Shown: piece by piece, positions 1 through 64,000 of the stretch
Layout of the letters: each line of letters starts with the position of its first letter
Position numbering within the stretch: position 1 is the stretch's first letter
Origin: an uncultured Lentisphaeraceae bacterium
Lineage (GTDB): Bacteria; Verrucomicrobiota; Kiritimatiellia; RFP12; UBA1067
Direction of reading: 5' to 3'
Length of the DNA: 64,000 bases
Assembly (NCBI GenBank): GCA_964386865.1
Contig: CAYLUN010000010.1
Location: 20,754-84,753, forward strand
Translations under genes and position numbers: made by a program
Notes under the pieces: generated by a model
The model's database searches: none
The model's input: the letters and a program-made list of their open reading frames with translations, nothing else
What the model was told of the DNA's origin: nothing

Positions 1-155
1 CGGGGGGGCGCCGTGTATGGATGATCGAGGCGGAACCGCAGCCCGAACGTGCACGCTGGATGGGTGAGCTGCGTCCGTACGCGGCACGTAAGGCGTCTCA
101 CGTGCTGTCCGATATCCGTGCGGCCGTGGCAAAAAAGCGTGGGGGGCGGACATGA
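1..155 (+). CDS. putative type II antitoxin, C-terminal fragment (gene truncated by window start)
   Basis: Open frame runs from the window edge (codons in phase with pos 12) to TGA 153-155. That stop overlaps the ATG (152-154) of the downstream PIN gene in a classic ATGA 4-nt overlap. Tail reads ...ERARWMGELRPYAARKASHVLSDIRAAVAKKRGGRT. Function inferred from position only. Confidence 0.35.
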   Translation, partial: GGRRVWMIEAEPQPERARWMGELRPYAARKASHVLSDIRAAVAKKRGGRT

Positions 156-547
156 AACGTGGCGTGGGCGTCGACACCTGCGTGGTCCTTCGGTTGCTCA
201 CGGGGGTTCCGGAGGCGCAGTTCGCCCGGGCCTGCAGCTTTCTCGGCGAGTGTCAGCATCGCGGCGAGCCTGTGTTGGTGAGCGATCTCGTTGTGTCGGA
301 GGTCTACCATGCTCTGCTTTACTACTATGACGTTCCGAAACGTGTCGCGCTTGATTCGTTGCGTTCGTTTCTCTGTTCGCCCGGCGTGCGCTGCACAGGC
401 TACGCAGGAGAAATCCTGAAGGAGTATCGAGGCCTGGGGGCGGGATTGGTTGACCGCTTGATCCGGGCAGAACTGTTGGCGCAGGCCGAGCGGCTCGTGT
501 CGTTCGACAAGGATTTCTGCCGTCTCGGCGGCGTGCAGGCGTTGTGA
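152..547 (+). CDS. vapC: PIN-domain ribonuclease toxin (VapC-like)
   Basis: 131 aa. Acidic-residue pattern of PIN domains (VDTCVV near N-term, SEVYH, FDKDF near C-term). Start overlaps the stop of the upstream small ORF (ATGA), the typical toxin-antitoxin arrangement. Confidence 0.65.
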   Translation: MKRGVGVDTCVVLRLLTGVPEAQFARACSFLGECQHRGEPVLVSDLVVSEVYHALLYYYDVPKRVALDSLRSFLCSPGVRCTGYAGEILKEYRGLGAGLVDRLIRAELLAQAERLVSFDKDFCRLGGVQAL

Positions 548-628
548 GCGAACGCTCAACGTTCTACGCATTCCGACTACGAGCCAAACAGTCTAAAAGC
601 CTTCAGCCTATTAGCCTCTCTCCATCTG

Positions 629-2062
629 TCACGCCCCGCGGGCCGCCGCCTCGTCGCGGTAGCGGTAGAAGCGGCTGATGACGCTGAAGAGGATCGCGAC
701 CACAAAAGTCAGTCCCGCGTACATGAGGAAGCGGGACGCGCTGACCGAGCCGCTGTGCGAGGCGCCGCCGAAGGCCTTGGTGATGCCCGCCACCAGCAGG
801 TTCCCGATCGCGACCGTCAGCAGCCAGAAGCTCATGATCGTGCTCTTCATCTCCGGCGCGGCCTCGCGGAAGGCGAACTCCAAGCCCGTCGTCGAGATCA
901 GCACCTCGGCCGCGGTCAGCACGATGTACGGCACGAGCTGCAGCAGCACGCTGAGCTGCGCGCCGGCCTCGAGGCGCGACTGGAGCGCGGCCACGATGAG
1001 GTACGAGAACACCCCCAGGAACATCCCGGCGGTCATCCGCCGCAGCGGCGCGGCCAGGCGCCCGATGCGCGGGTAGACCACCAGCGTGAAGAGCGGCACC
1101 AGCGCCATCACGAGCAGCGGGTTCGCGGACTGCATCTGCTCCGCGCCGATCGTCAGGCCCCCCAGCTTGAACGGCACCATCATCTGCCCTTGCAGCACCC
1201 AGGTGGAGTTGGTCTGGTCGAAGAGCGCCCAGAAGGCCGGGATCAGCGCGAACACGAAGAGGATCGGCGGCACCGACTTGGCGGCGTCGACCTCCTGCTG
1301 GCTGAAGCGCCCCCGCGCCGCGTCCCAGAACGGCGCGCCCGCCGCGCGTCGCGCGCGCAGCGCATAGCCGAGCACCTTGAAGAACCCCGCCGACCGGCTC
1401 TCGCGGCTGGGCGGCACGCGCACGTAGTGGCGCGTGCCGAGCCAGAAGATCAGCGTCGCCACCGCCATCAGGACGCCCGGCACGCCGAACGCGACGCTGT
1501 ACCCCCACGAGTCCTTGCACCAGGGGATCACGAGGAACGAGAAGAACGAGCCGAAGTTGATCGACCAGTAGAAGGCCCCGTACGCCTTCTGCAGCAGGTG
1601 CGACTGGTCCGGCCGGAACTGGTCGCCCATAAAGGCCGAGACGCAGGGCTTGATGCCGCCCGAGCCGAAGGCGATCAGCGCCAGGCCCGTGTAGAGGCAG
1701 GCGAGCTTGCTGTCCACGCCGCCGATGAAGTCGCTGCACGCGAGCACGGCGTTGCCCGCGCAGTAGACCAGCGAGACCCAGAGGATCGTATTGTAGCGGC
1801 CGATCAGCTTGTCCGAAAGCCACGCGCCGAAAAGCGGCATGAAGTAGTTGACGAAGACGAAGAGGTGGATGATGCTCGTCGCCGTGTCCGCCTCCTGCCC
1901 GAGCCCGCCCTTGAGCACCGCCCCCGTGATGTAGCCCGCGAGCACGCTCTTGATGCCGTAGTAGCTGAAGCGCTCGCACGCCTCGTTGCCGACGATGTAC
2001 TTGATCTGCGCGGGCCAGCGGTTTGCGCTCTTGCTCGTCTCCATGCGCTGCTCCTTTTGCAC
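629..2062 (-). CDS. proton-dependent oligopeptide transporter (POT/PTR2 family di-/tripeptide permease)
   Basis: 477 aa polytopic membrane protein. N-terminal 'GNEACERFSYYG' matches the PTR2 family signature (ExxERFxYYG). Confidence 0.85.
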   Translation of the reverse strand: MQKEQRMETSKSANRWPAQIKYIVGNEACERFSYYGIKSVLAGYITGAVLKGGLGQEADTATSIIHLFVFVNYFMPLFGAWLSDKLIGRYNTILWVSLVYCAGNAVLACSDFIGGVDSKLACLYTGLALIAFGSGGIKPCVSAFMGDQFRPDQSHLLQKAYGAFYWSINFGSFFSFLVIPWCKDSWGYSVAFGVPGVLMAVATLIFWLGTRHYVRVPPSRESRSAGFFKVLGYALRARRAAGAPFWDAARGRFSQQEVDAAKSVPPILFVFALIPAFWALFDQTNSTWVLQGQMMVPFKLGGLTIGAEQMQSANPLLVMALVPLFTLVVYPRIGRLAAPLRRMTAGMFLGVFSYLIVAALQSRLEAGAQLSVLLQLVPYIVLTAAEVLISTTGLEFAFREAAPEMKSTIMSFWLLTVAIGNLLVAGITKAFGGASHSGSVSASRFLMYAGLTFVVAILFSVISRFYRYRDEAAARGA

Positions 2063-2233
2063 GGCAGGGTCTTGCCGCTTCGGTGTGACCTGTGCGGAAG
2101 CGTAGAGGCATTTCCCGTTGACGTCAAGAGAGAGTTCGCGAATTTATCATTGTCCGAATGAGCCTATTCGGTTTACTCTGATAGCCAGTTTCTAGCCCCG
2201 CTAGACACGGGCCATAACAGCGCAAACAGGGAA

Positions 2234-4972
2234 TTGATGAAAAACACCACCGCACTCCTCTTCTCACTGGGCCTGATCGCGTGCGCCTCGGCGAAGCCCG
2301 CCGCGCCGGAGATCGAAATCCCGTACACCCGGTTCGTCCTCGAGAACGGGCTCACTTTGCTCGTCCACGAGGACCACAAGGCGCCCATCGTGGCCGTCAA
2401 CACCTGGTACCACGTGGGCTCAAAGAACGAGAAGCCCGGCAAGACCGGCTTCGCGCACCTCTTCGAGCACCTGATGTTCAACGGCAGCGAGCACTTCAAC
2501 GACGACTTCTTCAAGGCCACGGAGAAGGTCGGCGCCACGGACATGAACGGCACCACCAGCGAGGACCGCACCAACTACTTCGAGAACGCCCCGAAGGAGG
2601 CGCTGGACTATCTGCTCTGGCTGGAGTCCGACCGCATGGGCTACATGCTCGGCGCGATCACGCAGGCGCGGCTCGACGAGCAGCGCGGCGTGGTGCAGAA
2701 CGAGAAGCGCCAGTACGAGAACCAGCCCTACTCCATCGCGTACCAGCTCATCACCAAGAGCATCTGGCCTGCCGGCCACCCGTACTCGTGGCCGGTCATC
2801 GGCTCGATGGAGGACCTGAGCGCCGCGTCGCTCGACGACGTCCACGAGTGGTTCAAGACCTACTACGGCGCGGCCAACGCCACGCTCGTCGTGGCGGGCG
2901 ACGTCACCCCGCAGGAGGCGCTCGAAAAGGTCAAGCGCTACTTCAGCCACGTGCCGCCCGGCCCGCCCGTGGCCCGCCACGCCGCGTGGATCGCCAAGCG
3001 CACGGGCACGATGCGGCAGCGCGTCGAAGACCGCGTGCCGCAGGCCCGCCTCTACAAGGTCTGGAACATCCCCAACTACGGCACGACCGACGGCAACCTG
3101 CTCGACCTCGTCTCCGGCGTGCTCTCCGACGGCAAATCGTCGCGCCTCTACAAGCGGCTGGTCTACGACGAGCGCATCGCCACCGACGTGAGCACCTTCG
3201 CGGACCAGAGCGAGATCGCCGGCGCCTTTTACATCATGGTCACGGCCGCGGCGGGCGTGGATCTCCCGCGGATCGAGAAGGCGGTCGACGAGGAGCTGGC
3301 CCGCTTCCTGAAGGACGGGCCGACCTCGCGCGAGCTGGAGCGCGTGAAGACGCAGGTTGAGGCGGGCTTCATCCGCGGCATCGAGCGCATCGGCGGCTTC
3401 GGCGGCAAGTCGGACCAGCTGGCCATGCACAGCGTCTACCTCAGCAACCCCGAGTACCACAAGACCCGCCTGCGCGAGGTCCGCGAGGCGACCGCGCGCC
3501 AGCTCCGCGACGCGGCGCGGGCCTGGCTCTCCGACGGGCAGTACGTGCTCGAACTCACCCCCTTCCCGAAGTACGCCGCGAGCGTCGCGGACGTGGACCG
3601 CGCCCAGCTGCCGGTGCCGGAGATCAAGCCCGTCGTGCGCTTCCCGGCGATCCAGCGCGCCACGCTTTCCAACGGACTCAAAGTTATGCTCGCCGAACGC
3701 CCGAGCGTGCCGATCGTGCAGCTCAACCTGCTCGTGGACGCGGGCTTCGCGGCCGACCAGTTCGCGTCGCCCGGCACCGCGCGGCTCGCGATGGACATGC
3801 TCGCCGAGGGCACGAAGCGGCGCACCTCGCTGGAGATCAGCGACGAGCTCGCGCTGCTCGGCGCGAACCTCAGCGCGGCCTGCTCGCTGGACACCTGCAC
3901 CGTCGCCTTCAACGCGCTGCGGCGCAACCTCGACGCCTCGCTCGACCTCTACGCGGACGTGATCCTCAACCCAGCCTTCCCCGCGGACGATTTCAAGCGG
4001 CGCCAGGAGCAGCGGCTGGCCGCGATCCAGCGCGAGAAAAGCGAGCCCGTCACCATGGGCCTGCGCGTCATGCCGCAGATCCTCTACGGGCCCAAGCACG
4101 CGTACGGCAACCCGCTGACCGGCACCGGCACGGAGGCGAGCGTCGCCCGCCTGACCGCCGCCGACATGGCGCGCTTCCACGGCGCGTGGTTCCGGCCCAA
4201 CAACGCCACGCTGGTGGTCGCCGGCGACATCACGCTCGCCGAGATCCAGCCCAAGCTCGAGCGCCTCTTCGCCGCGTGGCCGCGCGCCGAGGTGCCGAAG
4301 AAGAACATCGGCCCCGTGCCCCTGCCCGAGAAGCCCACCGTGACGATCATCGACCGCCCCGGCTCGATCCAGTCCGTGATCTTTGTCGGCAACGTCGCGC
4401 CGCAGAAGGCCAACCCCGACGAGCTGGCGATCGAGGCCATGAACCTGATCCTCGGCGGCAGCTTCACCTCGCGCATCAACATGAACCTGCGCGAGGACAA
4501 GCACTGGACCTACGGCGCGCGCACCTCGATCGCGGCGGCCTGCGGCCCGCGGCCCTTCTGGGCTTCGGTGCAGGTGCAGGCCGACAAGACCAAGGAGACG
4601 ATGCGCGAGCTCGACAGCGAGTTCCGCGGCATCCTCGGGGCGCGGCCGGTCACGCCGGACGAGTTCGCCCGCACGATCACGAACCAGTCGCTCAAGCTGC
4701 CCGGCTCGTGGGAGACGATCAACAGCGTGGCCGACGCGCTCAACGAGATCGTCTGCTTCGGCCTGCCGGACGACACCCACCAGACGCGCTCGGCCCGCTT
4801 GCAGGCGCTGACGCGCGAGAACCTCGGCGACGCCGCCAAGAAGGTCGTGCAGGCGGACCGCCTGTCGTGGGTGGTGGTGGGCGACCGCGCGAAGATCGAG
4901 GCGGGCGTGCGCGAGCTGGGCTTCGGCGAGATCCGCTACGCCGACGCCGACGGCCAGCCGGTATTGAAGTAG
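2234..4972 (+). CDS. M16-family zinc metallopeptidase (pitrilysin/insulinase-like), lipoprotein
   Basis: 912 aa. Lipoprotein-type signal (LGLIACASA). Inverted zincin motif HxxEH ('HLFEHLMFNGS'). Length consistent with tandem M16 active + inactive domains. Confidence 0.85.
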   Translation: MMKNTTALLFSLGLIACASAKPAAPEIEIPYTRFVLENGLTLLVHEDHKAPIVAVNTWYHVGSKNEKPGKTGFAHLFEHLMFNGSEHFNDDFFKATEKVGATDMNGTTSEDRTNYFENAPKEALDYLLWLESDRMGYMLGAITQARLDEQRGVVQNEKRQYENQPYSIAYQLITKSIWPAGHPYSWPVIGSMEDLSAASLDDVHEWFKTYYGAANATLVVAGDVTPQEALEKVKRYFSHVPPGPPVARHAAWIAKRTGTMRQRVEDRVPQARLYKVWNIPNYGTTDGNLLDLVSGVLSDGKSSRLYKRLVYDERIATDVSTFADQSEIAGAFYIMVTAAAGVDLPRIEKAVDEELARFLKDGPTSRELERVKTQVEAGFIRGIERIGGFGGKSDQLAMHSVYLSNPEYHKTRLREVREATARQLRDAARAWLSDGQYVLELTPFPKYAASVADVDRAQLPVPEIKPVVRFPAIQRATLSNGLKVMLAERPSVPIVQLNLLVDAGFAADQFASPGTARLAMDMLAEGTKRRTSLEISDELALLGANLSAACSLDTCTVAFNALRRNLDASLDLYADVILNPAFPADDFKRRQEQRLAAIQREKSEPVTMGLRVMPQILYGPKHAYGNPLTGTGTEASVARLTAADMARFHGAWFRPNNATLVVAGDITLAEIQPKLERLFAAWPRAEVPKKNIGPVPLPEKPTVTIIDRPGSIQSVIFVGNVAPQKANPDELAIEAMNLILGGSFTSRINMNLREDKHWTYGARTSIAAACGPRPFWASVQVQADKTKETMRELDSEFRGILGARPVTPDEFARTITNQSLKLPGSWETINSVADALNEIVCFGLPDDTHQTRSARLQALTRENLGDAAKKVVQADRLSWVVVGDRAKIEAGVRELGFGEIRYADADGQPVLK

Positions 4973-4980
4973 AGGTTTTT

Positions 4981-6147
4981 ATGCCGAGTGTCAGCCGACG
5001 CATGGGGTGCTTTACGGAATCGGTCATCCGCCGGATGACGCGCGTGGCGAACGCCTGCGGCGCGGTCAACCTGTCGCAGGGCTTCCCGGACTTCGACCCG
5101 CCGCCGGAGCTGCTGGCCGCGCTGCAGCGCGTCAGCCTGACGGGGCCGCACCAGTACGCGGTCACGTGGGGCGCGCCGAACTTCCGCCAGGCGCTGGCCC
5201 GCAAGCAGAGCCGCTTCATGGGAATGCCGGTCGACCCCGAGGCGAACCTCGTGGTCACCTGCGGCAGCACCGAGGCGATGATGGCGGCCATGATGACCGC
5301 CTGTAACCCCGGCGACAAGGTGGTCATCTTCTCGCCCTTCTACGAGAACTACGTGGCCGACACGATCCTCTCCGGCGCGGAGCCGCTCTACGTGGCGCTG
5401 CGGCCGCCGGACTTCTCGTTCGACCCGGCCGAGCTGCGGCGGGCCTTTGAGCAGCGGCCCAAGGCGCTGATCCTCTGCAACCCGGCGAACCCCTCCGGCA
5501 AGGTGTTCCGGCGCGACGAGCTGGATCTGATCGCCGCGCTGGCGCAGGAGTTCGACGCGTTCGTGATCACCGACGAGGTCTACGAGCACATCGTCTACGA
5601 GCCCCATCGGCATGTCTACTTCGCGTCGCTGCCCGGCATGGCTGAGCGCACGATCTCGTGCAGCTCGCTCTCCAAGACCTACTCCATCACGGGGTGGCGG
5701 CTCGGGTACGTGATCGCGCCGCCCGCGGTGATCGATGGAGTGCGCAAGGTGCATGACTTCCTGACGGTCGGCGCGGCCGCGCCGCTGCAGGAGGCGGCGG
5801 TCACGGCGCTCGGCTTCCCGGACAGCTACTATCAGGGCTTGCAGGCGGAGTATGCCGCCAAGCGCACGCTCTTCCTGCGCGGGCTAGACGAGGCGGGGCT
5901 GCGCTACACCGTGCCGCAGGGCGCGTACTACGTGATGGTCGACGTCGGCGAGTTTGGCGTGACCGACGACGTGGCCTTCTGCGAGTGGCTGGCCAAGACC
6001 GTCGGCGTCGCGGCCGTGCCCGGCTCGAGCTTCTTCCGTGAGCCGGTCAACCACCTGATCCGCTTCCATTTCGCCAAGCGCGACGACACGCTGCGCGAGG
6101 CGGTCCAGCGCCTCGCCCGCCTGCGCGCGGCCGTCGCCGGCCGCTGA
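4981..6147 (+). CDS. PLP-dependent aminotransferase, class I/II (methionine/aspartate aminotransferase-like)
   Basis: 388 aa from ATG 4981 (in frame with long ORF 4186..6147). Fold-type I motifs present: '...CSSLSKTYSITGWRLGY' (PLP-Lys region) and 'NPANPSGKVF'. Confidence 0.85.
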   Translation: MPSVSRRMGCFTESVIRRMTRVANACGAVNLSQGFPDFDPPPELLAALQRVSLTGPHQYAVTWGAPNFRQALARKQSRFMGMPVDPEANLVVTCGSTEAMMAAMMTACNPGDKVVIFSPFYENYVADTILSGAEPLYVALRPPDFSFDPAELRRAFEQRPKALILCNPANPSGKVFRRDELDLIAALAQEFDAFVITDEVYEHIVYEPHRHVYFASLPGMAERTISCSSLSKTYSITGWRLGYVIAPPAVIDGVRKVHDFLTVGAAAPLQEAAVTALGFPDSYYQGLQAEYAAKRTLFLRGLDEAGLRYTVPQGAYYVMVDVGEFGVTDDVAFCEWLAKTVGVAAVPGSSFFREPVNHLIRFHFAKRDDTLREAVQRLARLRAAVAGR

Positions 6148-6196
6148 CGCGTAGAGACGCGGCGCCCTGTTGAGAGACGCTAGCACGTGGCACGTC

Positions 6197-6256
6197 GCTG
6201 CGCGGTAGGGACGCCGCCCCGTCGGCGTCCGCGGACGGCAGGGGCTGCCGTCCCTA
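6197..6256. repeat. REP-like GC-rich palindromic element, copy A (between convergent genes)
   Basis: GGTAGGGACG...CGTCCCTACC 10-bp outer stem with nested GACGCCG/CGGCGTC and GGACGGCAG/CTGCCGTCC stems. A ~47-bp core (GCGGTAGGGACGCCGCCCCGyCGGCGTCCGCGGACGGCA) recurs at 20562. Confidence 0.55.
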
Positions 6257-6400
6257 CCTCGCCTCGTGATCGCTCCAACCGAGCGGATGCCGGGCCTGAC
6301 GCCCTCATGACCGTGCAGGTCTTTGTCCAAAGCGCTATCGATTTCGATACTGCGCCGCAACCGCTCTCGATCTTGCTCCCATTTTACAGTCCCAACATCC

Positions 6401-6540
6401 AGATCATGCCGCCCTCCGACCTCTGACCTCCGACCTCCGCCCTCTGACCTCTGACCTCCGCCCTCTGACCTCCGCCCTCTGACCTCCGCCCTCCGCCCTC
6501 TGACCTCCGCCCTCTGACCTCCGCCCTCCGCCCTCCGAAC
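6401..6540. repeat. heptanucleotide tandem repeat array (CCTCYGM)n, ~18 units; reverse complement is (GGTCAGA)n
   Basis: Direct reading: CCTCTGA CCTCCGA CCTCCGC CCTCTGA ... Sits immediately 3' of radC (minus strand). A same-family array in opposite orientation is at 17620-17695. Confidence 0.9.
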
Positions 6541-6542
6541 CC

Positions 6543-7313
6543 TCACTCGAACGCCACGAGGTTCTTTTCGCGCAGGCTGACGTAGCCGGGGGTCGTGGCG
6601 GTCGGGCGGCCGACGATCAGGTGGTCCACCACGCGGATGCCGAGGATGCGGGCGGCCTCGATCAGGCGGCGGGTGATGTCGATGTCCTCCTTTGACGGCG
6701 TGGGGTCGCCGGAGGGGTGGTTGTGCGCGAGGATCACCGAGGCGGCGCTGTAGCGCACGGCTTTGGAGAAGACCTCGCGCGGGTGCACGGGGCTGGTGTC
6801 GAGCAGGCCGCGCGTGGTCTCGACGGGCTGGCCGATGAGCTTGTTCTTGGTGTCGAGCAGGAGCACCCAGAAGATCTCCTGCTGGAGGGCGCGGGCGAGC
6901 GGGCTGACGAGGCGGTAGACGGCCTCGGGCTCGCGGATGGACGCGGTCTCCTGGCGCGGCGCGTGCTGGTGCTGGGCGGCGCGACGGCCGATCTCCAAGG
7001 CGGCGGCGAGCTCCATGCACTTGACCGGGCCGAGGCCCTTGACCTTCAGCCCGCGCAGCTCCTCGAAGTCGGCCTTGGCGAGGTTCGCGAGGCCTTTGAA
7101 GCGGCGCAGCAGCTCGCGGGCCAGCTCGGTGACGTTCTTGCCGGGCACGCCGGAACGCAGGAGGATGGCGAGCAGGACCTCGTCGGGCACGTTCTCCGCG
7201 CCGCGGCGCTGGAACTCTTCGCGCGGGCGCATCTCCTGCGGCAGCTCTTTGACGCGCAGCGGCGCGTCGGGGTAGACGGCGCGGTCAGGGGGATACGAGG
7301 GGAGTGGGTCCAT
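6543..7313 (-). CDS. radC: RadC-like JAB/MPN domain protein (UPF0758)
   Basis: 256 aa. C-terminal JAMM-like motif 'ILAHNHPSGDPTPSKEDIDIT' and HhH-like N-terminal region. Confidence 0.85.
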   Translation of the reverse strand: MDPLPSYPPDRAVYPDAPLRVKELPQEMRPREEFQRRGAENVPDEVLLAILLRSGVPGKNVTELARELLRRFKGLANLAKADFEELRGLKVKGLGPVKCMELAAALEIGRRAAQHQHAPRQETASIREPEAVYRLVSPLARALQQEIFWVLLLDTKNKLIGQPVETTRGLLDTSPVHPREVFSKAVRYSAASVILAHNHPSGDPTPSKEDIDITRRLIEAARILGIRVVDHLIVGRPTATTPGYVSLREKNLVAFE

Positions 7314-8235
7314 GTTGCCTCCACGTGTCGAGCACCCGCTCGGCGACGCGCGCGGGCGGGTCGGTGTCGTCGATGTCGATCCAGACGGCCTGCGTCTGGT
7401 GGCGGAACCAGGTCTCTTGCCGCTTGGCGAGCTGACGGGTGCGGACGACGGTTCGCTCGGCGGCTGCGGCGGGGGTGAGCGCGCCGTCGAGCAGGGCGCA
7501 GGCCTCGGCGTAGCCGATGGCCTGCGAGGCGGTGGGGGACCACGCGGGGTAGGCTTGGCGCAGGGCGCGGGCTTCGTCGACGAGGCCGGCCTTGAACATG
7601 GCCGCGACGCGGCGCGCGATGCGGGCGTGGAGCTGTTCGCGCGGCAGGCGCAGGACGGCGACGGGTGAGGCGGGAGTGCCGCGCCGCCACTGTTCGGGGA
7701 GGCTGCCGCGGGCGTCGAGGTGTTCGAGGGCGCGGATCAGGCGGCGCGGGTTGGCGGGGTCGGCGAGCGCGGCCAGCGCGCCGGGGTCGCGGTCGGCGAG
7801 CGCGCGCTGGAGCGCGGGCAGGCCCTCGCGTTCGTAGAGCGCCTGCCAGCGGGCGCGGGCGGCGGGGTCGGCGGCCGCGCCGTCGAGTCCGTCGGTGAGG
7901 GCTCTGAGGTAGAGGCCCGTGCCGCCGACGGCGATGAGGGACGGGTTCACGGACGAAGCGCCCGTGTCACGGCTGATCGCGCGGGCGGCGTCTGCGAGCC
8001 AGAGGCCGGTGCTGAAGGGCTCGGCGGGGGTGACGAGGTCGATGCCGAAATAGGGGACGCGGCCGCGCTCGGCGGGCGAGGGCTTGGCGGTGCCGATGTC
8101 CATGCCGCGGTAGACGAGCATCGCGTCGGCGGAGAGCACGGCGCAGCCGAGCCGCTCGGCGAGGAGCTGGGCGGCGGCGGTTTTGCCGGTGGCGGTCGCC
8201 CCGGCGAGGAGCCAGGCGTGGTGGGGGTTGTTCAC
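7285..8235 (-). CDS. miaA: tRNA dimethylallyltransferase
   Basis: 316 aa. P-loop 'GATATGKT' and 'IAVGGTGLYLRAL' motifs typical of MiaA. Confidence 0.9.
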   Translation of the reverse strand: MNNPHHAWLLAGATATGKTAAAQLLAERLGCAVLSADAMLVYRGMDIGTAKPSPAERGRVPYFGIDLVTPAEPFSTGLWLADAARAISRDTGASSVNPSLIAVGGTGLYLRALTDGLDGAAADPAARARWQALYEREGLPALQRALADRDPGALAALADPANPRRLIRALEHLDARGSLPEQWRRGTPASPVAVLRLPREQLHARIARRVAAMFKAGLVDEARALRQAYPAWSPTASQAIGYAEACALLDGALTPAAAAERTVVRTRQLAKRQETWFRHQTQAVWIDIDDTDPPARVAERVLDTWRQHGPTPLVSP

Positions 8236-8350
8236 GGTTGCAGGTTACACGTTACAGATTACACGTTGCAGGTTACGCGTTACGGGCTGAGGTGTGGGGG
8301 TGCTCGTTCCATTTCTAGAACCCGTGCCCGGCAACCTGTAACCTGTAACA
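8236..8350. promoter_or_regulatory. GTTAC-rich repeat block in the lspA-miaA intergenic region (candidate operator/promoter for miaA)
   Basis: GTTGCAGGTTAC occurs twice (8237, 8265) with GTTACAGATTAC between. Inverted counterpart GCAACCTGTAACCTGTAAC is at ~8318-8336. Confidence 0.3.
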
Positions 8351-8351
8351 A

Positions 8352-8816
8352 TTAACCAGCAACCTGATTCCTGTGGTCGTGGTGCCACTGGGTGGCGATG
8401 TAGAGGAAGACGCCGCAGCAGATGGAGGCGTCGGCCACGTTGAAGGCCGGGAAGTGCGTGCCCCCCCAGAAGAAGTCGAGGAAGTCGATGACGTAGCTCA
8501 GGCGGACGCGGTCGATGAGGTTGCCGACCACGCCGCCGAAGAGCAGCGACATCGTGACGGCGTTGCCCCAGAGCGGGCCGAAGAGCTGGCGCCGCTTCCA
8601 GACGAGGAAGCCGAGGGTGATCAGCGAGAAGGCGACCAGAAAGATCTGCTGGCCGGCCAGCATGCCCCAGGCTGCGCCGCGGTTCTCGACGTAGCTGAGG
8701 CTGAACAAGCCGGGTATGACGCCGATCGAGCCGACCGGCTTCAGGTAGGCGACGGCCGCGACCTTGGTGAGTTGGTCTGCGGCGACGATCGCCGCCGCGA
8801 GCAACGGGACGCGCAT
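8352..8816 (-). CDS. lspA: lipoprotein signal peptidase (signal peptidase II)
   Basis: 154 aa membrane protein with LspA motifs 'NRGAAWG' and 'FNVADASI'. Confidence 0.9.
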   Translation of the reverse strand: MRVPLLAAAIVAADQLTKVAAVAYLKPVGSIGVIPGLFSLSYVENRGAAWGMLAGQQIFLVAFSLITLGFLVWKRRQLFGPLWGNAVTMSLLFGGVVGNLIDRVRLSYVIDFLDFFWGGTHFPAFNVADASICCGVFLYIATQWHHDHRNQVAG

Positions 8817-8826
8817 GGGGCCTCGC

Positions 8827-9588
8827 TTATCTGCGTCCGCCGCGGCTGGTACGCTCCATCTCGGACTGACACTTGACGCAGTTCTTGGCGAAGGGCAGGA
8901 CGGAGAGGCGCGGCTTGTTGATCAGCTCGCCGCACATGTCGCAGACGCCGTAGGAGCCCTTTTCGATGGACCGCAGAGACTCGTCGATATTGGTGATGAT
9001 CTGCTGCTGGCTGCTGACCTGCTCGAGCGTCTGGAGGCGCATGAAGGCGTCGGTGCCGTCCTCCTCGGGGTTGATCTCGTCGGTGCGCTGGAGCGCGTCG
9101 TTGCGCATGGAGCCGGACTGGCCTGTGATGCGGTCTCGCATGGCTAGGAGTTCGTGGCGGAACTGCTCCAGGTCGTTGCCGTTGAAGCGGGGCTTCTTGG
9201 GCACGGCGGGTGCCGCCGGCTTGGCCGGCGCCTTGGGCGCCAACTTTGGCGCCGGCTTGGCCGGCGCCTTGGGAGGGGGGAGGGATGCGGTCTTCACGGG
9301 TTTCTTGTTCAAATCCTTGGCGGGCACAGCAGGGGGCGGCGCGCCTTTCTTGGCGGGTTTCGGTTGGGGAGCCGGCTTCCTCACGTCCTTCGCCTTTGCG
9401 ACGGGCGCGGACTTGCCGGGTACCGGTTTCTTAGCAGATTGTGCGGGCACGGGCTTCTTCGGCGACGGCTTCGCGGCGCCAGCGGACGCGCGAGGCGGCG
9501 GCTGAGCTGCCTTTGCGGCCGACCCTTTCGGCGCGCTCTTCTGTACGCCCTTTACGAGGGCCGCTTTGCTCTTCTTCGTTGTCGCCAT
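8827..9588 (-). CDS. DksA/TraR-family C4 zinc-finger protein with Lys/Pro/Ala-rich histone-H1-like N-terminal tail
   Basis: C-terminus 'CDMCGELINKPRLSVLPFAKNCVKCQ' is a CxxC...CxxC DksA/TraR finger preceded by a coiled-coil-like region. N-terminal ~150 aa are KPAPK/AKKPVP low-complexity repeats. Start taken at MATTKKSK (ATG 9588); the upstream in-frame extension looks non-coding. Confidence 0.7.
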   Translation of the reverse strand: MATTKKSKAALVKGVQKSAPKGSAAKAAQPPPRASAGAAKPSPKKPVPAQSAKKPVPGKSAPVAKAKDVRKPAPQPKPAKKGAPPPAVPAKDLNKKPVKTASLPPPKAPAKPAPKLAPKAPAKPAAPAVPKKPRFNGNDLEQFRHELLAMRDRITGQSGSMRNDALQRTDEINPEEDGTDAFMRLQTLEQVSSQQQIITNIDESLRSIEKGSYGVCDMCGELINKPRLSVLPFAKNCVKCQSEMERTSRGGRR

Positions 9589-9733
9589 GGTTGCTACACC
9601 TTTCTTCGAAACGAGTCCAGTGCCTTGATTCGGGCGATAGTGTACACGATTGGGCAGCAAAAACAAGCCCTGAAAACGGGCGCCTAAGCCGGGAAACGGG
9701 CCGCGCGCCACGCGGTTCCGGGCCGGGGTTCGA

Positions 9734-11923
9734 TTAAGCGGAGGCCGGGCCCTCCGTCGGCTGGGTGTTAATCCACGTTTTGATCGCCTCGCTCAACGGC
9801 AGGACGGCTTCGATCAGGGCATCCTCCTCGCCGTCCATGCCCGGAATTTTGACGGCCGCTCCGGCCGCCCGGCCTTCGAGGCACTGGGCCATGCGGGTCT
9901 TGTTGGAGATGACGCCCATCTGCTCGTCGCTGTCCCACTCGCCGAGGATCGTGTAGGTTCGGCTGGTGCCGTCGGCCACGCGGATCGTGACGGTGGTGCC
10001 GGGGGCGACTTTGTCGCACGGCACGCCGGCGAAGTCGGAGCCTTTGACGTGCTTGAGTTCGTTCTGCATCTCCGATTGCCGCTGCAGGAGTTGGCGCTGG
10101 TAGTCCTTGGCCGCCTGATATTCGAAGTTCTCTCGCAGGTCGCCGTAGCTGCGCGCCACAGCGATGTCGTGGCTGTTCTTAGGGAGATCCACCTCGATCA
10201 GCCGCTTGTACTGGAGCTGCCGCGCGGCCAGCGAGTGCCACGAGGTGAGGCGGGATGAGCTCTGGGTCTGCTGGGACACGGCCCGCTTGCGCTCCGCCAG
10301 CGGCGGGTCGAGCTTGAGCATGCGCCCGATGAGCGAGCGGTGCGTGGTGGGATCCCACGCGGAGGAGGCCTGGATGCGCTCGAACAAGAGCTGCCGCTGG
10401 GTCGCGTCGAGCTCCTCGAAGACCGCCTCGAGCCACTTGGCCTGCTCGAAGAGCTGCTTCAGGCTGTTCTGCATGCGGAGCGCCTCGCCGGACAGCTTGG
10501 CCTCGACGATCACGATGGCGTGGTTCAGCAGGTCGATCAGCGGCGGCAGCTGCCACGACACGTCCTTGCGGAACCGGAAGATCCAGTTGACCAGCGTGGG
10601 CGGCGACTTGGGCTGGGTGAGCAGCCGGCGGCACGCGTCGGCCGCGTCGGCCGACTCCTTGAGCGCGGTGAGCACCTCGTTCATCAGGTTGAAGGGCATC
10701 TGCGGCAGCGCGTCAAGCAGGCGGGCCGACGCGTGGCCGCCCTCGGCCAGCAGGAACGTCGTCATCGCGGCGACGTCGCGCACGGCCAGCATCTCGGCGG
10801 CCTTGATGAAGCGCTGCTGCTCCCAGAGATGGGCGCGGAGCTGGTCGGACGGCGGCATGAGGAAGCCGAGGCGGCTGACCGTGACCGCAAGCCGGGCGTA
10901 AAGCGCGGCGTCCGTGTTGTGCGCGCCCTTGAGCGCGAAAGCGAGCCTGTCCTCCAGGACGCCGCGCTGGGTCGGGTCGAGACCCGCGAGCTTGTCGGTC
11001 TCCTCGATCTCCGCGACCGACTCGAGGATCTTGAGCGGGTCCTTGTTTGCCGCGAGCCGCTCGAACCAGTCGTCGCCGTACGCCTCGGCCTGCGCGCGCA
11101 GCTGGAGCGACTCCGTGCGCTTGGACGGGACGGTCACCAGCGGGTCGCCCTTGAGCGCTTTGCGGGCCGACTCCCAGAAGCCCTTCCAGCCGGCGGCGGA
11201 GACGAGCCCGTTCTTGACGAGCACGTCCTCGAGCTTGGTGATCGGCATGTCTCCGAAGCTGCGCAGCGCGAGGCGCACCAGCTCGCCGGGCTTCTCCTGC
11301 GCGAGGCGCCTGACGCCGTCGGGGTCGCTGTGGCGCATCGTCAGCAGATGGTCGTGCGGCGCGCGGGCGAGGGTGTCGCAGGCGGCGGCGAAGGTCATGG
11401 TGTGCCCGGACTTGCCCGCGAAGTCGATGGTGATCCGCTTGTAGAAGTCGTCCAGCCGCTTGACCGTGCCGAGCCCCCAGGCGGGGTCGATCACGAGCGT
11501 TCCGGGCGTGAGCGCGAGCAGCAGGTCGAGGCGGCGGAACGACTCGGCGAGCGGCACGTCGCCAAAGGACGCGGCGTCGATGAGCGTGGTCACGAGCCGG
11601 TCTTTGCAGGCCTTCTTGAGGGCGTCGCGGATGCCGGTCGACTTGAGGGAGACGGAGAGATGGGGGGTGCGGTCCTTGATCACGAGGTAGAGCCCGGCGA
11701 AATCGGCCGCCTCGGTCAGCTCCTGCATGAGCATGGCCGCCCACTCGTCGGCCTTCTTGCCGGACTCCAGCACCGCGACGGTGTGGATGAGGGTGAGCAT
11801 CTCGGAGGCGGACAGCGGCCGCTTCTCCAGCAGGCTCAGGAACTGCGCTTCGGTCTCGGCGTAAGTCGGTGCGACATCCATGTGGGGCGTCCTTGGGGTT
11901 CGGCGTGAAAAAAGGGCCAACAC
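9734..11923 (-). CDS. greA: GreA/GreB-family transcript cleavage factor with long N-terminal extension (Chlamydia-type long GreA)
   Basis: C-terminal 'GDLRENFEYQAAKDYQ' matches the GreA 'GDLSENAEY' motif. It is followed by an FKBP-like C-domain ('TTVTIRVADGTSRTYTILG'). ~715-729 aa; start is ATG 11923 or, more likely, 11881 (MDVAPTY). Confidence 0.75.
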   Translation of the reverse strand: MLALFSRRTPRTPHMDVAPTYAETEAQFLSLLEKRPLSASEMLTLIHTVAVLESGKKADEWAAMLMQELTEAADFAGLYLVIKDRTPHLSVSLKSTGIRDALKKACKDRLVTTLIDAASFGDVPLAESFRRLDLLLALTPGTLVIDPAWGLGTVKRLDDFYKRITIDFAGKSGHTMTFAAACDTLARAPHDHLLTMRHSDPDGVRRLAQEKPGELVRLALRSFGDMPITKLEDVLVKNGLVSAAGWKGFWESARKALKGDPLVTVPSKRTESLQLRAQAEAYGDDWFERLAANKDPLKILESVAEIEETDKLAGLDPTQRGVLEDRLAFALKGAHNTDAALYARLAVTVSRLGFLMPPSDQLRAHLWEQQRFIKAAEMLAVRDVAAMTTFLLAEGGHASARLLDALPQMPFNLMNEVLTALKESADAADACRRLLTQPKSPPTLVNWIFRFRKDVSWQLPPLIDLLNHAIVIVEAKLSGEALRMQNSLKQLFEQAKWLEAVFEELDATQRQLLFERIQASSAWDPTTHRSLIGRMLKLDPPLAERKRAVSQQTQSSSRLTSWHSLAARQLQYKRLIEVDLPKNSHDIAVARSYGDLRENFEYQAAKDYQRQLLQRQSEMQNELKHVKGSDFAGVPCDKVAPGTTVTIRVADGTSRTYTILGEWDSDEQMGVISNKTRMAQCLEGRAAGAAVKIPGMDGEEDALIEAVLPLSEAIKTWINTQPTEGPASA

Positions 11924-12052
11924 CTTACCAAAACCGCAGGCCGTTGGGAAGCACCGCGTTGGCGGCCCGTTTCGTGCGCCCGATTCGGGCCTGCTTTGCC
12001 GCGCGAGGATTCTCGGCCGGCAGGGGAGGGGCCGCTCTGCCTCCGCCCCGCT

Positions 12053-14953
12053 TCACCGCGCAGCGGACGACAGGGCCTCAATGAGGCGGGGGATGAGGTC
12101 GAAGCGGTCGAGGCGCACGCCGACCGCGCCGCCGCCTGGATGGGGCTCCACGTAACGGTGCGCGGGCGCGAGCCCGAACCGCGCGTAGAAGGCGCGGTCG
12201 AGGAAGGCCTTCACCTGCTCCGGGCTCGCCCGCCGCGCGTCCACGTGGAGCTGGAAGAAGTCGCCTTGGCCTGCCGCGTTCACGCGCACAGCCACGGCGT
12301 CCGGGCCGAAGGCGCGCTTGAGCATCGCTTCGGCGAAGTCCAGCAGGGCCAGCCCGCGGAAGAAGCCGCCGCCGCGAATTTCGTGCAGCGGCTTCAGCGG
12401 CGCGGCCGCCAGCGACGCGTCGTCCAGGTCGCGGTTGTAGTCGAACGGCACGGCCCGCGCGCGCCGCAGCCACGCCTCCAGCCGCTCCGGCCCGGAGAGG
12501 CCGCGCTCCCAGTCGGCCTCGCGCAGGAGCGCGTCGGCGTCCGGAAGGTTGTCGGGGTCGATCTCGAAGCAGCAGTCGCCGCGCTGCGAGCGGGTGATGT
12601 GCTCGATCCAGCGGTCGGGCTCGTGGATCAGGCGGAAGCAGCGCGCCACCTCGACGAACAGGTAGGCGACCATGGCCCGCAGCGGGACGCCCTGCTCGAC
12701 AGCGGACGAGCCGTCGGGGAGCCCGCGCCGCAGCGTGGGCTCGCGCCAGCCGGCGAGGAGCGCGTCGACGGCCGCGTCCGCCTGCTCATCCGCGCTGCCG
12801 AGCGCGTCGAGGACGCGGGCGCGAAGCGCGTCGCGCGAGATCAGGAGCGGCAGGCGGCGCAGCGTGTCGGCGACGCGGGCCAGCGCGGCCGGGCCGAGGC
12901 GCCCGTCGCGGAGCAGGTCCTCCTCCACGGTCATGAAAAAGTCCTGGCCGGAGGGGAGCTGGCACAGCAGGGCGGCTAGCTCCGCCGCCTTGCCGGTCAT
13001 CTTGCGGATCTCGGGCGGGGTCGGCGTAGCGGAGTCCGGAGCCGCGGCGTACAGGCCGGCCGACCACCTCCACGCCTCGCGGTCCCGGTCCACCGTGTAG
13101 GGGAAGAGGAAGTGGATGCGCTCCGTCGGAACAGGGAACACGCCGAGGGTGCGGTAGTTGTCGCGCGGGTTGGACGAGATCAGCGCGCCCTGCCCGTGCT
13201 TGCCCTTCTGCTCGGTGGCTTGGTCGAGCGAGCCCGCCCGCACGCCGGTGCCGTACTCCGCCTGGCAGGCCAGGTGCACCAGGGTGTCCTCGGTGATGCC
13301 GAAGCCGTACAAGACGTTGAGCGCGTTCTTGACGGCCACGGTGAGCGCGGAGGAGCTGGAGAAGCCGCCCTGCGGGATGGAGCCGGTGGAGAGGATCCGC
13401 AGGCCCCGGAAGCCGTTCCGGCCCAGGCACTGCTGGATGAGCTCCCCGGCTGGCCCGCCGCGCAAGGTGCGGAGCGAGGCGATGGCGTTGCAGATCAGGG
13501 AGAACGGCCGCCGCATGCTGTTGCTGACCCACAGCGCGTGCGGGGGCAGGGGGAGGCTCGCGTCCTTGCGGGCGCGGATTTCGCTGTCCGAAAAGTAGCC
13601 GAGGGAGAGCAGGAGCTGCTCGGCCATGCGCGTGCCGAACGCCTCGTACTTGGTGACGCTGTCAACCTCGTCGGGCGGATACATGGCGGGGTTGTCGGCG
13701 GGAACCGAGTTGACCTTTTCGCGGAACGCCGGCTGCGTCGGCAGGTGGTGGATCTTGCCGTCTTCGGTTTGCTGCGCGAGCAGGACGATCTGCTCGCGTC
13801 CGGACGCGTCCGCGGCGCCGGTCGGCATCTGCCAGGCCGGCCCGAAGAAGCGCCCCATGTCGGGGTGCATGAAGGCGATGCGGAAGCGCCCCCCGGAGAC
13901 GCCGATGGCGACGGGGCGCTCGGGGCTGAGCCCGGCCTCCTCCCGCTCCGCCGCGAGCAGCAGCTCGCGCAGCTGCTCGACGATCGAGGCCGTCTGGCCC
14001 GGCGTGCGGTCCGCCGTGAGCACTTCGGCCGCCGCTCGAACCGAGCTGGCGCCGTCTGACGCGTCCGCGCCTGACAGCGCCAGGATGGACTCGAGCCGGG
14101 CCAAGTCCGGAGGCCGCGTCACATCGGCGCAGAGCAGGAGGTATTCGGGATCCGTGGCGCGGGTGGAGAGCGTCCGGATGTCGCCGCCCTCCCGCCGGAT
14201 GGCCTCGACCAGGTCCGTGAAGTAGTATTGCCCCTGCGCGTTGTCGTTGCGGAGTCCGCCGAGGTGGCGGTGCAGGGTGCGGGCGCGCACGGCGTAGAGC
14301 GGGCAGTTGGCCTCCGTCAGCCCGTCGAGCCGCTGCCGCTCCACGGGGTCGCCGAGGGCGTCGATGTCGTTCTGCTCGAGGATGCGCGTGATCAGGCCTC
14401 CGGCGTCGCGGAGGATCCGGCCTTTGCCGTGCTGAGCGGAACGCGCGTAGAAAGCGGAGAGCAGGGTTAGGTCCGCCTCGCGTCCGCCCGCCTCGTGGGT
14501 TTCGAGGAGTCTGCGAAATATGGATTCGGGGACGATGCGGTCGCCCATGGAGATGATCAGCAGCGGGTTGCTCTCCACGAGCCCGGGGACGCAGAGCGAC
14601 TCATACGCGGCCCAGGCTGTGCCGCCGGTCGGGTTGGCGCTCTTCACGTAGATGTTGTCGTCGCCCAGCCGCGCCACGACCTCCTCGCAGGCGTAACCCA
14701 CCAGCGTGACGCACGGAGCCGGCTGCGCGCGGCGGAACGCGTCGATCGAGTGCCGCGCCAGCGGGACGCCCCGCACGGGCTGGACGCATTTTGGGGAGGT
14801 GCCGAAGCGCGTGCCCTTCCCCGCCGCCAGCAGCACCAGGACGTGCGAGGCGGCGCGGACGCCGCCGAACAGGTCCGCAGCGCCGGGGTTCACGACCGCG
14901 CCTGAGGTCAGCGTCACGCGCTCCGACAGGGTTCGGGGTTCAGGAAGGTTCAT
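12053..14953 (-). CDS. bifunctional sugar-1-phosphate nucleotidyltransferase / GHMP sugar kinase (Fkp-like, L-fucokinase/GDP-fucose pyrophosphorylase type)
   Basis: 966 aa. N-terminal NDP-sugar pyrophosphorylase signature 'LLAAGKGTRFG'. Central/C-terminal GHMP kinase motif 'GSIPQGGFSSSSALTVA'. Size and domain order match Fkp. Confidence 0.55.
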   Translation of the reverse strand: MNLPEPRTLSERVTLTSGAVVNPGAADLFGGVRAASHVLVLLAAGKGTRFGTSPKCVQPVRGVPLARHSIDAFRRAQPAPCVTLVGYACEEVVARLGDDNIYVKSANPTGGTAWAAYESLCVPGLVESNPLLIISMGDRIVPESIFRRLLETHEAGGREADLTLLSAFYARSAQHGKGRILRDAGGLITRILEQNDIDALGDPVERQRLDGLTEANCPLYAVRARTLHRHLGGLRNDNAQGQYYFTDLVEAIRREGGDIRTLSTRATDPEYLLLCADVTRPPDLARLESILALSGADASDGASSVRAAAEVLTADRTPGQTASIVEQLRELLLAAEREEAGLSPERPVAIGVSGGRFRIAFMHPDMGRFFGPAWQMPTGAADASGREQIVLLAQQTEDGKIHHLPTQPAFREKVNSVPADNPAMYPPDEVDSVTKYEAFGTRMAEQLLLSLGYFSDSEIRARKDASLPLPPHALWVSNSMRRPFSLICNAIASLRTLRGGPAGELIQQCLGRNGFRGLRILSTGSIPQGGFSSSSALTVAVKNALNVLYGFGITEDTLVHLACQAEYGTGVRAGSLDQATEQKGKHGQGALISSNPRDNYRTLGVFPVPTERIHFLFPYTVDRDREAWRWSAGLYAAAPDSATPTPPEIRKMTGKAAELAALLCQLPSGQDFFMTVEEDLLRDGRLGPAALARVADTLRRLPLLISRDALRARVLDALGSADEQADAAVDALLAGWREPTLRRGLPDGSSAVEQGVPLRAMVAYLFVEVARCFRLIHEPDRWIEHITRSQRGDCCFEIDPDNLPDADALLREADWERGLSGPERLEAWLRRARAVPFDYNRDLDDASLAAAPLKPLHEIRGGGFFRGLALLDFAEAMLKRAFGPDAVAVRVNAAGQGDFFQLHVDARRASPEQVKAFLDRAFYARFGLAPAHRYVEPHPGGGAVGVRLDRFDLIPRLIEALSSAAR

Positions 14954-15091
14954 GGTGCATAAGGTGCCAAACTAGGTCGGATAAGGCAAGAGGGAAGAGG
15001 GGGCGCAAGCTCGAATTGCCCGGGCTTGCGAAGCGGGGGTGGAACTGCCATAATACAACCTTCTTTTTCTTTTCCCAAGAAGGTGGACTCC

Positions 15092-16216
15092 GTGATAGAG
15101 ATTGATGAGGTCAGCAAGCGTCTGGGCAAGCTGCGCGAGGGGCTCGGCGAAATGCGCGGGTATCTCGACATCGGGAACCGGCGCACCATCCTGGCTCAGC
15201 TCGAGGAGCAAGCCGCGAAGCCCGAGTTCTGGGGCGACCAGAACGCGGCCAAGGAGGTCATCGCCAAGACCAACGGTCAGCGCGCCTTCGTGCGGCCGTT
15301 CGACGAGTTGGTGCGGCTGCTGGACGACGGCGCGCTGATGCTGGAGCTGGTCGAGGCCGAGGAGGAGGGCGCCCCGCGGCAGCAGGCGCTCGGCGAGATC
15401 GTCCACATGTGCGACAAGGCCGACGTGCTGATCTCCAAGCTGCGCCTGCAGTCGCTTCTGGGCGGCAAGCTGGACGCCTGCAACGCCTTCTTGACGGTGC
15501 ACTCCGGCGCGGGCGGCACGGAGTCCTGCGACTGGGCCGACATGCTCTTCCGCATGTACCGCATGTACTGCGAGGACAACGGCTTCGAAGTGGAGGTGCT
15601 CGACTCCCAGCCGGGCGAAGAGGCGGGGCTCAAGTCCATCACGTTCTTGGTTTCGGGGCCGTACGCCTACGGGTATCTCAAGGCCGAACGCGGCGTGCAC
15701 CGGCTGGTGCGCATCAGCCCGTTCGACGCCAACAAGCGGCGCCACACCTCGTTCAGCTCGCTCGACGTGGTTGCGGAGCTGTCGGACGAGATCGAGGTCG
15801 AGATCAAGGACGAGGACCTGCGCGTGGACACCTACCGCTCCGGCGGCTCGGGCGGCCAGCACGTGAACAAGACCGACTCGGCCATCCGCCTCACGCATCT
15901 GCCCACGGGCCTCGTGGTGGCGGTGCAGTCCGAGCGCTCGCAGCACAAGAACCGCGCCAAGGCCATGAGCATGCTGAAGGCCAAGATCTACGAGCTGTAC
16001 GAGGACCGCCAGCGCAAGGAGATGGAGCGCTTTTACGGCGAGAAGGGCGAGATCGCGTGGGGCAGCCAGATCCGCTCATACGTGTTTCAGCCGTATACGA
16101 TGGTGAAGGATTTGCGCACGGAGGAGCAGACCTCCAACGTGCAGGCGGTGATGGACGGCCACATCCAGCCGTTCATCGAGGCGTATTTGAAGCAGAATGC
16201 GGTGAAAACGACGTAG
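15092..16216 (+). CDS. prfB: peptide chain release factor 2 (no programmed frameshift)
   Basis: GGQ motif 'SGGSGGQHVNKTDSA', 'SPFD' motif, RF2 overall similarity. RBS AAGAAGGTGGA lies upstream of GTG 15092. Reading frame is continuous through 'MRGYLDIGN', where E. coli has the +1 frameshift site. Confidence 0.9.
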   Translation: MIEIDEVSKRLGKLREGLGEMRGYLDIGNRRTILAQLEEQAAKPEFWGDQNAAKEVIAKTNGQRAFVRPFDELVRLLDDGALMLELVEAEEEGAPRQQALGEIVHMCDKADVLISKLRLQSLLGGKLDACNAFLTVHSGAGGTESCDWADMLFRMYRMYCEDNGFEVEVLDSQPGEEAGLKSITFLVSGPYAYGYLKAERGVHRLVRISPFDANKRRHTSFSSLDVVAELSDEIEVEIKDEDLRVDTYRSGGSGGQHVNKTDSAIRLTHLPTGLVVAVQSERSQHKNRAKAMSMLKAKIYELYEDRQRKEMERFYGEKGEIAWGSQIRSYVFQPYTMVKDLRTEEQTSNVQAVMDGHIQPFIEAYLKQNAVKTT

Positions 16217-16278
16217 GCGAACCTGCGCGTTCGCCCTGCAGGGGCCGGCCGCGCGCCTGCACTCTCCTGGAGACAACG

Positions 16279-17619
16279 ATGACATTCGAACAGGCCAAGC
16301 AGATTCTAGAGCAAAGCGGGCAGGGGCACATCCTGAGGTTTTGGGCGCGGCTGAGCGACGCGGAGCGCGCGGGCCTGCTGGCGCAGGTTGCGGAGCTGGA
16401 CTTCGCGAGCGTCGCGCGCATGCAGGGCCTGCTGGCGGCGAAGGCCTCGGCGGCCGCGGTGTCCGAGCCGGCCGCGCCCGAGGTGGTCGAGCTGTCGGGC
16501 GAGGCGCGCGCCGCGGCGGCCGCCGCCGGCGAGGAGGAGCTTCGCGCGGGCAAAGTGGCGGCGCTGCTGGTGGCGGGCGGGCAAGGCTCGCGGCTCGGCT
16601 ACGACGGCCCCAAGGGCGCCTACGCGATCGGCCCGGTCACGAACCGCCCGCTGTTTTACTTTCACGCCCGCAAGATCGTCGGCCTCTGCCGCCGCTACGG
16701 CGTGCGCATCCCGTTCTACGTGATGACGAGCGACGCGAACGACGCGGCCACGCGGCAGCACTTCGAAGAGCATGGCTACTTCGGCCTCGACCGCCGCGAC
16801 GTGACCTTCTTCGTGCAGGGCATGTGGCCCGCTCTGGACGCGCAGGGCAAGATCATCCTCGATCAGCCCGGCCATATCTTCATGAGCCCGGACGGCCACG
16901 GCGGCACGCTGACCGCGCTCGAGAAGAACGGCTGCTTGGCCGACATGGAGCGCCGCGGCATCAGCACGGTCTACTATTTCCAGGTGGACAACCCGCTGGT
17001 CGAGATCGCCGACCCGGCCTTCATCGGCCTGCACGTGGCGCGCGGCGCGGACGTCTCGCTCAAGCTCTGCGCCAAGCGCGAGCCGAAAGAGGGGCTCGGC
17101 GTGGTCGTCGTGCGCGACGGTCGCTCCGAGATGGTCGAGTACACCGAGCTGACCGACGAGCAGGCCAACCGCCGCACGCCGGAGGGCGAGTTGTACTTCA
17201 AGTACGGCAGCGTCGCGCTCCACGTCTTCTCGTTCGCCTTCCTCAAGGCCGAGGCCGGCCGCCCCCTGCCGCTGCACGTCGCGCACAAGAAGATCCCGGT
17301 GTGCGCGGACGACGGCACGGTGGCCAAGCCCGAGAAGAACAACGGCTACAAATTCGAGAAGTTCATCTTCGATGTGCTGCCGGACGCGAAGACGGTGGTC
17401 AATCTGGCGTTCGACCGCGCGGAGGAGTTCTCGCCCGTGAAGAACGCGACGGGCAACGATTCGCCCGCCACCTGCCGGCGCGACATGCAGGCCAAGTGGC
17501 TGCGCTGGTTCGGCGTGGCGGGCGTGCCGGTGCCGGCGATGCCGGTCGAGATCGACCCCGCCTACGCGCTGGACGCGGCGGAGCTGAAGGCCAAGGGCGT
17601 GCTGCTGGAGGCCCGGTGA
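16279..17619 (+). CDS. UDP-sugar / UDP-N-acetylhexosamine pyrophosphorylase (UAP1/USP eukaryotic-type family)
   Basis: 446 aa. 'LLVAGGQGSRLG' pyrophosphorylase signature and 'FQVDNPLV' motif typical of the UDPGP family. Confidence 0.75.
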   Translation: MTFEQAKQILEQSGQGHILRFWARLSDAERAGLLAQVAELDFASVARMQGLLAAKASAAAVSEPAAPEVVELSGEARAAAAAAGEEELRAGKVAALLVAGGQGSRLGYDGPKGAYAIGPVTNRPLFYFHARKIVGLCRRYGVRIPFYVMTSDANDAATRQHFEEHGYFGLDRRDVTFFVQGMWPALDAQGKIILDQPGHIFMSPDGHGGTLTALEKNGCLADMERRGISTVYYFQVDNPLVEIADPAFIGLHVARGADVSLKLCAKREPKEGLGVVVVRDGRSEMVEYTELTDEQANRRTPEGELYFKYGSVALHVFSFAFLKAEAGRPLPLHVAHKKIPVCADDGTVAKPEKNNGYKFEKFIFDVLPDAKTVVNLAFDRAEEFSPVKNATGNDSPATCRRDMQAKWLRWFGVAGVPVPAMPVEIDPAYALDAAELKAKGVLLEAR

Positions 17620-17695
17620 GCCGGAGGCCGGAGATCAGAGGTCAGAGGTCAGAGATCAGAGGTCAGAGATCAGAGGTCAGAGGTCAGAGCCTCGC
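17620..17695. repeat. heptanucleotide tandem repeat array (GRTCAGA)n, ~9 units
   Basis: GATCAGA GGTCAGA GGTCAGA GATCAGA ... sits immediately 3' of the UAP gene stop. Same heptamer family as 6401-6540 but on the opposite strand. Confidence 0.9.
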
Positions 17696-17736
17696 CAACC
17701 AACCAAACAACGCATTCAACTTCTTAAGGAGACAAC

Positions 17737-19305
17737 ATGAGACCCGTGGTACTGATTATCCGTGACGGCTGGGGCATCAACCCCCGCGAGGAAGGCAACG
17801 CCGTGTTTGCGGCCAAGACCCCGGTGGTCGACCGGCTGAAGACCCGCTACCCGTGGACGCGCCTGGCGTGCAGCGGCGAGGCCGTGGGCCTGCCGGACGG
17901 CTATCAGGGCTCGAGCGAGGTCGGCCACCTGAACATGGGCGCGGGCCGCGTCGTGATCCAAGAGCTGAAGCGTATCGACGACGGGCTGAGTACGGGCGAG
18001 CTGTTCACGTCGCCGAAGTGGGCCGGGCTGGTCGCGAACTGGAAGAAGAGCGGCGGCGCGCTGCACTTCCTGGGCCTGCTGCAGGACGAGGGCGTCCACG
18101 CCCACCAGGAGCACCTGTTCAAGCTCATGCGCCGCGCCCGCAGCGACAACCCCGCGGGCCGCATCGTGATCCACCCGTTCCTCGACGGCCGCGACACGCC
18201 GCCGCGCAGCACGCTCGAATACATCGCGCGTCTGGAAAAGGAGATGGCGGCGGTCGGCAACTGCGTGATCGGAACCATCCAAGGACGCTATTACGCGATG
18301 GACCGCTCCAAGAACTACGGCCTCACCGACCAAGCGTACGCCTGCCTCGTGGAGGCGAAGGGCCGCGCGGCGGACAACGCGATCGACGCGGTCAAGGCGT
18401 CGTACGACAAGGACATCACGCCGGACAAGACGCCGATGGTGGACGAGTACATCCCGCCGCACGTCATCGGCAGCTACGCGGGCATCAAGGACGGCGACTC
18501 GGTCATGCACATCAACTATCGTCAGGATCGGGCGATCCAGCTTACGCAGGCCTTCGTGTGCGACGGCTACAAGGGCACGCGCGCCGTGCGCCCGCAGGTC
18601 GTCTACCTCGGCTTCACCCGCTACTGGGACGAGTTCACCGAATACCTGCTGGGCGCCATGGGCGGCGAGGGCGGCATGCCGAACCTGCTGGGCGAGGTGA
18701 TCTCAAAGGCGGGGCTGCGCCAGCTTCGCATCGCGGAGACGCAGAAGTTCCGCCACGTCACGAGCTTCTTTAACGGCAAGTCCACCCAGCCCTATGCGGG
18801 CGAGGACCAGGTCGAAGTGCCCGGGCGGTTCGATCCGGCGACTTTCGCTAGCCATCCGGAGATGGATGCGTATCAGGTGGCCGAGGAGCTGCTCAAGCGG
18901 CTCGCGAACAACCCCTACGCGTTTGTCGCGGTGAACTTTGCGAACGGCGACATGGTGGGCCACACCGGCGACTTCGACGCGGCGCGCCGTGCGGTGGAGG
19001 TGGTGGACGCGTGCATCGGCAAGCTGCTGCCGCGTTTGCTTGAGCTGGACGCGCAGGTGCTGATTACCGCCGACCATGGCAACTCGGAGCAGATGCTCGA
19101 CTACACGACGGGCATGGTGAAGACCAGCCACACGCTGAACGACGTGGAGTGCATCTACGTCGCGAAGGATGCGGTCGGCGTCAAGCTCCTGCCGGCGGGC
19201 AAGCTGTGCGACGTCGCGCCGACGGTGCTGGCGCTGCTGGGCCTGCCGCAGCCGGCGGACATGACGGCGCAGAACCTGGTGGTCGGGCGTCCGGACTGGG
19301 AGTAG
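17737..19305 (+). CDS. gpmI: 2,3-bisphosphoglycerate-independent phosphoglycerate mutase
   Basis: 522 aa. iPGM motifs ('LIIRDGWG', 'SSEVGHLNMGAGR', 'ADHGNSE'). Confidence 0.9.
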   Translation: MRPVVLIIRDGWGINPREEGNAVFAAKTPVVDRLKTRYPWTRLACSGEAVGLPDGYQGSSEVGHLNMGAGRVVIQELKRIDDGLSTGELFTSPKWAGLVANWKKSGGALHFLGLLQDEGVHAHQEHLFKLMRRARSDNPAGRIVIHPFLDGRDTPPRSTLEYIARLEKEMAAVGNCVIGTIQGRYYAMDRSKNYGLTDQAYACLVEAKGRAADNAIDAVKASYDKDITPDKTPMVDEYIPPHVIGSYAGIKDGDSVMHINYRQDRAIQLTQAFVCDGYKGTRAVRPQVVYLGFTRYWDEFTEYLLGAMGGEGGMPNLLGEVISKAGLRQLRIAETQKFRHVTSFFNGKSTQPYAGEDQVEVPGRFDPATFASHPEMDAYQVAEELLKRLANNPYAFVAVNFANGDMVGHTGDFDAARRAVEVVDACIGKLLPRLLELDAQVLITADHGNSEQMLDYTTGMVKTSHTLNDVECIYVAKDAVGVKLLPAGKLCDVAPTVLALLGLPQPADMTAQNLVVGRPDWE

Positions 19306-19326
19306 CGGGCAAAGGCAGGGGGCGCA

Positions 19327-20535
19327 ATGTTGAAGACGGGACGCGTGTTTGCGGCGGCCGCGAGCCTCTGGCTGGCGGCCACGTCCGCGCTCGCCGTCCT
19401 GAAGTTTGACAACAGCTACTACAGCGTCCGCAACAAGGAGCGCGAGATCCGCAAAGAGACCTCGATGATCGTGCTGCACACGACCGAGGCGCCGTCGCGC
19501 AGCGCGCTGCGCAAGCTGAGCGATCTGGGCGAGTGCCATTTCTGCATCGATGAGGCCGGCAAGGTCTACCGCGTCATCGATCACCGCCGCGAGGCGTTCC
19601 ATGCGGGAAGGAGCATGTGGAACGGGCGCTCCAACGTGGACGATTTTTCGGTGGGCATCGAGGTCTGCGGCTATCACAACAAGCCGCTGGGGGCCGAGCA
19701 GATCCGCGCGCTGGCCGCGCTGGTCGGCGAGCTGAAGCACATCTACAAGGTGCCGGATCAGAACGTGCTGGCGCACTCGCATGTGGCGTACGGCGCGCCC
19801 AACAAGTGGCAGCCCCGCAGCCACCGCGGCCGCAAGCGGTGCGGCATGATGTTCGCCCTGCCCTCGCTGCGGGCGCAGCTGAACCTCAAGGCGCGCCCAG
19901 CCGTCGACCCCGATGTGAAGGCGCGCCGGCTGGTGGTTGCCGACGCGTATCTGGCGCAGGTGCTGTACGGAGCGGTGCAGACCCGGCAAGTTGTCGCTTC
20001 GGCGGCCAAGTCCGATTCGAGCGTGATTGGGAAGGACCGGGGCGCGTGGGATATCGCCCGCGACGCCTACGACGACCCGACGACCCTCTACGTGTTTCCG
20101 GACGGCACGCGCAAGCGCGGCAACCAGATCGGCAACTTCAAGCTGCTGCCGTCGGGCACCAAGGTGACGGTCAACGCGCCTGCGGACAACCGCGCGGAAA
20201 CCTATCAGGTCGTGGGCGTGAACGGCCGCGCGCAGGACATCGCCGGCGACGAGGTCTTGGCCGTGTCCACGCTCTATGTGTATCCTGACGGCCGCTACGT
20301 GCGGGGCAGCCAGTTGACCGCCGCTGCGGTGCTCAAGCTGCCCTACGGCACCAAGGTGCTGCTGGGGTATTCCGTGGGCGGGCCGATTTCGGCCGGCCTG
20401 CCCGCGACGGCGATCTGCGGCAACCGCTGGCGCTCGGCGGACACGTTCTTCCTGATCTCAAGCGTGCTCGTTCCCGGCAACAAGGTCGACGACAGCAAGA
20501 TCCCCGCCGGAACCATGTTGTTCTTCAAGAGCTGA
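19327..20535 (+). CDS. N-acetylmuramoyl-L-alanine amidase (Amidase_2/PGRP, AmpD-like) with signal peptide and tandem C-terminal repeats
   Basis: 'IVLHTTE', 'HAGRSMWN', 'SVGIE', 'AHSH' amidase_2 zinc-site pattern. Two ~30-aa repeats 'LYV[FY]PDG..RG.Q.....KL..GTKV' at the C-terminus. Confidence 0.75.
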   Translation: MLKTGRVFAAAASLWLAATSALAVLKFDNSYYSVRNKEREIRKETSMIVLHTTEAPSRSALRKLSDLGECHFCIDEAGKVYRVIDHRREAFHAGRSMWNGRSNVDDFSVGIEVCGYHNKPLGAEQIRALAALVGELKHIYKVPDQNVLAHSHVAYGAPNKWQPRSHRGRKRCGMMFALPSLRAQLNLKARPAVDPDVKARRLVVADAYLAQVLYGAVQTRQVVASAAKSDSSVIGKDRGAWDIARDAYDDPTTLYVFPDGTRKRGNQIGNFKLLPSGTKVTVNAPADNRAETYQVVGVNGRAQDIAGDEVLAVSTLYVYPDGRYVRGSQLTAAAVLKLPYGTKVLLGYSVGGPISAGLPATAICGNRWRSADTFFLISSVLVPGNKVDDSKIPAGTMLFFKS

Positions 20536-20561
20536 AGACGGTAGAGGGTGGGGGAGGTTCA

Positions 20562-20612
20562 GCGGTAGGGACGCCGCCCCGCCGGCGTCCGCGGACGGCA
20601 AGGGGCCGCCTC
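20562..20612. repeat. REP-like GC-rich element, copy B (between convergent amidase and coaC genes)
   Basis: GCGGTAGGGACGCCGCCCCGCCGGCGTCCGCGGACGGCAAGGGGC matches the 6197 element (~45/47 nt). Followed by a CTCAGCGGCTGAG hairpin that overlaps the coaC stop. Confidence 0.5.
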
Positions 20613-20614
20613 AC

Positions 20615-21151
20615 TCAGCGGCTGAGCAGGCGCTGGGATGCCGCATACACCTCTGCGGCCTCGGCCATGCGCCCTTTGCCCGTGGTGCCGCAGGCGAGGT
20701 CGCCCGTTCCCGCATCCACAAAGGTCGCGCCCCGCGCCGCGAGCGCCGCGAGATTGGCCTGCGTGGCCGGGTTCTCCCACATTCCCGTGTTCATGGCCGG
20801 GGCCACCAGCAGCGGCGCGCGCGTGGCCAGCGCCGTGGCGGTCAGCAAGTCGTCGGCCAGGCCGTGCGCCAGCTTGGCGGCCACGTTCGCGGTGCAGGGC
20901 GCAACCACCAGAAGCTCCGCGCGCTCGGCCAGCGAGATGTGTCCGGGAATCCACTCGTCGGGCTCGTCAAAGAGGTCGACGCCCACGGGGTTGCGCGAGA
21001 GGGTACGGAAGGTGAGGGGGGAGACGAACCGCGTGGCGGCCTGCGTCATAAGCACGTGAACGTCGTGCCCGCCTTTGATGAACAGGCGCGTCAGCTCGCA
21101 CGCCTTGTAGGCGGCGATGGAGCCGGTGACTCCCAGCAGGATGTTGGCCAT
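20615..21151 (-). CDS. coaC: phosphopantothenoylcysteine decarboxylase-type flavoprotein (stand-alone CoaC)
   Basis: 178 aa. 'ILLGVTGSIAAYKA' flavoprotein N-terminus and 'PAMNTGMWENP' motif. Confidence 0.7.
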   Translation of the reverse strand: MANILLGVTGSIAAYKACELTRLFIKGGHDVHVLMTQAATRFVSPLTFRTLSRNPVGVDLFDEPDEWIPGHISLAERAELLVVAPCTANVAAKLAHGLADDLLTATALATRAPLLVAPAMNTGMWENPATQANLAALAARGATFVDAGTGDLACGTTGKGRMAEAAEVYAASQRLLSR

Positions 21152-21201
21152 GGCGGAGCCTTCAGTTAGGAGTTAGGATTTAGGAGTTGGGGGAGGGGGC
21201 G

Positions 21202-21795
21202 TCAGATCAGGCCAGCCCTGACGTTGATGATGTCGCAGAGCCGCTTGAACGCGGTTTGCAGGTCGTCGTTCTCGATCTGGTACATGTACGAGCCGGCGTG
21301 CGCCATCTCCCGCTCCGCGTTTCGGACGCGCTTTTCGATGACCGCCGGGGAATCGGTGCCCCGGTGCTCCAGGCGGGCCAGCAGCTCGTCCATCGAGGGC
21401 GGGTTGATGAAGATGTCGAGGAACCCGCGCCGCATCGGGTCGTCGTCCGGGAGTTCGGACACGTGCTTGCGCACCTGCTCCGCGCCGGCCACGTCGATGT
21501 CGAGCAGGATGCACTGGCTCTCGCGCAGGGCTTCATAGATCGGCGCTTTCAGCGTGCCGTAGTAGTTGTCGTGCACCAGCGCGTGCTCGAGGAAGCTGCC
21601 CTCCGCGACCAGCTTCTTAAAGGACTCGATCGTCATGAAGTGGTAATCGACGCCGTCCTCCTCGTTCAGGCGCGGCTCGCGGGTCGTGCAGGAGACCGAG
21701 TAGCAGAGCTCGGGATAGCTCTGCAGCAGCATGTCGCACAGCGTGGTCTTGCCGGCGCCTGAGGGCGCGGAAATCACAATGAAAAGCGGGGTCAT
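21202..21795 (-). CDS. gmk: guanylate kinase
   Basis: P-loop 'SAPSGAGKTT' and guanylate kinase fold motifs. Start assigned to MTPLFIVIS (ATG 21795) within longer ORF 21202..21846. Confidence 0.85.
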   Translation of the reverse strand: MTPLFIVISAPSGAGKTTLCDMLLQSYPELCYSVSCTTREPRLNEEDGVDYHFMTIESFKKLVAEGSFLEHALVHDNYYGTLKAPIYEALRESQCILLDIDVAGAEQVRKHVSELPDDDPMRRGFLDIFINPPSMDELLARLEHRGTDSPAVIEKRVRNAEREMAHAGSYMYQIENDDLQTAFKRLCDIINVRAGLI

Positions 21796-22228
21796 CAAGG
21801 TTCTCCTCTGACGCGCAAGCCCGGAACGGGCTCCGTTCGTTTCCAATGCGGTTGTAGTTTAGCCGGTCGGCCGGGTTCTGGCAAAGGCGAAAATGGAAAC
21901 GCGGAATCGGTTGGTGACGGGGGTGTGCGAAAACGGTGCGTTTCAGAGAAAAGCGTGGCGCAGGACTGGGAGTGCGGGCGCCCCCGCCCGCCGAAGCTGC
22001 GTTTACACGACAGCCCGCCAGCGGTTGTTTCCCGTTTGGCTACGCGTCTGCATGGCTCAGCCTTTCACACGGCGGGCGGGGGCGCCCGCCCTCCCAGTCG
22101 CTCCGCACACGCTGCGCACTGAACTCGCGAGACCCCTGGTACAAGCCGATAATGAAGTTGCGGAATCGACGCACCGGGCGGCTTCTGATAAAATCCGCTC
22201 AATTGTCCAACGGGATGGAGAACCGACT

Positions 22229-25200
22229 ATGCGTGACCTGTTTTGTTCCCTGTTGACCCTTTCGCTTTCGGCGCTGCCGCTGCTGGCGCAGCGCCCGCCC
22301 GCCAGCCCCTACGGCGTCTGCGCACATCTTGCGCGCGGCGGCGAGGCCAAGACCCAGGTCGAGGAGCTGCGGCTGATGAACGAGGCCGGCATCGCGTGGG
22401 CGCGCTCGGACTTCGACTGGAGCGGCGTGCAGCCCAACCCCGACACGTGGGCCTTCGAGCACCTCGACGCCGTGATCGGCAACGCCGAGAAGGCGGGCGT
22501 GCAGATGCTGCCGATCCTCGACTACAGCGTGTCATTCGCCAACCCCGCGCACCAGCACCTCGACCTGTGGGAGAAGTACGTGCTCATGATGGTCGAGCGC
22601 TACCACGCGCGCCTGCCCGTGTGGGAGGTGTGGAACGAGGAGAACATCCCAGGGTTTTGGAAAGACCCCAAAGCGGACGACTACCTGCCGCTGCTGAAAA
22701 AGAGCTACGAGACCGTCAAGTCCGTCGACCCGAACCTGCTCGTCGCGCTCGGCGGCACCGCGGGCGTGGCGCTCGAGTACATCGAGCGCCTCTACGAAAT
22801 CGGCGGCGCCAAGTACTTCGACATCATGAACGTCCACCCGTACAGCCACCCCGCCGTGCCCGAGGAGAGCCTGGAGAAGCGGCTCGGCGACCTGAAGGCG
22901 CTCATGGCCAAGCACGGCGATGCGGCGAAGCCGGTGTGGCTCACCGAGATCGGCTGGCCCACCCAGAAGCAGAGGCTCGCCGCGCCGGGCGTGATCAAGG
23001 CGGGCCTCAAGGCAGCGAAGCCCGACAAGAAGGGCGCGTGGCGTATTCTCGTGCTGGATGACCCCGCGCTCTCAGCCACCGCCGCGCCCTCGGACGCGCT
23101 GCTGGCGGACGAAGTGCCGGCCAACGCGCGCGTGCAGCGCGTCACCTTCGACGCCCTGCTCGCCACGCTCGACGCCTACGACGTCGACGCCGTGATCCTG
23201 CCGTTCAGCGAATCCTTCCCATCGGACAGCTTCGACAAGCTGCTCGCCTACGTGCGGCGCGGCGGCATTCTGATCGAGTGCGGCGGCATGCCGATCTGGG
23301 AGCCGATGACACGCAAGGCGGACGGCATATGGGAGAAGTCCAAGGAGTACGGCGAGAAATACCGCGACCAACTCCGCATCGGCGTGGAGGCGTGGTGGAC
23401 CAAGAAGGGCGTGATTCCCGAGAAGATGCCCGTGACGTTTGTCGGGCCTGCCGATGGAACGCCGCAGCCCAAGGAGGGCTTCGAGGCCGAGCGCTTCCTG
23501 ACGCCGAACAAGTTCAAGGAGGGCGACCAGTTCATTCCGCTGCTATCGGGCAAAACGGGCGAGTACGCCGGCGTGGCGGCGGCCGTCTACAAATTCAACA
23601 GCGACCTCAAGGGAGCGGTCATCGTCTCCGCGCTGTTCGAGCGCGGCCAGCAGGGCAACAGCGAGGCCAAGCAGGCCAAGATGGTGACGCGCGCCTACCT
23701 CATCGCCTTGCGCTTCGGCGTCGAGCGGATGTTCTGGTACGAGCTGCAGGCGCCGGAAGCGGACGACCTCGACCCCGAGAGCCATTTCGGCCTGGTGCAC
23801 CGCGACCTCGCGCCCAAGCCCGCGTTCCTCGCGTACAAGACGCTTACGGCGCAGCGCCCGGCGGGCTCGGCCACGCTCGGCCGGCCGTGGAAATCCGAGG
23901 ACGGCGCGCTCTACTACCCGCAGTGGACGCGGCCCGACGGACGCGCGGCAGGCGCGGTGTGGGCCTACCAGAAGCCCGGCATCTACCGGCTCACCTTCTC
24001 GTCGCCCGACGTCACCTTCACGGCGCACACGGGCGAGCCGGTCGGCACGCAGTGGAGCGGCAGCGCCTGCGTCCTCTCGCTCACCGACGCGCCCGTCTAC
24101 TTCGCGGGCGGCACGCTGGAGAGCGTCAGCGCCGAGTTCGACCGCGAGGAGGCGCTGCGGGCGATGGTTCCGAACGCGTTCGCCGCCGCCGCCGCGCAGT
24201 ACCGCGGCATGCTCAGCCGGCTGGCGGGGACGAAGGACAAGTTCCCGCGCCGCTGGGAGAACGGCCAGCTCGTTACGGTCGATCCCAAGGAGTGGACGAG
24301 CGGCTTCTTCCCCGGCTCGCTCTGGTACCTGTACGAGTTCACGCAGGCGCCCGAGTGGAAAGAGGCGGCCATGCGGTACACGGCGATGCTGGAGCAGATC
24401 CGCCACTACACCGGCAACCACGACATCGGCTTCATGCTGTATTGCAGCTACGGCAACGGCCTGCGCCTCGCCAACCCCGAGGGTTACAAGGAGGTGCTGC
24501 TCGACGGCGCGGCCGCGCTCTGCACGCGCTTCGTGCCGCGGCTGGGCATGATCCGCTCGTGGGACAACTACAGCAACCCGGTCATCATCGACAACATGAT
24601 GAACCTCGAGTTGCTGATGTGGGCGGCCAAGCAGAGCGGCGAGGCGCGCTTCCGCGACGTGGCGGTCAGCCACGCCGACCAGACCCACGCCCGCCACTAC
24701 CGGCCCGACGGCAGCGCCTACCACATCGTGGACTACAATCCCGCCAGCGGAAAGGTCTTCGGCTACTACGCGGGCCAGGGCGCCTCGGCCGACGGCCCGT
24801 GGGCGCGCGGCCAGTCGTGGGGCCTGTACGGGTTCACCATGATGTATCGCGAGACGAAGAAGCCCGAGTACCTCGCGCGGGCGCTCAAGACGGCCGACTT
24901 CCTGTGCGGCCACCGCAACCTGCCGGCCGACAAGATCCCGTACTGGGACTACGAGGCGGCCGAGATCCCGCACGCGCCGCGCGACGTGGCGGCCGGCGCC
25001 ATCATGGCCAGCGCCCTGCTTGAGCTCAGCACCTTCGACGGCGTGCCGAACGCCGCGCGCTACCGCGAAACGGCCGTCCGGCAGCTGCTCGCCCTCAGCT
25101 CGCCCTCCTACCGCGCGGCAGTGGGCGAGAACGGCAACTTCATCCTGATGCACGGCGTCGGCCACCTGCCGGGCGTCAGCGAGATCGACGTGCCGCTCAA

Positions 25201-25255
25201 CTACGCGGACTACTATTTCCTCGAAGGGCTCCTGCGTTTCAAGGCGCTGAAGTAG
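22229..25255 (+). CDS. secreted two-domain glycoside hydrolase: clan GH-A (beta/alpha)8 domain fused to a GH88/GH105-like six-hairpin unsaturated uronyl hydrolase domain
   Basis: Signal peptide MRDLFCSLLTLSLSALPLLAQ. 'VWEVWNEEN' (acid/base NE) and 'WLTEIGWPT' (nucleophile E) in the N-terminal half. C-terminal 'HDIGF', 'IIDNMMNLELL', 'RGQSWGLYG', 'YADYYFLEGL' are typical of GH88/GH105. Start ATG 22229 with GGAG 9 nt upstream. Confidence 0.65.
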   Translation: MRDLFCSLLTLSLSALPLLAQRPPASPYGVCAHLARGGEAKTQVEELRLMNEAGIAWARSDFDWSGVQPNPDTWAFEHLDAVIGNAEKAGVQMLPILDYSVSFANPAHQHLDLWEKYVLMMVERYHARLPVWEVWNEENIPGFWKDPKADDYLPLLKKSYETVKSVDPNLLVALGGTAGVALEYIERLYEIGGAKYFDIMNVHPYSHPAVPEESLEKRLGDLKALMAKHGDAAKPVWLTEIGWPTQKQRLAAPGVIKAGLKAAKPDKKGAWRILVLDDPALSATAAPSDALLADEVPANARVQRVTFDALLATLDAYDVDAVILPFSESFPSDSFDKLLAYVRRGGILIECGGMPIWEPMTRKADGIWEKSKEYGEKYRDQLRIGVEAWWTKKGVIPEKMPVTFVGPADGTPQPKEGFEAERFLTPNKFKEGDQFIPLLSGKTGEYAGVAAAVYKFNSDLKGAVIVSALFERGQQGNSEAKQAKMVTRAYLIALRFGVERMFWYELQAPEADDLDPESHFGLVHRDLAPKPAFLAYKTLTAQRPAGSATLGRPWKSEDGALYYPQWTRPDGRAAGAVWAYQKPGIYRLTFSSPDVTFTAHTGEPVGTQWSGSACVLSLTDAPVYFAGGTLESVSAEFDREEALRAMVPNAFAAAAAQYRGMLSRLAGTKDKFPRRWENGQLVTVDPKEWTSGFFPGSLWYLYEFTQAPEWKEAAMRYTAMLEQIRHYTGNHDIGFMLYCSYGNGLRLANPEGYKEVLLDGAAALCTRFVPRLGMIRSWDNYSNPVIIDNMMNLELLMWAAKQSGEARFRDVAVSHADQTHARHYRPDGSAYHIVDYNPASGKVFGYYAGQGASADGPWARGQSWGLYGFTMMYRETKKPEYLARALKTADFLCGHRNLPADKIPYWDYEAAEIPHAPRDVAAGAIMASALLELSTFDGVPNAARYRETAVRQLLALSSPSYRAAVGENGNFILMHGVGHLPGVSEIDVPLNYADYYFLEGLLRFKALK

Positions 25256-25288
25256 CAGGCTTAAGCCGCCTGAAATGAAAGGCGATCA

Positions 25289-25990
25289 ATGCAGGTCAAA
25301 GAGGAAAGACGTGTTTGGCGCAAGTCAGGTGTTAGCCAGTTGTCGGCAAGACTGAGACGGCTCGGCTGTGCCGTGAGCGCCGCCCTGCTTGCGACGGCGT
25401 TGCGGGCCGGTGATTACACCTAGACGACCAACAGCGGGATCGCCGCCCTGGGAACCGAGGCCTTCTGGCTCTGCGGCGCCCTGACCAACGTCACGCTACG
25501 CGGCTTGCCGGAACGTATCTTGAACGAGTTCGGCGAGCCCTCTTGGCCGTCGCTCGCGAGCGTGTTCGACAGCCTGTCGTACGCGGCGGTCATCGCGGAG
25601 GGCGTGGCGGAGGGCCGCGACTACGCCTTCGAGGGATGTGCGGGACTGGTTCGCGTTTCTCTTCCCACTGGCCTCACGACTATTGGCACGCACGCCTTCA
25701 CCGAGTGTGCGGTAGCCGGCGTGTTCATTCCCGCCCAGGTGTCGTCGATCGGTAACGCCGCATTCTCTTGGTGCTGGCGGCTGGAATCGATCACGGTGGA
25801 CGGCGCGAACCCCCGCTACTGCAGCCTGAACGGTGTGTTGCTGGATCGGGCGGGGGGCGCGCTGGTGCAATGTCCCACGCGCAAGACGGGTGATTTCCCC
25901 GTTCCCGCTGACGTGACTCAACTCGCCGATTATGCCTTCGTGGGGTGCGCCTTGATGGACGGGCTCTACTTCAAAGAACGTTTCGTTGTT
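25289..25990 (+). pseudogene. BspA-type leucine-rich-repeat surface protein remnant with in-frame TAG (25421-25423), C-terminally merged in frame with the downstream SOR ORF
   Basis: ATG 25289 opens a signal-peptide-like 'RLRRLGCAVSAALLATAL', then TAG. The same frame continues with LRR_5 repeats ('IAALGTEAFWLCGALTNVTL', 'AFEGCAGLVRVSLPTGLTTIGTHAFTEC', 'SIGNAAFSWC'). No stop before the SOR start. Confidence 0.4.
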
Positions 25991-26053
25991 CTCAAAGCCG
26001 AATCATTTCGGCTATACTATAGCGCACAACTCCAAAAAGGAAGGATCACCATC

Positions 26054-26443
26054 ATGCTATCAGAATTCGTTAAGACAGCCGATTGGAAGAGCGAGAAGCA
26101 CGTTCCGGTCATCGTGTGCGCGGATAGCGCGGCCCCCGGCGCGGCGCTCGACATCACCGTGACGGTCGGCAAGGAGATCGCCCACCCGAACACCACCAAC
26201 CACCACATCTCGTGGATCGCCCTGCACTTCGTTCCGGCTGGCGCCAAGGCGTCGGTCGAGATCGGCCGCTGCGAGTTCACCGCGCACGGCGAGTCGGTCG
26301 AGGGTGCGGACAAGGGCCCGGCCTACACGGACAGCACGCTCTCGATCCGCGCCAAGCTCGCGGTCTCCGGCACGCTGTACGCCACGTCCTACTGCAACAT
26401 TCACGGCCTGTGGGCGTCGGAGAAGGCCATCGCGATCGTCTAA
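26054..26443 (+). CDS. superoxide reductase (neelaredoxin/desulfoferrodoxin centre II type)
   Basis: 129 aa. 'KHVPVI', 'HPNTTNHHISWIAL' and 'YCNIHGLW' give the SOR Fe(His)4Cys ligand pattern. RBS AAGGAAGGA upstream of ATG 26054. Confidence 0.8.
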   Translation: MLSEFVKTADWKSEKHVPVIVCADSAAPGAALDITVTVGKEIAHPNTTNHHISWIALHFVPAGAKASVEIGRCEFTAHGESVEGADKGPAYTDSTLSIRAKLAVSGTLYATSYCNIHGLWASEKAIAIV

Positions 26444-26510
26444 GGTCGGTGGCGAACGTTAGACCCTATGCGGGCAGGGGCTTTGCGCCCCTGCCTTTTC
26501 TTCATAGGCG

Positions 26511-27290
26511 TTACCGCTTCTTGTCCGCAATGCGGCCGATGAGGCGCAGCAGGCCGTCGAGGATCGTGAGCGGGTGGGGCGGGCAGCCCGGCACGTAGAG
26601 GTCGACCGGCACGATCGCGGACGCGCCATTGTTGGCCTCGGCGTGCCCGATGTAAGGCCCGCCCGAGATGGCGCACGCGCCGACGGCGATCACGATGCGC
26701 GGATCCGAGACGGCGTCGTAGGTTTTCCTGAGCGCGAGGGCCATGTTCTGCGAGACCGGCCCGGTCACCAGAAGGCCATCCGCGTGGCGCGGCGAGGCCA
26801 CGAACTGGATGCCGAAGCGGCCGAGGTCCCAGCCGACCGTGCCCAGCACGTTGGTGTCGGCCTCGCAGGCGTTGCAGCCGGCCGCGCTGACCTGCCGCAG
26901 CTTGAGCGAGCGGCCGAAGAGCGTCTTCAGCTTCGCGTCGAGCGCGGCGCCGGCGATCTCCACCGCCTCGCGTTCGCGGGCCACGAAGAGATCCTGGCGG
27001 CTGCGGGCCGCGAGCTGGTAGCAGGCGGAATGCGTGATGGCCTTCTGCGGGCAGGCGGTGGCGCACGCGGTGCAGAAGAGGCACTTGCCGATGTCGACGC
27101 GGCTGGGGTCTTGCGGGTTGATGGCGCCGGTCGGGCACGCGTCAAAGCAGGCGCGGCAGCCGTCCGCGCATATGGCCGTATCGAACACCGGGCGCCCGCG
27201 GAAGCGGTCGGGCAGCGGCGGGGGCGCGCCGTCGGGATAGGCGATCGTGCGGTGTTTCTGCTGCAGTCGGGCGAGGGTGGCTTTGATCAT
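26511..27290 (-). CDS. Ehr/Hyf-type complex: fused 2x[4Fe-4S] ferredoxin (HyfH/NuoI-like) + NuoB-like small subunit (HyfI-like)
   Basis: N-terminal 'CADGCRACFDACP' and 'CLFCTACATACP' ferredoxin motifs. C-terminal 'GCNACEAD', 'VGACAISGGPY', 'VPGCPPHP' form the NuoB/hydrogenase small-subunit Cys set. Start overlaps the upstream stop (ATGA). Confidence 0.75.
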   Translation of the reverse strand: MIKATLARLQQKHRTIAYPDGAPPPLPDRFRGRPVFDTAICADGCRACFDACPTGAINPQDPSRVDIGKCLFCTACATACPQKAITHSACYQLAARSRQDLFVAREREAVEIAGAALDAKLKTLFGRSLKLRQVSAAGCNACEADTNVLGTVGWDLGRFGIQFVASPRHADGLLVTGPVSQNMALALRKTYDAVSDPRIVIAVGACAISGGPYIGHAEANNGASAIVPVDLYVPGCPPHPLTILDGLLRLIGRIADKKR

Positions 27291-28819
27291 AGGTCGTGTC
27301 CGCAGTAGGAGAGGTTGAAGCTCTTGTTGCAGATCGGGAAGTCCGAGATCTCCTGATTGCGCAGGGCGTAGGCGAGGCCGGGCCAGTTGTGGAAGGAGGG
27401 GTCGACCACCTTGTAGCGGGCGAAGCGGCCCTGCGCGTCGGTGATGGCCACGTGGCAGACTTCGCCGCGCCAGCCTTCGTTGAGGGCGACCGCGAAACGG
27501 TTCGGCGCAAGCGCCCGCACCGGGACGCGCGCGGCGCCGCCGGGGAGCGCGTGGAGCTGATTGCGGATGAAGGCGATCGACTGCTCGATCTCCAGCCCGC
27601 GCATGAAGGCGCGGGCGAAGACGTCGCCGGTCTCGCAGGTGGAGACCGGAATGTGCGTGAAGCAGAAGATGCCGGAGGGCTGGTCGCGCCGCACGTCGCG
27701 CTCGAGGCCGGAGGCGCGGGCGGCGGGTCCGACGAGCCCCAGCTCGGCCGCGACGGAGCGCGGGACGGGGCCGACGTCTTCGAACCGCGCCATGACCGAC
27801 TGCGTATTCCAGAGCAAGTTGACGGCGACAGAGGTGTCTTTCTCGCCCGCGTCGAGGCGGCGTCCGAGCTCGGCGGCGCGTTCGGCGTCGAGGTCGAAGC
27901 CGACTCCGCCCGGCCGGACGAGGCCGCGGCCGAAGCGGCTGCCGCACAGCAGGGCCGTCATGTTGAGGAAGTCGCCGCGGATGCGGCCGCAGAAGCTGGC
28001 CGTGGGCAGAAAGCCGACGTCGCCGGCCAGCGCGCCGAGGTCGCCGACGTGGTTGGCGAGGCGCTCCAGCTCGAGCGCGATGCCGCGCACGGCCTGGGCG
28101 CGCGCGCTGGTCTGGCACGCCGCGAGCTCTTCGATGAGCTGGCAGCAGGACGTGGTGTGGGCGACGGTGGAGTCGCCGGAGAGGGTCTCGGCGTAGTGGA
28201 TCGTGCGGGCGTTCGGGCCGCCGAGCAGGGCCTCCTCCACGCCGCGGTGCTGGTAGCCGAGGGCGATCTCGAGGTGGAAGACCTGCTCGCCGTGGCATTG
28301 GAAGCGGAAGTGGCCGGGCTCGATGACGCCCGCGTGGACGGGGCCGACCGCGACCTCGTGCACCTCGTCGCCGTCGACGCGGTAGAAGTCGCCCACGGCG
28401 GGCAGGATGGGCTGGCCGGCGGGGCGGCCCCAGGCGTCGCGCCCCGTCCAGGAGCGGCGGTAGCGCACGGGCTTGAGCCACGGGTGGCCGGCGGGGCGGA
28501 GCCCGAACTGCTCGGCGAGCTCGCGCTCGAACAGGTGCGCCTGCGGGCAGCGCGGCGTGAGCGAGGGGAACTCGCTGCCTGCGACGTCGGCGGCGGCGGC
28601 GAAGAGCAGGTTCTGCTCGTCGTCGGCGAGGACGGCGTAGAGGCGGGTCGCGCCGGGCAGCGGCGAGGCGGCGCCGAAGAGGGCGCTGACGCGCTGGCGG
28701 GCGGCGGCGGCGCTCAGGATGGCCTGGCCGAAGTCGGCCAGTGAGAGCACGGGGATTTCCGACAGGTCGACGGACTGGCCGTTGGTCAGCGCGGCGAGCT
28801 CGGGGCGGACGTCGCTCAT
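27287..28819 (-). CDS. Ehr-type 'large subunit' (fused NuoC-NuoD / HyfG-HycE-like) lacking the N-terminal NiFe-ligating cysteines
   Basis: 510 aa. 'GPVHAGVIEPGHFRF' is the conserved NuoD/HycE block. Canonical L1 motif ERxCGxCxxxH reads 'ETLSGDSTVAH' (both Cys -> Ser). C-terminal 'DFPICNKSF...YCGHDL' departs from DPCxxCxxH. Confidence 0.8.
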   Translation of the reverse strand: MSDVRPELAALTNGQSVDLSEIPVLSLADFGQAILSAAAARQRVSALFGAASPLPGATRLYAVLADDEQNLLFAAAADVAGSEFPSLTPRCPQAHLFERELAEQFGLRPAGHPWLKPVRYRRSWTGRDAWGRPAGQPILPAVGDFYRVDGDEVHEVAVGPVHAGVIEPGHFRFQCHGEQVFHLEIALGYQHRGVEEALLGGPNARTIHYAETLSGDSTVAHTTSCCQLIEELAACQTSARAQAVRGIALELERLANHVGDLGALAGDVGFLPTASFCGRIRGDFLNMTALLCGSRFGRGLVRPGGVGFDLDAERAAELGRRLDAGEKDTSVAVNLLWNTQSVMARFEDVGPVPRSVAAELGLVGPAARASGLERDVRRDQPSGIFCFTHIPVSTCETGDVFARAFMRGLEIEQSIAFIRNQLHALPGGAARVPVRALAPNRFAVALNEGWRGEVCHVAITDAQGRFARYKVVDPSFHNWPGLAYALRNQEISDFPICNKSFNLSYCGHDL

Positions 28820-30249
28820 GGCTGGCCCTCCAGGAAGAGCACCGCGTCGCGGACGAGCGCGTTGAGCGGGGCGGGGATGTAGACGCCCACGAGCAGGACG
28901 AGCAGCATGAGGCCCAGGATCGGCCCGGCGGTCAGGAAGCTGTCGCGGTACGGCGTGTTGCGGGCCTCGAAGGAGGCGCGGCCCTGAACCACCTTGAGGA
29001 CGGTCGCGCCCATGCCGACGAAGACCACCAGCAGCAGGAAGAGGAAGAGCCCGCCGATGGCGATGTGCCCGGCGTCAAACGCGCCGTTGAGGATGGAGAA
29101 CTCGCTGATGAAGGGCCCGAAGGGCGGCGAGCCGGTGATGGCGAGGAAGCCGACGAGGAAGAGGGTGCCGGAGAGCGGCAGGCGCCGCATCGCGCCGCAC
29201 ACCTGGTCGGTGCTCTTGCTGCCGTAGGCGCGGTGGATGTTGCCGGCGGAGAGGAAGAGCACGCCCTTGGTCAGGCCGTTGGTCACCACGTGCAGCAGCG
29301 TGCCGAAGAGCGCGGGTGCTCCGAGCCCGAGGCCCAGCACGAGGATGCCCATGTGCTCGACGCTGGAGTAGGCGAGCATGCGCTTGAAATCGCGCTGGCC
29401 GACCATGAAGAGGCAGGCGACCGCCATCGAAAGCAGGCCCATGAAAAGCAGCAGGCGCGACACGTACGCGCTTTCGCCGGCCGCGATGCAGATGTGGTAG
29501 GTGCGCAGCAGCGCGAGGAAGGCGCAGTTCGTCACGCCGCCCGCGAGCATCGCGCCGACGAGGCCGGGCGCCTCGCCGTAGGCGTCGGGCTTCCACGTGT
29601 GCATGGGGGCGAGGCCCATCTTGGTGCCGTAGCCCACGAGCAGCAGCACGAACGCCGCGTGCAGCCAGGGCTTGGAGAGCTTCGGCGCGTGGGCCAGCAG
29701 GCTCTCAAACGTGAGCGAGGTCTCGAGGCCGGTGTGCAGGGAGGCGTAGGCGAGGAAGAAGGTGCCCAGCAGCGCGAGGGCGATGCCGACCGAGCCGACG
29801 AGCAGGTACTTCCACGTGGCCTCGATGCTGCGCTGCGTATGGTTGAAGAAGATCAGCGGCGCGGTCGCGAGGGTGGTGCCCTCGATGGCCACCCACATGA
29901 GGCCGAGGTGGTGCGCCCACGTCACCAGCGTCATGATGCCCAGAAAGGCCAAGAGGCAGGCGCAGAACACGCGGTTGGGCCGCTCCTCGCGGAAGCGGAG
30001 GTAGCCGACCGCCGAGAACGACACGAAGAAGAACAGCGTGCTGACGACCGGCAGGATCAGCTTGCCGAGCGGGTCGAGCACCAGCCACGCCGCGCTGACG
30101 CACCGGGCGGGGTCGAGCAGGGTGTAGACGGTCAGCGCGAGGTGCGCGACGCCCGCCACGGGCAGCACCCACGGCCGCAGCCGGTTGGAGGGGATGGCCG
30201 CCGCGACGGCGGCCAGCAGCAGCGGCATGAAGATGAGGGCGAAAGCCAT
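28816..30249 (-). CDS. Ehr/Hyf complex antiporter-like membrane subunit (HyfF/NuoN-like)
   Basis: 477 aa polytopic protein with Proton_antipo_M-type conserved core ('MLAYSSVEHMG', 'LFLSAG'). Confidence 0.75.
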   Translation of the reverse strand: MAFALIFMPLLLAAVAAAIPSNRLRPWVLPVAGVAHLALTVYTLLDPARCVSAAWLVLDPLGKLILPVVSTLFFFVSFSAVGYLRFREERPNRVFCACLLAFLGIMTLVTWAHHLGLMWVAIEGTTLATAPLIFFNHTQRSIEATWKYLLVGSVGIALALLGTFFLAYASLHTGLETSLTFESLLAHAPKLSKPWLHAAFVLLLVGYGTKMGLAPMHTWKPDAYGEAPGLVGAMLAGGVTNCAFLALLRTYHICIAAGESAYVSRLLLFMGLLSMAVACLFMVGQRDFKRMLAYSSVEHMGILVLGLGLGAPALFGTLLHVVTNGLTKGVLFLSAGNIHRAYGSKSTDQVCGAMRRLPLSGTLFLVGFLAITGSPPFGPFISEFSILNGAFDAGHIAIGGLFLFLLLVVFVGMGATVLKVVQGRASFEARNTPYRDSFLTAGPILGLMLLVLLVGVYIPAPLNALVRDAVLFLEGQP

Positions 30250-30251
30250 GG

Positions 30252-30893
30252 CTACTCCTTCAGCGAAACCAGCCTGCGCGTGTCCATCGAGGCGAACGCC
30301 TGGTTGATTTGGTTGACGATGATGCAGATCACGAAGATGGCGACGAAGAGGTCGAGCAGCACGCCCATCTCGACGACGAGCGGCATGGCCTCGACCAGAA
30401 GCATGCCGAAGATGAAGATGCCGTTTTCAAGCACGAGGTAGCCCATCACTTGGGTGAGCGCCTTGAAGCGGGTGGTCAGCAGGATGAAGCCGACGAGCAC
30501 GGTGGCGATGGACGTGGGCACGAGCAGCGCGCCGGCGTGCTGCTCGGCGAGCGGCAGCTGGTCGGCGAAAAGGAGCGCGAACACGGTGCCCAGCGCGCCG
30601 AGGATCACCGACGGCTGCAGGCCGATCAGCGGCTCCACCTCGCGCTTGATTTTGACGTCGCGCAGCGCGCGGCTCATCATGGCCGGGATCACGATACCCT
30701 TGAGCGCGATGGTGATGACGACGGTCAGCGCCGTCGTCAGCGTGGAGTGCTCGTGCAGCAGGAGCGGCAGGAGCCCCAGCAGCGCGCCTTGGAGCGCCAC
30801 GGTGCGCACCACGGAGACGATCCGGCTCGTGCCCAGCGCGAAGAGGTTGAGCACCAGCACAAAGACGAGGAGGGTGTTGAGAAGGTTGGTCAT
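30252..30893 (-). CDS. Ehr/Hyf complex small membrane subunit (HyfE-like)
   Basis: 213 aa, ~6 TM helices. Position between the HyfC-like and HyfF-like genes matches hyfE in the hydrogenase-4 operon. Confidence 0.65.
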   Translation of the reverse strand: MTNLLNTLLVFVLVLNLFALGTSRIVSVVRTVALQGALLGLLPLLLHEHSTLTTALTVVITIALKGIVIPAMMSRALRDVKIKREVEPLIGLQPSVILGALGTVFALLFADQLPLAEQHAGALLVPTSIATVLVGFILLTTRFKALTQVMGYLVLENGIFIFGMLLVEAMPLVVEMGVLLDLFVAIFVICIIVNQINQAFASMDTRRLVSLKE

Positions 30894-30897
30894 ACGG

Positions 30898-31806
30898 TCA
30901 CCTGATTAGAAGAATGAAGCCGAAGCCGCAGAAGAGCAGCGCGCCCACCAGCAGGTAGGGCACGTGCCGCATTTGAAGGCGGGCCGTCACCGATTCCACC
31001 ACGCCGATAATGGCCGCCAGCCCCACGAGCTCCATGAGGTAGAGCGGCCAGTCGAGGTAGCTGCGGCCGGTGGCGAAGGGGGCCACCACGTGCAGCAGCA
31101 CGGTGCCGAGCACGAGCAGTTTGACCGACGAGGCGTAGAGGATCAGGCCGAAGAGCGGGCCGCTGTGGTCGAGCACCATGGCCTCGTGAATCATCGTCAG
31201 CTCGAGGTGGGTGGTCGGGTCGTCCACGGGGATGCGGCAGGTCTCGGCCAGCATGACGATGAACAGCCCGATCGAGATCAGCACCAGCGGCGCGGCGACG
31301 TCTGCGGAGAGGGCGAGCGAGGGGCCGTGCAGCATGGGCGCGAGCGAGAGGGAACCCGAGATCTTCGCCAGCACGAGGAAGGCGAAGAAGAGCGCTGGCT
31401 CAGAAAGGCAGGCGAAGGTCACCTCGCGCGCGGAGCCCATGCCCTCGAAGGCCGAGCCCGTGTCCAGCGCGGCCGTGGTCGTGAAGAACCGCGCCAGGCC
31501 GAAGAGGTAGGCGAAGAGGATGAGGTCGCCCGTGAAGGAGATCGGCGCGCCGAACGCGCCAAAGGGGATCAGCAGCCCGGCGAGCAGGACGGCGGCCAGC
31601 GTCACAACCGGGCCGGCGCGGAAGACCCACGTGGTCGTGTCGCTGATCACCATGCCCCGCTGGAGCAGCTTGGCGATGTCGTAGTACGGCTGCAGCAGCG
31701 GCGCGCCGACGCGGCCCGCGAACCACGCTTTGGTCTTGGTGATGACGCCGAGCAGGAGCGGAGGCGCCAGCAGCAGCACGACGATATGGATCAGGGTGTC
31801 GATCAT
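30898..31806 (-). CDS. Ehr/Hyf complex NuoH-like membrane subunit (HyfC/HycD-like)
   Basis: 302 aa. NuoH/HycD-like conserved helices ('LLQPYYDIAKLL', 'LAETCRIPVD'). Confidence 0.8.
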   Translation of the reverse strand: MIDTLIHIVVLLLAPPLLLGVITKTKAWFAGRVGAPLLQPYYDIAKLLQRGMVISDTTTWVFRAGPVVTLAAVLLAGLLIPFGAFGAPISFTGDLILFAYLFGLARFFTTTAALDTGSAFEGMGSAREVTFACLSEPALFFAFLVLAKISGSLSLAPMLHGPSLALSADVAAPLVLISIGLFIVMLAETCRIPVDDPTTHLELTMIHEAMVLDHSGPLFGLILYASSVKLLVLGTVLLHVVAPFATGRSYLDWPLYLMELVGLAAIIGVVESVTARLQMRHVPYLLVGALLFCGFGFILLIR

Positions 31807-31812
31807 GGCTTG

Positions 31813-33813
31813 TTAACTCCCGGCGTTGCCCCACACGAGCAAGACGATCATGACGATCAAGATGTACAGCACGTAGAGATGCGTCTGGCCCTGCTGGAGC
31901 ACGCGCAGCCGCGGCAGGTAGCGCCCGGCGGCTAGGAACAGCGGCGTCGCCAGCCGGTCCAGCACGGCGTCTGGCACGAGGCTCTTGAAGGCCGAGGGCC
32001 GCGGGAAGAGGCCCCGCAGGGCGGTCCGGCAGTCCCGTGGCCACAGCAGGAAGGAGGTGAGGCGGACCAGGGAGTTGCCGAGCGACGAGCCGGTGTACTG
32101 CATGCGGGCGGTGGGCCGCGCGTAGCCGCAGTCCCAGGTCGGCCCCCTCCTGACGGCCTGCTTCCGCAGGGCCGCCCTGAGGAGCGCAAGCACGGCTCCC
32201 GCGAGCGCCAGAAGCGCGAGGTCGGCCACGGTGAAGCACGCCAGCGGGGCGGCTGAGGCGAGGGAGCTCGCGGCGGCGGCCGGCGGGAACCACGACCGGA
32301 CCGCGGCGTCCAGCAGCGGAGTCGCGAGAAAGGGCGCGAGGCCGAGGGCCGCACACCCGCCGGCGAGCAGCGCCATGGGCCCGAGCATGGCTGCGTCCGG
32401 GTCATGCGCCGCACGGGCTGTGGCCTCGGCGCGCGGCGCGCCGAGGAAGACCGCGCCGAGCACCTTCACGAAACAGGCGACCGCCAGCGCGCCGGCCGCG
32501 GCGAGTGCCACGACCGCCAGAGCGGCGGCGGGCAGGCCGGGCGCGCCGCCCTGGCCCAGCGTCTGGAAGAGGCCCAGATAGAGCAGCCACTCGCTGGCAA
32601 AGCCGTTCAGCGGCGGCAGCGCGCAGATGGCGACCGCGCCCACCACAAACAGCGCCATGACGCGCGGGGCGCGCTTGGCGAGGCCGCCCATGCGGTCGAT
32701 CTCGCGCGTGCCCGTCGCGTGGATGACCGCGCCGGCATTGAAGAAAAGCAGCGATTTGAAAAGCGCGTGATTCCAGACGTGCAGCAGCGCGCCGCCCAAG
32801 CCCAGCACGACCCACGCCGGATGTCCGGCGGGGGCGCCGTGGCAGCGGCCCAGGAGCGCCAGCCCGAGGCCCATGGCGATGATGCCGATGTTCTCGATGC
32901 TGCTGTAGGCGAGCAGCCGCTTCAGGTCGCGCTGGCCGATGGCGTACGCGATGCCCGCCACGCTGGAGCACGCGCCTGCCGCGAGCAGCGTGGCGCCCCA
33001 CCAGACCTCGCCGCCCGGCAGCAGGGCGGTCAGGCGGACGAGGCCGTACACGCCCATTTTGAGCATCACGCCGGACATCACGGCCGACACGTGGCTGGGC
33101 GCGTTGGCGTGCGCGCCGGGCAGCCAGACGTGCAGCGGCATGAGGCCCGCCTTGAAGCCGAAACCGACCAGCGCGAGCGCGAAGAGCGCGTTCGCCGTCG
33201 CGGCGGGCAGCCCCAGGTGCGCCTCCAGCGCGAACGAGCCGGTCGCGTGGCGCCAAAGCGCGAAAAGAGCGAAGAGGCAGAGCGTGCCGACGTGCGTGGC
33301 GATCAGGTAGATCCAGCCCGCGCGGCGGACCTCGGGCTTGTCGTCCTCCGCCGTGGCCGCGAAGTAGGCGGCGAGCGCCATGATCTCCCAGGCGAGCAGG
33401 AAGAGCATGCCGTCGCGCGCGATGACGACCAGCGCCATCGCTCCGGCCAGCACGCCGTAGGCAAGGTTCAGGCGGCGGCCGTTGGCCGGGTGCTCGGCCT
33501 GCTTCCAGTAGCCGAGGCCGTAGACGGCGCCGCAGGCTGGCACGACGAACACGGGCAGCAGGAAGACCGCGCTGAGCGTGTCCAGCCCCACGGCGAACCG
33601 GCTCAGCGGCAAGCCCCAGGGCAGGCTCAGCGCGGGGGCTTGCGGCGCGCCGAAGGCCAGCGCGACGGCGGCGAGCCCCAGCAGGCTGCCCGCCAGCAGC
33701 AGCCCGACGGCCAGCCGCTGTCCGGCGGCCGAGCGGGCGGACAGCAGGCAGCCCGGCAGGCCGCTCAGCAGCATGAGGGCGATAGCGAGTAGCAGAATGA
33801 AAAAGATGTTCAT
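31813..33813 (-). CDS. Ehr/Hyf complex antiporter-like subunit, paralog 2 (HyfB/NuoL-like)
   Basis: 666 aa. Proton_antipo_M core ('GLMPLHVWLPGAHANAPSHVSAVMSGVMLK', 'LLAYSSIENIG'). Confidence 0.8.
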   Translation of the reverse strand: MNIFFILLLAIALMLLSGLPGCLLSARSAAGQRLAVGLLLAGSLLGLAAVALAFGAPQAPALSLPWGLPLSRFAVGLDTLSAVFLLPVFVVPACGAVYGLGYWKQAEHPANGRRLNLAYGVLAGAMALVVIARDGMLFLLAWEIMALAAYFAATAEDDKPEVRRAGWIYLIATHVGTLCLFALFALWRHATGSFALEAHLGLPAATANALFALALVGFGFKAGLMPLHVWLPGAHANAPSHVSAVMSGVMLKMGVYGLVRLTALLPGGEVWWGATLLAAGACSSVAGIAYAIGQRDLKRLLAYSSIENIGIIAMGLGLALLGRCHGAPAGHPAWVVLGLGGALLHVWNHALFKSLLFFNAGAVIHATGTREIDRMGGLAKRAPRVMALFVVGAVAICALPPLNGFASEWLLYLGLFQTLGQGGAPGLPAAALAVVALAAAGALAVACFVKVLGAVFLGAPRAEATARAAHDPDAAMLGPMALLAGGCAALGLAPFLATPLLDAAVRSWFPPAAAASSLASAAPLACFTVADLALLALAGAVLALLRAALRKQAVRRGPTWDCGYARPTARMQYTGSSLGNSLVRLTSFLLWPRDCRTALRGLFPRPSAFKSLVPDAVLDRLATPLFLAAGRYLPRLRVLQQGQTHLYVLYILIVMIVLLVWGNAGS

Positions 33814-33834
33814 ACGGAAGTCAGAGGTCGGCGG

Positions 33835-35850
33835 TCAGCGCGCGAACCACTGCGCAAGGAAGGCTTTGAACGGGAACAGGGTGCTGAGTAAGGCGAGCAA
33901 GGTCAAGAGGATGTAGAGCACGTAGTGTTGGGTCAGCCCGCGCTGGAAGCGGTGGAACCAGCCGAACCCGCTCTCGATGCGGGCTCCGGCGGGCAGCAGC
34001 AGGCGGTCGAGCACCGCGTCGTCTACGTGGCTGTGCATGTGGGACGGTTGAGGGAAGAGCCCGGACACGCGCGGCCGCCGGCCGTGCGGGCGGAGCACCC
34101 GGACGAAAAGGAGGACGATTGTCTGGGCGAACGAGGAGGCGGTGTACTGCATCCGCGCGGTGGGGCGCGCGTAGCCGCAGTCCCACGTGGGGCCGGTTCG
34201 CGGCGCGGCGGCCTGCCGCCTCAGCAGGCGGGCGAGCCCGGCGGCGCAGGCGAGGAGGGAGAGTGCCAGCACGCTGATCGCGCCGACCGGCGCGAGCTGG
34301 GCGAGCCGTGCGGGCGCGAGCGAGGTGCCCGTGAGCCAGCAGGCGCACGAGGCGTCGAGCACCGGCGCGACGAGCGCGGGCGCGACCCCGATCAGCACGC
34401 AGCAGGCGGCGAGAGCCGCCATCGGCAGGCGCATCGTGAGGGGCGCCTCGCGGGCGTGCGCCGCCGCCCGGGTGCGCGGCTCGCCGAGGAAAACGGCGCC
34501 GTACACCTTTACGAAGCAGGCGACCGCCAGCGCGCCGACGGCGGCCAGCACGGGCACGCCGATGACGGCGGAGACGGTGCCCGGCCCGGCGGCGGTCGCG
34601 CGGCTCAGCAGGCCGAGGTAGACGAACCACTCGCTGACGAAGCCGTTCAGCGGGGGCAGGCCGCAGATGGCGACCGCACCGATCAGGAAGCAGGCGGCGG
34701 TCCACGGCATGGCCTTAGCGAGGCCGCCCAGGCGGTCGATCTGGCGCGTGCGTGCGGTGTGGACCACCGCGCCGGCGCAGAGGAAGAGCAGGGACTTGAA
34801 GAAGCTGTGGTTCCAGACGTGCAGCAGGCAGCCCGCGAGGCCGAGCGCGACCCAGTCCGCGCGGCCGGCGGAGCGGCCCAGCAGGGCCACGCCGAGGCCC
34901 ATCAGGATGATGCCGATGTTCTCGACGCTGTGGTAGGCGAGCAGGCGCTTGAGGTCGTGCTGGCCGAGGGCGAACACGACGCCCAGCAGGCCGCTGGCCG
35001 CGCCCAGGAGGAGGATCAGCGCGCCCCACGCGGCCGGCGGGTCTGGCAGCAGCGTCAGCCAGCGCACGAGGCCGTAGATGCCGGTCTTGAGCACGACGCC
35101 CGAGAGCATGGCCGAGACGTGGCTCGGTGCGCTGGCGTGGGCGCCGGGAAGCCAGAAGTGCAGCGGCATCATGCCGGCCTTGAGGCCGAAGCCGATCAGC
35201 ACGAGCAGGAACAGGAGGTTCGACAAGCCCGGCCCGAACGCGCCGGGAGCGGCGGGCTCGAGGGCGTACGAGCCTGTCGCGTGACGCCACAGCGCGAAGA
35301 GCGCGAAGAGCGTCAGCGTGCCCACATGCGTGGCGAACAGGTAGATCCAGCCCGCGTCGCGGCTCTCCGCGCGCTGGTCCTCGGTGGAGACTAAGAAGAA
35401 AGCGGAAAGCGCCATGAACTCCCAGCCCAGCAGGAAGGTCAGCGCGTGGCGGCTGACGATCAGCAGCGCCATGCCCGCGACCATCAGGCCCCAGAAGAGG
35501 CGCAGCTTGCGGCCGTTGCCGGGGTGGCGGCGCTGGGGCCAGTAGCCGAGGCCGTAGATGGGGCCGAGCGCGCCCATGAGGAAGACCGGCACGAGGAAGA
35601 ACGCGCTCAGCGGGTCGAGCCCGACCAGGCCGTTGCCGGCAGCCGGCCACGGGAAGAAGGAGGCGGGCGCCGCGCTGCCGCGGGTGCCGCACAGTGCTCC
35701 GGCGGCGCCGGCGAGCCCCACGAGGCCGGAGGCGGCCATCAGGATCACCGCGAGGCGCTCGCCCCGGCCTGACGCGCGCGGCAAGGCCGCGCCCGGAAAC
35801 CCGCTGGCGGCCGCAAGGGCGATGGCGAAGATGATCAGGTCGAGGAACAC
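33835..35850 (-). CDS. Ehr/Hyf complex antiporter-like subunit, paralog 1 (HyfB/NuoL-like)
   Basis: 671 aa. Same family as 31813..33813 ('MMPLHFWLPGAHASAPSHVSAMLSGVVLK', 'LLAYHSVENIG'); tandem duplication. Confidence 0.8.
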   Translation of the reverse strand: MFLDLIIFAIALAAASGFPGAALPRASGRGERLAVILMAASGLVGLAGAAGALCGTRGSAAPASFFPWPAAGNGLVGLDPLSAFFLVPVFLMGALGPIYGLGYWPQRRHPGNGRKLRLFWGLMVAGMALLIVSRHALTFLLGWEFMALSAFFLVSTEDQRAESRDAGWIYLFATHVGTLTLFALFALWRHATGSYALEPAAPGAFGPGLSNLLFLLVLIGFGLKAGMMPLHFWLPGAHASAPSHVSAMLSGVVLKTGIYGLVRWLTLLPDPPAAWGALILLLGAASGLLGVVFALGQHDLKRLLAYHSVENIGIILMGLGVALLGRSAGRADWVALGLAGCLLHVWNHSFFKSLLFLCAGAVVHTARTRQIDRLGGLAKAMPWTAACFLIGAVAICGLPPLNGFVSEWFVYLGLLSRATAAGPGTVSAVIGVPVLAAVGALAVACFVKVYGAVFLGEPRTRAAAHAREAPLTMRLPMAALAACCVLIGVAPALVAPVLDASCACWLTGTSLAPARLAQLAPVGAISVLALSLLACAAGLARLLRRQAAAPRTGPTWDCGYARPTARMQYTASSFAQTIVLLFVRVLRPHGRRPRVSGLFPQPSHMHSHVDDAVLDRLLLPAGARIESGFGWFHRFQRGLTQHYVLYILLTLLALLSTLFPFKAFLAQWFAR

Positions 35851-35881
35851 GCGGACTCCTGTGAGGTTGGGCTTCGCGCCG

Positions 35882-36583
35882 CTAGTGGGCGCAGGAACCT
35901 CCCGGGGCCGGATGGGCCGCGGCCTCCGCGGCGGCGATCAGCCGCATCAGCTCCGCCTGCGGGGCCTGCCGCTTCAGCGCGGCCTTGACCTCCGGTTTGC
36001 GGATGACGAAGCCCAGGCGCGAAAGCAGGTGCAGGTGCGTCTTGACCGTCGGGCTGATGAGCGTGAAGAGAATGTTGACGGGCTTGTCGTCGACCGCGTG
36101 GAAATCGATCGGGGTCTCCAGAAAGCAGAGCGTCACGGTCGGCTTGGCGACGCGCAGCACCACGGGGTTGCGCACGTGCGGGATCGCGATGCCGTCGCCG
36201 ACTCCCGTGGAGCCCATGCTCTCGCGTGCCAGCAGGATCTGGTAGAGGAACTCGCGGTCGAGTTCCTCCGGCAACTTCAGGACGTCGACGATAGCCCGCA
36301 GCACGGAGGCCGGGTCGTTGCCGCCGACCTTGTAGGCCACCCCGCCTGCGGTCAGTGCGGCGGAGAGGGTCGGGAGCTGGGGCGTGTTGGGCTCGCCGGC
36401 GTTGAAGAGGTCGGGCGAGATCTGGATGTTGCGGGCCGTGGCCCACTCCAGCAGTTCGGAGCGGTTGAAGCGGATCTGTTCGTTCATGGAGTGGGAGGGT
36501 ATCTCCTCCCGCTTGACCCACTCGTAGACTGTGTCTTCGGACACGTTCAGAAGCGCCGCCGCGTCTTTCACCGACAGTTGCAT
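35882..36583 (-). CDS. transcriptional regulator: N-terminal MerR/excisionase-type HTH fused to PTS EIIA type-2 (PtsN/EIIA-Ntr-like) domain
   Basis: 'LLNVSEDTVYEWVKREEIP' HTH_17-like helix. 'GVGDGIAIPHVRN' is the EIIA-2 phospho-His signature. Ends 31 nt upstream of the first Ehr gene on the same strand. Confidence 0.7.
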   Translation of the reverse strand: MQLSVKDAAALLNVSEDTVYEWVKREEIPSHSMNEQIRFNRSELLEWATARNIQISPDLFNAGEPNTPQLPTLSAALTAGGVAYKVGGNDPASVLRAIVDVLKLPEELDREFLYQILLARESMGSTGVGDGIAIPHVRNPVVLRVAKPTVTLCFLETPIDFHAVDDKPVNILFTLISPTVKTHLHLLSRLGFVIRKPEVKAALKRQAPQAELMRLIAAAEAAAHPAPGGSCAH

Positions 36584-36671
36584 TCGATCCGCTCCGCAGG
36601 CTGATCACCTGCCACCGACCGCGCGCCATGTGTCACGCCGATCTGAAAATATCAACCGGACAAAGCCGAAA

Positions 36672-36700
36672 TGAAAAAAGACCGCCGGGATGGGCGGCCT
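36672..36700 (-). terminator. putative rho-independent terminator downstream of tRNA-Ala
   Basis: On the minus strand: GGCCGCCCATCCCGGCGGTC hairpin followed by TTTTTT. Confidence 0.45.
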
Positions 36701-36716
36701 CTCTGTTTTTGGCACA

Positions 36717-36792
36717 TGGTGGAGCGAAGGAGATTCGAACTCCCGACCCCCACGTTGCGAACGTGATGCTCTACCAACTGAGCTATCGCCCC
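36717..36792 (-). tRNA. tRNA-Ala (anticodon CGC)
   Basis: Reverse complement GGGGCGATAGCTCAGTTGGTAGAGCATCACGTTCGCAACGTGGGGGTCGGGAGTTCGAATCTCCTTCGCTCCACCA. G3:U70 Ala identity pair. Anticodon loop TTCGCAA. Encoded CCA. Confidence 0.85.
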
Positions 36793-36949
36793 ATGGATTC
36801 CAAAAGTGGTGTTTAAGTTACCAAAACCAGAGGCTCGGGCGCAAGCGCGATTTTTAGCTCCGCGCAATCCTGCGGTGTTCGCCGGCATTGACAGCGCCGC
36901 CTCCTACGGTTACAGTCAACGCGATTGGTGATGGCCTGCGTCTCAGGCC

Positions 36950-37159
36950 GTGGCCGGCGTCCGGCAGAAGCTCGGCCTGGCCCAGGCCCAGTTTGCCAAG
37001 CTCGCCGGCGTCTCGACGTTGACCGTGTACAAGTGGGAGAAGGCCGGGGGCCGGATCAGGATGAGGGGGAATGCGCTTCAGGGCTTCGCCAGGGTCAAGG
37101 CCACGGGCAAGCGCCAGGCCAAGGCGGCGCTAGCGGGGCCCTTGGCGTCGGAGAAATGA
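36950..37159 (+). CDS. small XRE/Cro-C1-type HTH protein
   Basis: 69 aa from GTG 36950. 'LGLAQAQFAKLAGVSTLTVYKWEKAG' is a textbook HTH_3 motif. Stop overlaps the GH43 start (ATGA). No clear RBS, so tentative. Confidence 0.4.
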   Translation: MAGVRQKLGLAQAQFAKLAGVSTLTVYKWEKAGGRIRMRGNALQGFARVKATGKRQAKAALAGPLASEK

Positions 37160-38109
37160 AGATGCTGGCATCGGCACGCCTTTACTGTCTGGCTTTGATC
37201 CCGGCCCTCGTGGCCTGCACGCGGGCCTGGGCTGCGACGTACACCAACCCCGTCATCGGCGAAGAGGGGCCTGCGGATCCGGACGTGATCCTCAGCAACG
37301 GCACCTACTACCTGTACTGCACCGGCGATAACATCAGCTACCACGTCTACACCTCCCCCGACCTCGTGCGCTGGACGAAGAAGGGGCGCGTCTTCAAGCC
37401 CGGAGAGAAGGGTGTCTGGGCTCCCGACGTCTACGCGGATCCTCAAGACGGGCTCTTCTACCTGTACTACACGGTGAAGAAGCGGATCGGGGTCGCCGTG
37501 GCCAAAGGCCCCGAGGGGCCGTTCCTCGACCGGGCGAAGCTGGTCGACGACGCCATCGACGCGCACCTCTTCCGCGACGGTGACGGCAGGCTCTACCTCT
37601 ACTACGTGCAGTTCCCCGGCTTCCGCATCACCGTGCAGCGGATGAAGACGCCGCTCGAAAAGGAAGGTGACCCCGTCGAGATCTTGAAGCCTACGGAGCC
37701 CTGGGAGAAGAAGAGCGGGCACGTCACCGAAGGCCCGTTCATGCTCAAGCGTCAAGGCACGTACTATCTGATGTACTCCGGCACCGGCGCGGACTCGCCA
37801 AACTACGGCGTCGGCTACGCCACGTCGACCTCCCCGCTCGGCCCCTTCATGAAGTACTCGGGTAACCCGATCGTCAGCCGGGGCGGCGGCGTCTTCGGGC
37901 CCGGTCACGGCTGCGTCGTCGCCGACGCCGGGGGCGGGCTCTGGCACGTCTATCACCAGCAGCGGGACGAGAGCAGGGGCTGGAACAGGTTCCTGTGCAT
38001 GGATCCTGTGTGGTTCGACGCCGCGGGCGTCCTGCACGGGAAAGCCACACGCGGAACGCCGCAGCCCGCGCCGGCCACCGGACGTCTTATGGGCAAAGGC
38101 GAGCCATGA
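37156..38109 (+). CDS. glycoside hydrolase family 43 (beta-xylosidase/alpha-L-arabinofuranosidase-like), secreted
   Basis: Signal peptide MKMLASARLYCLALIPALVA. 'NPVIGEEGPADPDVI', 'VWAPDV', 'TEGPFM' five-bladed propeller GH43 motifs (catalytic D, D, E). Confidence 0.8.
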   Translation: MKMLASARLYCLALIPALVACTRAWAATYTNPVIGEEGPADPDVILSNGTYYLYCTGDNISYHVYTSPDLVRWTKKGRVFKPGEKGVWAPDVYADPQDGLFYLYYTVKKRIGVAVAKGPEGPFLDRAKLVDDAIDAHLFRDGDGRLYLYYVQFPGFRITVQRMKTPLEKEGDPVEILKPTEPWEKKSGHVTEGPFMLKRQGTYYLMYSGTGADSPNYGVGYATSTSPLGPFMKYSGNPIVSRGGGVFGPGHGCVVADAGGGLWHVYHQQRDESRGWNRFLCMDPVWFDAAGVLHGKATRGTPQPAPATGRLMGKGEP

Positions 38110-38115
38110 CCGACC

Positions 38116-38406
38116 ATGACGTCCATGGATGACAACGAAGAAAGACGGATTGAAAGGCTTCGCAGCATTGAGCGTCTGTTCGACGGTGCGACCACGCCCG
38201 GCGAACGCCCGGCCGCCGCCAGCGCCATGGAGCGGATCCGGCAACGCCTGGGCGAGATGAAAGACGCGGCCCCGGCCACGGAGTACAAATTCACGCTGGG
38301 CGACGGCTGGTCGAGGAGCCTGTTCGTAGCCTTGCTCCGCCGTTACGGGCTCAAGCCTTACCGCTACAGCGACCAGCGCCGGGCCACGGCCATGATTGGG
38401 GCTTAA
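38116..38406 (+). CDS. hypothetical small protein
   Basis: 96-aa ORF immediately after GH43. Charged/hydrophilic composition. No recognisable motif. Confidence 0.3.
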   Translation: MTSMDDNEERRIERLRSIERLFDGATTPGERPAAASAMERIRQRLGEMKDAAPATEYKFTLGDGWSRSLFVALLRRYGLKPYRYSDQRRATAMIGA

Positions 38407-38477
38407 CTGTCTTTGCCCGTCAAGCTGAATAGTCGAAAAAGCCCAGTCAAACAGCGTTTCTTTATGGGCTTTAGCAG

Positions 38478-38554
38478 TGGCGCCCCTGGCAGGACTTGAA
38501 CCTGCGACCCACGGATTAGAAATCCGTTGCTCTATCCGACTGAGCTACAGGGGC
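38478..38554 (-). tRNA. tRNA-Arg (anticodon UCU)
   Basis: Reverse complement GCCCCTGTAGCTCAGTCGGATAGAGCAACGGATTTCTAATCCGTGGGTCGCAGGTTCAAGTCCTGCCAGGGGCGCCA. Anticodon loop TTTCTAA. Encoded CCA. Confidence 0.85.
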
Positions 38555-38767
38555 GTGGAATGGGCAATAGAATATCGGAGTGACGGCGCGGTTGGAAGAG
38601 AAAAGTGGCCCGGCGGCGGACGGCGGGGCGGAGGTTCGAGAGGCGGGCGGCCTCCGGCGTGTGGCGCACGCGAAAACGGGACGCTTGACCGGCGGGGGGC
38701 GTCAGGGTAAAGTATGGCCCTCACAGATATCCGAGTGGTAGCGGTTTTGAACAGCGAGGAGTATGAG

Positions 38768-39448
38768 ATGAATTTGACAACAGGCGCTCAGTTGCAGCGC
38801 GGCGTGATCGTGGAGTTCGATTTTGCGGTTCTTCCGGGGCACCGGACTCTGCTGGACATCTGCAGCGCGCGGCTCGCGAAAGAGGGCGTCAAGCTCGACG
38901 CGACCCTGATGGCGCGCTGCATGGCCGGCAAGTCGTTCTCCGCCGGGCTCAACGCGCTCTGCAACCGCCAGCAGAAGACCGTCGACGTGCCCGCGGTGAT
39001 CGCGGAGTGCAACGAGGCGTTCGCCGAAGCCCTCAAAGGCGCGCTGGGCAAGGTGCCGGCCGGCTTCTCCGCGTTCGTGGGCGCGCTGCTCGCCAAAGGC
39101 CTGAAGGTGGTGCTGGTGTCGCGCGCCGACGCGGATGCGGTGAAGGCCGCCTTCGCGGGCCACGCGACCGACAAGCTGTCGGTTCTGCACGACATCTCAA
39201 GCGGGTTCGGCTTCCTCGGCTGGGACGCTTGGCGCCGCGCCGCGCGCAAAAGCGACCTGCATGAGCGGCTGTGCGTGGCCGTGGCCGGCAGCGGCTCTTC
39301 GGTGAAGGGCGCGCTGACCTCCGGCATGGGCGTGCTGGTCAAGGTCAACCCCGTGTGCGAATATCAGGACATCAGCGGGTGCGACACGCAGATCGCCGAG
39401 TACGCGGCCGGGCTGGCCGACGACGTGCTCCGCATCCTGCGCGTCTAG
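38768..39448 (+). CDS. hypothetical protein, possibly degenerate HAD-like fold
   Basis: GAGGAG RBS 6 nt before ATG 38768. 'VIVEFDFAVL' resembles HAD motif I but lacks the second Asp. Function unknown. Confidence 0.45.
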   Translation: MNLTTGAQLQRGVIVEFDFAVLPGHRTLLDICSARLAKEGVKLDATLMARCMAGKSFSAGLNALCNRQQKTVDVPAVIAECNEAFAEALKGALGKVPAGFSAFVGALLAKGLKVVLVSRADADAVKAAFAGHATDKLSVLHDISSGFGFLGWDAWRRAARKSDLHERLCVAVAGSGSSVKGALTSGMGVLVKVNPVCEYQDISGCDTQIAEYAAGLADDVLRILRV

Positions 39449-39486
39449 GGCCGGACTGGCGGCTGGCAGACCGAGTATTTGACGCG

Positions 39487-39521
39487 GCCCCGTTTCGGCG
39501 AAACGGGGCCTGGTTTTTTTT
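39487..39521 (+). terminator. rho-independent terminator
   Basis: Perfect 10-bp stem GCCCCGTTTC-GGC-GAAACGGGGC followed by CTGGTTTTTTTT. Confidence 0.7.
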
Positions 39522-39534
39522 CGGAGGGCGGGCG

Positions 39535-40335
39535 ATGGCGGAGACGTTGGATGGGGTCGGGAGGCTGGTGGAGGTCATGCGGCGCCTGCGCGCGCCTGGC
39601 GGGTGCCCGTGGGACCGCGAGCAGACGCTGCAGACGCTGAAGCCGTGCCTGCTGGAGGAGACGTACGAGCTGCTGGAGGCGATGGACGGCGAGGAGCTGG
39701 AGCTGCACGTGGAGGAGCTGGGCGACGTGCTCCTGCAGGTGGTGTTCCAGTGCGCGATCCGCGAGGAGGAGGGGCGCTTCACGTTCGACGACGTCGCGGC
39801 CGCGCTGGCCGACAAGCTCGTCCGCCGGCACCCGCACGTCTTCGGCGAGGCCACCGTGAGCTCCTCGGGCGAGGTGCTGCGCAACTGGGAGGCGATCAAG
39901 CAGACCGAGAAGGGCAAGAAGCCGGACCGCTCGGCGATCGACGGCGTGCCGGCGGCGCTGCCGGCGCTGCTGAAGGCCCAGCGCCTGCAGTCCAAGGCGT
40001 CGCGCGTGGGCTTCGACTGGAAGGACGCTTCGGGGCCGGTCGCGAAGCTCGAGGAGGAGCTGGCGGAGCTGCGCGAGGCCGTGGCGTCGGGCGACCCGCA
40101 GCAGGTGGCGGGCGAGATGGGCGACCTCCTTTTTTCGGCGGTCAACACCTGCCGGTTCATCGGCGTCGACGCCGAGCACGCGCTCGAGGGCTCCAACAAG
40201 AAGTTCGCGCGCCGCTTCCGGGAGGTCGAGCGCCGCGTCCGCGAGCAGGGCCGGCCCTTGAAATCCTGCACGCTGGCGGAGCTGGACGAGGTCTGGGAGG
40301 CGGTCAAGCGCGAGGAGCAGACGCCTTACAAATAA
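39535..40335 (+). CDS. mazG: nucleoside triphosphate pyrophosphohydrolase MazG
   Basis: 266 aa. Tandem MazG domains: 'CPWDREQT', 'EETYELLEA', 'EELGDVLLQV'; second repeat 'EEELAEL...GEMGDLLFSAV'. Confidence 0.85.
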   Translation: MAETLDGVGRLVEVMRRLRAPGGCPWDREQTLQTLKPCLLEETYELLEAMDGEELELHVEELGDVLLQVVFQCAIREEEGRFTFDDVAAALADKLVRRHPHVFGEATVSSSGEVLRNWEAIKQTEKGKKPDRSAIDGVPAALPALLKAQRLQSKASRVGFDWKDASGPVAKLEEELAELREAVASGDPQQVAGEMGDLLFSAVNTCRFIGVDAEHALEGSNKKFARRFREVERRVREQGRPLKSCTLAELDEVWEAVKREEQTPYK

Positions 40336-40429
40336 GTAATAGTCGGCGGGGAGAGTTTGCTTGCTTCAGCCAAACAAACATGGCAGACTTGACCCGTAAC
40401 GTGACCCGATTCGTTTTTTGGAGAAGCTG

Positions 40430-40672
40430 ATGTCTGTGGAGGAGAGGGCCGAAGCGAAAACCGCGCTGCCGCGGCCGGTGATCGACACCGACGAGTGCAA
40501 GAGCTGCGGGCGGTGTGTGGTGGCGTGCCCCCAGAAGTGCCTGCGGCTTGCCGGCCGCCTCAACCGCCGCGGGGTGCACCCCGTCGAGTACGCGGGAGCA
40601 GGGTGCACGGGATGCGGGGTCTGCTTCTACAACTGCCCCGAGCCCTACGTGATTGCGATTCAGAAGGCGTAG
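40430..40672 (+). CDS. 2-oxoacid:ferredoxin oxidoreductase delta subunit (2x[4Fe-4S] ferredoxin)
   Basis: '[12 protein letters not shown]' and '[12 protein letters not shown]' motifs. GGAG RBS upstream of ATG 40430. Confidence 0.75.
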
Positions 40673-40728
40673 CTGAACGGGGAGTCCGGTCGCGTGCGCG
40701 CGTGTGCGAAGGGAATGAAGTAGCAAGC

Positions 40729-41784
40729 ATGACGAGGTTTGTCAAAGGCAACGAGGCCGTAGTCATCGGCGCGCTATACGCCGGCAGCGATGTCTACTTT
40801 GGCTATCCGATCACGCCCGCGAGCGAGATCGCCCACGCGGCAGCCGAGTGGTTCCCCGCGGTGGGGCGCGAGTTCCTTCAGGCCGAGTGCGAGACCGCCT
40901 CCATCAACATGGTTTACGGGGCCGCCACCGCCGGGCGGCTGGCGCTCACGGCCTCCTCCGGCCCCGGCATGAGCCTGATGCAGGAGGGACTCTCCTACAT
41001 GGCCGGCGCGGAGCTGCCCGGCGTCATCGTGAACATCATGCGCTCCGGCCCTGGCTTGGGCAACGTTTACCCTGAGCAGAGCGACTACAACCAGGCGGTC
41101 AAGGGCGGCGGCCACGGCAACTACCGGTGCGTGGTTCTGGCGCCGGCCAGCGTCCAGGAGATGTGCGACCTGACGATCAAGGCCTTCCAAATGTCTTTTG
41201 CCTATCGCACGCCGGCCATCCTGCTGGCCGACGGGCTGCTGGGCCAGATGATGGAGACGCTGGCCCTGCCTGAGCGCGAGCTGCCGCGGCCCGACACGAC
41301 CTCCTGGTCCGTGCAAGGCACGGCGGCCACGCGGCGCAACCTCGTGACCTCGATCTTCCTCGACGTCAAGGCGCAGGAGGCGCACAACCTCAAGCTGCAG
41401 GCGAAGTACGCGGAGATGGACCGCGAATCGTACCACGAGGCCTACCTGTGCGAGGACGCGGAGGTCGTGCTGATCGGCTACGGGATCTCGAGCCGGATCG
41501 CCCGCACCGCAGCCGAGGCGCTGCGCGCCAGAGGCGTCCGCGCGGGCGTGTTCCGGCCGATTTCGCTGAGCCCGTTCCCGGCGGAGGCGCTGTGCCGGTT
41601 GACCGAAGGTCGCCAGGCGCTGGTGGTGGAGCACAGCGTGGGCCAGTTCCGCGACGACGTGCAGTTTCACCTGGCCCGCGAGGGCCGGCGCTATCAGGAG
41701 GTCGGGCTGGTCAACCGCCTCGGGGGCACGATCGTGACCGTGGACGAGGTGACGGCCGCGGCAGAACAGGCGCTGGGTCGGTAA
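40729..41784 (+). CDS. 2-oxoacid:ferredoxin oxidoreductase alpha subunit (PorA/KorA-like)
   Basis: 351 aa. '[10 protein letters not shown]', '[11 protein letters not shown]' POR_N domain motifs. Confidence 0.8.
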
Positions 41785-41816
41785 GACGCGCGCGCGGCGC
41801 GGAGAGGCTTTTCGGA

Positions 41817-43244
<1,428 letters not shown>

Positions 43245-43284
43245 CGAAAGCCCCGCGTGAAGGCGCGGTCCGTAGGGGTGCGCG

Positions 43285-45393
43285 ATGGGTGCTCGATTCC
43301 AGAGAGACTGGCTGCCGGCGTCGGCCGTTTTTTGCGGCTCGTTCCTGCTTTTCCTGATCCAGCCCCTGCTCGGCCGCACGCTCCTGCCGGTGTTCGGCGG
43401 CAGCGCGGCGGTGTGGGGCGTGTGCCTCGCCGCCTATCAGGTGCTGCTGCTGGTCGGGTATGCGTACGCGCACGGTCTCAGCCAGTGGCCGCTGCAGCGG
43501 CAGCACCGCGCGCACCGGGCGCTCTTGCTCGCCGCGGTTGTGTGGTCGTGCGCCGTGGCGGTCTGGGGCAGCCGGCTCAAGGCAGCCTTCGGCGGCTCGT
43601 CTGCGCCGGCGCTGGAGGTGCTCGTCTGCGTGCTGGTGTTTGTGGGCCTGCCGTATGTGCTGCTGGCGTCCGGAAGCACGCTGGTGCAGGCCTGGCTGGC
43701 GGGCGCGGGCGCTCAGGAGCGCGGCGGGAAACCCCGCGACGTGTACGCGCTTTACGCCGTGTCGAACGCCGGATCCCTGCTGGGCTTGCTGAGCTACCCG
43801 CTCGCGCTGGAGCCGTTCGTGCCCCTGACCGCGCAGTGGTGCGGCTTTGCGGCCGCGCTGGGCGGGTACCTCGTTCTCGTCGCGCGACTGGGCGCGCGGA
43901 TGCCCGCGGAGGCGGGCGCCGGTCGGCCGGCCCTGGCGGCGGCGAGCAAACCCGCGAAGGCGGCCCCTTTCCAGTGGTTCCTCCTTCCGGCCGCGAGCAC
44001 GTTTCTGCTCAACGCGGTGATCGCGCATCTGTTCACAGACGTCACGCCGATGCCGCTGGTTTGGGCGCTCATGCTTGCGGTCTATCTGCTCAGCTACATC
44101 GTGGGTTTTTCTTCCGCCGGCGAAAGGGGGCGCGGCCTGTGGTGCGCGCTGGCCGCCTTGGCGCTGGCCGGCGCGGCGGCGGCGAACGGGATGTGGGGCA
44201 CGGGGAGTTTCTATCCAAATGCGGCGGCGGCCGCCGCGCTGGTTTTCTTCGCAGGCGTGGTGCTGCACGGCTGGCTGTATGCCGAGCGCCCGGAGAGCGC
44301 GCGGCTGACGCGATATTATCTCTCCATCGCAGGGGGAGGCGCGAGCGGCGGGCTGCTCGCCTCCCTGGTCGCGCCGCTTGTCTTCTCCCGCGTGTTCGAA
44401 TATCCGCTGGCGCTTCTGGCCTGCGCCGTGCTGGTGGCGTGGCGCTGTCCGAAGCCCGCTTTCATCGGGCGTTCGCCGGCGAGGGCCCGCCTCGTGGTCG
44501 CGTGCGCCGGCCTGGCTTGGCTGGCCCTTTCGTGGGCCTTGGCGCGGCATACGCAGTCGCTCACGATCTTCGCCGGACGGAATTTCTACGGCTCCCTGCG
44601 GGTTACCAAGACGGTGGAGTCGTTCGGACGTGACGGGGCATATCCGGTTCATTACCTGTGGTGCGGGCAAACCACGCACGGCATTCAGGTGCAGTCGCCG
44701 AAACTGAGAAGGCAAGGCACGTCGTATTACGGCCAGGCGGGAGGGGGCATCGCGTTTCTTGCCCACCCGAAGTACCGCGCTGGACAAGGGGTCAAGGTGG
44801 GCGTGGTCGGCCTGGGGGCGGGCTGCTTGGCCTGCTACGGCCGGGCGGGCGACCTGTTCCGTTTCTACGAGATCAACCCCATGATGGTGCGCGTGGCGAC
44901 CGACCCCAACCTCTTTACGTTTCTGCCGGAGGCTCCGATGCGGATCGACCTGGTGCCGGGCGACGCGAGGAGGATGCTGCAGAAGGAGCGCGCCGCAGGA
45001 GACCCGCTCTACGACATCGTGGTCGTGGACGCGTACAACGGCGACGCCGTCCCGTATCACCTGGCGACGGGCGAGGCCTTCAAGCTCTACTTCGACCGGC
45101 TCGCACCCGATGGCATCTTGGCCGTTCACGTGAGCAACTGGCACATCGACCTGCTGCCCCTCTGCAAGGCGATGGCGCAAGAACTGGGCGCCTGCGCCTA
45201 CGGCGTGATCAGCGCGCAAGAGAACAGCGTGACCGCCGGCTCCATCTGGGTCTTCATGACCCGGCGCCCGTTCCTGTACCGGTATCCGGGCAAAGAGCGG
45301 GTGCGCGAGGTGTCGTGGGAGCAGGTGCGCGACAGCCGCGTGCCGACGGACGAGAAGGGGAGCCTGCTTCCGCTTCTGAGGAACCCGTTCTGA
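43285..45393 (+). CDS. fused polytopic membrane (MFS-like) / spermidine-synthase-like protein
   Basis: N-terminal ~450 aa multi-TM. C-terminal 'DIVVVDAYNGDAVPYHLATGEAF' spermine/spermidine synthase motif. Confidence 0.75.
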   Translation: MGARFQRDWLPASAVFCGSFLLFLIQPLLGRTLLPVFGGSAAVWGVCLAAYQVLLLVGYAYAHGLSQWPLQRQHRAHRALLLAAVVWSCAVAVWGSRLKAAFGGSSAPALEVLVCVLVFVGLPYVLLASGSTLVQAWLAGAGAQERGGKPRDVYALYAVSNAGSLLGLLSYPLALEPFVPLTAQWCGFAAALGGYLVLVARLGARMPAEAGAGRPALAAASKPAKAAPFQWFLLPAASTFLLNAVIAHLFTDVTPMPLVWALMLAVYLLSYIVGFSSAGERGRGLWCALAALALAGAAAANGMWGTGSFYPNAAAAAALVFFAGVVLHGWLYAERPESARLTRYYLSIAGGGASGGLLASLVAPLVFSRVFEYPLALLACAVLVAWRCPKPAFIGRSPARARLVVACAGLAWLALSWALARHTQSLTIFAGRNFYGSLRVTKTVESFGRDGAYPVHYLWCGQTTHGIQVQSPKLRRQGTSYYGQAGGGIAFLAHPKYRAGQGVKVGVVGLGAGCLACYGRAGDLFRFYEINPMMVRVATDPNLFTFLPEAPMRIDLVPGDARRMLQKERAAGDPLYDIVVVDAYNGDAVPYHLATGEAFKLYFDRLAPDGILAVHVSNWHIDLLPLCKAMAQELGACAYGVISAQENSVTAGSIWVFMTRRPFLYRYPGKERVREVSWEQVRDSRVPTDEKGSLLPLLRNPF

Positions 45394-45480
45394 TCGGAGC
45401 GGGACGGTTGCTCGGCCCCGGCTCGGCTGGTATACTGCAGCCCTGACACGGGGAGGAAGCGAGCAGGGGGTGCATCCGTC

Positions 45481-46491
45481 ATGCCAGGCCCACGCAAAAT
45501 CGTTTTTACCGACGGGCGCGAGACCCATCGCGCCGACGACTGCCTGCCGCTGACGCGGGCGGTCGCAGCCGGCGAGATGGAGCTGCACGCGCTGGCCCGG
45601 CACAGCTATCCGGGCGAGGCGCTGAAGGCCGGCGAGGCGCCGGGCGTCTGCTCGGTCGGGTACTGGCGGACGGTCGGCGAGCAGCGGCACGGCTTGGCTC
45701 CGCACCGCAACGAGGGCGTCGAGCTGACGATGTCGCTGTCGGGCGAGACGCCGGTGACGGTGGAGGGCCAGCCGTATGTGCTTCGCCCCGGCGAGCTGAT
45801 GGTGACGCGGCCGTGGCAGGTCCACTCGGTCGGCAGCCCCGTCTTCGCAGCCGGCAAGGTGGGGTGGCTCATCCTCGACGTCGGCGTGCGCCACCCGCAT
45901 CAGGCGTGGCGCTGGCCGGCGTGGGTCGTGCTGACGCAGGAGGAGGTCGATTTCCTGACGCGCGCGCTGCGCCAGAATGAGGATGCGATCCGCCCGGTCC
46001 CCGACTCGCTGGCGGAGTCGTTCGGCCGCCTGGTGCGGATCGCCGGGCGTCCGGACGCGCCGCACCGCGGCTCGCGGGTCGTGGTGGCGGTGAACGCGCT
46101 GCTGCTGGAGCTGTTCGACCTGTTCGAGGCCCGCCCGGTCCGCTACAGCCCGGCGCTGACCGACGCCTCGCGCAGCGTGCGGCTGTTCTTGGCGGAGCTG
46201 CGCGCGCGGCTGGCCGAGCCGTGGAGCGTGCGCAGCATGGCCGAGGCGTGCGGGCTGGGCGCGACACACTTCACGCGGCACGTCCAGCTGGTGACCGGCG
46301 AGTCGCCCGCGCACCACTTGCTCGGGCTGCGGCTTGAGCAGGCCGCGCGGCGGCTGCGCCAGGAGCCGGGCGTGCCGGTCGCCGAGATCGCCCGGCACGT
46401 CGGCTTCTCGCACGCCAACTACTTCGCCCGCGTCTTTGTGCAGCGCTACGGCTGCACGCCGGCGGCGTGGCGGAACAAGAAGTGCCCATGA
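45481..46491 (+). CDS. AraC-family transcriptional regulator (cupin sensor + HTH)
   Basis: C-terminal AraC HTH 'MAEACGLGATHFTRHVQLVTGESPAHH...IARHVGFSHANYFARVF'. Confidence 0.85.
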   Translation: MPGPRKIVFTDGRETHRADDCLPLTRAVAAGEMELHALARHSYPGEALKAGEAPGVCSVGYWRTVGEQRHGLAPHRNEGVELTMSLSGETPVTVEGQPYVLRPGELMVTRPWQVHSVGSPVFAAGKVGWLILDVGVRHPHQAWRWPAWVVLTQEEVDFLTRALRQNEDAIRPVPDSLAESFGRLVRIAGRPDAPHRGSRVVVAVNALLLELFDLFEARPVRYSPALTDASRSVRLFLAELRARLAEPWSVRSMAEACGLGATHFTRHVQLVTGESPAHHLLGLRLEQAARRLRQEPGVPVAEIARHVGFSHANYFARVFVQRYGCTPAAWRNKKCP

Positions 46492-46540
46492 GCCCCGCGT
46501 CGCCGGGAAGCGGAACGGCCGGCCGGCAAACTCCATTTTC

Positions 46541-46661
46541 GATTCCGCTGAAAAAGTCGGCGGGCGGCGGTGAATCGAACGAAAATGCCCTCACGGGCAC
46601 ACAAACGGGTGCGAAGCGTTCGTAGTGGCGCCGTCAGGCGCTTAAAGCCGACTTCTTCAGC
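46541..46661. mobile_element. MITE-like nonautonomous element, copy 1 (~121 bp) with terminal inverted repeats, flanked by 13-bp direct repeat AAACTCCATTTTC
   Basis: Left end GATTCCGCTGAAAAAGTCGGCG. Right end GCCGACTTCTTCAGC (truncated TIR). Direct repeats at 46528-46540 and 46662-46674. ~90% identical to copy at 52988-53113. Confidence 0.55.
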
Positions 46662-46690
46662 AAACTCCATTTTCAAGGGCTGACCCCTGC

Positions 46691-48946
46691 CTAGGGCTCG
46701 GTGGTCAGGGCCCGCGGGCGGGCGGCGAGGCGCTTGCCGTCCGAGAAGCGGACCGCTAGGGGCGCGTCGCCGTAGTTGTAGACGGCGTAGGTCTTGGCAC
46801 CGCCCTTCTTGAAGACATTGTAGAACGGGTAGTCGGCGGTCACGGAAGCCTCGTTGATGCCGAGGCGGTCGAGGGTGTGGATCCAGTGGTACATGAAGGC
46901 GTGCGTGTTGCCGCCCTCCAGCTTGCAGGCGGGGTTCGCGTCGATGTAGGCCGCGGCTGGCGCAGGATCGGCCAGGGCGCCGAACATCATGACGAGGTCG
47001 CCCCAGCCGCTGTTGAAGTTGGATCCCGCCTTGCGTGTCGCGACGAGGCGGCCGTGGTTCCGCTTCACGTACGCGGGAAAGCGGCCTAGGTAGAACGAGG
47101 CGGGCGTAAAGGGCAGCCAGTTGATGCCGTGGATGCAGTCGCTGTCGCCCGAGAACCAGGTGCCGAAGGCGCCCTTGCCGCCCCAGACCATGCCCAAGGC
47201 CACTTGGGGGTAGTCCTTGGGGTAGTTCGTGCCGGACACGTCGAACCAGTACTCCTCGACGGCCGTCCGCTCGGTGTTAAACAGAAAGAGGCCCGCGTCG
47301 CGGACCGTCATGTCGCACGTCGCCTGACCCCACATCGCCATGCCATACCACGCGTTCATCGACTCGCTCGAGGACTCTTGGTTGTTGCCGTCCGCGAAGT
47401 TGGCGTCGCCCGAGGCCCACGAGTGGCCGGCGTACTTGTCGAAGCAGCGGAGGTAGGGGAAAAGCGGGTCCGCGCGGTCCGTTGAGGCGATGTCGCGGAT
47501 CAGCAGCTTGACCATGGGGCCCCAGTTCTCGGCCCAGGCCGGATCCACGCGCGCGACCTCGGCCGCGGCGCGGATGAAGTAGCCGTAATGGAAGTGGTGG
47601 TCGTTGAGCGGCGTGTCGCTGCCGTAGGAGGGGCGGCTGCCGACCAGCGAGCCCCAGCGTGCATTGTAGTAAAACACCGGCTGCTCTTTGCCGGGGGCGG
47701 CCGTGAACCAGGCCTCCAGCCGCCGCTTGAGTTCGGCAACCAAGCGCTGCTGCAGGTCGGCTGCGCCGATGACCTCGGCTATGCCGCTCAGCGTCGCGAG
47801 GCGCCCGAGGTGCTTGCCCTCCCAGTAGGTGTCGCCAAATGCGGCCGGCGGCTTGTCGGCTTCGGCCTGCAGGTAGCCGGCCATTCGCGCGCGATCCGGC
47901 ACCCCTTGGTGCGGAAACATCGGCAGCACGCCTTGGAGCGGGGTCGAAGTGACGAACTGCTCGCCCGAGCCGACCTTCATCGTGCCACGCACGGAGCCGT
48001 AGGTCATGGGGGTGAGCGGGGTCGTCGCATACTTCCACTGGTGCGGGTAGAGCGCGAACAGGGTGCCCGCTGTCTGCCCCTCGTAGGGCTTGACGGTGAA
48101 GCGATAGGTCGTTTGCACAGCCGCGTCGTCGACGGCGTAGTCGGCGCGCGTGTCGGTCACGTGGTTGTAGGCGTAGGCTTTGAAGCGCGCGAGCGTTTCC
48201 GGCTGGGCGTCCGGCAGCAGCGCGACTGAAAAGTAGGCCTTGCCGTTCGCGTGGTTGGTGATCGCCAGGCCGCCGAGGCCGCACCAGGTCGAGCCGCTCG
48301 GGCCGAAAAGCGCGTAGTGGTTTCCGCCGGCCGTCACGCCGAGCACCGGCTCGCTCGCGGAGCCCGCGAAGAGCCGAGGCGCCTGAGCGAAGCTCACCAC
48401 CGGACAGCCGCCTTCGTACAGCGCGAAAACGAAGGGGGAACCGTGGCCGATGCTCACGCGCATCTGGGCCGCCCCGGACGAGAAGGCGGCCGTCACGAAC
48501 CACTCCGAGCAGCCGTCGCAAGCGGCCTGCGGGAAGGTCGAGGCGGCTGAATGGCCCAGGCGCAGGTCGCCCTCCTTGCTCAGGCCTGCGCCGAAGATGC
48601 CCGCCGCGCTGCCGTGCACCTTGGCGCCCGGATAGCCGATCTTAAAGCCGGTCTCGACGCACTGGCCCACCAGCGGGTGCGCGAAGAGCGGCTGCGAGCA
48701 CTTCTGCCAAAGCAGCGAACTCCACCACTGCCCCGTGAGCACGGGGCCTTTGTACTGGGCCGTGCGAGAGATCGCGTCCGGAAGAGGCTTGCACGGCTTG
48801 GGGCGCGCGGTCAGGTAGCTTCCCGCACCGGCCGCGACGACGCCCGTTTGCTCGTTTCCGCGCGCGCCGCTCGCGGCTGCGAGCGCGGCTAGGGCCAGCA
48901 AGCCGAGCCGAAGCGGCCGGCAGGCGGATCGTCTAGTCGCTGTCAT
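46691..48946 (-). CDS. glycoside hydrolase family 81-like endo-beta-1,3-glucanase, secreted
   Basis: 751 aa with signal peptide. 'NDHHFHYGY' and 'ESSSESMNAWY' blocks resemble GH81 conserved catalytic regions. Confidence 0.65.
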   Translation of the reverse strand: MTATRRSACRPLRLGLLALAALAAASGARGNEQTGVVAAGAGSYLTARPKPCKPLPDAISRTAQYKGPVLTGQWWSSLLWQKCSQPLFAHPLVGQCVETGFKIGYPGAKVHGSAAGIFGAGLSKEGDLRLGHSAASTFPQAACDGCSEWFVTAAFSSGAAQMRVSIGHGSPFVFALYEGGCPVVSFAQAPRLFAGSASEPVLGVTAGGNHYALFGPSGSTWCGLGGLAITNHANGKAYFSVALLPDAQPETLARFKAYAYNHVTDTRADYAVDDAAVQTTYRFTVKPYEGQTAGTLFALYPHQWKYATTPLTPMTYGSVRGTMKVGSGEQFVTSTPLQGVLPMFPHQGVPDRARMAGYLQAEADKPPAAFGDTYWEGKHLGRLATLSGIAEVIGAADLQQRLVAELKRRLEAWFTAAPGKEQPVFYYNARWGSLVGSRPSYGSDTPLNDHHFHYGYFIRAAAEVARVDPAWAENWGPMVKLLIRDIASTDRADPLFPYLRCFDKYAGHSWASGDANFADGNNQESSSESMNAWYGMAMWGQATCDMTVRDAGLFLFNTERTAVEEYWFDVSGTNYPKDYPQVALGMVWGGKGAFGTWFSGDSDCIHGINWLPFTPASFYLGRFPAYVKRNHGRLVATRKAGSNFNSGWGDLVMMFGALADPAPAAAYIDANPACKLEGGNTHAFMYHWIHTLDRLGINEASVTADYPFYNVFKKGGAKTYAVYNYGDAPLAVRFSDGKRLAARPRALTTEP

Positions 48947-48978
48947 CGGGTTGCCTCCAGGTCAACCGCAGCACCGGG

Positions 48979-49782
48979 TTAGCCGCGTGCGGCCGCACTC
49001 CTTCTGCGCTTGTCGCGGATGTACATGGCTGACCCGTTGCGCAGGTCCAGCTCGAACAGCTCGGTGGCCTGGATGAGCTTGTTCCAGCTCTTGAAGCCGT
49101 AGTTGACGGGCGAGTAGGACTTCTGGTTCACGATGTACTGCGAGACCCGGCTCATGTGCGACCAGCCGTCGTCATCGGCCGTGTTCTCGCAGGCGAGGCG
49201 GAGCACGCGGACCAGGCCGGCGTCGTTGCGCAGCTCGTTCTTGGTCTGCTGGGTCTGCGGGGTCTGCGGGGCCTGTTTGGCGGCCGTCGCAACCGCTGCG
49301 GGCTTCGCCGGGGCGGGCTCGGCAGCGGACTCCTCTTCGCGGCGCGCGGCGGAGATCAGATCTTCGGTGAAGATGAACTGCGAGCAGGCCTTCACGAACG
49401 GGTCGGGCGTCTTCTTCTGGCCGAAGCCGAAGACCTCCTTGCCGCTTTCCAGCAGGCGCACGACGAGCGGCGTGAAGTCGCTGTCGCTGCTCATTACGGC
49501 GAAGCAGTCCACGGAGTTGGTGTAGAGGATGTCCATCGCGTCGATGATGATCGCGGCGTCGGTGGCGTTCTTGCCTTTGGTGTAGCCGAACTGCTGGACG
49601 GGCTTGAGGGCGAAGAGCAGCGAGTGGGACTCCCAGTTCTTGAGGTGGCTGCTCTTCCAGTCGCCGTACGCGCGGCGGATGTTGACGACCCCGTACTTGG
49701 CCAGCTCGTTCAGCACCGGCTCCACCGCCTCGCGGCTGGTGTTTTCGCAGTCGATCAGCAGCGCGATGTTCTTGTTCTTCAT
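48979..49782 (-). CDS. NYN-domain (LabA-like PIN-type nuclease fold) protein with C-terminal OST-HTH/LOTUS domain
   Basis: 'IALLIDCENTS', 'VMSSDSDF' NYN acidic motifs. C-terminal 'LVRVLRLACENTADDDGWSHMSRVSQYI' is OST-HTH-like. Confidence 0.7.
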   Translation of the reverse strand: MKNKNIALLIDCENTSREAVEPVLNELAKYGVVNIRRAYGDWKSSHLKNWESHSLLFALKPVQQFGYTKGKNATDAAIIIDAMDILYTNSVDCFAVMSSDSDFTPLVVRLLESGKEVFGFGQKKTPDPFVKACSQFIFTEDLISAARREEESAAEPAPAKPAAVATAAKQAPQTPQTQQTKNELRNDAGLVRVLRLACENTADDDGWSHMSRVSQYIVNQKSYSPVNYGFKSWNKLIQATELFELDLRNGSAMYIRDKRRRSAAARG

Positions 49783-49848
49783 GCGTTGAGTTTAACCCGA
49801 ACGAGCAGAAGAAGCCACTACGAAACATGCGAATGGGCACAAGGAGGG

Positions 49849-51570
49849 CTATTCTTCGATGCGCACGTCGTCGCAGTCGGCGGTCACGAAGCGCGGGGCG
49901 TCGGGCTTCCATTGCGGGTAGGCGTCCGTTTTCTCCAGCTTGTTGCCCGCGAAGGTCAGGCCTTTCACGCTGTAGAAGCCCAGGATGGCCGGGTGGAAGT
50001 AGCGGATCGTGTTGCCGGTGATGCGGATGTTCGAGTTGTAGCGGCTCTCGGCGCGGAGGGCGGGGTCGATGCCGGCGCGGCACTCGATGAGCGCCTGGCC
50101 CCAGACGCCGTAGTTGCAATTTTCGAAAAGGTTGTCGCGGATCACGCAGTCGCTTACGCCCGCCTGCTCGTACCAGAAGCGCGCGTCGCCTTCAAAGAGG
50201 ATCGCCGCGCCGGCCGTGTGGAAGGTGTTCTTTTCGACCACGGTCGGCCCGCGCGAGTTGAGCAGGATGCCGCGGGCGCGGTTGCCGCGGATCGTGCAGC
50301 CGCGGATCGTGAGCGCCGCGTAGTCGTCGCCGGCCGCGAGCGCGTCGCCGATCGCGAGCGTCTCCGGCAGCGGCTCCTTGAAGGTGAGGCGCGTGTACTC
50401 CTTGTTCAGCCGCTCGACTTGCCTGACCACGGGATAGGCGTACGTCGTGAGCGCCGGGCCTTTGACGAGTTCGAGCTTCTGGCCTTTCGCGATGAAGTCG
50501 AAGCCGAACTGCTGCGGGTGTACGAGCTTAACGTCGACGATGGCGGGCGCGAGGCGCTGGACGATGCGCACGTAGATGCCGTGGACGTTGGTGGCGTCGT
50601 CTTTCTGCAACTCGAACAGGCAGTCTTCGAGCATGACCTGCCCGCCGCAGTTCACGAAGTGTGTGGCGTCGGCTGTGAGGCTCACGATTCGGTTTTTGTT
50701 GGGAGCCGGCGTGACCTTCACGCGCCGCACGAAGAGGTCGCGGCTGCGCTGGCCGATCACGCCCATGCCGCCGCAGTGGTAGAGCGTCACGTCCTCGACC
50801 GTCACGTCGCGGCTGTCGGTGATCGTGATGCCGCAGGCCAGCCGGTGGTCGGGGCCGAAAACGAAGATGTTTCCGGGCGTGCCCTTCAGCTTCTCCCGCA
50901 GGAGGCGCACGCGGCGGTCGCCGAGATCCTGGGCGAGGATTTCGTCGCCGAGCCCGTAGTCGCGGGCCTGGTAGGCGGTCTCGCGCTTGACGGGGTCGAA
51001 CTCCAGCAGCCCGCGCACGGGGTAGAGCGTGCGCTCCTTGGAGGGTTTGCCGTCGTGGAACTTGAGTAGTCCGTTCTCGACGGAGTAGGGGTACTCGGCG
51101 GCGATCTCGACATCCGCGTAGGCGTTGGTCACCGCGAGGATCTTGCCCTCGCTGTGGAAGGTCCGCTCGTAGTCTACGCTGAAGTTGCGCAGCACGATGC
51201 CGCGGGCGTTGTCGACCGTGAACGGCGACAGGTAGCCGTGGAAGAGGAACGCCGAGCCCTGGCCGTCGACCTCGAAACCCTTCATGCCGTCGAGGGGGAA
51301 GGCGATGCGCTTGAGGCCCTCGTCGTTGTTGCTGATGAACTGGTAGCGCTCGAAGGCTTTGTCGGGGTAGAAGTCATAGCGGCCCTTGGGAAAGACCAGC
51401 TTGGCCGCGCCCTGTTTCTTGGCCTGCGTCAGCGCGATGCGGACGGCGAGGGTGTCGTCCTTGTCGTCGTCGGGAAACGCGCCGAAAAGCGAGGCGTCGA
51501 GCGTTCCGCCGGCCGAGGCGGCTGTGGCGAAGAGGGCGGCGAGAAGGAGGGCGTGGGCTTGGTGTTTCAT
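49849..51570 (-). CDS. secreted right-handed parallel beta-helix (pectin-lyase-fold) carbohydrate-active enzyme
   Basis: 573 aa. Signal peptide. Repeated 'ITI.DS.DVTVEDV', 'IRGN.ARGILL', 'IRITGNTI' beta-helix coil motifs. Family unassigned. Confidence 0.5.
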   Translation of the reverse strand: MKHQAHALLLAALFATAASAGGTLDASLFGAFPDDDKDDTLAVRIALTQAKKQGAAKLVFPKGRYDFYPDKAFERYQFISNNDEGLKRIAFPLDGMKGFEVDGQGSAFLFHGYLSPFTVDNARGIVLRNFSVDYERTFHSEGKILAVTNAYADVEIAAEYPYSVENGLLKFHDGKPSKERTLYPVRGLLEFDPVKRETAYQARDYGLGDEILAQDLGDRRVRLLREKLKGTPGNIFVFGPDHRLACGITITDSRDVTVEDVTLYHCGGMGVIGQRSRDLFVRRVKVTPAPNKNRIVSLTADATHFVNCGGQVMLEDCLFELQKDDATNVHGIYVRIVQRLAPAIVDVKLVHPQQFGFDFIAKGQKLELVKGPALTTYAYPVVRQVERLNKEYTRLTFKEPLPETLAIGDALAAGDDYAALTIRGCTIRGNRARGILLNSRGPTVVEKNTFHTAGAAILFEGDARFWYEQAGVSDCVIRDNLFENCNYGVWGQALIECRAGIDPALRAESRYNSNIRITGNTIRYFHPAILGFYSVKGLTFAGNKLEKTDAYPQWKPDAPRFVTADCDDVRIEE

Positions 51571-51644
51571 GCGGGTTTGTCCTTAGAATCGAAGTGCATG
51601 CGAGAAAGATAATATATCCGTTATCGTCAGGCGTCCGATGGTCG

Positions 51645-52574
51645 TCAGACGTTGTCCGGAAACAGATGATCGAGAAAGCGTTGCGCCACGGTCTCGCCCT
51701 CGGGCGGGGAGATGGCCATGTCGGGGGAGACCTCAATGACGGTCAGGCGGCGCGTGGCGCGGTCGACCAGGAAGTCGACGCCCACGAGCGGCAGGGCGAG
51801 TTCGCGGGCGATGCGCTGCGCGATCTTCAGGGCGCGGGCGGGCACGGAGTCGGTGACGACGTCGCAGGTTCCGCCGGTGTGGTAGTTGTTGGTGAGACGC
51901 ACGCGCACGCGTTCGCCGGGAGCGGGCACGTCGTCCGGCGAGCGGCCAAGCTCCGCGAGGTTGCGGCGCGTCTCGGCGTTCCACGGGATCACGTTGCTGG
52001 GATCCTCCTTGCGGCGGGTCGCGTTGCGGCGGGCGATGAGTTGGCGCAGCGTGTGCGCGCCGTCGCCGGTGACGGCGGCCGGGCTGCGGCGGATGGCGGC
52101 GGCGAGTTCGCCGCCCACGAGGATCACGCGCAGATCCTCGCCGGGCGCGGTCTCCTCGAGGACCACGTCGGTCTCGTAGCGCCGCGCGAAGCGCACGGCG
52201 GCATGCAGCTCGGCGGGCGTGCGAACGCCCATGGAGATGCCGCGCCCACCCCACTGCATGCAGGGCTTGACCACGACGGGGGCGTGGTCGCGCAGGAAGG
52301 CGAGCGCGTCTCCGGCGTGCGCGTCATCATAGGCGAGTTGCGCGGGCACGGGAAGGCGTCGGCGGGCGAGCCACGCGTGGCAGGCGCGCTTGTTGTTAAC
52401 CAGGTGGTAGGTCGCGGCGCCGACGAGGTCGGTGAGCGCGTTGAAGCAGCGCACGGTCTTGCCGTCGCGGCTGAGGTCGAAGATCGGCAGGTTCGGGTCG
52501 GGGTTGACCAGCTTGACGCGGATGCCGCGGCGCCGCGCCTCGTCGGTGAGGGTCGTGGTATAGGGGGTGAGCAT
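51645..52574 (-). CDS. ATP-grasp domain protein (RimK / cyanophycin-synthetase-like ligase)
   Basis: 309 aa. 'VVVKP..WGGRGISMG', 'DLRVILVGGEL', 'GVDFLVD' ATP-grasp pattern. Confidence 0.6.
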   Translation of the reverse strand: MLTPYTTTLTDEARRRGIRVKLVNPDPNLPIFDLSRDGKTVRCFNALTDLVGAATYHLVNNKRACHAWLARRRLPVPAQLAYDDAHAGDALAFLRDHAPVVVKPCMQWGGRGISMGVRTPAELHAAVRFARRYETDVVLEETAPGEDLRVILVGGELAAAIRRSPAAVTGDGAHTLRQLIARRNATRRKEDPSNVIPWNAETRRNLAELGRSPDDVPAPGERVRVRLTNNYHTGGTCDVVTDSVPARALKIAQRIARELALPLVGVDFLVDRATRRLTVIEVSPDMAISPPEGETVAQRFLDHLFPDNV

Positions 52575-52987
52575 AGTTGACAGTTGAGGTTAGCGCTGGG
52601 CGTTCAGCGCGTGTCGGAAAGGATGGCAGATCGAGACGGGGCAGGGCAAGGGGAAAGTGGGAGAGGAAAAGTGAGAGAAAGGGTACGAGGAACGATCTGC
52701 GCCAAACGCCGATCGCGGAACACGCGCATTCGTGAAGGCCTGGCGATCATCGGGTCTGGACGGGCGTCGGCCCGCCCGCGCCACGGCGGCGGCGTGCTTC
52801 TCCGTTGACGGCACTGGTTCGTGCGTGTACCATCGGCACATGGGTAGGAGTTTGGGGCTTGGAAATTGGGCTTTACGGGAGGCCGTTGCTCATTTATCGG
52901 CCTAAGCTATGAAGAGTCAACCGTCCGCGCGATGCGGGCGCGGCCGTGCGAAGGGCCTAGGCCTCGTGGCAAACGGTCTATGATGTC

Positions 52988-53113
52988 GATTCCGCTGAAA
53001 AAGTCGGCGAGCGGCGGCGAATCGAACGGGATGCCCTCACGGGCACACAAACGGGTGCGAAGCGTTCGTAGTGGCGCCGTCAGACGCTTCAAGCCGACTT
53101 ATTCAGCGGAATC
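52988..53113. mobile_element. MITE-like nonautonomous element, copy 2 (~126 bp), intact 21-bp TIRs, 7-bp TSD TGATGTC
   Basis: GATTCCGCTGAAAAAGTCGGCG ... GCCGACTTATTCAGCGGAATC. TGATGTC at 52981-52987 and 53114-53120. Lies in the 5' region of the GH2 gene. Confidence 0.6.
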
Positions 53114-53150
53114 TGATGTCGGCTTCCGTGTCGCGATTGAGGAGTGCGTG

Positions 53151-54944
53151 ATGAGGTGGAGGGGACTGAAAGCTGAAGTGTGGGCCCGGAGCGTTCAGAA
53201 ATGGGCGCTGCTTGTCTGTGCGTGTTCGCTCGTCACTGCACAGGTGCACGCCGCCGCCAAATATCCGCAGCATCCCAAGCGGCAGGCGCAGCGGCTCGAC
53301 GGCTCGTGGCGGTTCGTCTGGCTCGGCGACGCTGACTGGGCTGGCTTGAGACCTGAGGCGATAACCTGCGACAGGATCGCCGCCGTTCCGGGCGTCTTTG
53401 ACACCGCGCTGGACAACTACGGAAAACGCGGAACGGGGGTTTATCGGCGGACAGTTGCTGCATCTCCTGGCGCCCTGCGCCTGAAGATCGGCGGCCTCGG
53501 CCTCTGCGCCAAGGTCTGGTGGGACGGCACGCTCGTCGGAGAGGTCCGGCTGCCCTATGCGTCGGTCGATCTGGATTTTGACAACCCGACAGCGGGCGAG
53601 CACACGCTGACGATTGCCGTGGACAACCGCTTCTCGGCTGGCACCGCGCCGCTCTTCAAGGCCAGCTATGATTTCTATGGCTACGGAGGCATCTACCGGA
53701 GCCTCATGCTCGAAGCGCTTCCGGCGCAGCGGATCGAACGTGTTCAGGTTACCACGCTTGATCCGGTGGCGGGGCGCGTCCGCATCCGCCTCAGCACGGC
53801 GGGCGTCGCGGACGGCGCCGCATCCGTTGCGGTTGGCTTTGACTCGCAGCCCGGTCAGCCTCACGACGTGACGGTCTCCGGCGGGGCCGCCGAGTGGGAG
53901 TGCGCCGTGCCGGCCGCGAAGCCCTGGTCCCCGGACGCGCCGCACTTGCACGCAGTGTGCGTGACACTTGGAGCCGATCAGGTGATTGACCGGTTTGGCC
54001 TTCGCAGGATCGAAACCGAAGGCCGGCAGATTCTCCTGAACGGCCAGCCGATCCGGCTCAAAGGAGTCAACCGCCACGAGTCACACCCCGAGTTCGGCCC
54101 CGTGCAGAACACGCACCTGATGCTGGATGACATCCGCCTCGTCCGCACGCTCGGCGGCAACTTTATCCGCTGCGTCCATTACCAGCACGACCCCGAGTTT
54201 TACGAGCTTTGCGATGAGACCGGCACGCTGGTCTGGGCCGAGAGCTTGGGGTGGGGTCTTGGCGAGAAAGAGCTGCTTCCGCTGGAGCCTCTGCTCGTGG
54301 AGGAGACGCGCATCCTCGGCCGCATCGTGGCCAACCATCCCTCGGTGATCATCGCCGGGTTCCTGAACGAGTGCGCGTCGGACAAGGCGAGCTGCCTGCC
54401 CCTCTATCAGAAGCTGGCCGGCACGCTGCGTGAGACCGCTCCTAACACCTTGGTCTCCTACGCCTCCAACCGGCTCAAGAAGGACGTGTGCCTCAGCGTG
54501 TGCGATGTGGTGTCCCTTAACTACTATCCCGGGTGGATTTCCCCTGTCTCGTGGGATCAGCCTTCGAGCGCGCAGGTGCCCGGATACGTGGACGACCTTG
54601 CCAAATGGTTTGACGCGCCGGAGAACAAGGAGGTCTTCGGCAAGCCCCTCATCACGTCGGAAACCGGCTGCTGCGGCGTCTACGGCGTGAGGGATCGCGC
54701 GCTGGCTCAGTGGTCCGAAGAGTATCAGGCCGATTATCTCGTCACCTCCCTTCGCGCCTCGATGAATAACCCGCGCTTCTGCGGCGTCGTCATCTGGCAG
54801 ATGTTCGACACGCGCTCGTTTGTCAACGCCGGCGAGGTGCGCGGCAAATTCAGGGGTTTCAACAACGCCGGGCTGCTGGACGAGTACCGCCGCCCGAAGC
54901 TCGCCTTCGACGAGGTGCAGAAGGTATTCAAGGAGCTGAAGTGA
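53151..54944 (+). CDS. glycoside hydrolase family 2 (beta-glucuronidase/beta-galactosidase-like), secreted
   Basis: 597 aa. Signal peptide. 'GVNRHE', 'GFLNECASD' (acid/base E) and 'ITSETGCCG' (nucleophile E) GH2 TIM-barrel motifs. GAGGAG RBS. Confidence 0.75.
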   Translation: MRWRGLKAEVWARSVQKWALLVCACSLVTAQVHAAAKYPQHPKRQAQRLDGSWRFVWLGDADWAGLRPEAITCDRIAAVPGVFDTALDNYGKRGTGVYRRTVAASPGALRLKIGGLGLCAKVWWDGTLVGEVRLPYASVDLDFDNPTAGEHTLTIAVDNRFSAGTAPLFKASYDFYGYGGIYRSLMLEALPAQRIERVQVTTLDPVAGRVRIRLSTAGVADGAASVAVGFDSQPGQPHDVTVSGGAAEWECAVPAAKPWSPDAPHLHAVCVTLGADQVIDRFGLRRIETEGRQILLNGQPIRLKGVNRHESHPEFGPVQNTHLMLDDIRLVRTLGGNFIRCVHYQHDPEFYELCDETGTLVWAESLGWGLGEKELLPLEPLLVEETRILGRIVANHPSVIIAGFLNECASDKASCLPLYQKLAGTLRETAPNTLVSYASNRLKKDVCLSVCDVVSLNYYPGWISPVSWDQPSSAQVPGYVDDLAKWFDAPENKEVFGKPLITSETGCCGVYGVRDRALAQWSEEYQADYLVTSLRASMNNPRFCGVVIWQMFDTRSFVNAGEVRGKFRGFNNAGLLDEYRRPKLAFDEVQKVFKELK

Positions 54945-55088
54945 GAAGCCTCATCCGCGTCGACGTGAGGCGTCGCGCGCGTCACGATGCGCCCGTATCT
55001 TTCGGTGGCGCGGGAGGGCCGCCTGAAGGCGGTACACCTGCGCTGGACGGGTTGGTGTCCCGGCTCAGTTCTTAGAGGAGGTGTGAAG

Positions 55089-57062
55089 ATGTGTAGGCGA
55101 GAGTCCGGTGTGCGGCGGATGTCGTGTGCGGCGGCGCTGATGGTGCTTGGCGCGGCGGCGCAAGGTGCGACGGCGGCGGAAAAGCCGAACGTGGTTTTCT
55201 TCCTTGTGGACGACATGGGGTGGATGGACTGCGGCGCGTACGGCTCGCAGTACTACGAGACGCCGAACATGGACCGGCTCGCGAAGCAGGGCATGCGCTT
55301 CACGCAGGCCTACGCGCAGCCGCTCTGCTCGCCCACGCGCGCGTCGATTCTCACGGGCCAATACGCGGCGCGCCACCGCATCACCAGCGCCTCGGGCCAC
55401 CAGCCGCCGCAGGCGTCGGACGACGAGCTGATGCCCAAGGTCGCCCGGCCGAACGCGCCGCTGCTGATGCCGGAGAGCAAGAACTTCCTCGAGCCGTCGC
55501 AGATCACGCTGGCTGAGGCGCTGCGCGACGCCGGCTACCGCACGGCGCACATCGGCAAGTGGCACCTCGGGCTGACTCAACCCTATTGGCCGGAAAAGCA
55601 GGGCTTCGAGGTCGCCTTCCACGCCCAGCCGAGCCCCGGCCCGGCCAGCTACTTTTCGCCGTACGGCGTCGTTCCAGAGGGAGCGCCGAGCGCCAAACAG
55701 CACGTCGGCACGATCACCGACGGGCCGGCAGGCGAGTACATCACGGACCGGCTGACCGACGAGGCGGTCACGTTCATCGAGGGCAGCAAGAGCAAGCCCT
55801 TCTTCTTGAATCTCTGGCATCACGGCGTCCACGGGCCATGGGGGCACAAGGAGGCCTACACGGCGCAGTTCGCGAAGAAGGGCGACCCGCGCGGCGTGCA
55901 GGGCAACCCGCTCATGGCCTCGATGCTCAAGAGCGTCGACGAGAGCCTCGGCCGCATCATGGCCAAGCTCGATGAACTCAAGCTGGCGGACAACACGGTC
56001 ATCGTCTTCTACTCCGACAACGGCGGTAACGTGCACAGCAACACGCCCGACGACGAGAAGGGCAAGCGGCGCAGGCCGGACGATACGCGGCTGCTGGACT
56101 GGCGCAAGTGGGCTGGTGACCGTCCGCCGACCTGCAACGCGCCGCTGCGCGACGGCAAGGGCCGGCTCTACGAGGGCGGCATCCGCGTGCCGCTCGTCGT
56201 CCGCTGGCCCGGCAAGGTTGCGGCGGGCGCGACAAACGACGCGGTCGTGGGCTGCGTCGACCTGTATCCCACGCTGCTCGACCTCGCCGGCGTGCCGGTT
56301 CCGGCGGCGCAGAAAGTGGACGGCGTGTCGTTCGCGCCGGTGCTGCGCGGCACGGGCGCGCTGACGCGTGAGGCGTACTTCACCTGGTTCCCGCACCTCG
56401 TGCCGGGCGTCGCGGTGCGCAAGGGCGACTGGAAGCTCATCCGGCGCTTCGAAGAGCGGCCGTCGGAGTACGAGGGCCTGTTCGAGCTGTTCAACCTGAA
56501 GGACGACCTCGGCGAAACGAAGAACCTGGCTGCAGCGATGCCGGACAAAGTGAAGGAGCTGGACGCGCTGATCGACGCCTTCGTGAAGGAGACGGGCGCG
56601 CTCTATCCGAAACCGAACCCGGCGTACAAGCCGCAGGCTGCGGTGACCGCGCCTGCAGCCGACCCGGCGCAGGGGCTGGTGCCCAAATTCTGCAAGGCCA
56701 CGGTGGCGGGCGGCGCGCTGCGCGTCGAGGCGGACGGGCGTAACCCGTTCCTTGGCACAGCGCAGGTGAAGGCACGTGGGCCGCTCACGCTCGCGCTGCG
56801 CGCCCGCTGCGCGGCGGGCGGGCCGGGCAAAGTGCAGTGGGTCACCGGGGACAACGCCGATTTCACGGTGCCCGGCCAGACGGCCGAGTTCGCGCTGAAA
56901 CCTGGCGCAGAGTGGCAGGATGTCACGATGGCGCTGCCGATCCAAGGTGCGCCGCGCATCGTGCGGCTCTACCTGCCCGCCGAAAAGGGGCCGGTCGAGG
57001 TCGCCTGGATCCGCTACCTGGACGCGTCCGGCAAGCCGGTGCGCGTGTGGACATTCCGTTGA
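55089..57062 (+). CDS. sulfatase (formylglycine-dependent, Cys-type) with C-terminal extension
   Basis: Signal peptide. 'VVFFLVDDMGW' metal-binding block and 'CSPTRASILTG' C-x-P-x-R FGly signature. 'GKWH' motif. Confidence 0.85.
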   Translation: MCRRESGVRRMSCAAALMVLGAAAQGATAAEKPNVVFFLVDDMGWMDCGAYGSQYYETPNMDRLAKQGMRFTQAYAQPLCSPTRASILTGQYAARHRITSASGHQPPQASDDELMPKVARPNAPLLMPESKNFLEPSQITLAEALRDAGYRTAHIGKWHLGLTQPYWPEKQGFEVAFHAQPSPGPASYFSPYGVVPEGAPSAKQHVGTITDGPAGEYITDRLTDEAVTFIEGSKSKPFFLNLWHHGVHGPWGHKEAYTAQFAKKGDPRGVQGNPLMASMLKSVDESLGRIMAKLDELKLADNTVIVFYSDNGGNVHSNTPDDEKGKRRRPDDTRLLDWRKWAGDRPPTCNAPLRDGKGRLYEGGIRVPLVVRWPGKVAAGATNDAVVGCVDLYPTLLDLAGVPVPAAQKVDGVSFAPVLRGTGALTREAYFTWFPHLVPGVAVRKGDWKLIRRFEERPSEYEGLFELFNLKDDLGETKNLAAAMPDKVKELDALIDAFVKETGALYPKPNPAYKPQAAVTAPAADPAQGLVPKFCKATVAGGALRVEADGRNPFLGTAQVKARGPLTLALRARCAAGGPGKVQWVTGDNADFTVPGQTAEFALKPGAEWQDVTMALPIQGAPRIVRLYLPAEKGPVEVAWIRYLDASGKPVRVWTFR

Positions 57063-57152
57063 CAACGGAGCCGGGAGCTTGCTAAGATGTTTTTACTGGA
57101 TGCAATTGGTTTTGGGGATTGAAACAAGCGAACGTACAACAGGGGGGCTGAC

Positions 57153-60100
57153 ATGCGTGCGCGGTTCATGGGGTTCGGTTATGCGGCACTCGTGTTGGCC
57201 TGCTGTTTGCTGGGGCTTCGTGAGGCGTGTGCCGCGCCGTTGACCATCGAGGCCTCGGCCTTTGACCGCGGCAACGTGCGGGTGAGCGTAACGGGTCAAC
57301 CCTATGCAGACGGCCCCGGCTGCATCTGGCACGGCGGCGCCTCGCCCGACAAGGCCGAGTACTACATCGAGTTTCCGGCAGACGGCGCTTATGCGCTCGA
57401 AGCCCTTTACGCGGCTCAGGACTCGCGGCCGGTCAACATTCTGCTGGATGACGTGGCGGTTCACACCGGCTTCACGTCGACAACGGGCGGCTGGACGACC
57501 AAGACCGCCCGGTGGGAGCGGCAGCTCGTCCTGACGAAGGTGGTCGCAGGGACACGGAAGCTGACGCTGCTGCGCAACGGCCCGATGCCGCATATCTGCG
57601 CGCTGAGGCTTGAGCCGACGCAGCCCCTTCCGGCGGGCCGGGCGCTTGAGCGAGCGTCGCCGGAGAGTGTGGCCGCACGGCTGAAGGAGGCCGCGCAGCG
57701 CGAGCGCGTCGCCGAGCTGCGCCAGAGGCTCTGCGCCTATGAGCCCAAGGCGGTGCGTCTGGCCTTAGACGATCTCGCGCAGACCTTTCCCGCGCGCGTC
57801 GATGCCTCCGCCGGGCGCCAAGCCGTGGAGGCGTACGAGCGCGAGCGAGAACGGATTGAGCAGGCGCTGGACAAGGGGCAGTGTCCTGATCCCGAGCCGC
57901 TGGAGACACGCATTGCGGCCGTACGCGCTGCGCTTCTGGCAAACCCGCTGCTGGATTTCGACCGGCTGCTGGTGGTGCGCCGTAACTTCCGCGGCGACCA
58001 GGCGCGGCAGGTCACGGGGGCTGGCGCGGGCTTCGTTCCGGCCGGCTGGCAGAACGCGGTCGGGATTCCGAAGCTGAAATGGGACAACGAGATTGTGCTG
58101 CTCTCCGGCCTGCGCGGCACCCCGAAGGCGGAGGTTCTGCACAAGCCGGAGAACGGCCGGATCGTGCGCGACGTGTGCCTGGACTTTTCCGGCGACCGCC
58201 TGCTCTTCTCGAGCCGCTCCGAGACCGACCGGTGGTCCGTCTGTGAGCTAAACGTCGCCGACAAGAGCGTGAGCCAACTGACGCCGACAAACTACCCGGA
58301 CGTGGATTTCTTCGACGCCTGCTACCTGCCAAACGGCAAGGTTGTCATGGCTTCGACCGCGAACTACCAGGGCATTCCGTGCGTGGGCGGCAGCAGCCCA
58401 AGCTGCGGCCTTTACCTGCTCGATCCGGCCACGCAGGCCGTCCGGCAGCTGACCTTTGACCAGGATAACGACTACAGCCCGCGGGTTCTGAACGACGGGC
58501 GGGTGCTGTATCTCCGGTGGGAGTACAGCGACATCCCGCACTACTTCGCGCGCCGCCTGATGTCCATGAATCCGGACGGCACCGGACAGCTGGCGCTGTA
58601 CGGCAGCAACGGCTGGTTCCCGGTGGGCTTCCGCTTCGCCGCGCCGGTGCCGGGCAGCTCAGGCCGCCTGGCCGGAATCATCGCCGGGCACCACGAGTGC
58701 GGCGAGTTCGGGCGCATGGCCCTTCTGGATCCGGCACGCGCCTCGCACTATCCCTTCCGGTTCCGCCCGGATTCCAAGGTGTGGGGCGAGCGCGAGGCGA
58801 AGCCGGCGGACAGCCCGCGCCCCGACGGGCAGCGCGTGCGGATCAGGGAGGAGACGCCGTGCGTGGTGGTTCCGGAGATCCTGCCGGCGGACCAGACCGG
58901 CTGGGTGCAGCTCATTCCGGGTTTCGGTAAGACGGTCGCCGGCGTGGTCTGCGACGCGATCATGACCGATTACTACGCCAAGCAGAACCCCGCGCTCACC
59001 GTTTCGGCCGGCGGCTTGCCGGCGGGCGACGCCGACTTTTATCGCAACGTCAAGCGAACAGCCACTCTGACCACGCATCCGTGCCCGCTGAGCGACAGGT
59101 ACTTTCTGGTATCGCAGAAGAACCGCGACAACGACCTGTGGGGCATCTATCTGGTGGACGTGTTCGACAACGCCACGCTGCTCGCGGAAGCGGAGGGCGC
59201 GGCGCTGTTCGAGCCGGTACCCTTGCGCGCGCGCCCCAAGCCGCCCGTCATTCCGGACCGCACCGCGCCGGCGAGCCGGACCGCCGACGTACACATCGCG
59301 GACCTCTACGCGGGGCCGGGGCTGCGGGGCGTGCCGCGCGGCACGGTCAGCCGGCTGCGCGTCTTCTCCTACCACTTCGGCTACAACCAGAAGGCGGGGC
59401 CCGGCTACGTGGGGATGCAGTCGGGCTGGGACATGAAGCGGGTGCTGGGCACGGCGACCGTCGAGTCTGACGGGTCTGCGCACTTCCAGATTCCCGCCAA
59501 CACGCCCGTCTCCCTCCAGCCGCTGGACCGCGAGGGCCAGGCGGTGCAACTGATGCGCACGTGGCTGGTCGGCATGCCGGGCGAGAGGGTCTCCTGCGTG
59601 GGCTGCCATGAGGAGCGCTCGACCACCCTGCCGCTGCAGCGCAGCCTCGCCAGCCAGCGGGCGGCTGAGGCGCTGGAGCCCTGGTGCGGCCCGCCGCGGC
59701 CGTTCGCCTTTGCGCACGAGGTCTACCCCGTGCTGGCGAAGTCTTGCGTCGGCTGCCATAGCGGCGCGGCGGCCGCAGGGCCGCGGAGCAAGCCGTCGTT
59801 CAAGGACGCCGACAGCGCCTATGCCGGGCTGCGGCCATACGTCCACGTGCCGGCCTTGGAGAGCGACATGGCGCTGCTGACGCCCATGGAGTACCACGCG
59901 TCGACCAGCCCGCTGGTTCAGATGCTGGCGAAAGGGCATCACGGCGTGACGTGGTCCGCGCTGGGCGGCGAGGCCCGCGAGCGCCTGACCTGCTGGATCG
60001 ATCTGAACGCGCCGAACCGCGGGAGCTGGGCGCCGCCGGCGCATGCCGAGCGCAATCAGATCCAGCGCCGCCGCGAGCTGGCCGAGCGTTTCGCGCACGT

Positions 60101-61130
60101 CGAGGACAGTCCGGAGGCGGAGGGCCAGGAGATCGCGGAGCGGCTGCGGAGCGGCGAGCCTGTCCGCTTCGTCGCGCCGCCGCCCGAGGAGCCGGCCCGT
60201 CCGGACGGCCTGAAGGCGCAGGGCTTCCCGCTGGCGGCGTCCGAGGCGCGCCAGCTCCAGCAGGCGTCCGGCGCGGCGGTGCGGCGGACGGTGGAGCTGG
60301 GTGACGGGGTCAGCCTGGCGCTGGTGCGAATCCCGGCAGGCGCCTTCGTGATGGGCAGCTTGGACGGGGCGCCGGATGAGCGGCCGCGCGCGGTGGTGCG
60401 CGTCGACCGGCCGTTCTGGATGGGCGTCACCGAGGTGGACAACGCGCAGTACGCGGCGTTCGATCCGGCGCACGACACGCGCTACGTCGACATGCACGGG
60501 ATCAACCGCGTCACGCCGGGCTACATCGCCAACCACCCCGAGCAGCCCGTCGCGCGGGTCTCGTGGGAGGAGGCCCAGCGGTTCTGCGCGTGGCTGAGCC
60601 GGAAAGCCGGGCTGAAGGTGACGCTGCCCACCGAGGCCCAGTGGGAGTGGGCCGCGCGCGCCGGGGCGGAGACGCCGTTCTTCTACGGCACGCAGGAGGC
60701 GGACTTCGGCCGCTTCGCCAATTTGGCCGACCGCTCGCTGCGCTGGTTTGACACAAGCTGGGAGGGCCGCGGCAGCCTGCTGCAGAAGCGCTTCGCCTAC
60801 CCGGAGAACAACAACCTCCCGCTGCGCGACGAACGCTTCAGCGACGGCTGGTTTGTGGTGGACTATTGCGGGCGGATCGAGGCCAACGCGTGGGGGCTGA
60901 AGGACATGGTCGGGAACGTCAGCGAGTGGACGCGCTCGGACTACCGGCCCTATCCCTACCGCGACGGTGACGGACGGAACGGCGAAGCGAGCCCTGAGCG
61001 GAAAGTGGCCCGAGGCGGCTCGTGGGCCGACCGCCCCGCCGACGCAGGCGCCTCCGTGCGCCGCGCCTACCAGCCGTGGCAGAGAGTCTACAATGTCGGC
61101 TTTCGCGTGAGCGCGGAGGCGAACGACTAG
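57153..61130 (+). CDS. large secreted multidomain protein: N-terminal beta-sandwich, TolB-like beta-propeller, two CxxCH motifs (PSCyt-like), C-terminal FGE-sulfatase (formylglycine-generating-enzyme family) domain
   Basis: 1325 aa. Signal peptide. 'SCVGCHEERS' and 'SCVGCHSGA' CxxCH motifs. C-terminal 'VRIPAGAFVMGS...RGGSWAD...YNVGFRV' is the FGE/SUMF1 family pattern. Confidence 0.7.
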   Translation: MRARFMGFGYAALVLACCLLGLREACAAPLTIEASAFDRGNVRVSVTGQPYADGPGCIWHGGASPDKAEYYIEFPADGAYALEALYAAQDSRPVNILLDDVAVHTGFTSTTGGWTTKTARWERQLVLTKVVAGTRKLTLLRNGPMPHICALRLEPTQPLPAGRALERASPESVAARLKEAAQRERVAELRQRLCAYEPKAVRLALDDLAQTFPARVDASAGRQAVEAYERERERIEQALDKGQCPDPEPLETRIAAVRAALLANPLLDFDRLLVVRRNFRGDQARQVTGAGAGFVPAGWQNAVGIPKLKWDNEIVLLSGLRGTPKAEVLHKPENGRIVRDVCLDFSGDRLLFSSRSETDRWSVCELNVADKSVSQLTPTNYPDVDFFDACYLPNGKVVMASTANYQGIPCVGGSSPSCGLYLLDPATQAVRQLTFDQDNDYSPRVLNDGRVLYLRWEYSDIPHYFARRLMSMNPDGTGQLALYGSNGWFPVGFRFAAPVPGSSGRLAGIIAGHHECGEFGRMALLDPARASHYPFRFRPDSKVWGEREAKPADSPRPDGQRVRIREETPCVVVPEILPADQTGWVQLIPGFGKTVAGVVCDAIMTDYYAKQNPALTVSAGGLPAGDADFYRNVKRTATLTTHPCPLSDRYFLVSQKNRDNDLWGIYLVDVFDNATLLAEAEGAALFEPVPLRARPKPPVIPDRTAPASRTADVHIADLYAGPGLRGVPRGTVSRLRVFSYHFGYNQKAGPGYVGMQSGWDMKRVLGTATVESDGSAHFQIPANTPVSLQPLDREGQAVQLMRTWLVGMPGERVSCVGCHEERSTTLPLQRSLASQRAAEALEPWCGPPRPFAFAHEVYPVLAKSCVGCHSGAAAAGPRSKPSFKDADSAYAGLRPYVHVPALESDMALLTPMEYHASTSPLVQMLAKGHHGVTWSALGGEARERLTCWIDLNAPNRGSWAPPAHAERNQIQRRRELAERFAHVEDSPEAEGQEIAERLRSGEPVRFVAPPPEEPARPDGLKAQGFPLAASEARQLQQASGAAVRRTVELGDGVSLALVRIPAGAFVMGSLDGAPDERPRAVVRVDRPFWMGVTEVDNAQYAAFDPAHDTRYVDMHGINRVTPGYIANHPEQPVARVSWEEAQRFCAWLSRKAGLKVTLPTEAQWEWAARAGAETPFFYGTQEADFGRFANLADRSLRWFDTSWEGRGSLLQKRFAYPENNNLPLRDERFSDGWFVVDYCGRIEANAWGLKDMVGNVSEWTRSDYRPYPYRDGDGRNGEASPERKVARGGSWADRPADAGASVRRAYQPWQRVYNVGFRVSAEAND

Positions 61131-61142
61131 TGGGGAGCGCGT

Positions 61143-61934
61143 ATGGCTGACAAGAAACCAAACTACGATGTGCCGAGCCTGAAGACAGGCTTTGAAATGC
61201 TCGAGTTCCTCTCGCGCCATCCGCGCGGGCGGCTGCTGACGGAGGTCGCCGAGGAGCTGTCATGCCCTGTCTCCAGCGCCTACCGCATCGCCGTGGCGCT
61301 GGAGAATCTGGGCCTGCTGTCGCGCGACCCGGAGACGAAGCAGATGCGTCTCACTAACAAGCTCTTGCAGATCGGCCAGCGTGCCATCACGGAGACCAAC
61401 TTGGTGGAGCACGCGCTGGACCTCATGCGCGAGCTGCGCGACCGCGTGCAGGACACCGTGCTTATCGGCGTGCGCGAGGGCAAGGAGGTCATCGTGCTGG
61501 ACGAGGCCATCGGCACGCGCATGTTCTGCTTCGTCTCCAAGCTCGGCTACCGCATCGGCGTCTCCTGTTCCGCGCCCGGCAAGGCGATCCTCGCCTTCCT
61601 GCCCGCACACGAGCGCGACGAGCTGATCGCCGCAATCAAGTTCATCCGCTACAATGAGCGGACAATTACGTCGAAGGAACAGTTGCGCCGCGAACTGGCC
61701 GGGGTAGTTGAGAAGGGCTACGCCTTCGACGACAGCGAGCAGTTCGAGGGCATCTACTGCATCGGCGCGCCGGTGTTCGACCGCAGCGGCTATCCGGTCG
61801 CGGCCGTGTGGACAACCGGGCTGATGATGAATATCGACCGGAAACACATTCCGGAGATCGGCGCGACCGTCAGAGCCCACGCCGACCGCATCTCGGCACG
61901 CTTGGGGTATAACAAGGGAAGGACGTTCGAATGA
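61143..61934 (+). CDS. IclR-family transcriptional regulator
   Basis: 263 aa. N-terminal wHTH ('LEFLSRHPRGRLLTEVAEELSCPVSSAYRIAVALENLGLL') and C-terminal IclR effector domain. Confidence 0.85.
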   Translation: MADKKPNYDVPSLKTGFEMLEFLSRHPRGRLLTEVAEELSCPVSSAYRIAVALENLGLLSRDPETKQMRLTNKLLQIGQRAITETNLVEHALDLMRELRDRVQDTVLIGVREGKEVIVLDEAIGTRMFCFVSKLGYRIGVSCSAPGKAILAFLPAHERDELIAAIKFIRYNERTITSKEQLRRELAGVVEKGYAFDDSEQFEGIYCIGAPVFDRSGYPVAAVWTTGLMMNIDRKHIPEIGATVRAHADRISARLGYNKGRTFE

Positions 61935-64000
61935 ATCATGGACTATGGGCGGGCATGGTGGCGCTGGGAACGCTGGCTGTGATGGACTCTGCGGTCGCAG
62001 GGCCGCGCGTGCGCGTCGAGGAAGAAGCGCGCAAGGCGTTGACGGTGACGGCGGATCCCGTCAGCACGAATGCTGTCACGTCCATCGCCTTTCCGGCGCA
62101 GCAGGCCAAGGTTGTCCGGCTGGTGATTCGCACGACCCACGGCGGCGCGGCGTGTCTGGACGAGCTGGAGCTTTACGCGCCGGACGGGAAGGAGAACCTC
62201 GCGCTTGCCTCGCGCGGCGCGGTGGCGCGCGCCTCCTCCGTGATTTCCGGCTATGCGATCCACGCCGTCGCGCATCTGAACGACGGACAGGCCGGGAACG
62301 ACCACAGCTGGATCGCCGCGACACCGAATGAGGAGTGGGCGGAGATTGAGCTGCCGCAGGCGACCCTGGTCTCTCGGGTTGACTTCTCGCGTGACCGCAC
62401 GGGGAAGTTTACCGACCGGCATCCGAAGGATGTTGAGATCAGAATGTCCATGGACGGCAAGGCTTGGACAACGGTTTCCAAAGCCACGTGCGTGAATAAT
62501 AAGAAGCAGTCCTCATTAACGCTGCCGGCTTCGGCGCTGAAGGAACCGACGTGGAAGGGCGTTGTGGAATACGCCTTCCGGTGTGAGCGCGACACGTGGG
62601 GGCGGATGGACGCGAAGGATGAACTCTCGCCGCTGCTTAAGGATCGTCCGGCCGTTCCCGGCGGTGCGCCGTACTGGGGACGCGTCGCGCGGCTGTCGGC
62701 GGTCGAACGCGCGCTCGTTCAGTTCGAGGAGATGACCGCACGCCTCGCCGCGCAGGGCCTGGCGGTCGCGAAGGAGCAAGGCGAACTGGCGGCGCTGCGC
62801 GCCCGCGTGAAGTCGGAAGGGGAGTCAGACGCGCTCTATCTCGCGGCGCGATACGCCAAACGCCGGCTTTTCTTCCGCGATCCGCGGCTGGCGCCGGCGG
62901 GGCGCGTGCTCTTTGCGAAGCAGCATCCGCTCGAGCCCTCGCACAACTACAGCGAGCATATGGACGGCAAATACGTCGCAGGCGGCGGCGTCTATGTGCT
63001 GCACGTCCCGCGCGACGCGGAAGACCGGCTTGACCCCGCGTCCGCAGAGGTGGAGATGCTGTTCGACGGCTCGGCTGGAATCGTGCGACATCCGGTTTCC
63101 GACGTTGACGGGCAGACCCTCTTTTTCGCCTACCGGCCCGAAAAGCCCGAGGTGGAGGGCTGGTTGCCCTACTGGCACCTGTGGACGATGCGCGCGGACG
63201 GCAGCGGGGCGCGCAAGCTCACCGAGGGGCCCTTTCACGATTTCGATCCTGTGCCGCTGCCCGACGGCGGGCTGGGTTTTATCTCCACCCGCTGCGTCTC
63301 GCGCTTCCTCTGCTGGCAGCCGCAGGCTTACGTGCTTTATCGCATGAAGCGCGACGGCACAGACATGAAACGTCTTTCCCATGCCAACCTCAGCGAGTGG
63401 GATCCGGCCGTGACCCGCGACGGGCGTATTTTATGGACGCGCTCCGAATATCTGGATAAGGGAGCGGACTTCGGGCACACGCTGTGGTCGATCCGCCCCG
63501 ACGGAACCCATCCCGAGTTGGTCTTTGGCAATAACACACCCTACTGCTACGGCCATGCGCGCGAGGTGCCAGACAGCCAGGAGATCGTTTGCACGCTCAT
63601 CACGCACGGCGATCATCAGGGGCCCATTGCGCTGATCGACCGGTCGAAGGGGCTGTATGAGACCGCCGCGATCACCAGCATCACGCCTGACACTAGGCCG
63701 CGGTATCAGATGGACCGTTCGCATCAGGAGACCTTCCGTTATCCCGAGCCCGTCTCGCGCGACCACGTTCTGGTCAGCCACAGCCCCGGGCCGCGCTCGC
63801 ACTGGGGACTGTATGTCATCGACCGTTATGGCAACCGCGAGCTGCTCTACCTCGACCCAGCGATCAGCAGTAAAAAGCCTTCGCTGCTGCGCGCGCGTGT
63901 CAGTCCGCCGGTGCTGCAGGATGTGACGGATGCGAAGTTGGCGGCGCAGGGCTTAGGCCAGTTCACCGTGCAAGACGTCTACGAGGGCTTGGGAAGCAGC
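61931..64000 (+). CDS. secreted F5/8-type-C (discoidin)-like domain + TolB-like beta-propeller protein, 3'-truncated by window end
   Basis: ATG 61931 overlaps the iclR stop (ATGA). Signal-like 'MNHGLWAGMVALGTLAV'. Discoidin-like 'VVRLVIRTTHGGAACLDELELYAPDG'. Propeller repeats resemble the middle of the 57153..61130 protein. No stop before the window end. Confidence 0.6.
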   Translation, partial: MNHGLWAGMVALGTLAVMDSAVAGPRVRVEEEARKALTVTADPVSTNAVTSIAFPAQQAKVVRLVIRTTHGGAACLDELELYAPDGKENLALASRGAVARASSVISGYAIHAVAHLNDGQAGNDHSWIAATPNEEWAEIELPQATLVSRVDFSRDRTGKFTDRHPKDVEIRMSMDGKAWTTVSKATCVNNKKQSSLTLPASALKEPTWKGVVEYAFRCERDTWGRMDAKDELSPLLKDRPAVPGGAPYWGRVARLSAVERALVQFEEMTARLAAQGLAVAKEQGELAALRARVKSEGESDALYLAARYAKRRLFFRDPRLAPAGRVLFAKQHPLEPSHNYSEHMDGKYVAGGGVYVLHVPRDAEDRLDPASAEVEMLFDGSAGIVRHPVSDVDGQTLFFAYRPEKPEVEGWLPYWHLWTMRADGSGARKLTEGPFHDFDPVPLPDGGLGFISTRCVSRFLCWQPQAYVLYRMKRDGTDMKRLSHANLSEWDPAVTRDGRILWTRSEYLDKGADFGHTLWSIRPDGTHPELVFGNNTPYCYGHAREVPDSQEIVCTLITHGDHQGPIALIDRSKGLYETAAITSITPDTRPRYQMDRSHQETFRYPEPVSRDHVLVSHSPGPRSHWGLYVIDRYGNRELLYLDPAISSKKPSLLRARVSPPVLQDVTDAKLAAQGLGQFTVQDVYEGLGSS

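Follow-up and report, generated by a model that had tools for sequence, protein, structure and literature searches.

The open frame at nt 57153-61130 of the analysed stretch of 64,000 nucleotides (64 kb, the window) encodes a protein of 1325 aa that is, as read from its translation, a predicted exported multidomain c-type cytochrome. Its beta-propeller and two haem sites are homologous to the alpha subunit of anammox hydrazine synthase (HZS), a relationship missed in the preliminary description, and the protein belongs to a very large family that is still uncharacterised. With a probability of roughly 55%, it would act as a dihaem redox protein that is exported, targeted to glycans and part of an HZS-like system. 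All features described here lie on the + strand.

The reading frame is intact and without interruption, and an independent contig encodes a protein 100% identical to the target. More than 100 full-length homologues, of 1250-1330 aa, keep its domain order, 78 of 80 related loci have the form with two CxxCH motifs and a domain like the formylglycine-generating enzyme (FGE), and the same order is also found in hundreds of MAGs, a repetition from which it follows that the fusion is real. The earlier reading as a single genuine gene therefore stands, and an assembly or frameshift artefact that fused separate genes, refuted by the unbroken frame, the identical copy and the order shared by the homologues, has a probability close to nil.

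From the N-terminus, the protein is built by a signal peptide, a CBM35/6 module, a four-helix linker, the beta-propeller and an HZS-alpha middle domain with the first CxxCH, followed by a second CxxCH domain, a linker and a C-terminal FGE/PvdO-fold domain. The N-terminus MRARFMGFGYAALVLACCLLGLREACA, with cleavage predicted after ACA and before AP (aa 1-27, 57153..57233), resembles a Sec signal peptide when the translation is read by eye, and it is the least conserved stretch in the family conservation profile. The next 130 residues (aa 28-157, 57234..57623) have the CBM35/CBM6 carbohydrate-binding fold according to the AF2 model (pLDDT 92), Foldseek and the family profile. Their best Foldseek matches are CBM35 modules (2W1W with E 1.4e-7 and TMt 0.78, and also 2W47 and 2VZP), CBM35 chains are matched by the family profile at E 2e-5 and Pfam CBM_6 is matched by 19 of 27 family N-termini, while the target's own module, searched alone, gives no Pfam CBM family above threshold. 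This copy is joined to a cytochrome and not to a glycoside hydrolase, and in other family members it is replaced by F5/8 type C, SASA esterase or Laminin_G_3 modules. The four-helix linker, delimited by AF2 secondary structure (aa ~170-262, 57660..57938), has no family match, and the Pro/Ala-rich linker before the C-terminal domain (aa 1001-1048, 60153..60296) shows low conservation, with low pLDDT nearby in the model. The propeller (aa ~270-700, 57960..59252) is TolB-like by fold, as had been described (TolB is matched at E ~1e-9 in Foldseek), and is a homologue of the HZS alpha propeller; RWEY (aa 455) and GHH (aa 512-514) are invariant in it in the family alignments.

The AF2 model of the target (pTM 0.82) has as its top PDB match the hydrazine synthase alpha subunit of Kuenenia stuttgartiensis (PDB 5C2V chain A; Foldseek E 1.6e-23, 895 columns, TMt 0.55), which is also the only non-FGE sequence match of the target, with only about 14% sequence identity. 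The family profile finds 5C2V_A with E 3.2e-18, and the alignment is collinear across the propeller blades, the middle domain and the second haem domain. The middle domain (59253..59657; Pfam PF18582, E 1.9e-31) contains haem site 1, C815-V-G-C818-H819-E820 (nt 59595-59612), whose counterpart in the alignment with 5C2V_A is the haem alpha-I CxxCH. The second haem domain and its helical region (59658..60152), which correspond in that alignment to the haem alpha-II CxxCH region, contain haem site 2, C865-V-G-C868-H869 (nt 59745-59759), together with the invariant H915 and H929 and the nearly invariant H930, and have weak cytochrome c Pfam matches. Neither CxxCH motif varies in family alignments of 37 and 64 sequences, and such motifs are expected by chance at ~0.008 per protein of this composition, so their presence is not fortuitous. 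The motifs quoted earlier are all located in the translation (CVGCHEE at aa 815, nt 59595; CVGCHSG at aa 865, nt 59745; VRIPAGAFVMGS at aa 1058; RGGSWAD at aa 1287; YNVGFRV at aa 1313). The assignment of the two CxxCH motifs to PSCyt domains was wrong, since Pfam gives HZS_alpha PF18582 (E ~2e-31) and its search of the target reports no PSCyt family.

The target is not a hydrazine synthase, because Tyr591, which as its proximal ligand defines haem alpha-I, is replaced and the NCBIfam hydrazine_alpha score is 23.6, far below the cut-off of 800. The roles of Tyr591 and His587 in HZS alpha have been described (PMC12607021, PMC12758564). Of 135 cluster representatives, 126 have a glutamate directly after CxxCH at haem site 1, and the commonest residues at H+4 are Asn, Ser, Arg, Asp, Gly and Thr, and not Tyr; judged from the alignments, the ligand of haem 1 is probably a His rather than a Tyr. 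HZS alpha lacks the three additions of the target, which are the CBM35/6 module, the four-helix linker and the FGE-fold domain, and hydrazine synthase belongs to anammox bacteria, whereas the host of the target is not one of them.

The C-terminal domain (aa 1049-1322, 60297..61118) belongs to the FGE family, as had been proposed: it is matched by the FGE-sulfatase model PF03781 (aa 1057-1319, E 9e-39) and has fold and Pfam family in common with human SUMF1 and bacterial FGEs. While FGE is an enzyme of ~300 aa, here the domain makes up the C-terminal part of a cytochrome of 1325 aa. In the alignment with human SUMF1, both catalytic cysteines are absent, with Cys336 opposite Asp/Asn (Asp in 252 of 284 family sequences) and Cys341 within a deletion, and without this pair there is no Cu(I) site. 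Trp299 is opposite Ser, SUMF1 residues ~148-185, a segment which we take to contribute to the peptide groove, are deleted (the C-terminal edge of the deletion is uncertain), and NNLPLRDERFSDGWFVVDY is a family-specific insertion relative to SUMF1. The residues N259, D273, N293 (Asp in the target), G296 and E300, which presumably form the two structural Ca2+ sites of SUMF1, are kept. By these alignments, the domain is identified as not an FGE but a catalytically disabled relative, which agrees with the earlier suggestion of a non-FGE member of the fold.

The solved structure closest to the C-terminal domain is PvdO from Pseudomonas aeruginosa (PDB 5HHA, TMt 0.73, compared with 0.65 for human FGE in Foldseek), which is also its top single-sequence match (E 4e-13). 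PvdO, PorK/GldK and the C-domain of EgtB are likewise without the FGE cysteines and are periplasmic binding or scaffold modules. The target scores far under every NCBIfam equivalog cut-off and lacks the DinB-like iron domain of EgtB. Its domain does not belong to a lipoprotein ring and, unlike these proteins, is joined to a haem protein. The domain is under selection, because its mean top-residue frequency of 0.78 equals that of the haem core and 98 of 105 full-length cluster representatives have it.

Because several FGE-fold proteins are structural and PorK/GldK are among the best sequence matches, the target could also be a non-catalytic, lectin-like binding or scaffold protein of the surface or periplasm, whose haems only pass electrons, for example to or from an extracellular acceptor, or are structural. 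Such a role, which is rather improbable, would suit the coexistence of FGE-less paralogues with the FGE-bearing form, as well as haem alpha-II of HZS itself, which has no known function (PMC12607021). It is opposed by the 13-25% of invariant columns in the propeller and middle domain, including the polar RWEY, GHH and Glu after CxxCH, which are typical of an active site, and by the fusion of some family members to a CCP/MauG-type catalytic module.

The gene upstream (55089..57062) encodes a Cys-type sulfatase, as previously recognised (PF00884, E 1.4e-59; CSPTR at 55326-55340), but its description as translationally adjacent was overstated, since a 90-nt, AT-rich gap with a sigma-70-like promoter match lies between the two genes. 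The position of the target, 90 nt 3' of this gene and on the same strand, raises the idea of a sulfatase-associated maturase or chaperone, in which the FGE-fold domain would bind the CxPxR of exported Cys-type sulfatases, with the haems serving either for an O2-independent oxidation of Cys to formylglycine or for the scavenging of O2. Most of the family is in phyla rich in sulfatases, the strong conservation of the FGE-like domain implies that it does something, and no anSME-like radical-SAM gene is found within the 64-kb window, all of which would be in keeping with such a maturase. It is nevertheless very unlikely, given the family-wide loss of both catalytic cysteines, the deletion of the putative groove segment (uncertain at its C-terminal edge) and the replacement of Trp299. 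Adjacency to a sulfatase is not conserved: any sulfatase is present within ~10 kb at 7 of 81 related loci and directly adjacent at three, Pfam Sulfatase occurs in 2 of 128 ORFs immediately adjoining family members and is not among the 25 commonest families in a further 104 near neighbours, and the closest orthologue, 71% identical (locus L081), has no sulfatase beside it. To our knowledge, bacterial sulfatase maturation is cytoplasmic or acts on unfolded chains, which also argues against a maturase, as does the promoter-like site between the two genes. The functional tie to the sulfatase that had been put forward is not upheld, and this gene is judged to be outside the unit of the target.

The two genes are parted by a promoter-like site, TTGACA-18-TAAGAT (57059-57088; 10/12 matches and an extended TG in a consensus scan), followed by an AT-rich block of ~33 bp (57092-57124) that is conserved 5' of the 71% orthologue, with about 24 of 33 bases identical to the L081 upstream DNA. 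The segment 57059..57124 is a candidate promoter/operator of the target, the IclR-family regulator gene and a paralogue. The regulator (61143..61934; Pfam HTH_IclR and IclR_C) begins 12 nt downstream of the stop codon of the target, and its own stop overlaps the start of the paralogue (61931..64000), which runs off the window end and has a signal peptide, an F5/8 type C module (Pfam F5_F8_type_C) and an HZS-alpha-like propeller. The paralogous propeller protein noted earlier after iclR is thus confirmed as a distant one, with 27-33% identity to the target over the propeller in BLASTP. The same order of target, IclR and paralogue is repeated in L081, where the full-length orthologue of the paralogue has 997 aa, HZS_alpha, both CxxCH and no FGE domain, and at another locus (L082) IclR adjoins the target homologue. 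The conserved local unit consists of the target, iclR and the FGE-less paralogue, and not of the sulfatase.

In the window, the neighbours of the target include GH81, a GLAA-B-like beta-helix protein, GH2 and the sulfatase (Pfam), while other loci have fucosidases, GH2, GH123, Gfo/Idh/MocA, ThuA, FGGY kinases and DeoC aldolases. Every neighbour family is conserved in at most about 12% of loci, so the context says little. A gene for a beta-gamma-like dihaem protein (a propeller and a CCP/MauG-type dihaem module), of which none is found in the 64-kb window, nor any HZS beta or gamma gene, is located beside the family member at 10 of 80 loci (about 12%), and in P0190 (3230 aa) and P0209 (2831 aa) alpha-like, FGE-like, PKD and beta-gamma-like parts are in one chain. 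These adjacent loci and the two fused proteins link the beta-gamma-like partner to a part of the family.

The homology of the target to HZS alpha, and of this partner to the CCP/MauG-like gamma subunit, would also be consistent with small-molecule chemistry, in which the target, alone or with such a partner, turns over NO, hydroxylamine, nitrite or peroxide in detoxification or nitrogen metabolism, and the CBM and FGE-like domain serve only as its anchor in the envelope or matrix. Nitrite reductases are accompanied by proteins of the FGE fold, NirV for example, and a non-conserved context is expected of a stand-alone stress enzyme. This chemistry is unlikely, however, as the residues that define the alpha-I site of HZS are not conserved, nitrogen-cycle genes are not among the most frequent families in 232 neighbours, and the N-terminal carbohydrate-binding modules vary in type, which fits substrate targeting better than anchoring.

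The preferred reading, a glycan-targeted redox protein, is based on the CBM35/6 fold, the alternative N-terminal modules and the glycan-related neighbours. The target would be a periplasmic or surface redox protein aimed at a carbohydrate or carbohydrate-derived substrate, which would be held by the CBM35/6 module and a lectin-like FGE-fold domain. Haem 1, at the interface of the propeller and the middle domain as in HZS alpha, would be the reactive site, and haem 2 would relay the electrons. A part of the family may work with the beta-gamma-like partner, by analogy with alpha and its beta and gamma subunits in hydrazine synthase, and the target itself would make neither formylglycine nor hydrazine.

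The family comprises 4866 clusters at 50% identity at E<=1e-3 and 1179 at E<=1e-30, with at least 591 loci in a set of one genome per species. Its members come chiefly from Planctomycetota, Verrucomicrobiota, Kiritimatiellia and Lentisphaerae, and some from a small number of further glycan-degrading phyla. Because CBMs and glycan-rich surroundings are very common in these phyla, they are weak evidence for a glycan substrate. Distant HZS-alpha homologues outside anammox bacteria have been described by Hagglund et al. 2025 (PMC12758564); like the target, they have two haem motifs and lack key HZS residues, and they are often near fused beta-gamma-like genes. The main text of that paper mentions no FGE-fold or carbohydrate-binding modules, with 'FGE', 'sulfatase' and 'carbohydrate' appearing nowhere in it, while its supplementary hit table includes a 1110-aa 'SUMF1/EgtB/PvdO family' protein. 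Such homologues are called few there, whereas the FGE-bearing branch alone is present here in hundreds of species.

The target protein is encoded on the forward strand of the window (57153-61130) in one uninterrupted frame of 1325 codons, and its GC3 of 0.89 is typical for real genes of the window, which has a GC content of 65-72%. The motifs that the preliminary description quoted for this protein are all found where it had placed them. The N-terminus looks like a Sec signal peptide, with an A-x-A site after residue 27. The two CxxCH motifs, for which the chance expectation in a protein of this composition is about 0.008, show no variation in two alignments, one of 37 and one of 64 homologues. 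A protein identical to the target exists on an independent contig and the domain order recurs in more than 100 homologues of 1250-1330 aa, so the fusion is not an assembly artefact and the single giant protein proposed earlier stands, with an intact frame and no split genes. The order of the domains is signal peptide, CBM35/6 module, four-helix linker, propeller, hydrazine synthase (HZS) middle domain with haem site 1, domain with haem site 2, Pro/Ala-rich linker and a domain of the FGE/PvdO fold (FGE, formylglycine-generating enzyme). On sequence grounds the target is established as an exported protein that carries two conserved motifs for the attachment of c-type haem on a scaffold of the HZS-alpha type, together with a CBM35/6 module and a cysteine-less FGE-fold domain, and such statements on its identity are held with high confidence.

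Only two Pfam domains are significant in the target: HZS_alpha (PF18582), which covers aa 730-820 with an E of 1.9e-31, and FGE-sulfatase (PF03781), which covers aa 1057-1319 with an E of 9.2e-39 and 134 bits, the cut-off being 23.3. A core profile (aa 290-1040) derived from 40 members of the family matches HZS alpha of Kuenenia stuttgartiensis (PDB 5C2V_A) with an E of 3.2e-18 in five collinear segments, three in the propeller, one in the middle domain, which stops on the first CxxCH, and one in the C-terminal domain, which spans the second. In this profile alignment C815/C818/H819 of the target falls on the alpha-I motif and C865/C868/H869 on the alpha-II motif, and both are putative haem sites. 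The AlphaFold2 model of aa 160-1325 (mean pLDDT 79.7, pTM 0.82) has 5C2V_A as its top PDB match (Foldseek E 1.6e-23, 895 aligned columns, target TM 0.55), and the next matches, each to its own domain, are PvdO (TM 0.73), human and bacterial FGEs (0.60-0.65) and TolB. By profile and by model, the core of the target is a homologue of HZS alpha, which is the main point overlooked in the preliminary description. The PSCyt label given there to the CxxCH region has to be dropped, as no PSCyt family is matched: Pfam scans that admitted E values up to 1, run on the whole target and on the stretch aa 750-1050, gave neither PSCyt1 nor PSCyt2, only HZS_alpha and weak matches to generic cytochrome c families.

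The target resembles HZS alpha in the collinear arrangement of propeller, middle domain and C-terminal haem domain, with two CxxCH motifs at the alpha-I and alpha-II positions, and differs from it at a residue that ligates haem. In HZS alpha, His587 of the first CxxCH binds zinc, while Tyr591, located four residues further along, serves as the proximal ligand to haem alpha-I (PMC12607021, PMC12758564). His819 of the target pairs with that histidine and is followed by E-E-R-S, so the tyrosine ligand is not matched. The residue after the CxxCH histidine is Glu in 126 of 135 cluster representatives, and the fourth one is mostly Asn, Ser, Arg, Asp, Gly or Thr, Tyr not being among the commonest. 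The NCBIfam model hydrazine_alpha (NF052339) gives 23.6 bits against a cut-off of 800. By these sequence features the target is an HZS alpha homologue and not a hydrazine synthase, the same conclusion that Hagglund et al. 2025 (PMC12758564) reached for other distant alpha homologues, which they found outside anammox bacteria, with key residues lost and function unknown, and described as few. The main text of that study has no mention of FGE, sulfatase or carbohydrate, and its supplementary hit table includes one 1110-aa ‘SUMF1/EgtB/PvdO family’ protein. Our literature search found no paper on the CBM-HZS-alpha-FGE architecture, none joining hydrazine synthase with FGE-sulfatase and none joining hydrazine synthase alpha with sulfatase; PF18582/HZS_alpha appeared in the literature searched only in anammox papers and one evolutionary study.

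HZS alpha is encoded together with beta and gamma subunits, whereas tblastn found no beta-gamma-like ORF with the target in the 64-kb window, which ends inside the paralogue of the target. Among 80 related loci, ten have directly beside the family member a beta-gamma-like protein of about 620 aa, in which a propeller of the lactonase/YNCE type precedes a dihaem module of the CCP/MauG type. Two cluster representatives, P0190 (3230 aa) and P0209 (2831 aa), are one-chain fusions that join PATR repeats, an HZS-alpha-like core, an FGE-like domain, PKD repeats and a complete beta-gamma-like unit (E about 1e-175), with four CxxCH motifs each in all. These fusions, as Rosetta-stone evidence, and the adjacency in the ten loci argue that alpha-like and beta-gamma-like proteins would cooperate in at least some of the family, by analogy with alpha, beta and gamma in hydrazine synthase.

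The C-terminal domain has the FGE fold, by its PF03781 match and by a Foldseek TMt of 0.65 against human FGE. It was aligned, along with that of eleven relatives, with human SUMF1, using a sequence identical to PDB 5SSY_A over residues 72-374. The copper-binding catalytic pair of human SUMF1, Cys336 and Cys341, is absent from the target domain in this alignment: Cys336 corresponds to Asp or Asn in the target and its relatives, and Cys341 falls within a 3-residue deletion. Trp299 is replaced by Ser, and roughly residues 148-185 of SUMF1 are missing, the C-terminal edge of this deletion being uncertain; Trp299 and the SUMF1 loop at about 150-190 are what we take to be elements of the substrate groove. 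A family-specific insertion, NNLPLRDERFSDGWFVVDY, is present in the FGE-like domain; the insertion at aa 1221-1238 and D1293-R1294-P1295 belong to a conserved face of this domain. Of 284 sequences of the family, 252 have Asp at the Cys336 position and one has Cys, and a C-x(3-6)-C pair occurs in that stretch in only two. The target also scores far below the cut-off of every NCBIfam equivalog of the fold (GldK, PvdO, SenA, EgtB and OvoA). Since both cysteines, Trp299 and the groove segment are gone and the equivalog scores are far too low, the domain is not an FGE and a catalytic FGE is ruled out; the cautious earlier wording, a non-FGE member of the fold, is thus confirmed, also family-wide.

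The EgtB, SenA and OvoA models match solely the FGE-fold part of the target, and the Pfam scan found in it no DinB-like N-terminal domain with the three-His iron site of the EgtB/OvoA type, which rules out an EgtB-type iron enzyme. The FGE-like domain is found in 98 of 105 full-length cluster representatives and has a mean column conservation of 0.78 with 13% invariant columns, the same as the propeller and haem domains, so it is not a decaying FGE remnant either.

Could the protein nevertheless mature the Cys-type sulfatase (55089-57062, forward strand, CSPTR motif) encoded just upstream, as the link drawn in the preliminary description would have it? ORFs were called in the 80 related loci and the window and then clustered, and, singletons aside, the family of the target forms the one large cluster, with 118 members in 81 loci. 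An iterated sulfatase profile detects a sulfatase-like ORF in seven of these loci, and in three of the seven (L003, L059 and the window) it lies immediately next to the family member. The nearest neighbours, 232 ORFs scanned with Pfam as batches of 128 and 104, are heterogeneous, with 154 families in the first batch and 188 in the second. Beta-propeller/CCP_MauG (beta-gamma-like) neighbours number 6-7 in the first batch and 2 in the second, Gfo/Idh/MocA 3 and 2-3, and alpha-L-fucosidase 2 and 2; IclR (4), ThuA (3) and sulfatase (2) are listed for the first batch and not for the second. Neither the profile search of the 81 loci nor the census of the 232 neighbours shows sulfatase enrichment beside the family, and functional coupling to the sulfatase was rejected on this ground and on its adjacency in so few loci. 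The earlier link is not supported, the 71%-identical orthologue also lacking a sulfatase neighbour, and a role as sulfatase maturase is highly improbable, given the lost cysteine pair and the rarity of sulfatase neighbours. The window contains no anSME radical-SAM protein, its only two CxxxCxxC strings lying in short ORFs (about 140 aa) that are overlapped by longer ones, and the 64 kb hold no second FGE and no other CxxCH-containing ORF or cytochrome. The sulfatase itself has, beyond its Sulfatase and SGSH_C domains, a C-terminal extension of about 170 aa (aa ~483-657) with no Pfam match.

The 90-nt gap between the sulfatase and the target contains a sigma-70-like match, TTGACA-18-TAAGAT (10/12), and an AT-rich block of about 33 bp (TTACTGGATGCAATTGGTTTTGGGGATTGAAAC), of which about 24 of 33 bases are identical upstream of the 71% orthologue (locus L081, ~9850-9885), where the upstream genes differ. 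This gap element (57059-57124) is a candidate promoter or IclR operator. The stop codon of the target lies 12 nt before the start of iclR (61143-61934, forward strand), whose stop overlaps the start of the paralogue (61931-64000, forward strand). From the promoter-like match, the conserved block, this short spacing and this overlap, we conclude that the local unit, as read from the sequence, consists of the target, iclR and the paralogue, and that the sulfatase is a chance neighbour within a region devoted to glycan degradation. Also encoded near the target are GH81, a GLAA-B-like beta-helix protein, an ATP-grasp protein and GH2. The locus of the 71% orthologue has a divergent GH123, the target orthologue, IclR and a 997-aa F5/8C-HZS_alpha paralogue, and that of a 63% orthologue has IclR, the target orthologue, Fe-ADH, a Mal s 1-like protein, GH2, a second HZS+FGE protein and a beta-gamma-like protein. 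Two or more family copies occur in 26 of the 81 loci, typically one with and one without the FGE domain, each with two or three CxxCH motifs. Same-strand tandem arrays of three to five paralogues, FGE-bearing and FGE-less mixed, are seen in loci L010, L013, L015, L035 (five paralogues), L037, L069 and others.

In a second model, of aa 25-280 (pLDDT 92.1), a beta-sandwich precedes four long helices. This sandwich has its structural matches among CBM35 and CBM6 modules (Foldseek: 2W1W, E 1.4e-7, TM 0.78) and the family profile matches CBM35 chains with an E of 2e-5; Pfam CBM_6 is matched by 19 of 27 family N-termini, the window copy alone giving no such match. The N-terminal module is, by sequence profile and by modelled fold, of the CBM35/CBM6 type, and glycan binding is predicted. 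Several solved CBM35 modules in the structure hit list have uronic acids as ligands, and the IclR family includes KdgR-type regulators. The CBM35 fold and the IclR regulator together fit the catabolism of acidic polysaccharides, which is suggestive only.

A glycan-redox function of the target is the reading that we favour, with a probability of about 0.35-0.4. Haem 1 would be ligated by its own CxxCH histidine and would be the reactive centre; it would lie at the interface of the propeller and the middle domain, where invariant polar residues (RWEY 455-458, H513/H514 and E820) cluster in the sequence. Candidate axial ligands are M801 and H741 for haem 1, and H915, H929 and H930 for haem 2. Small-molecule N-oxide or peroxide chemistry on the same HZS-like core is an unlikely alternative. 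Under the glycan-redox function haem 2 would serve as an electron relay, and the CBM and a lectin-like FGE-fold domain would position a carbohydrate or carbohydrate-derived substrate; that the binding modules and haems have a non-catalytic binding or electron-transfer role instead is improbable. The CCP/MauG-like partner, where present, would supply or remove oxidising equivalents for the glycan-redox reaction.

To our knowledge, the hydrazine synthase scaffold is usually regarded as a near-unique anammox invention. A broader reading, which we consider rather unlikely, is that this scaffold (the alpha-like propeller/haem subunit, with or without the CCP/MauG-like beta-gamma partner) would be a specialised offshoot of a far larger family of haem enzymes exported by PVC bacteria that degrade polysaccharides, and that the present branch, aimed at glycans by CBMs and the lectin-like FGE-fold domain, would oxidise a carbohydrate by haem chemistry, or cleave or modify it with peroxide as the driver. 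If true, this would be a new class of carbohydrate-active redox enzyme, copper-free and possibly O2-free.

A full scan with aa 290-1040 recovered 4866 clusters (50% identity) at E<=1e-3 and 1179 at E<=1e-30, and at least 591 loci were confirmed in a one-genome-per-species collection. The best 80 of these are all in MAGs, mainly of Planctomycetota, Verrucomicrobiota, Kiritimatiellia and Lentisphaerae, with Armatimonadota, Hydrogenedentes, Sumerlaeota and a few others as minor phyla, and they come from habitats as different as rumen, horse faeces, anaerobic reactors and lake water. The nearest homologues of the target are in MAGs labelled Verrucomicrobia or Planctomycetota. Public databases name hundreds of relatives ‘formylglycine-generating enzyme required for sulfatase activity’ (JGI) or ‘nonheme iron enzyme’, and neither name suits the sequence features found in the family. 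The target is one ordinary member of this very large family, already in databases, mis-named and uncharacterised. Since family members are labelled as FGE, FGE gene counts are inflated in sulfatase-rich PVC genomes, which can mislead inferences on aerobic sulfatase maturation in anaerobes. The common and modular alpha-like scaffold, with thousands of clusters and two beta-gamma-like fusions, offers many comparison points for the origin of the anammox enzyme, and the equally strong conservation of the FGE-fold domain and the haem core in glycan degraders points to an unexplored periplasmic redox activity.

Two regions fit the anaerobic lifestyle remarked on earlier: 27287-35847 encodes a complex-I-like module, in which the 49-kDa and 30-kDa subunits are fused, along with two antiporter-like subunits of the Mrp/NuoL type, and 40495-43241 encodes a two-subunit 2-oxoacid:ferredoxin oxidoreductase. 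Two long ORFs on opposite strands overlap, one of 1155 aa (43069-46536, reverse strand) and one of 702 aa (43285-45393, forward strand); neither has a Pfam match, and ORF picking by length and GC3 retained the latter. A 1120-aa protein (21893-25255, forward strand) gives weak, below-threshold matches to GH42, GH39 and GH88 models and may be a divergent glycoside hydrolase.
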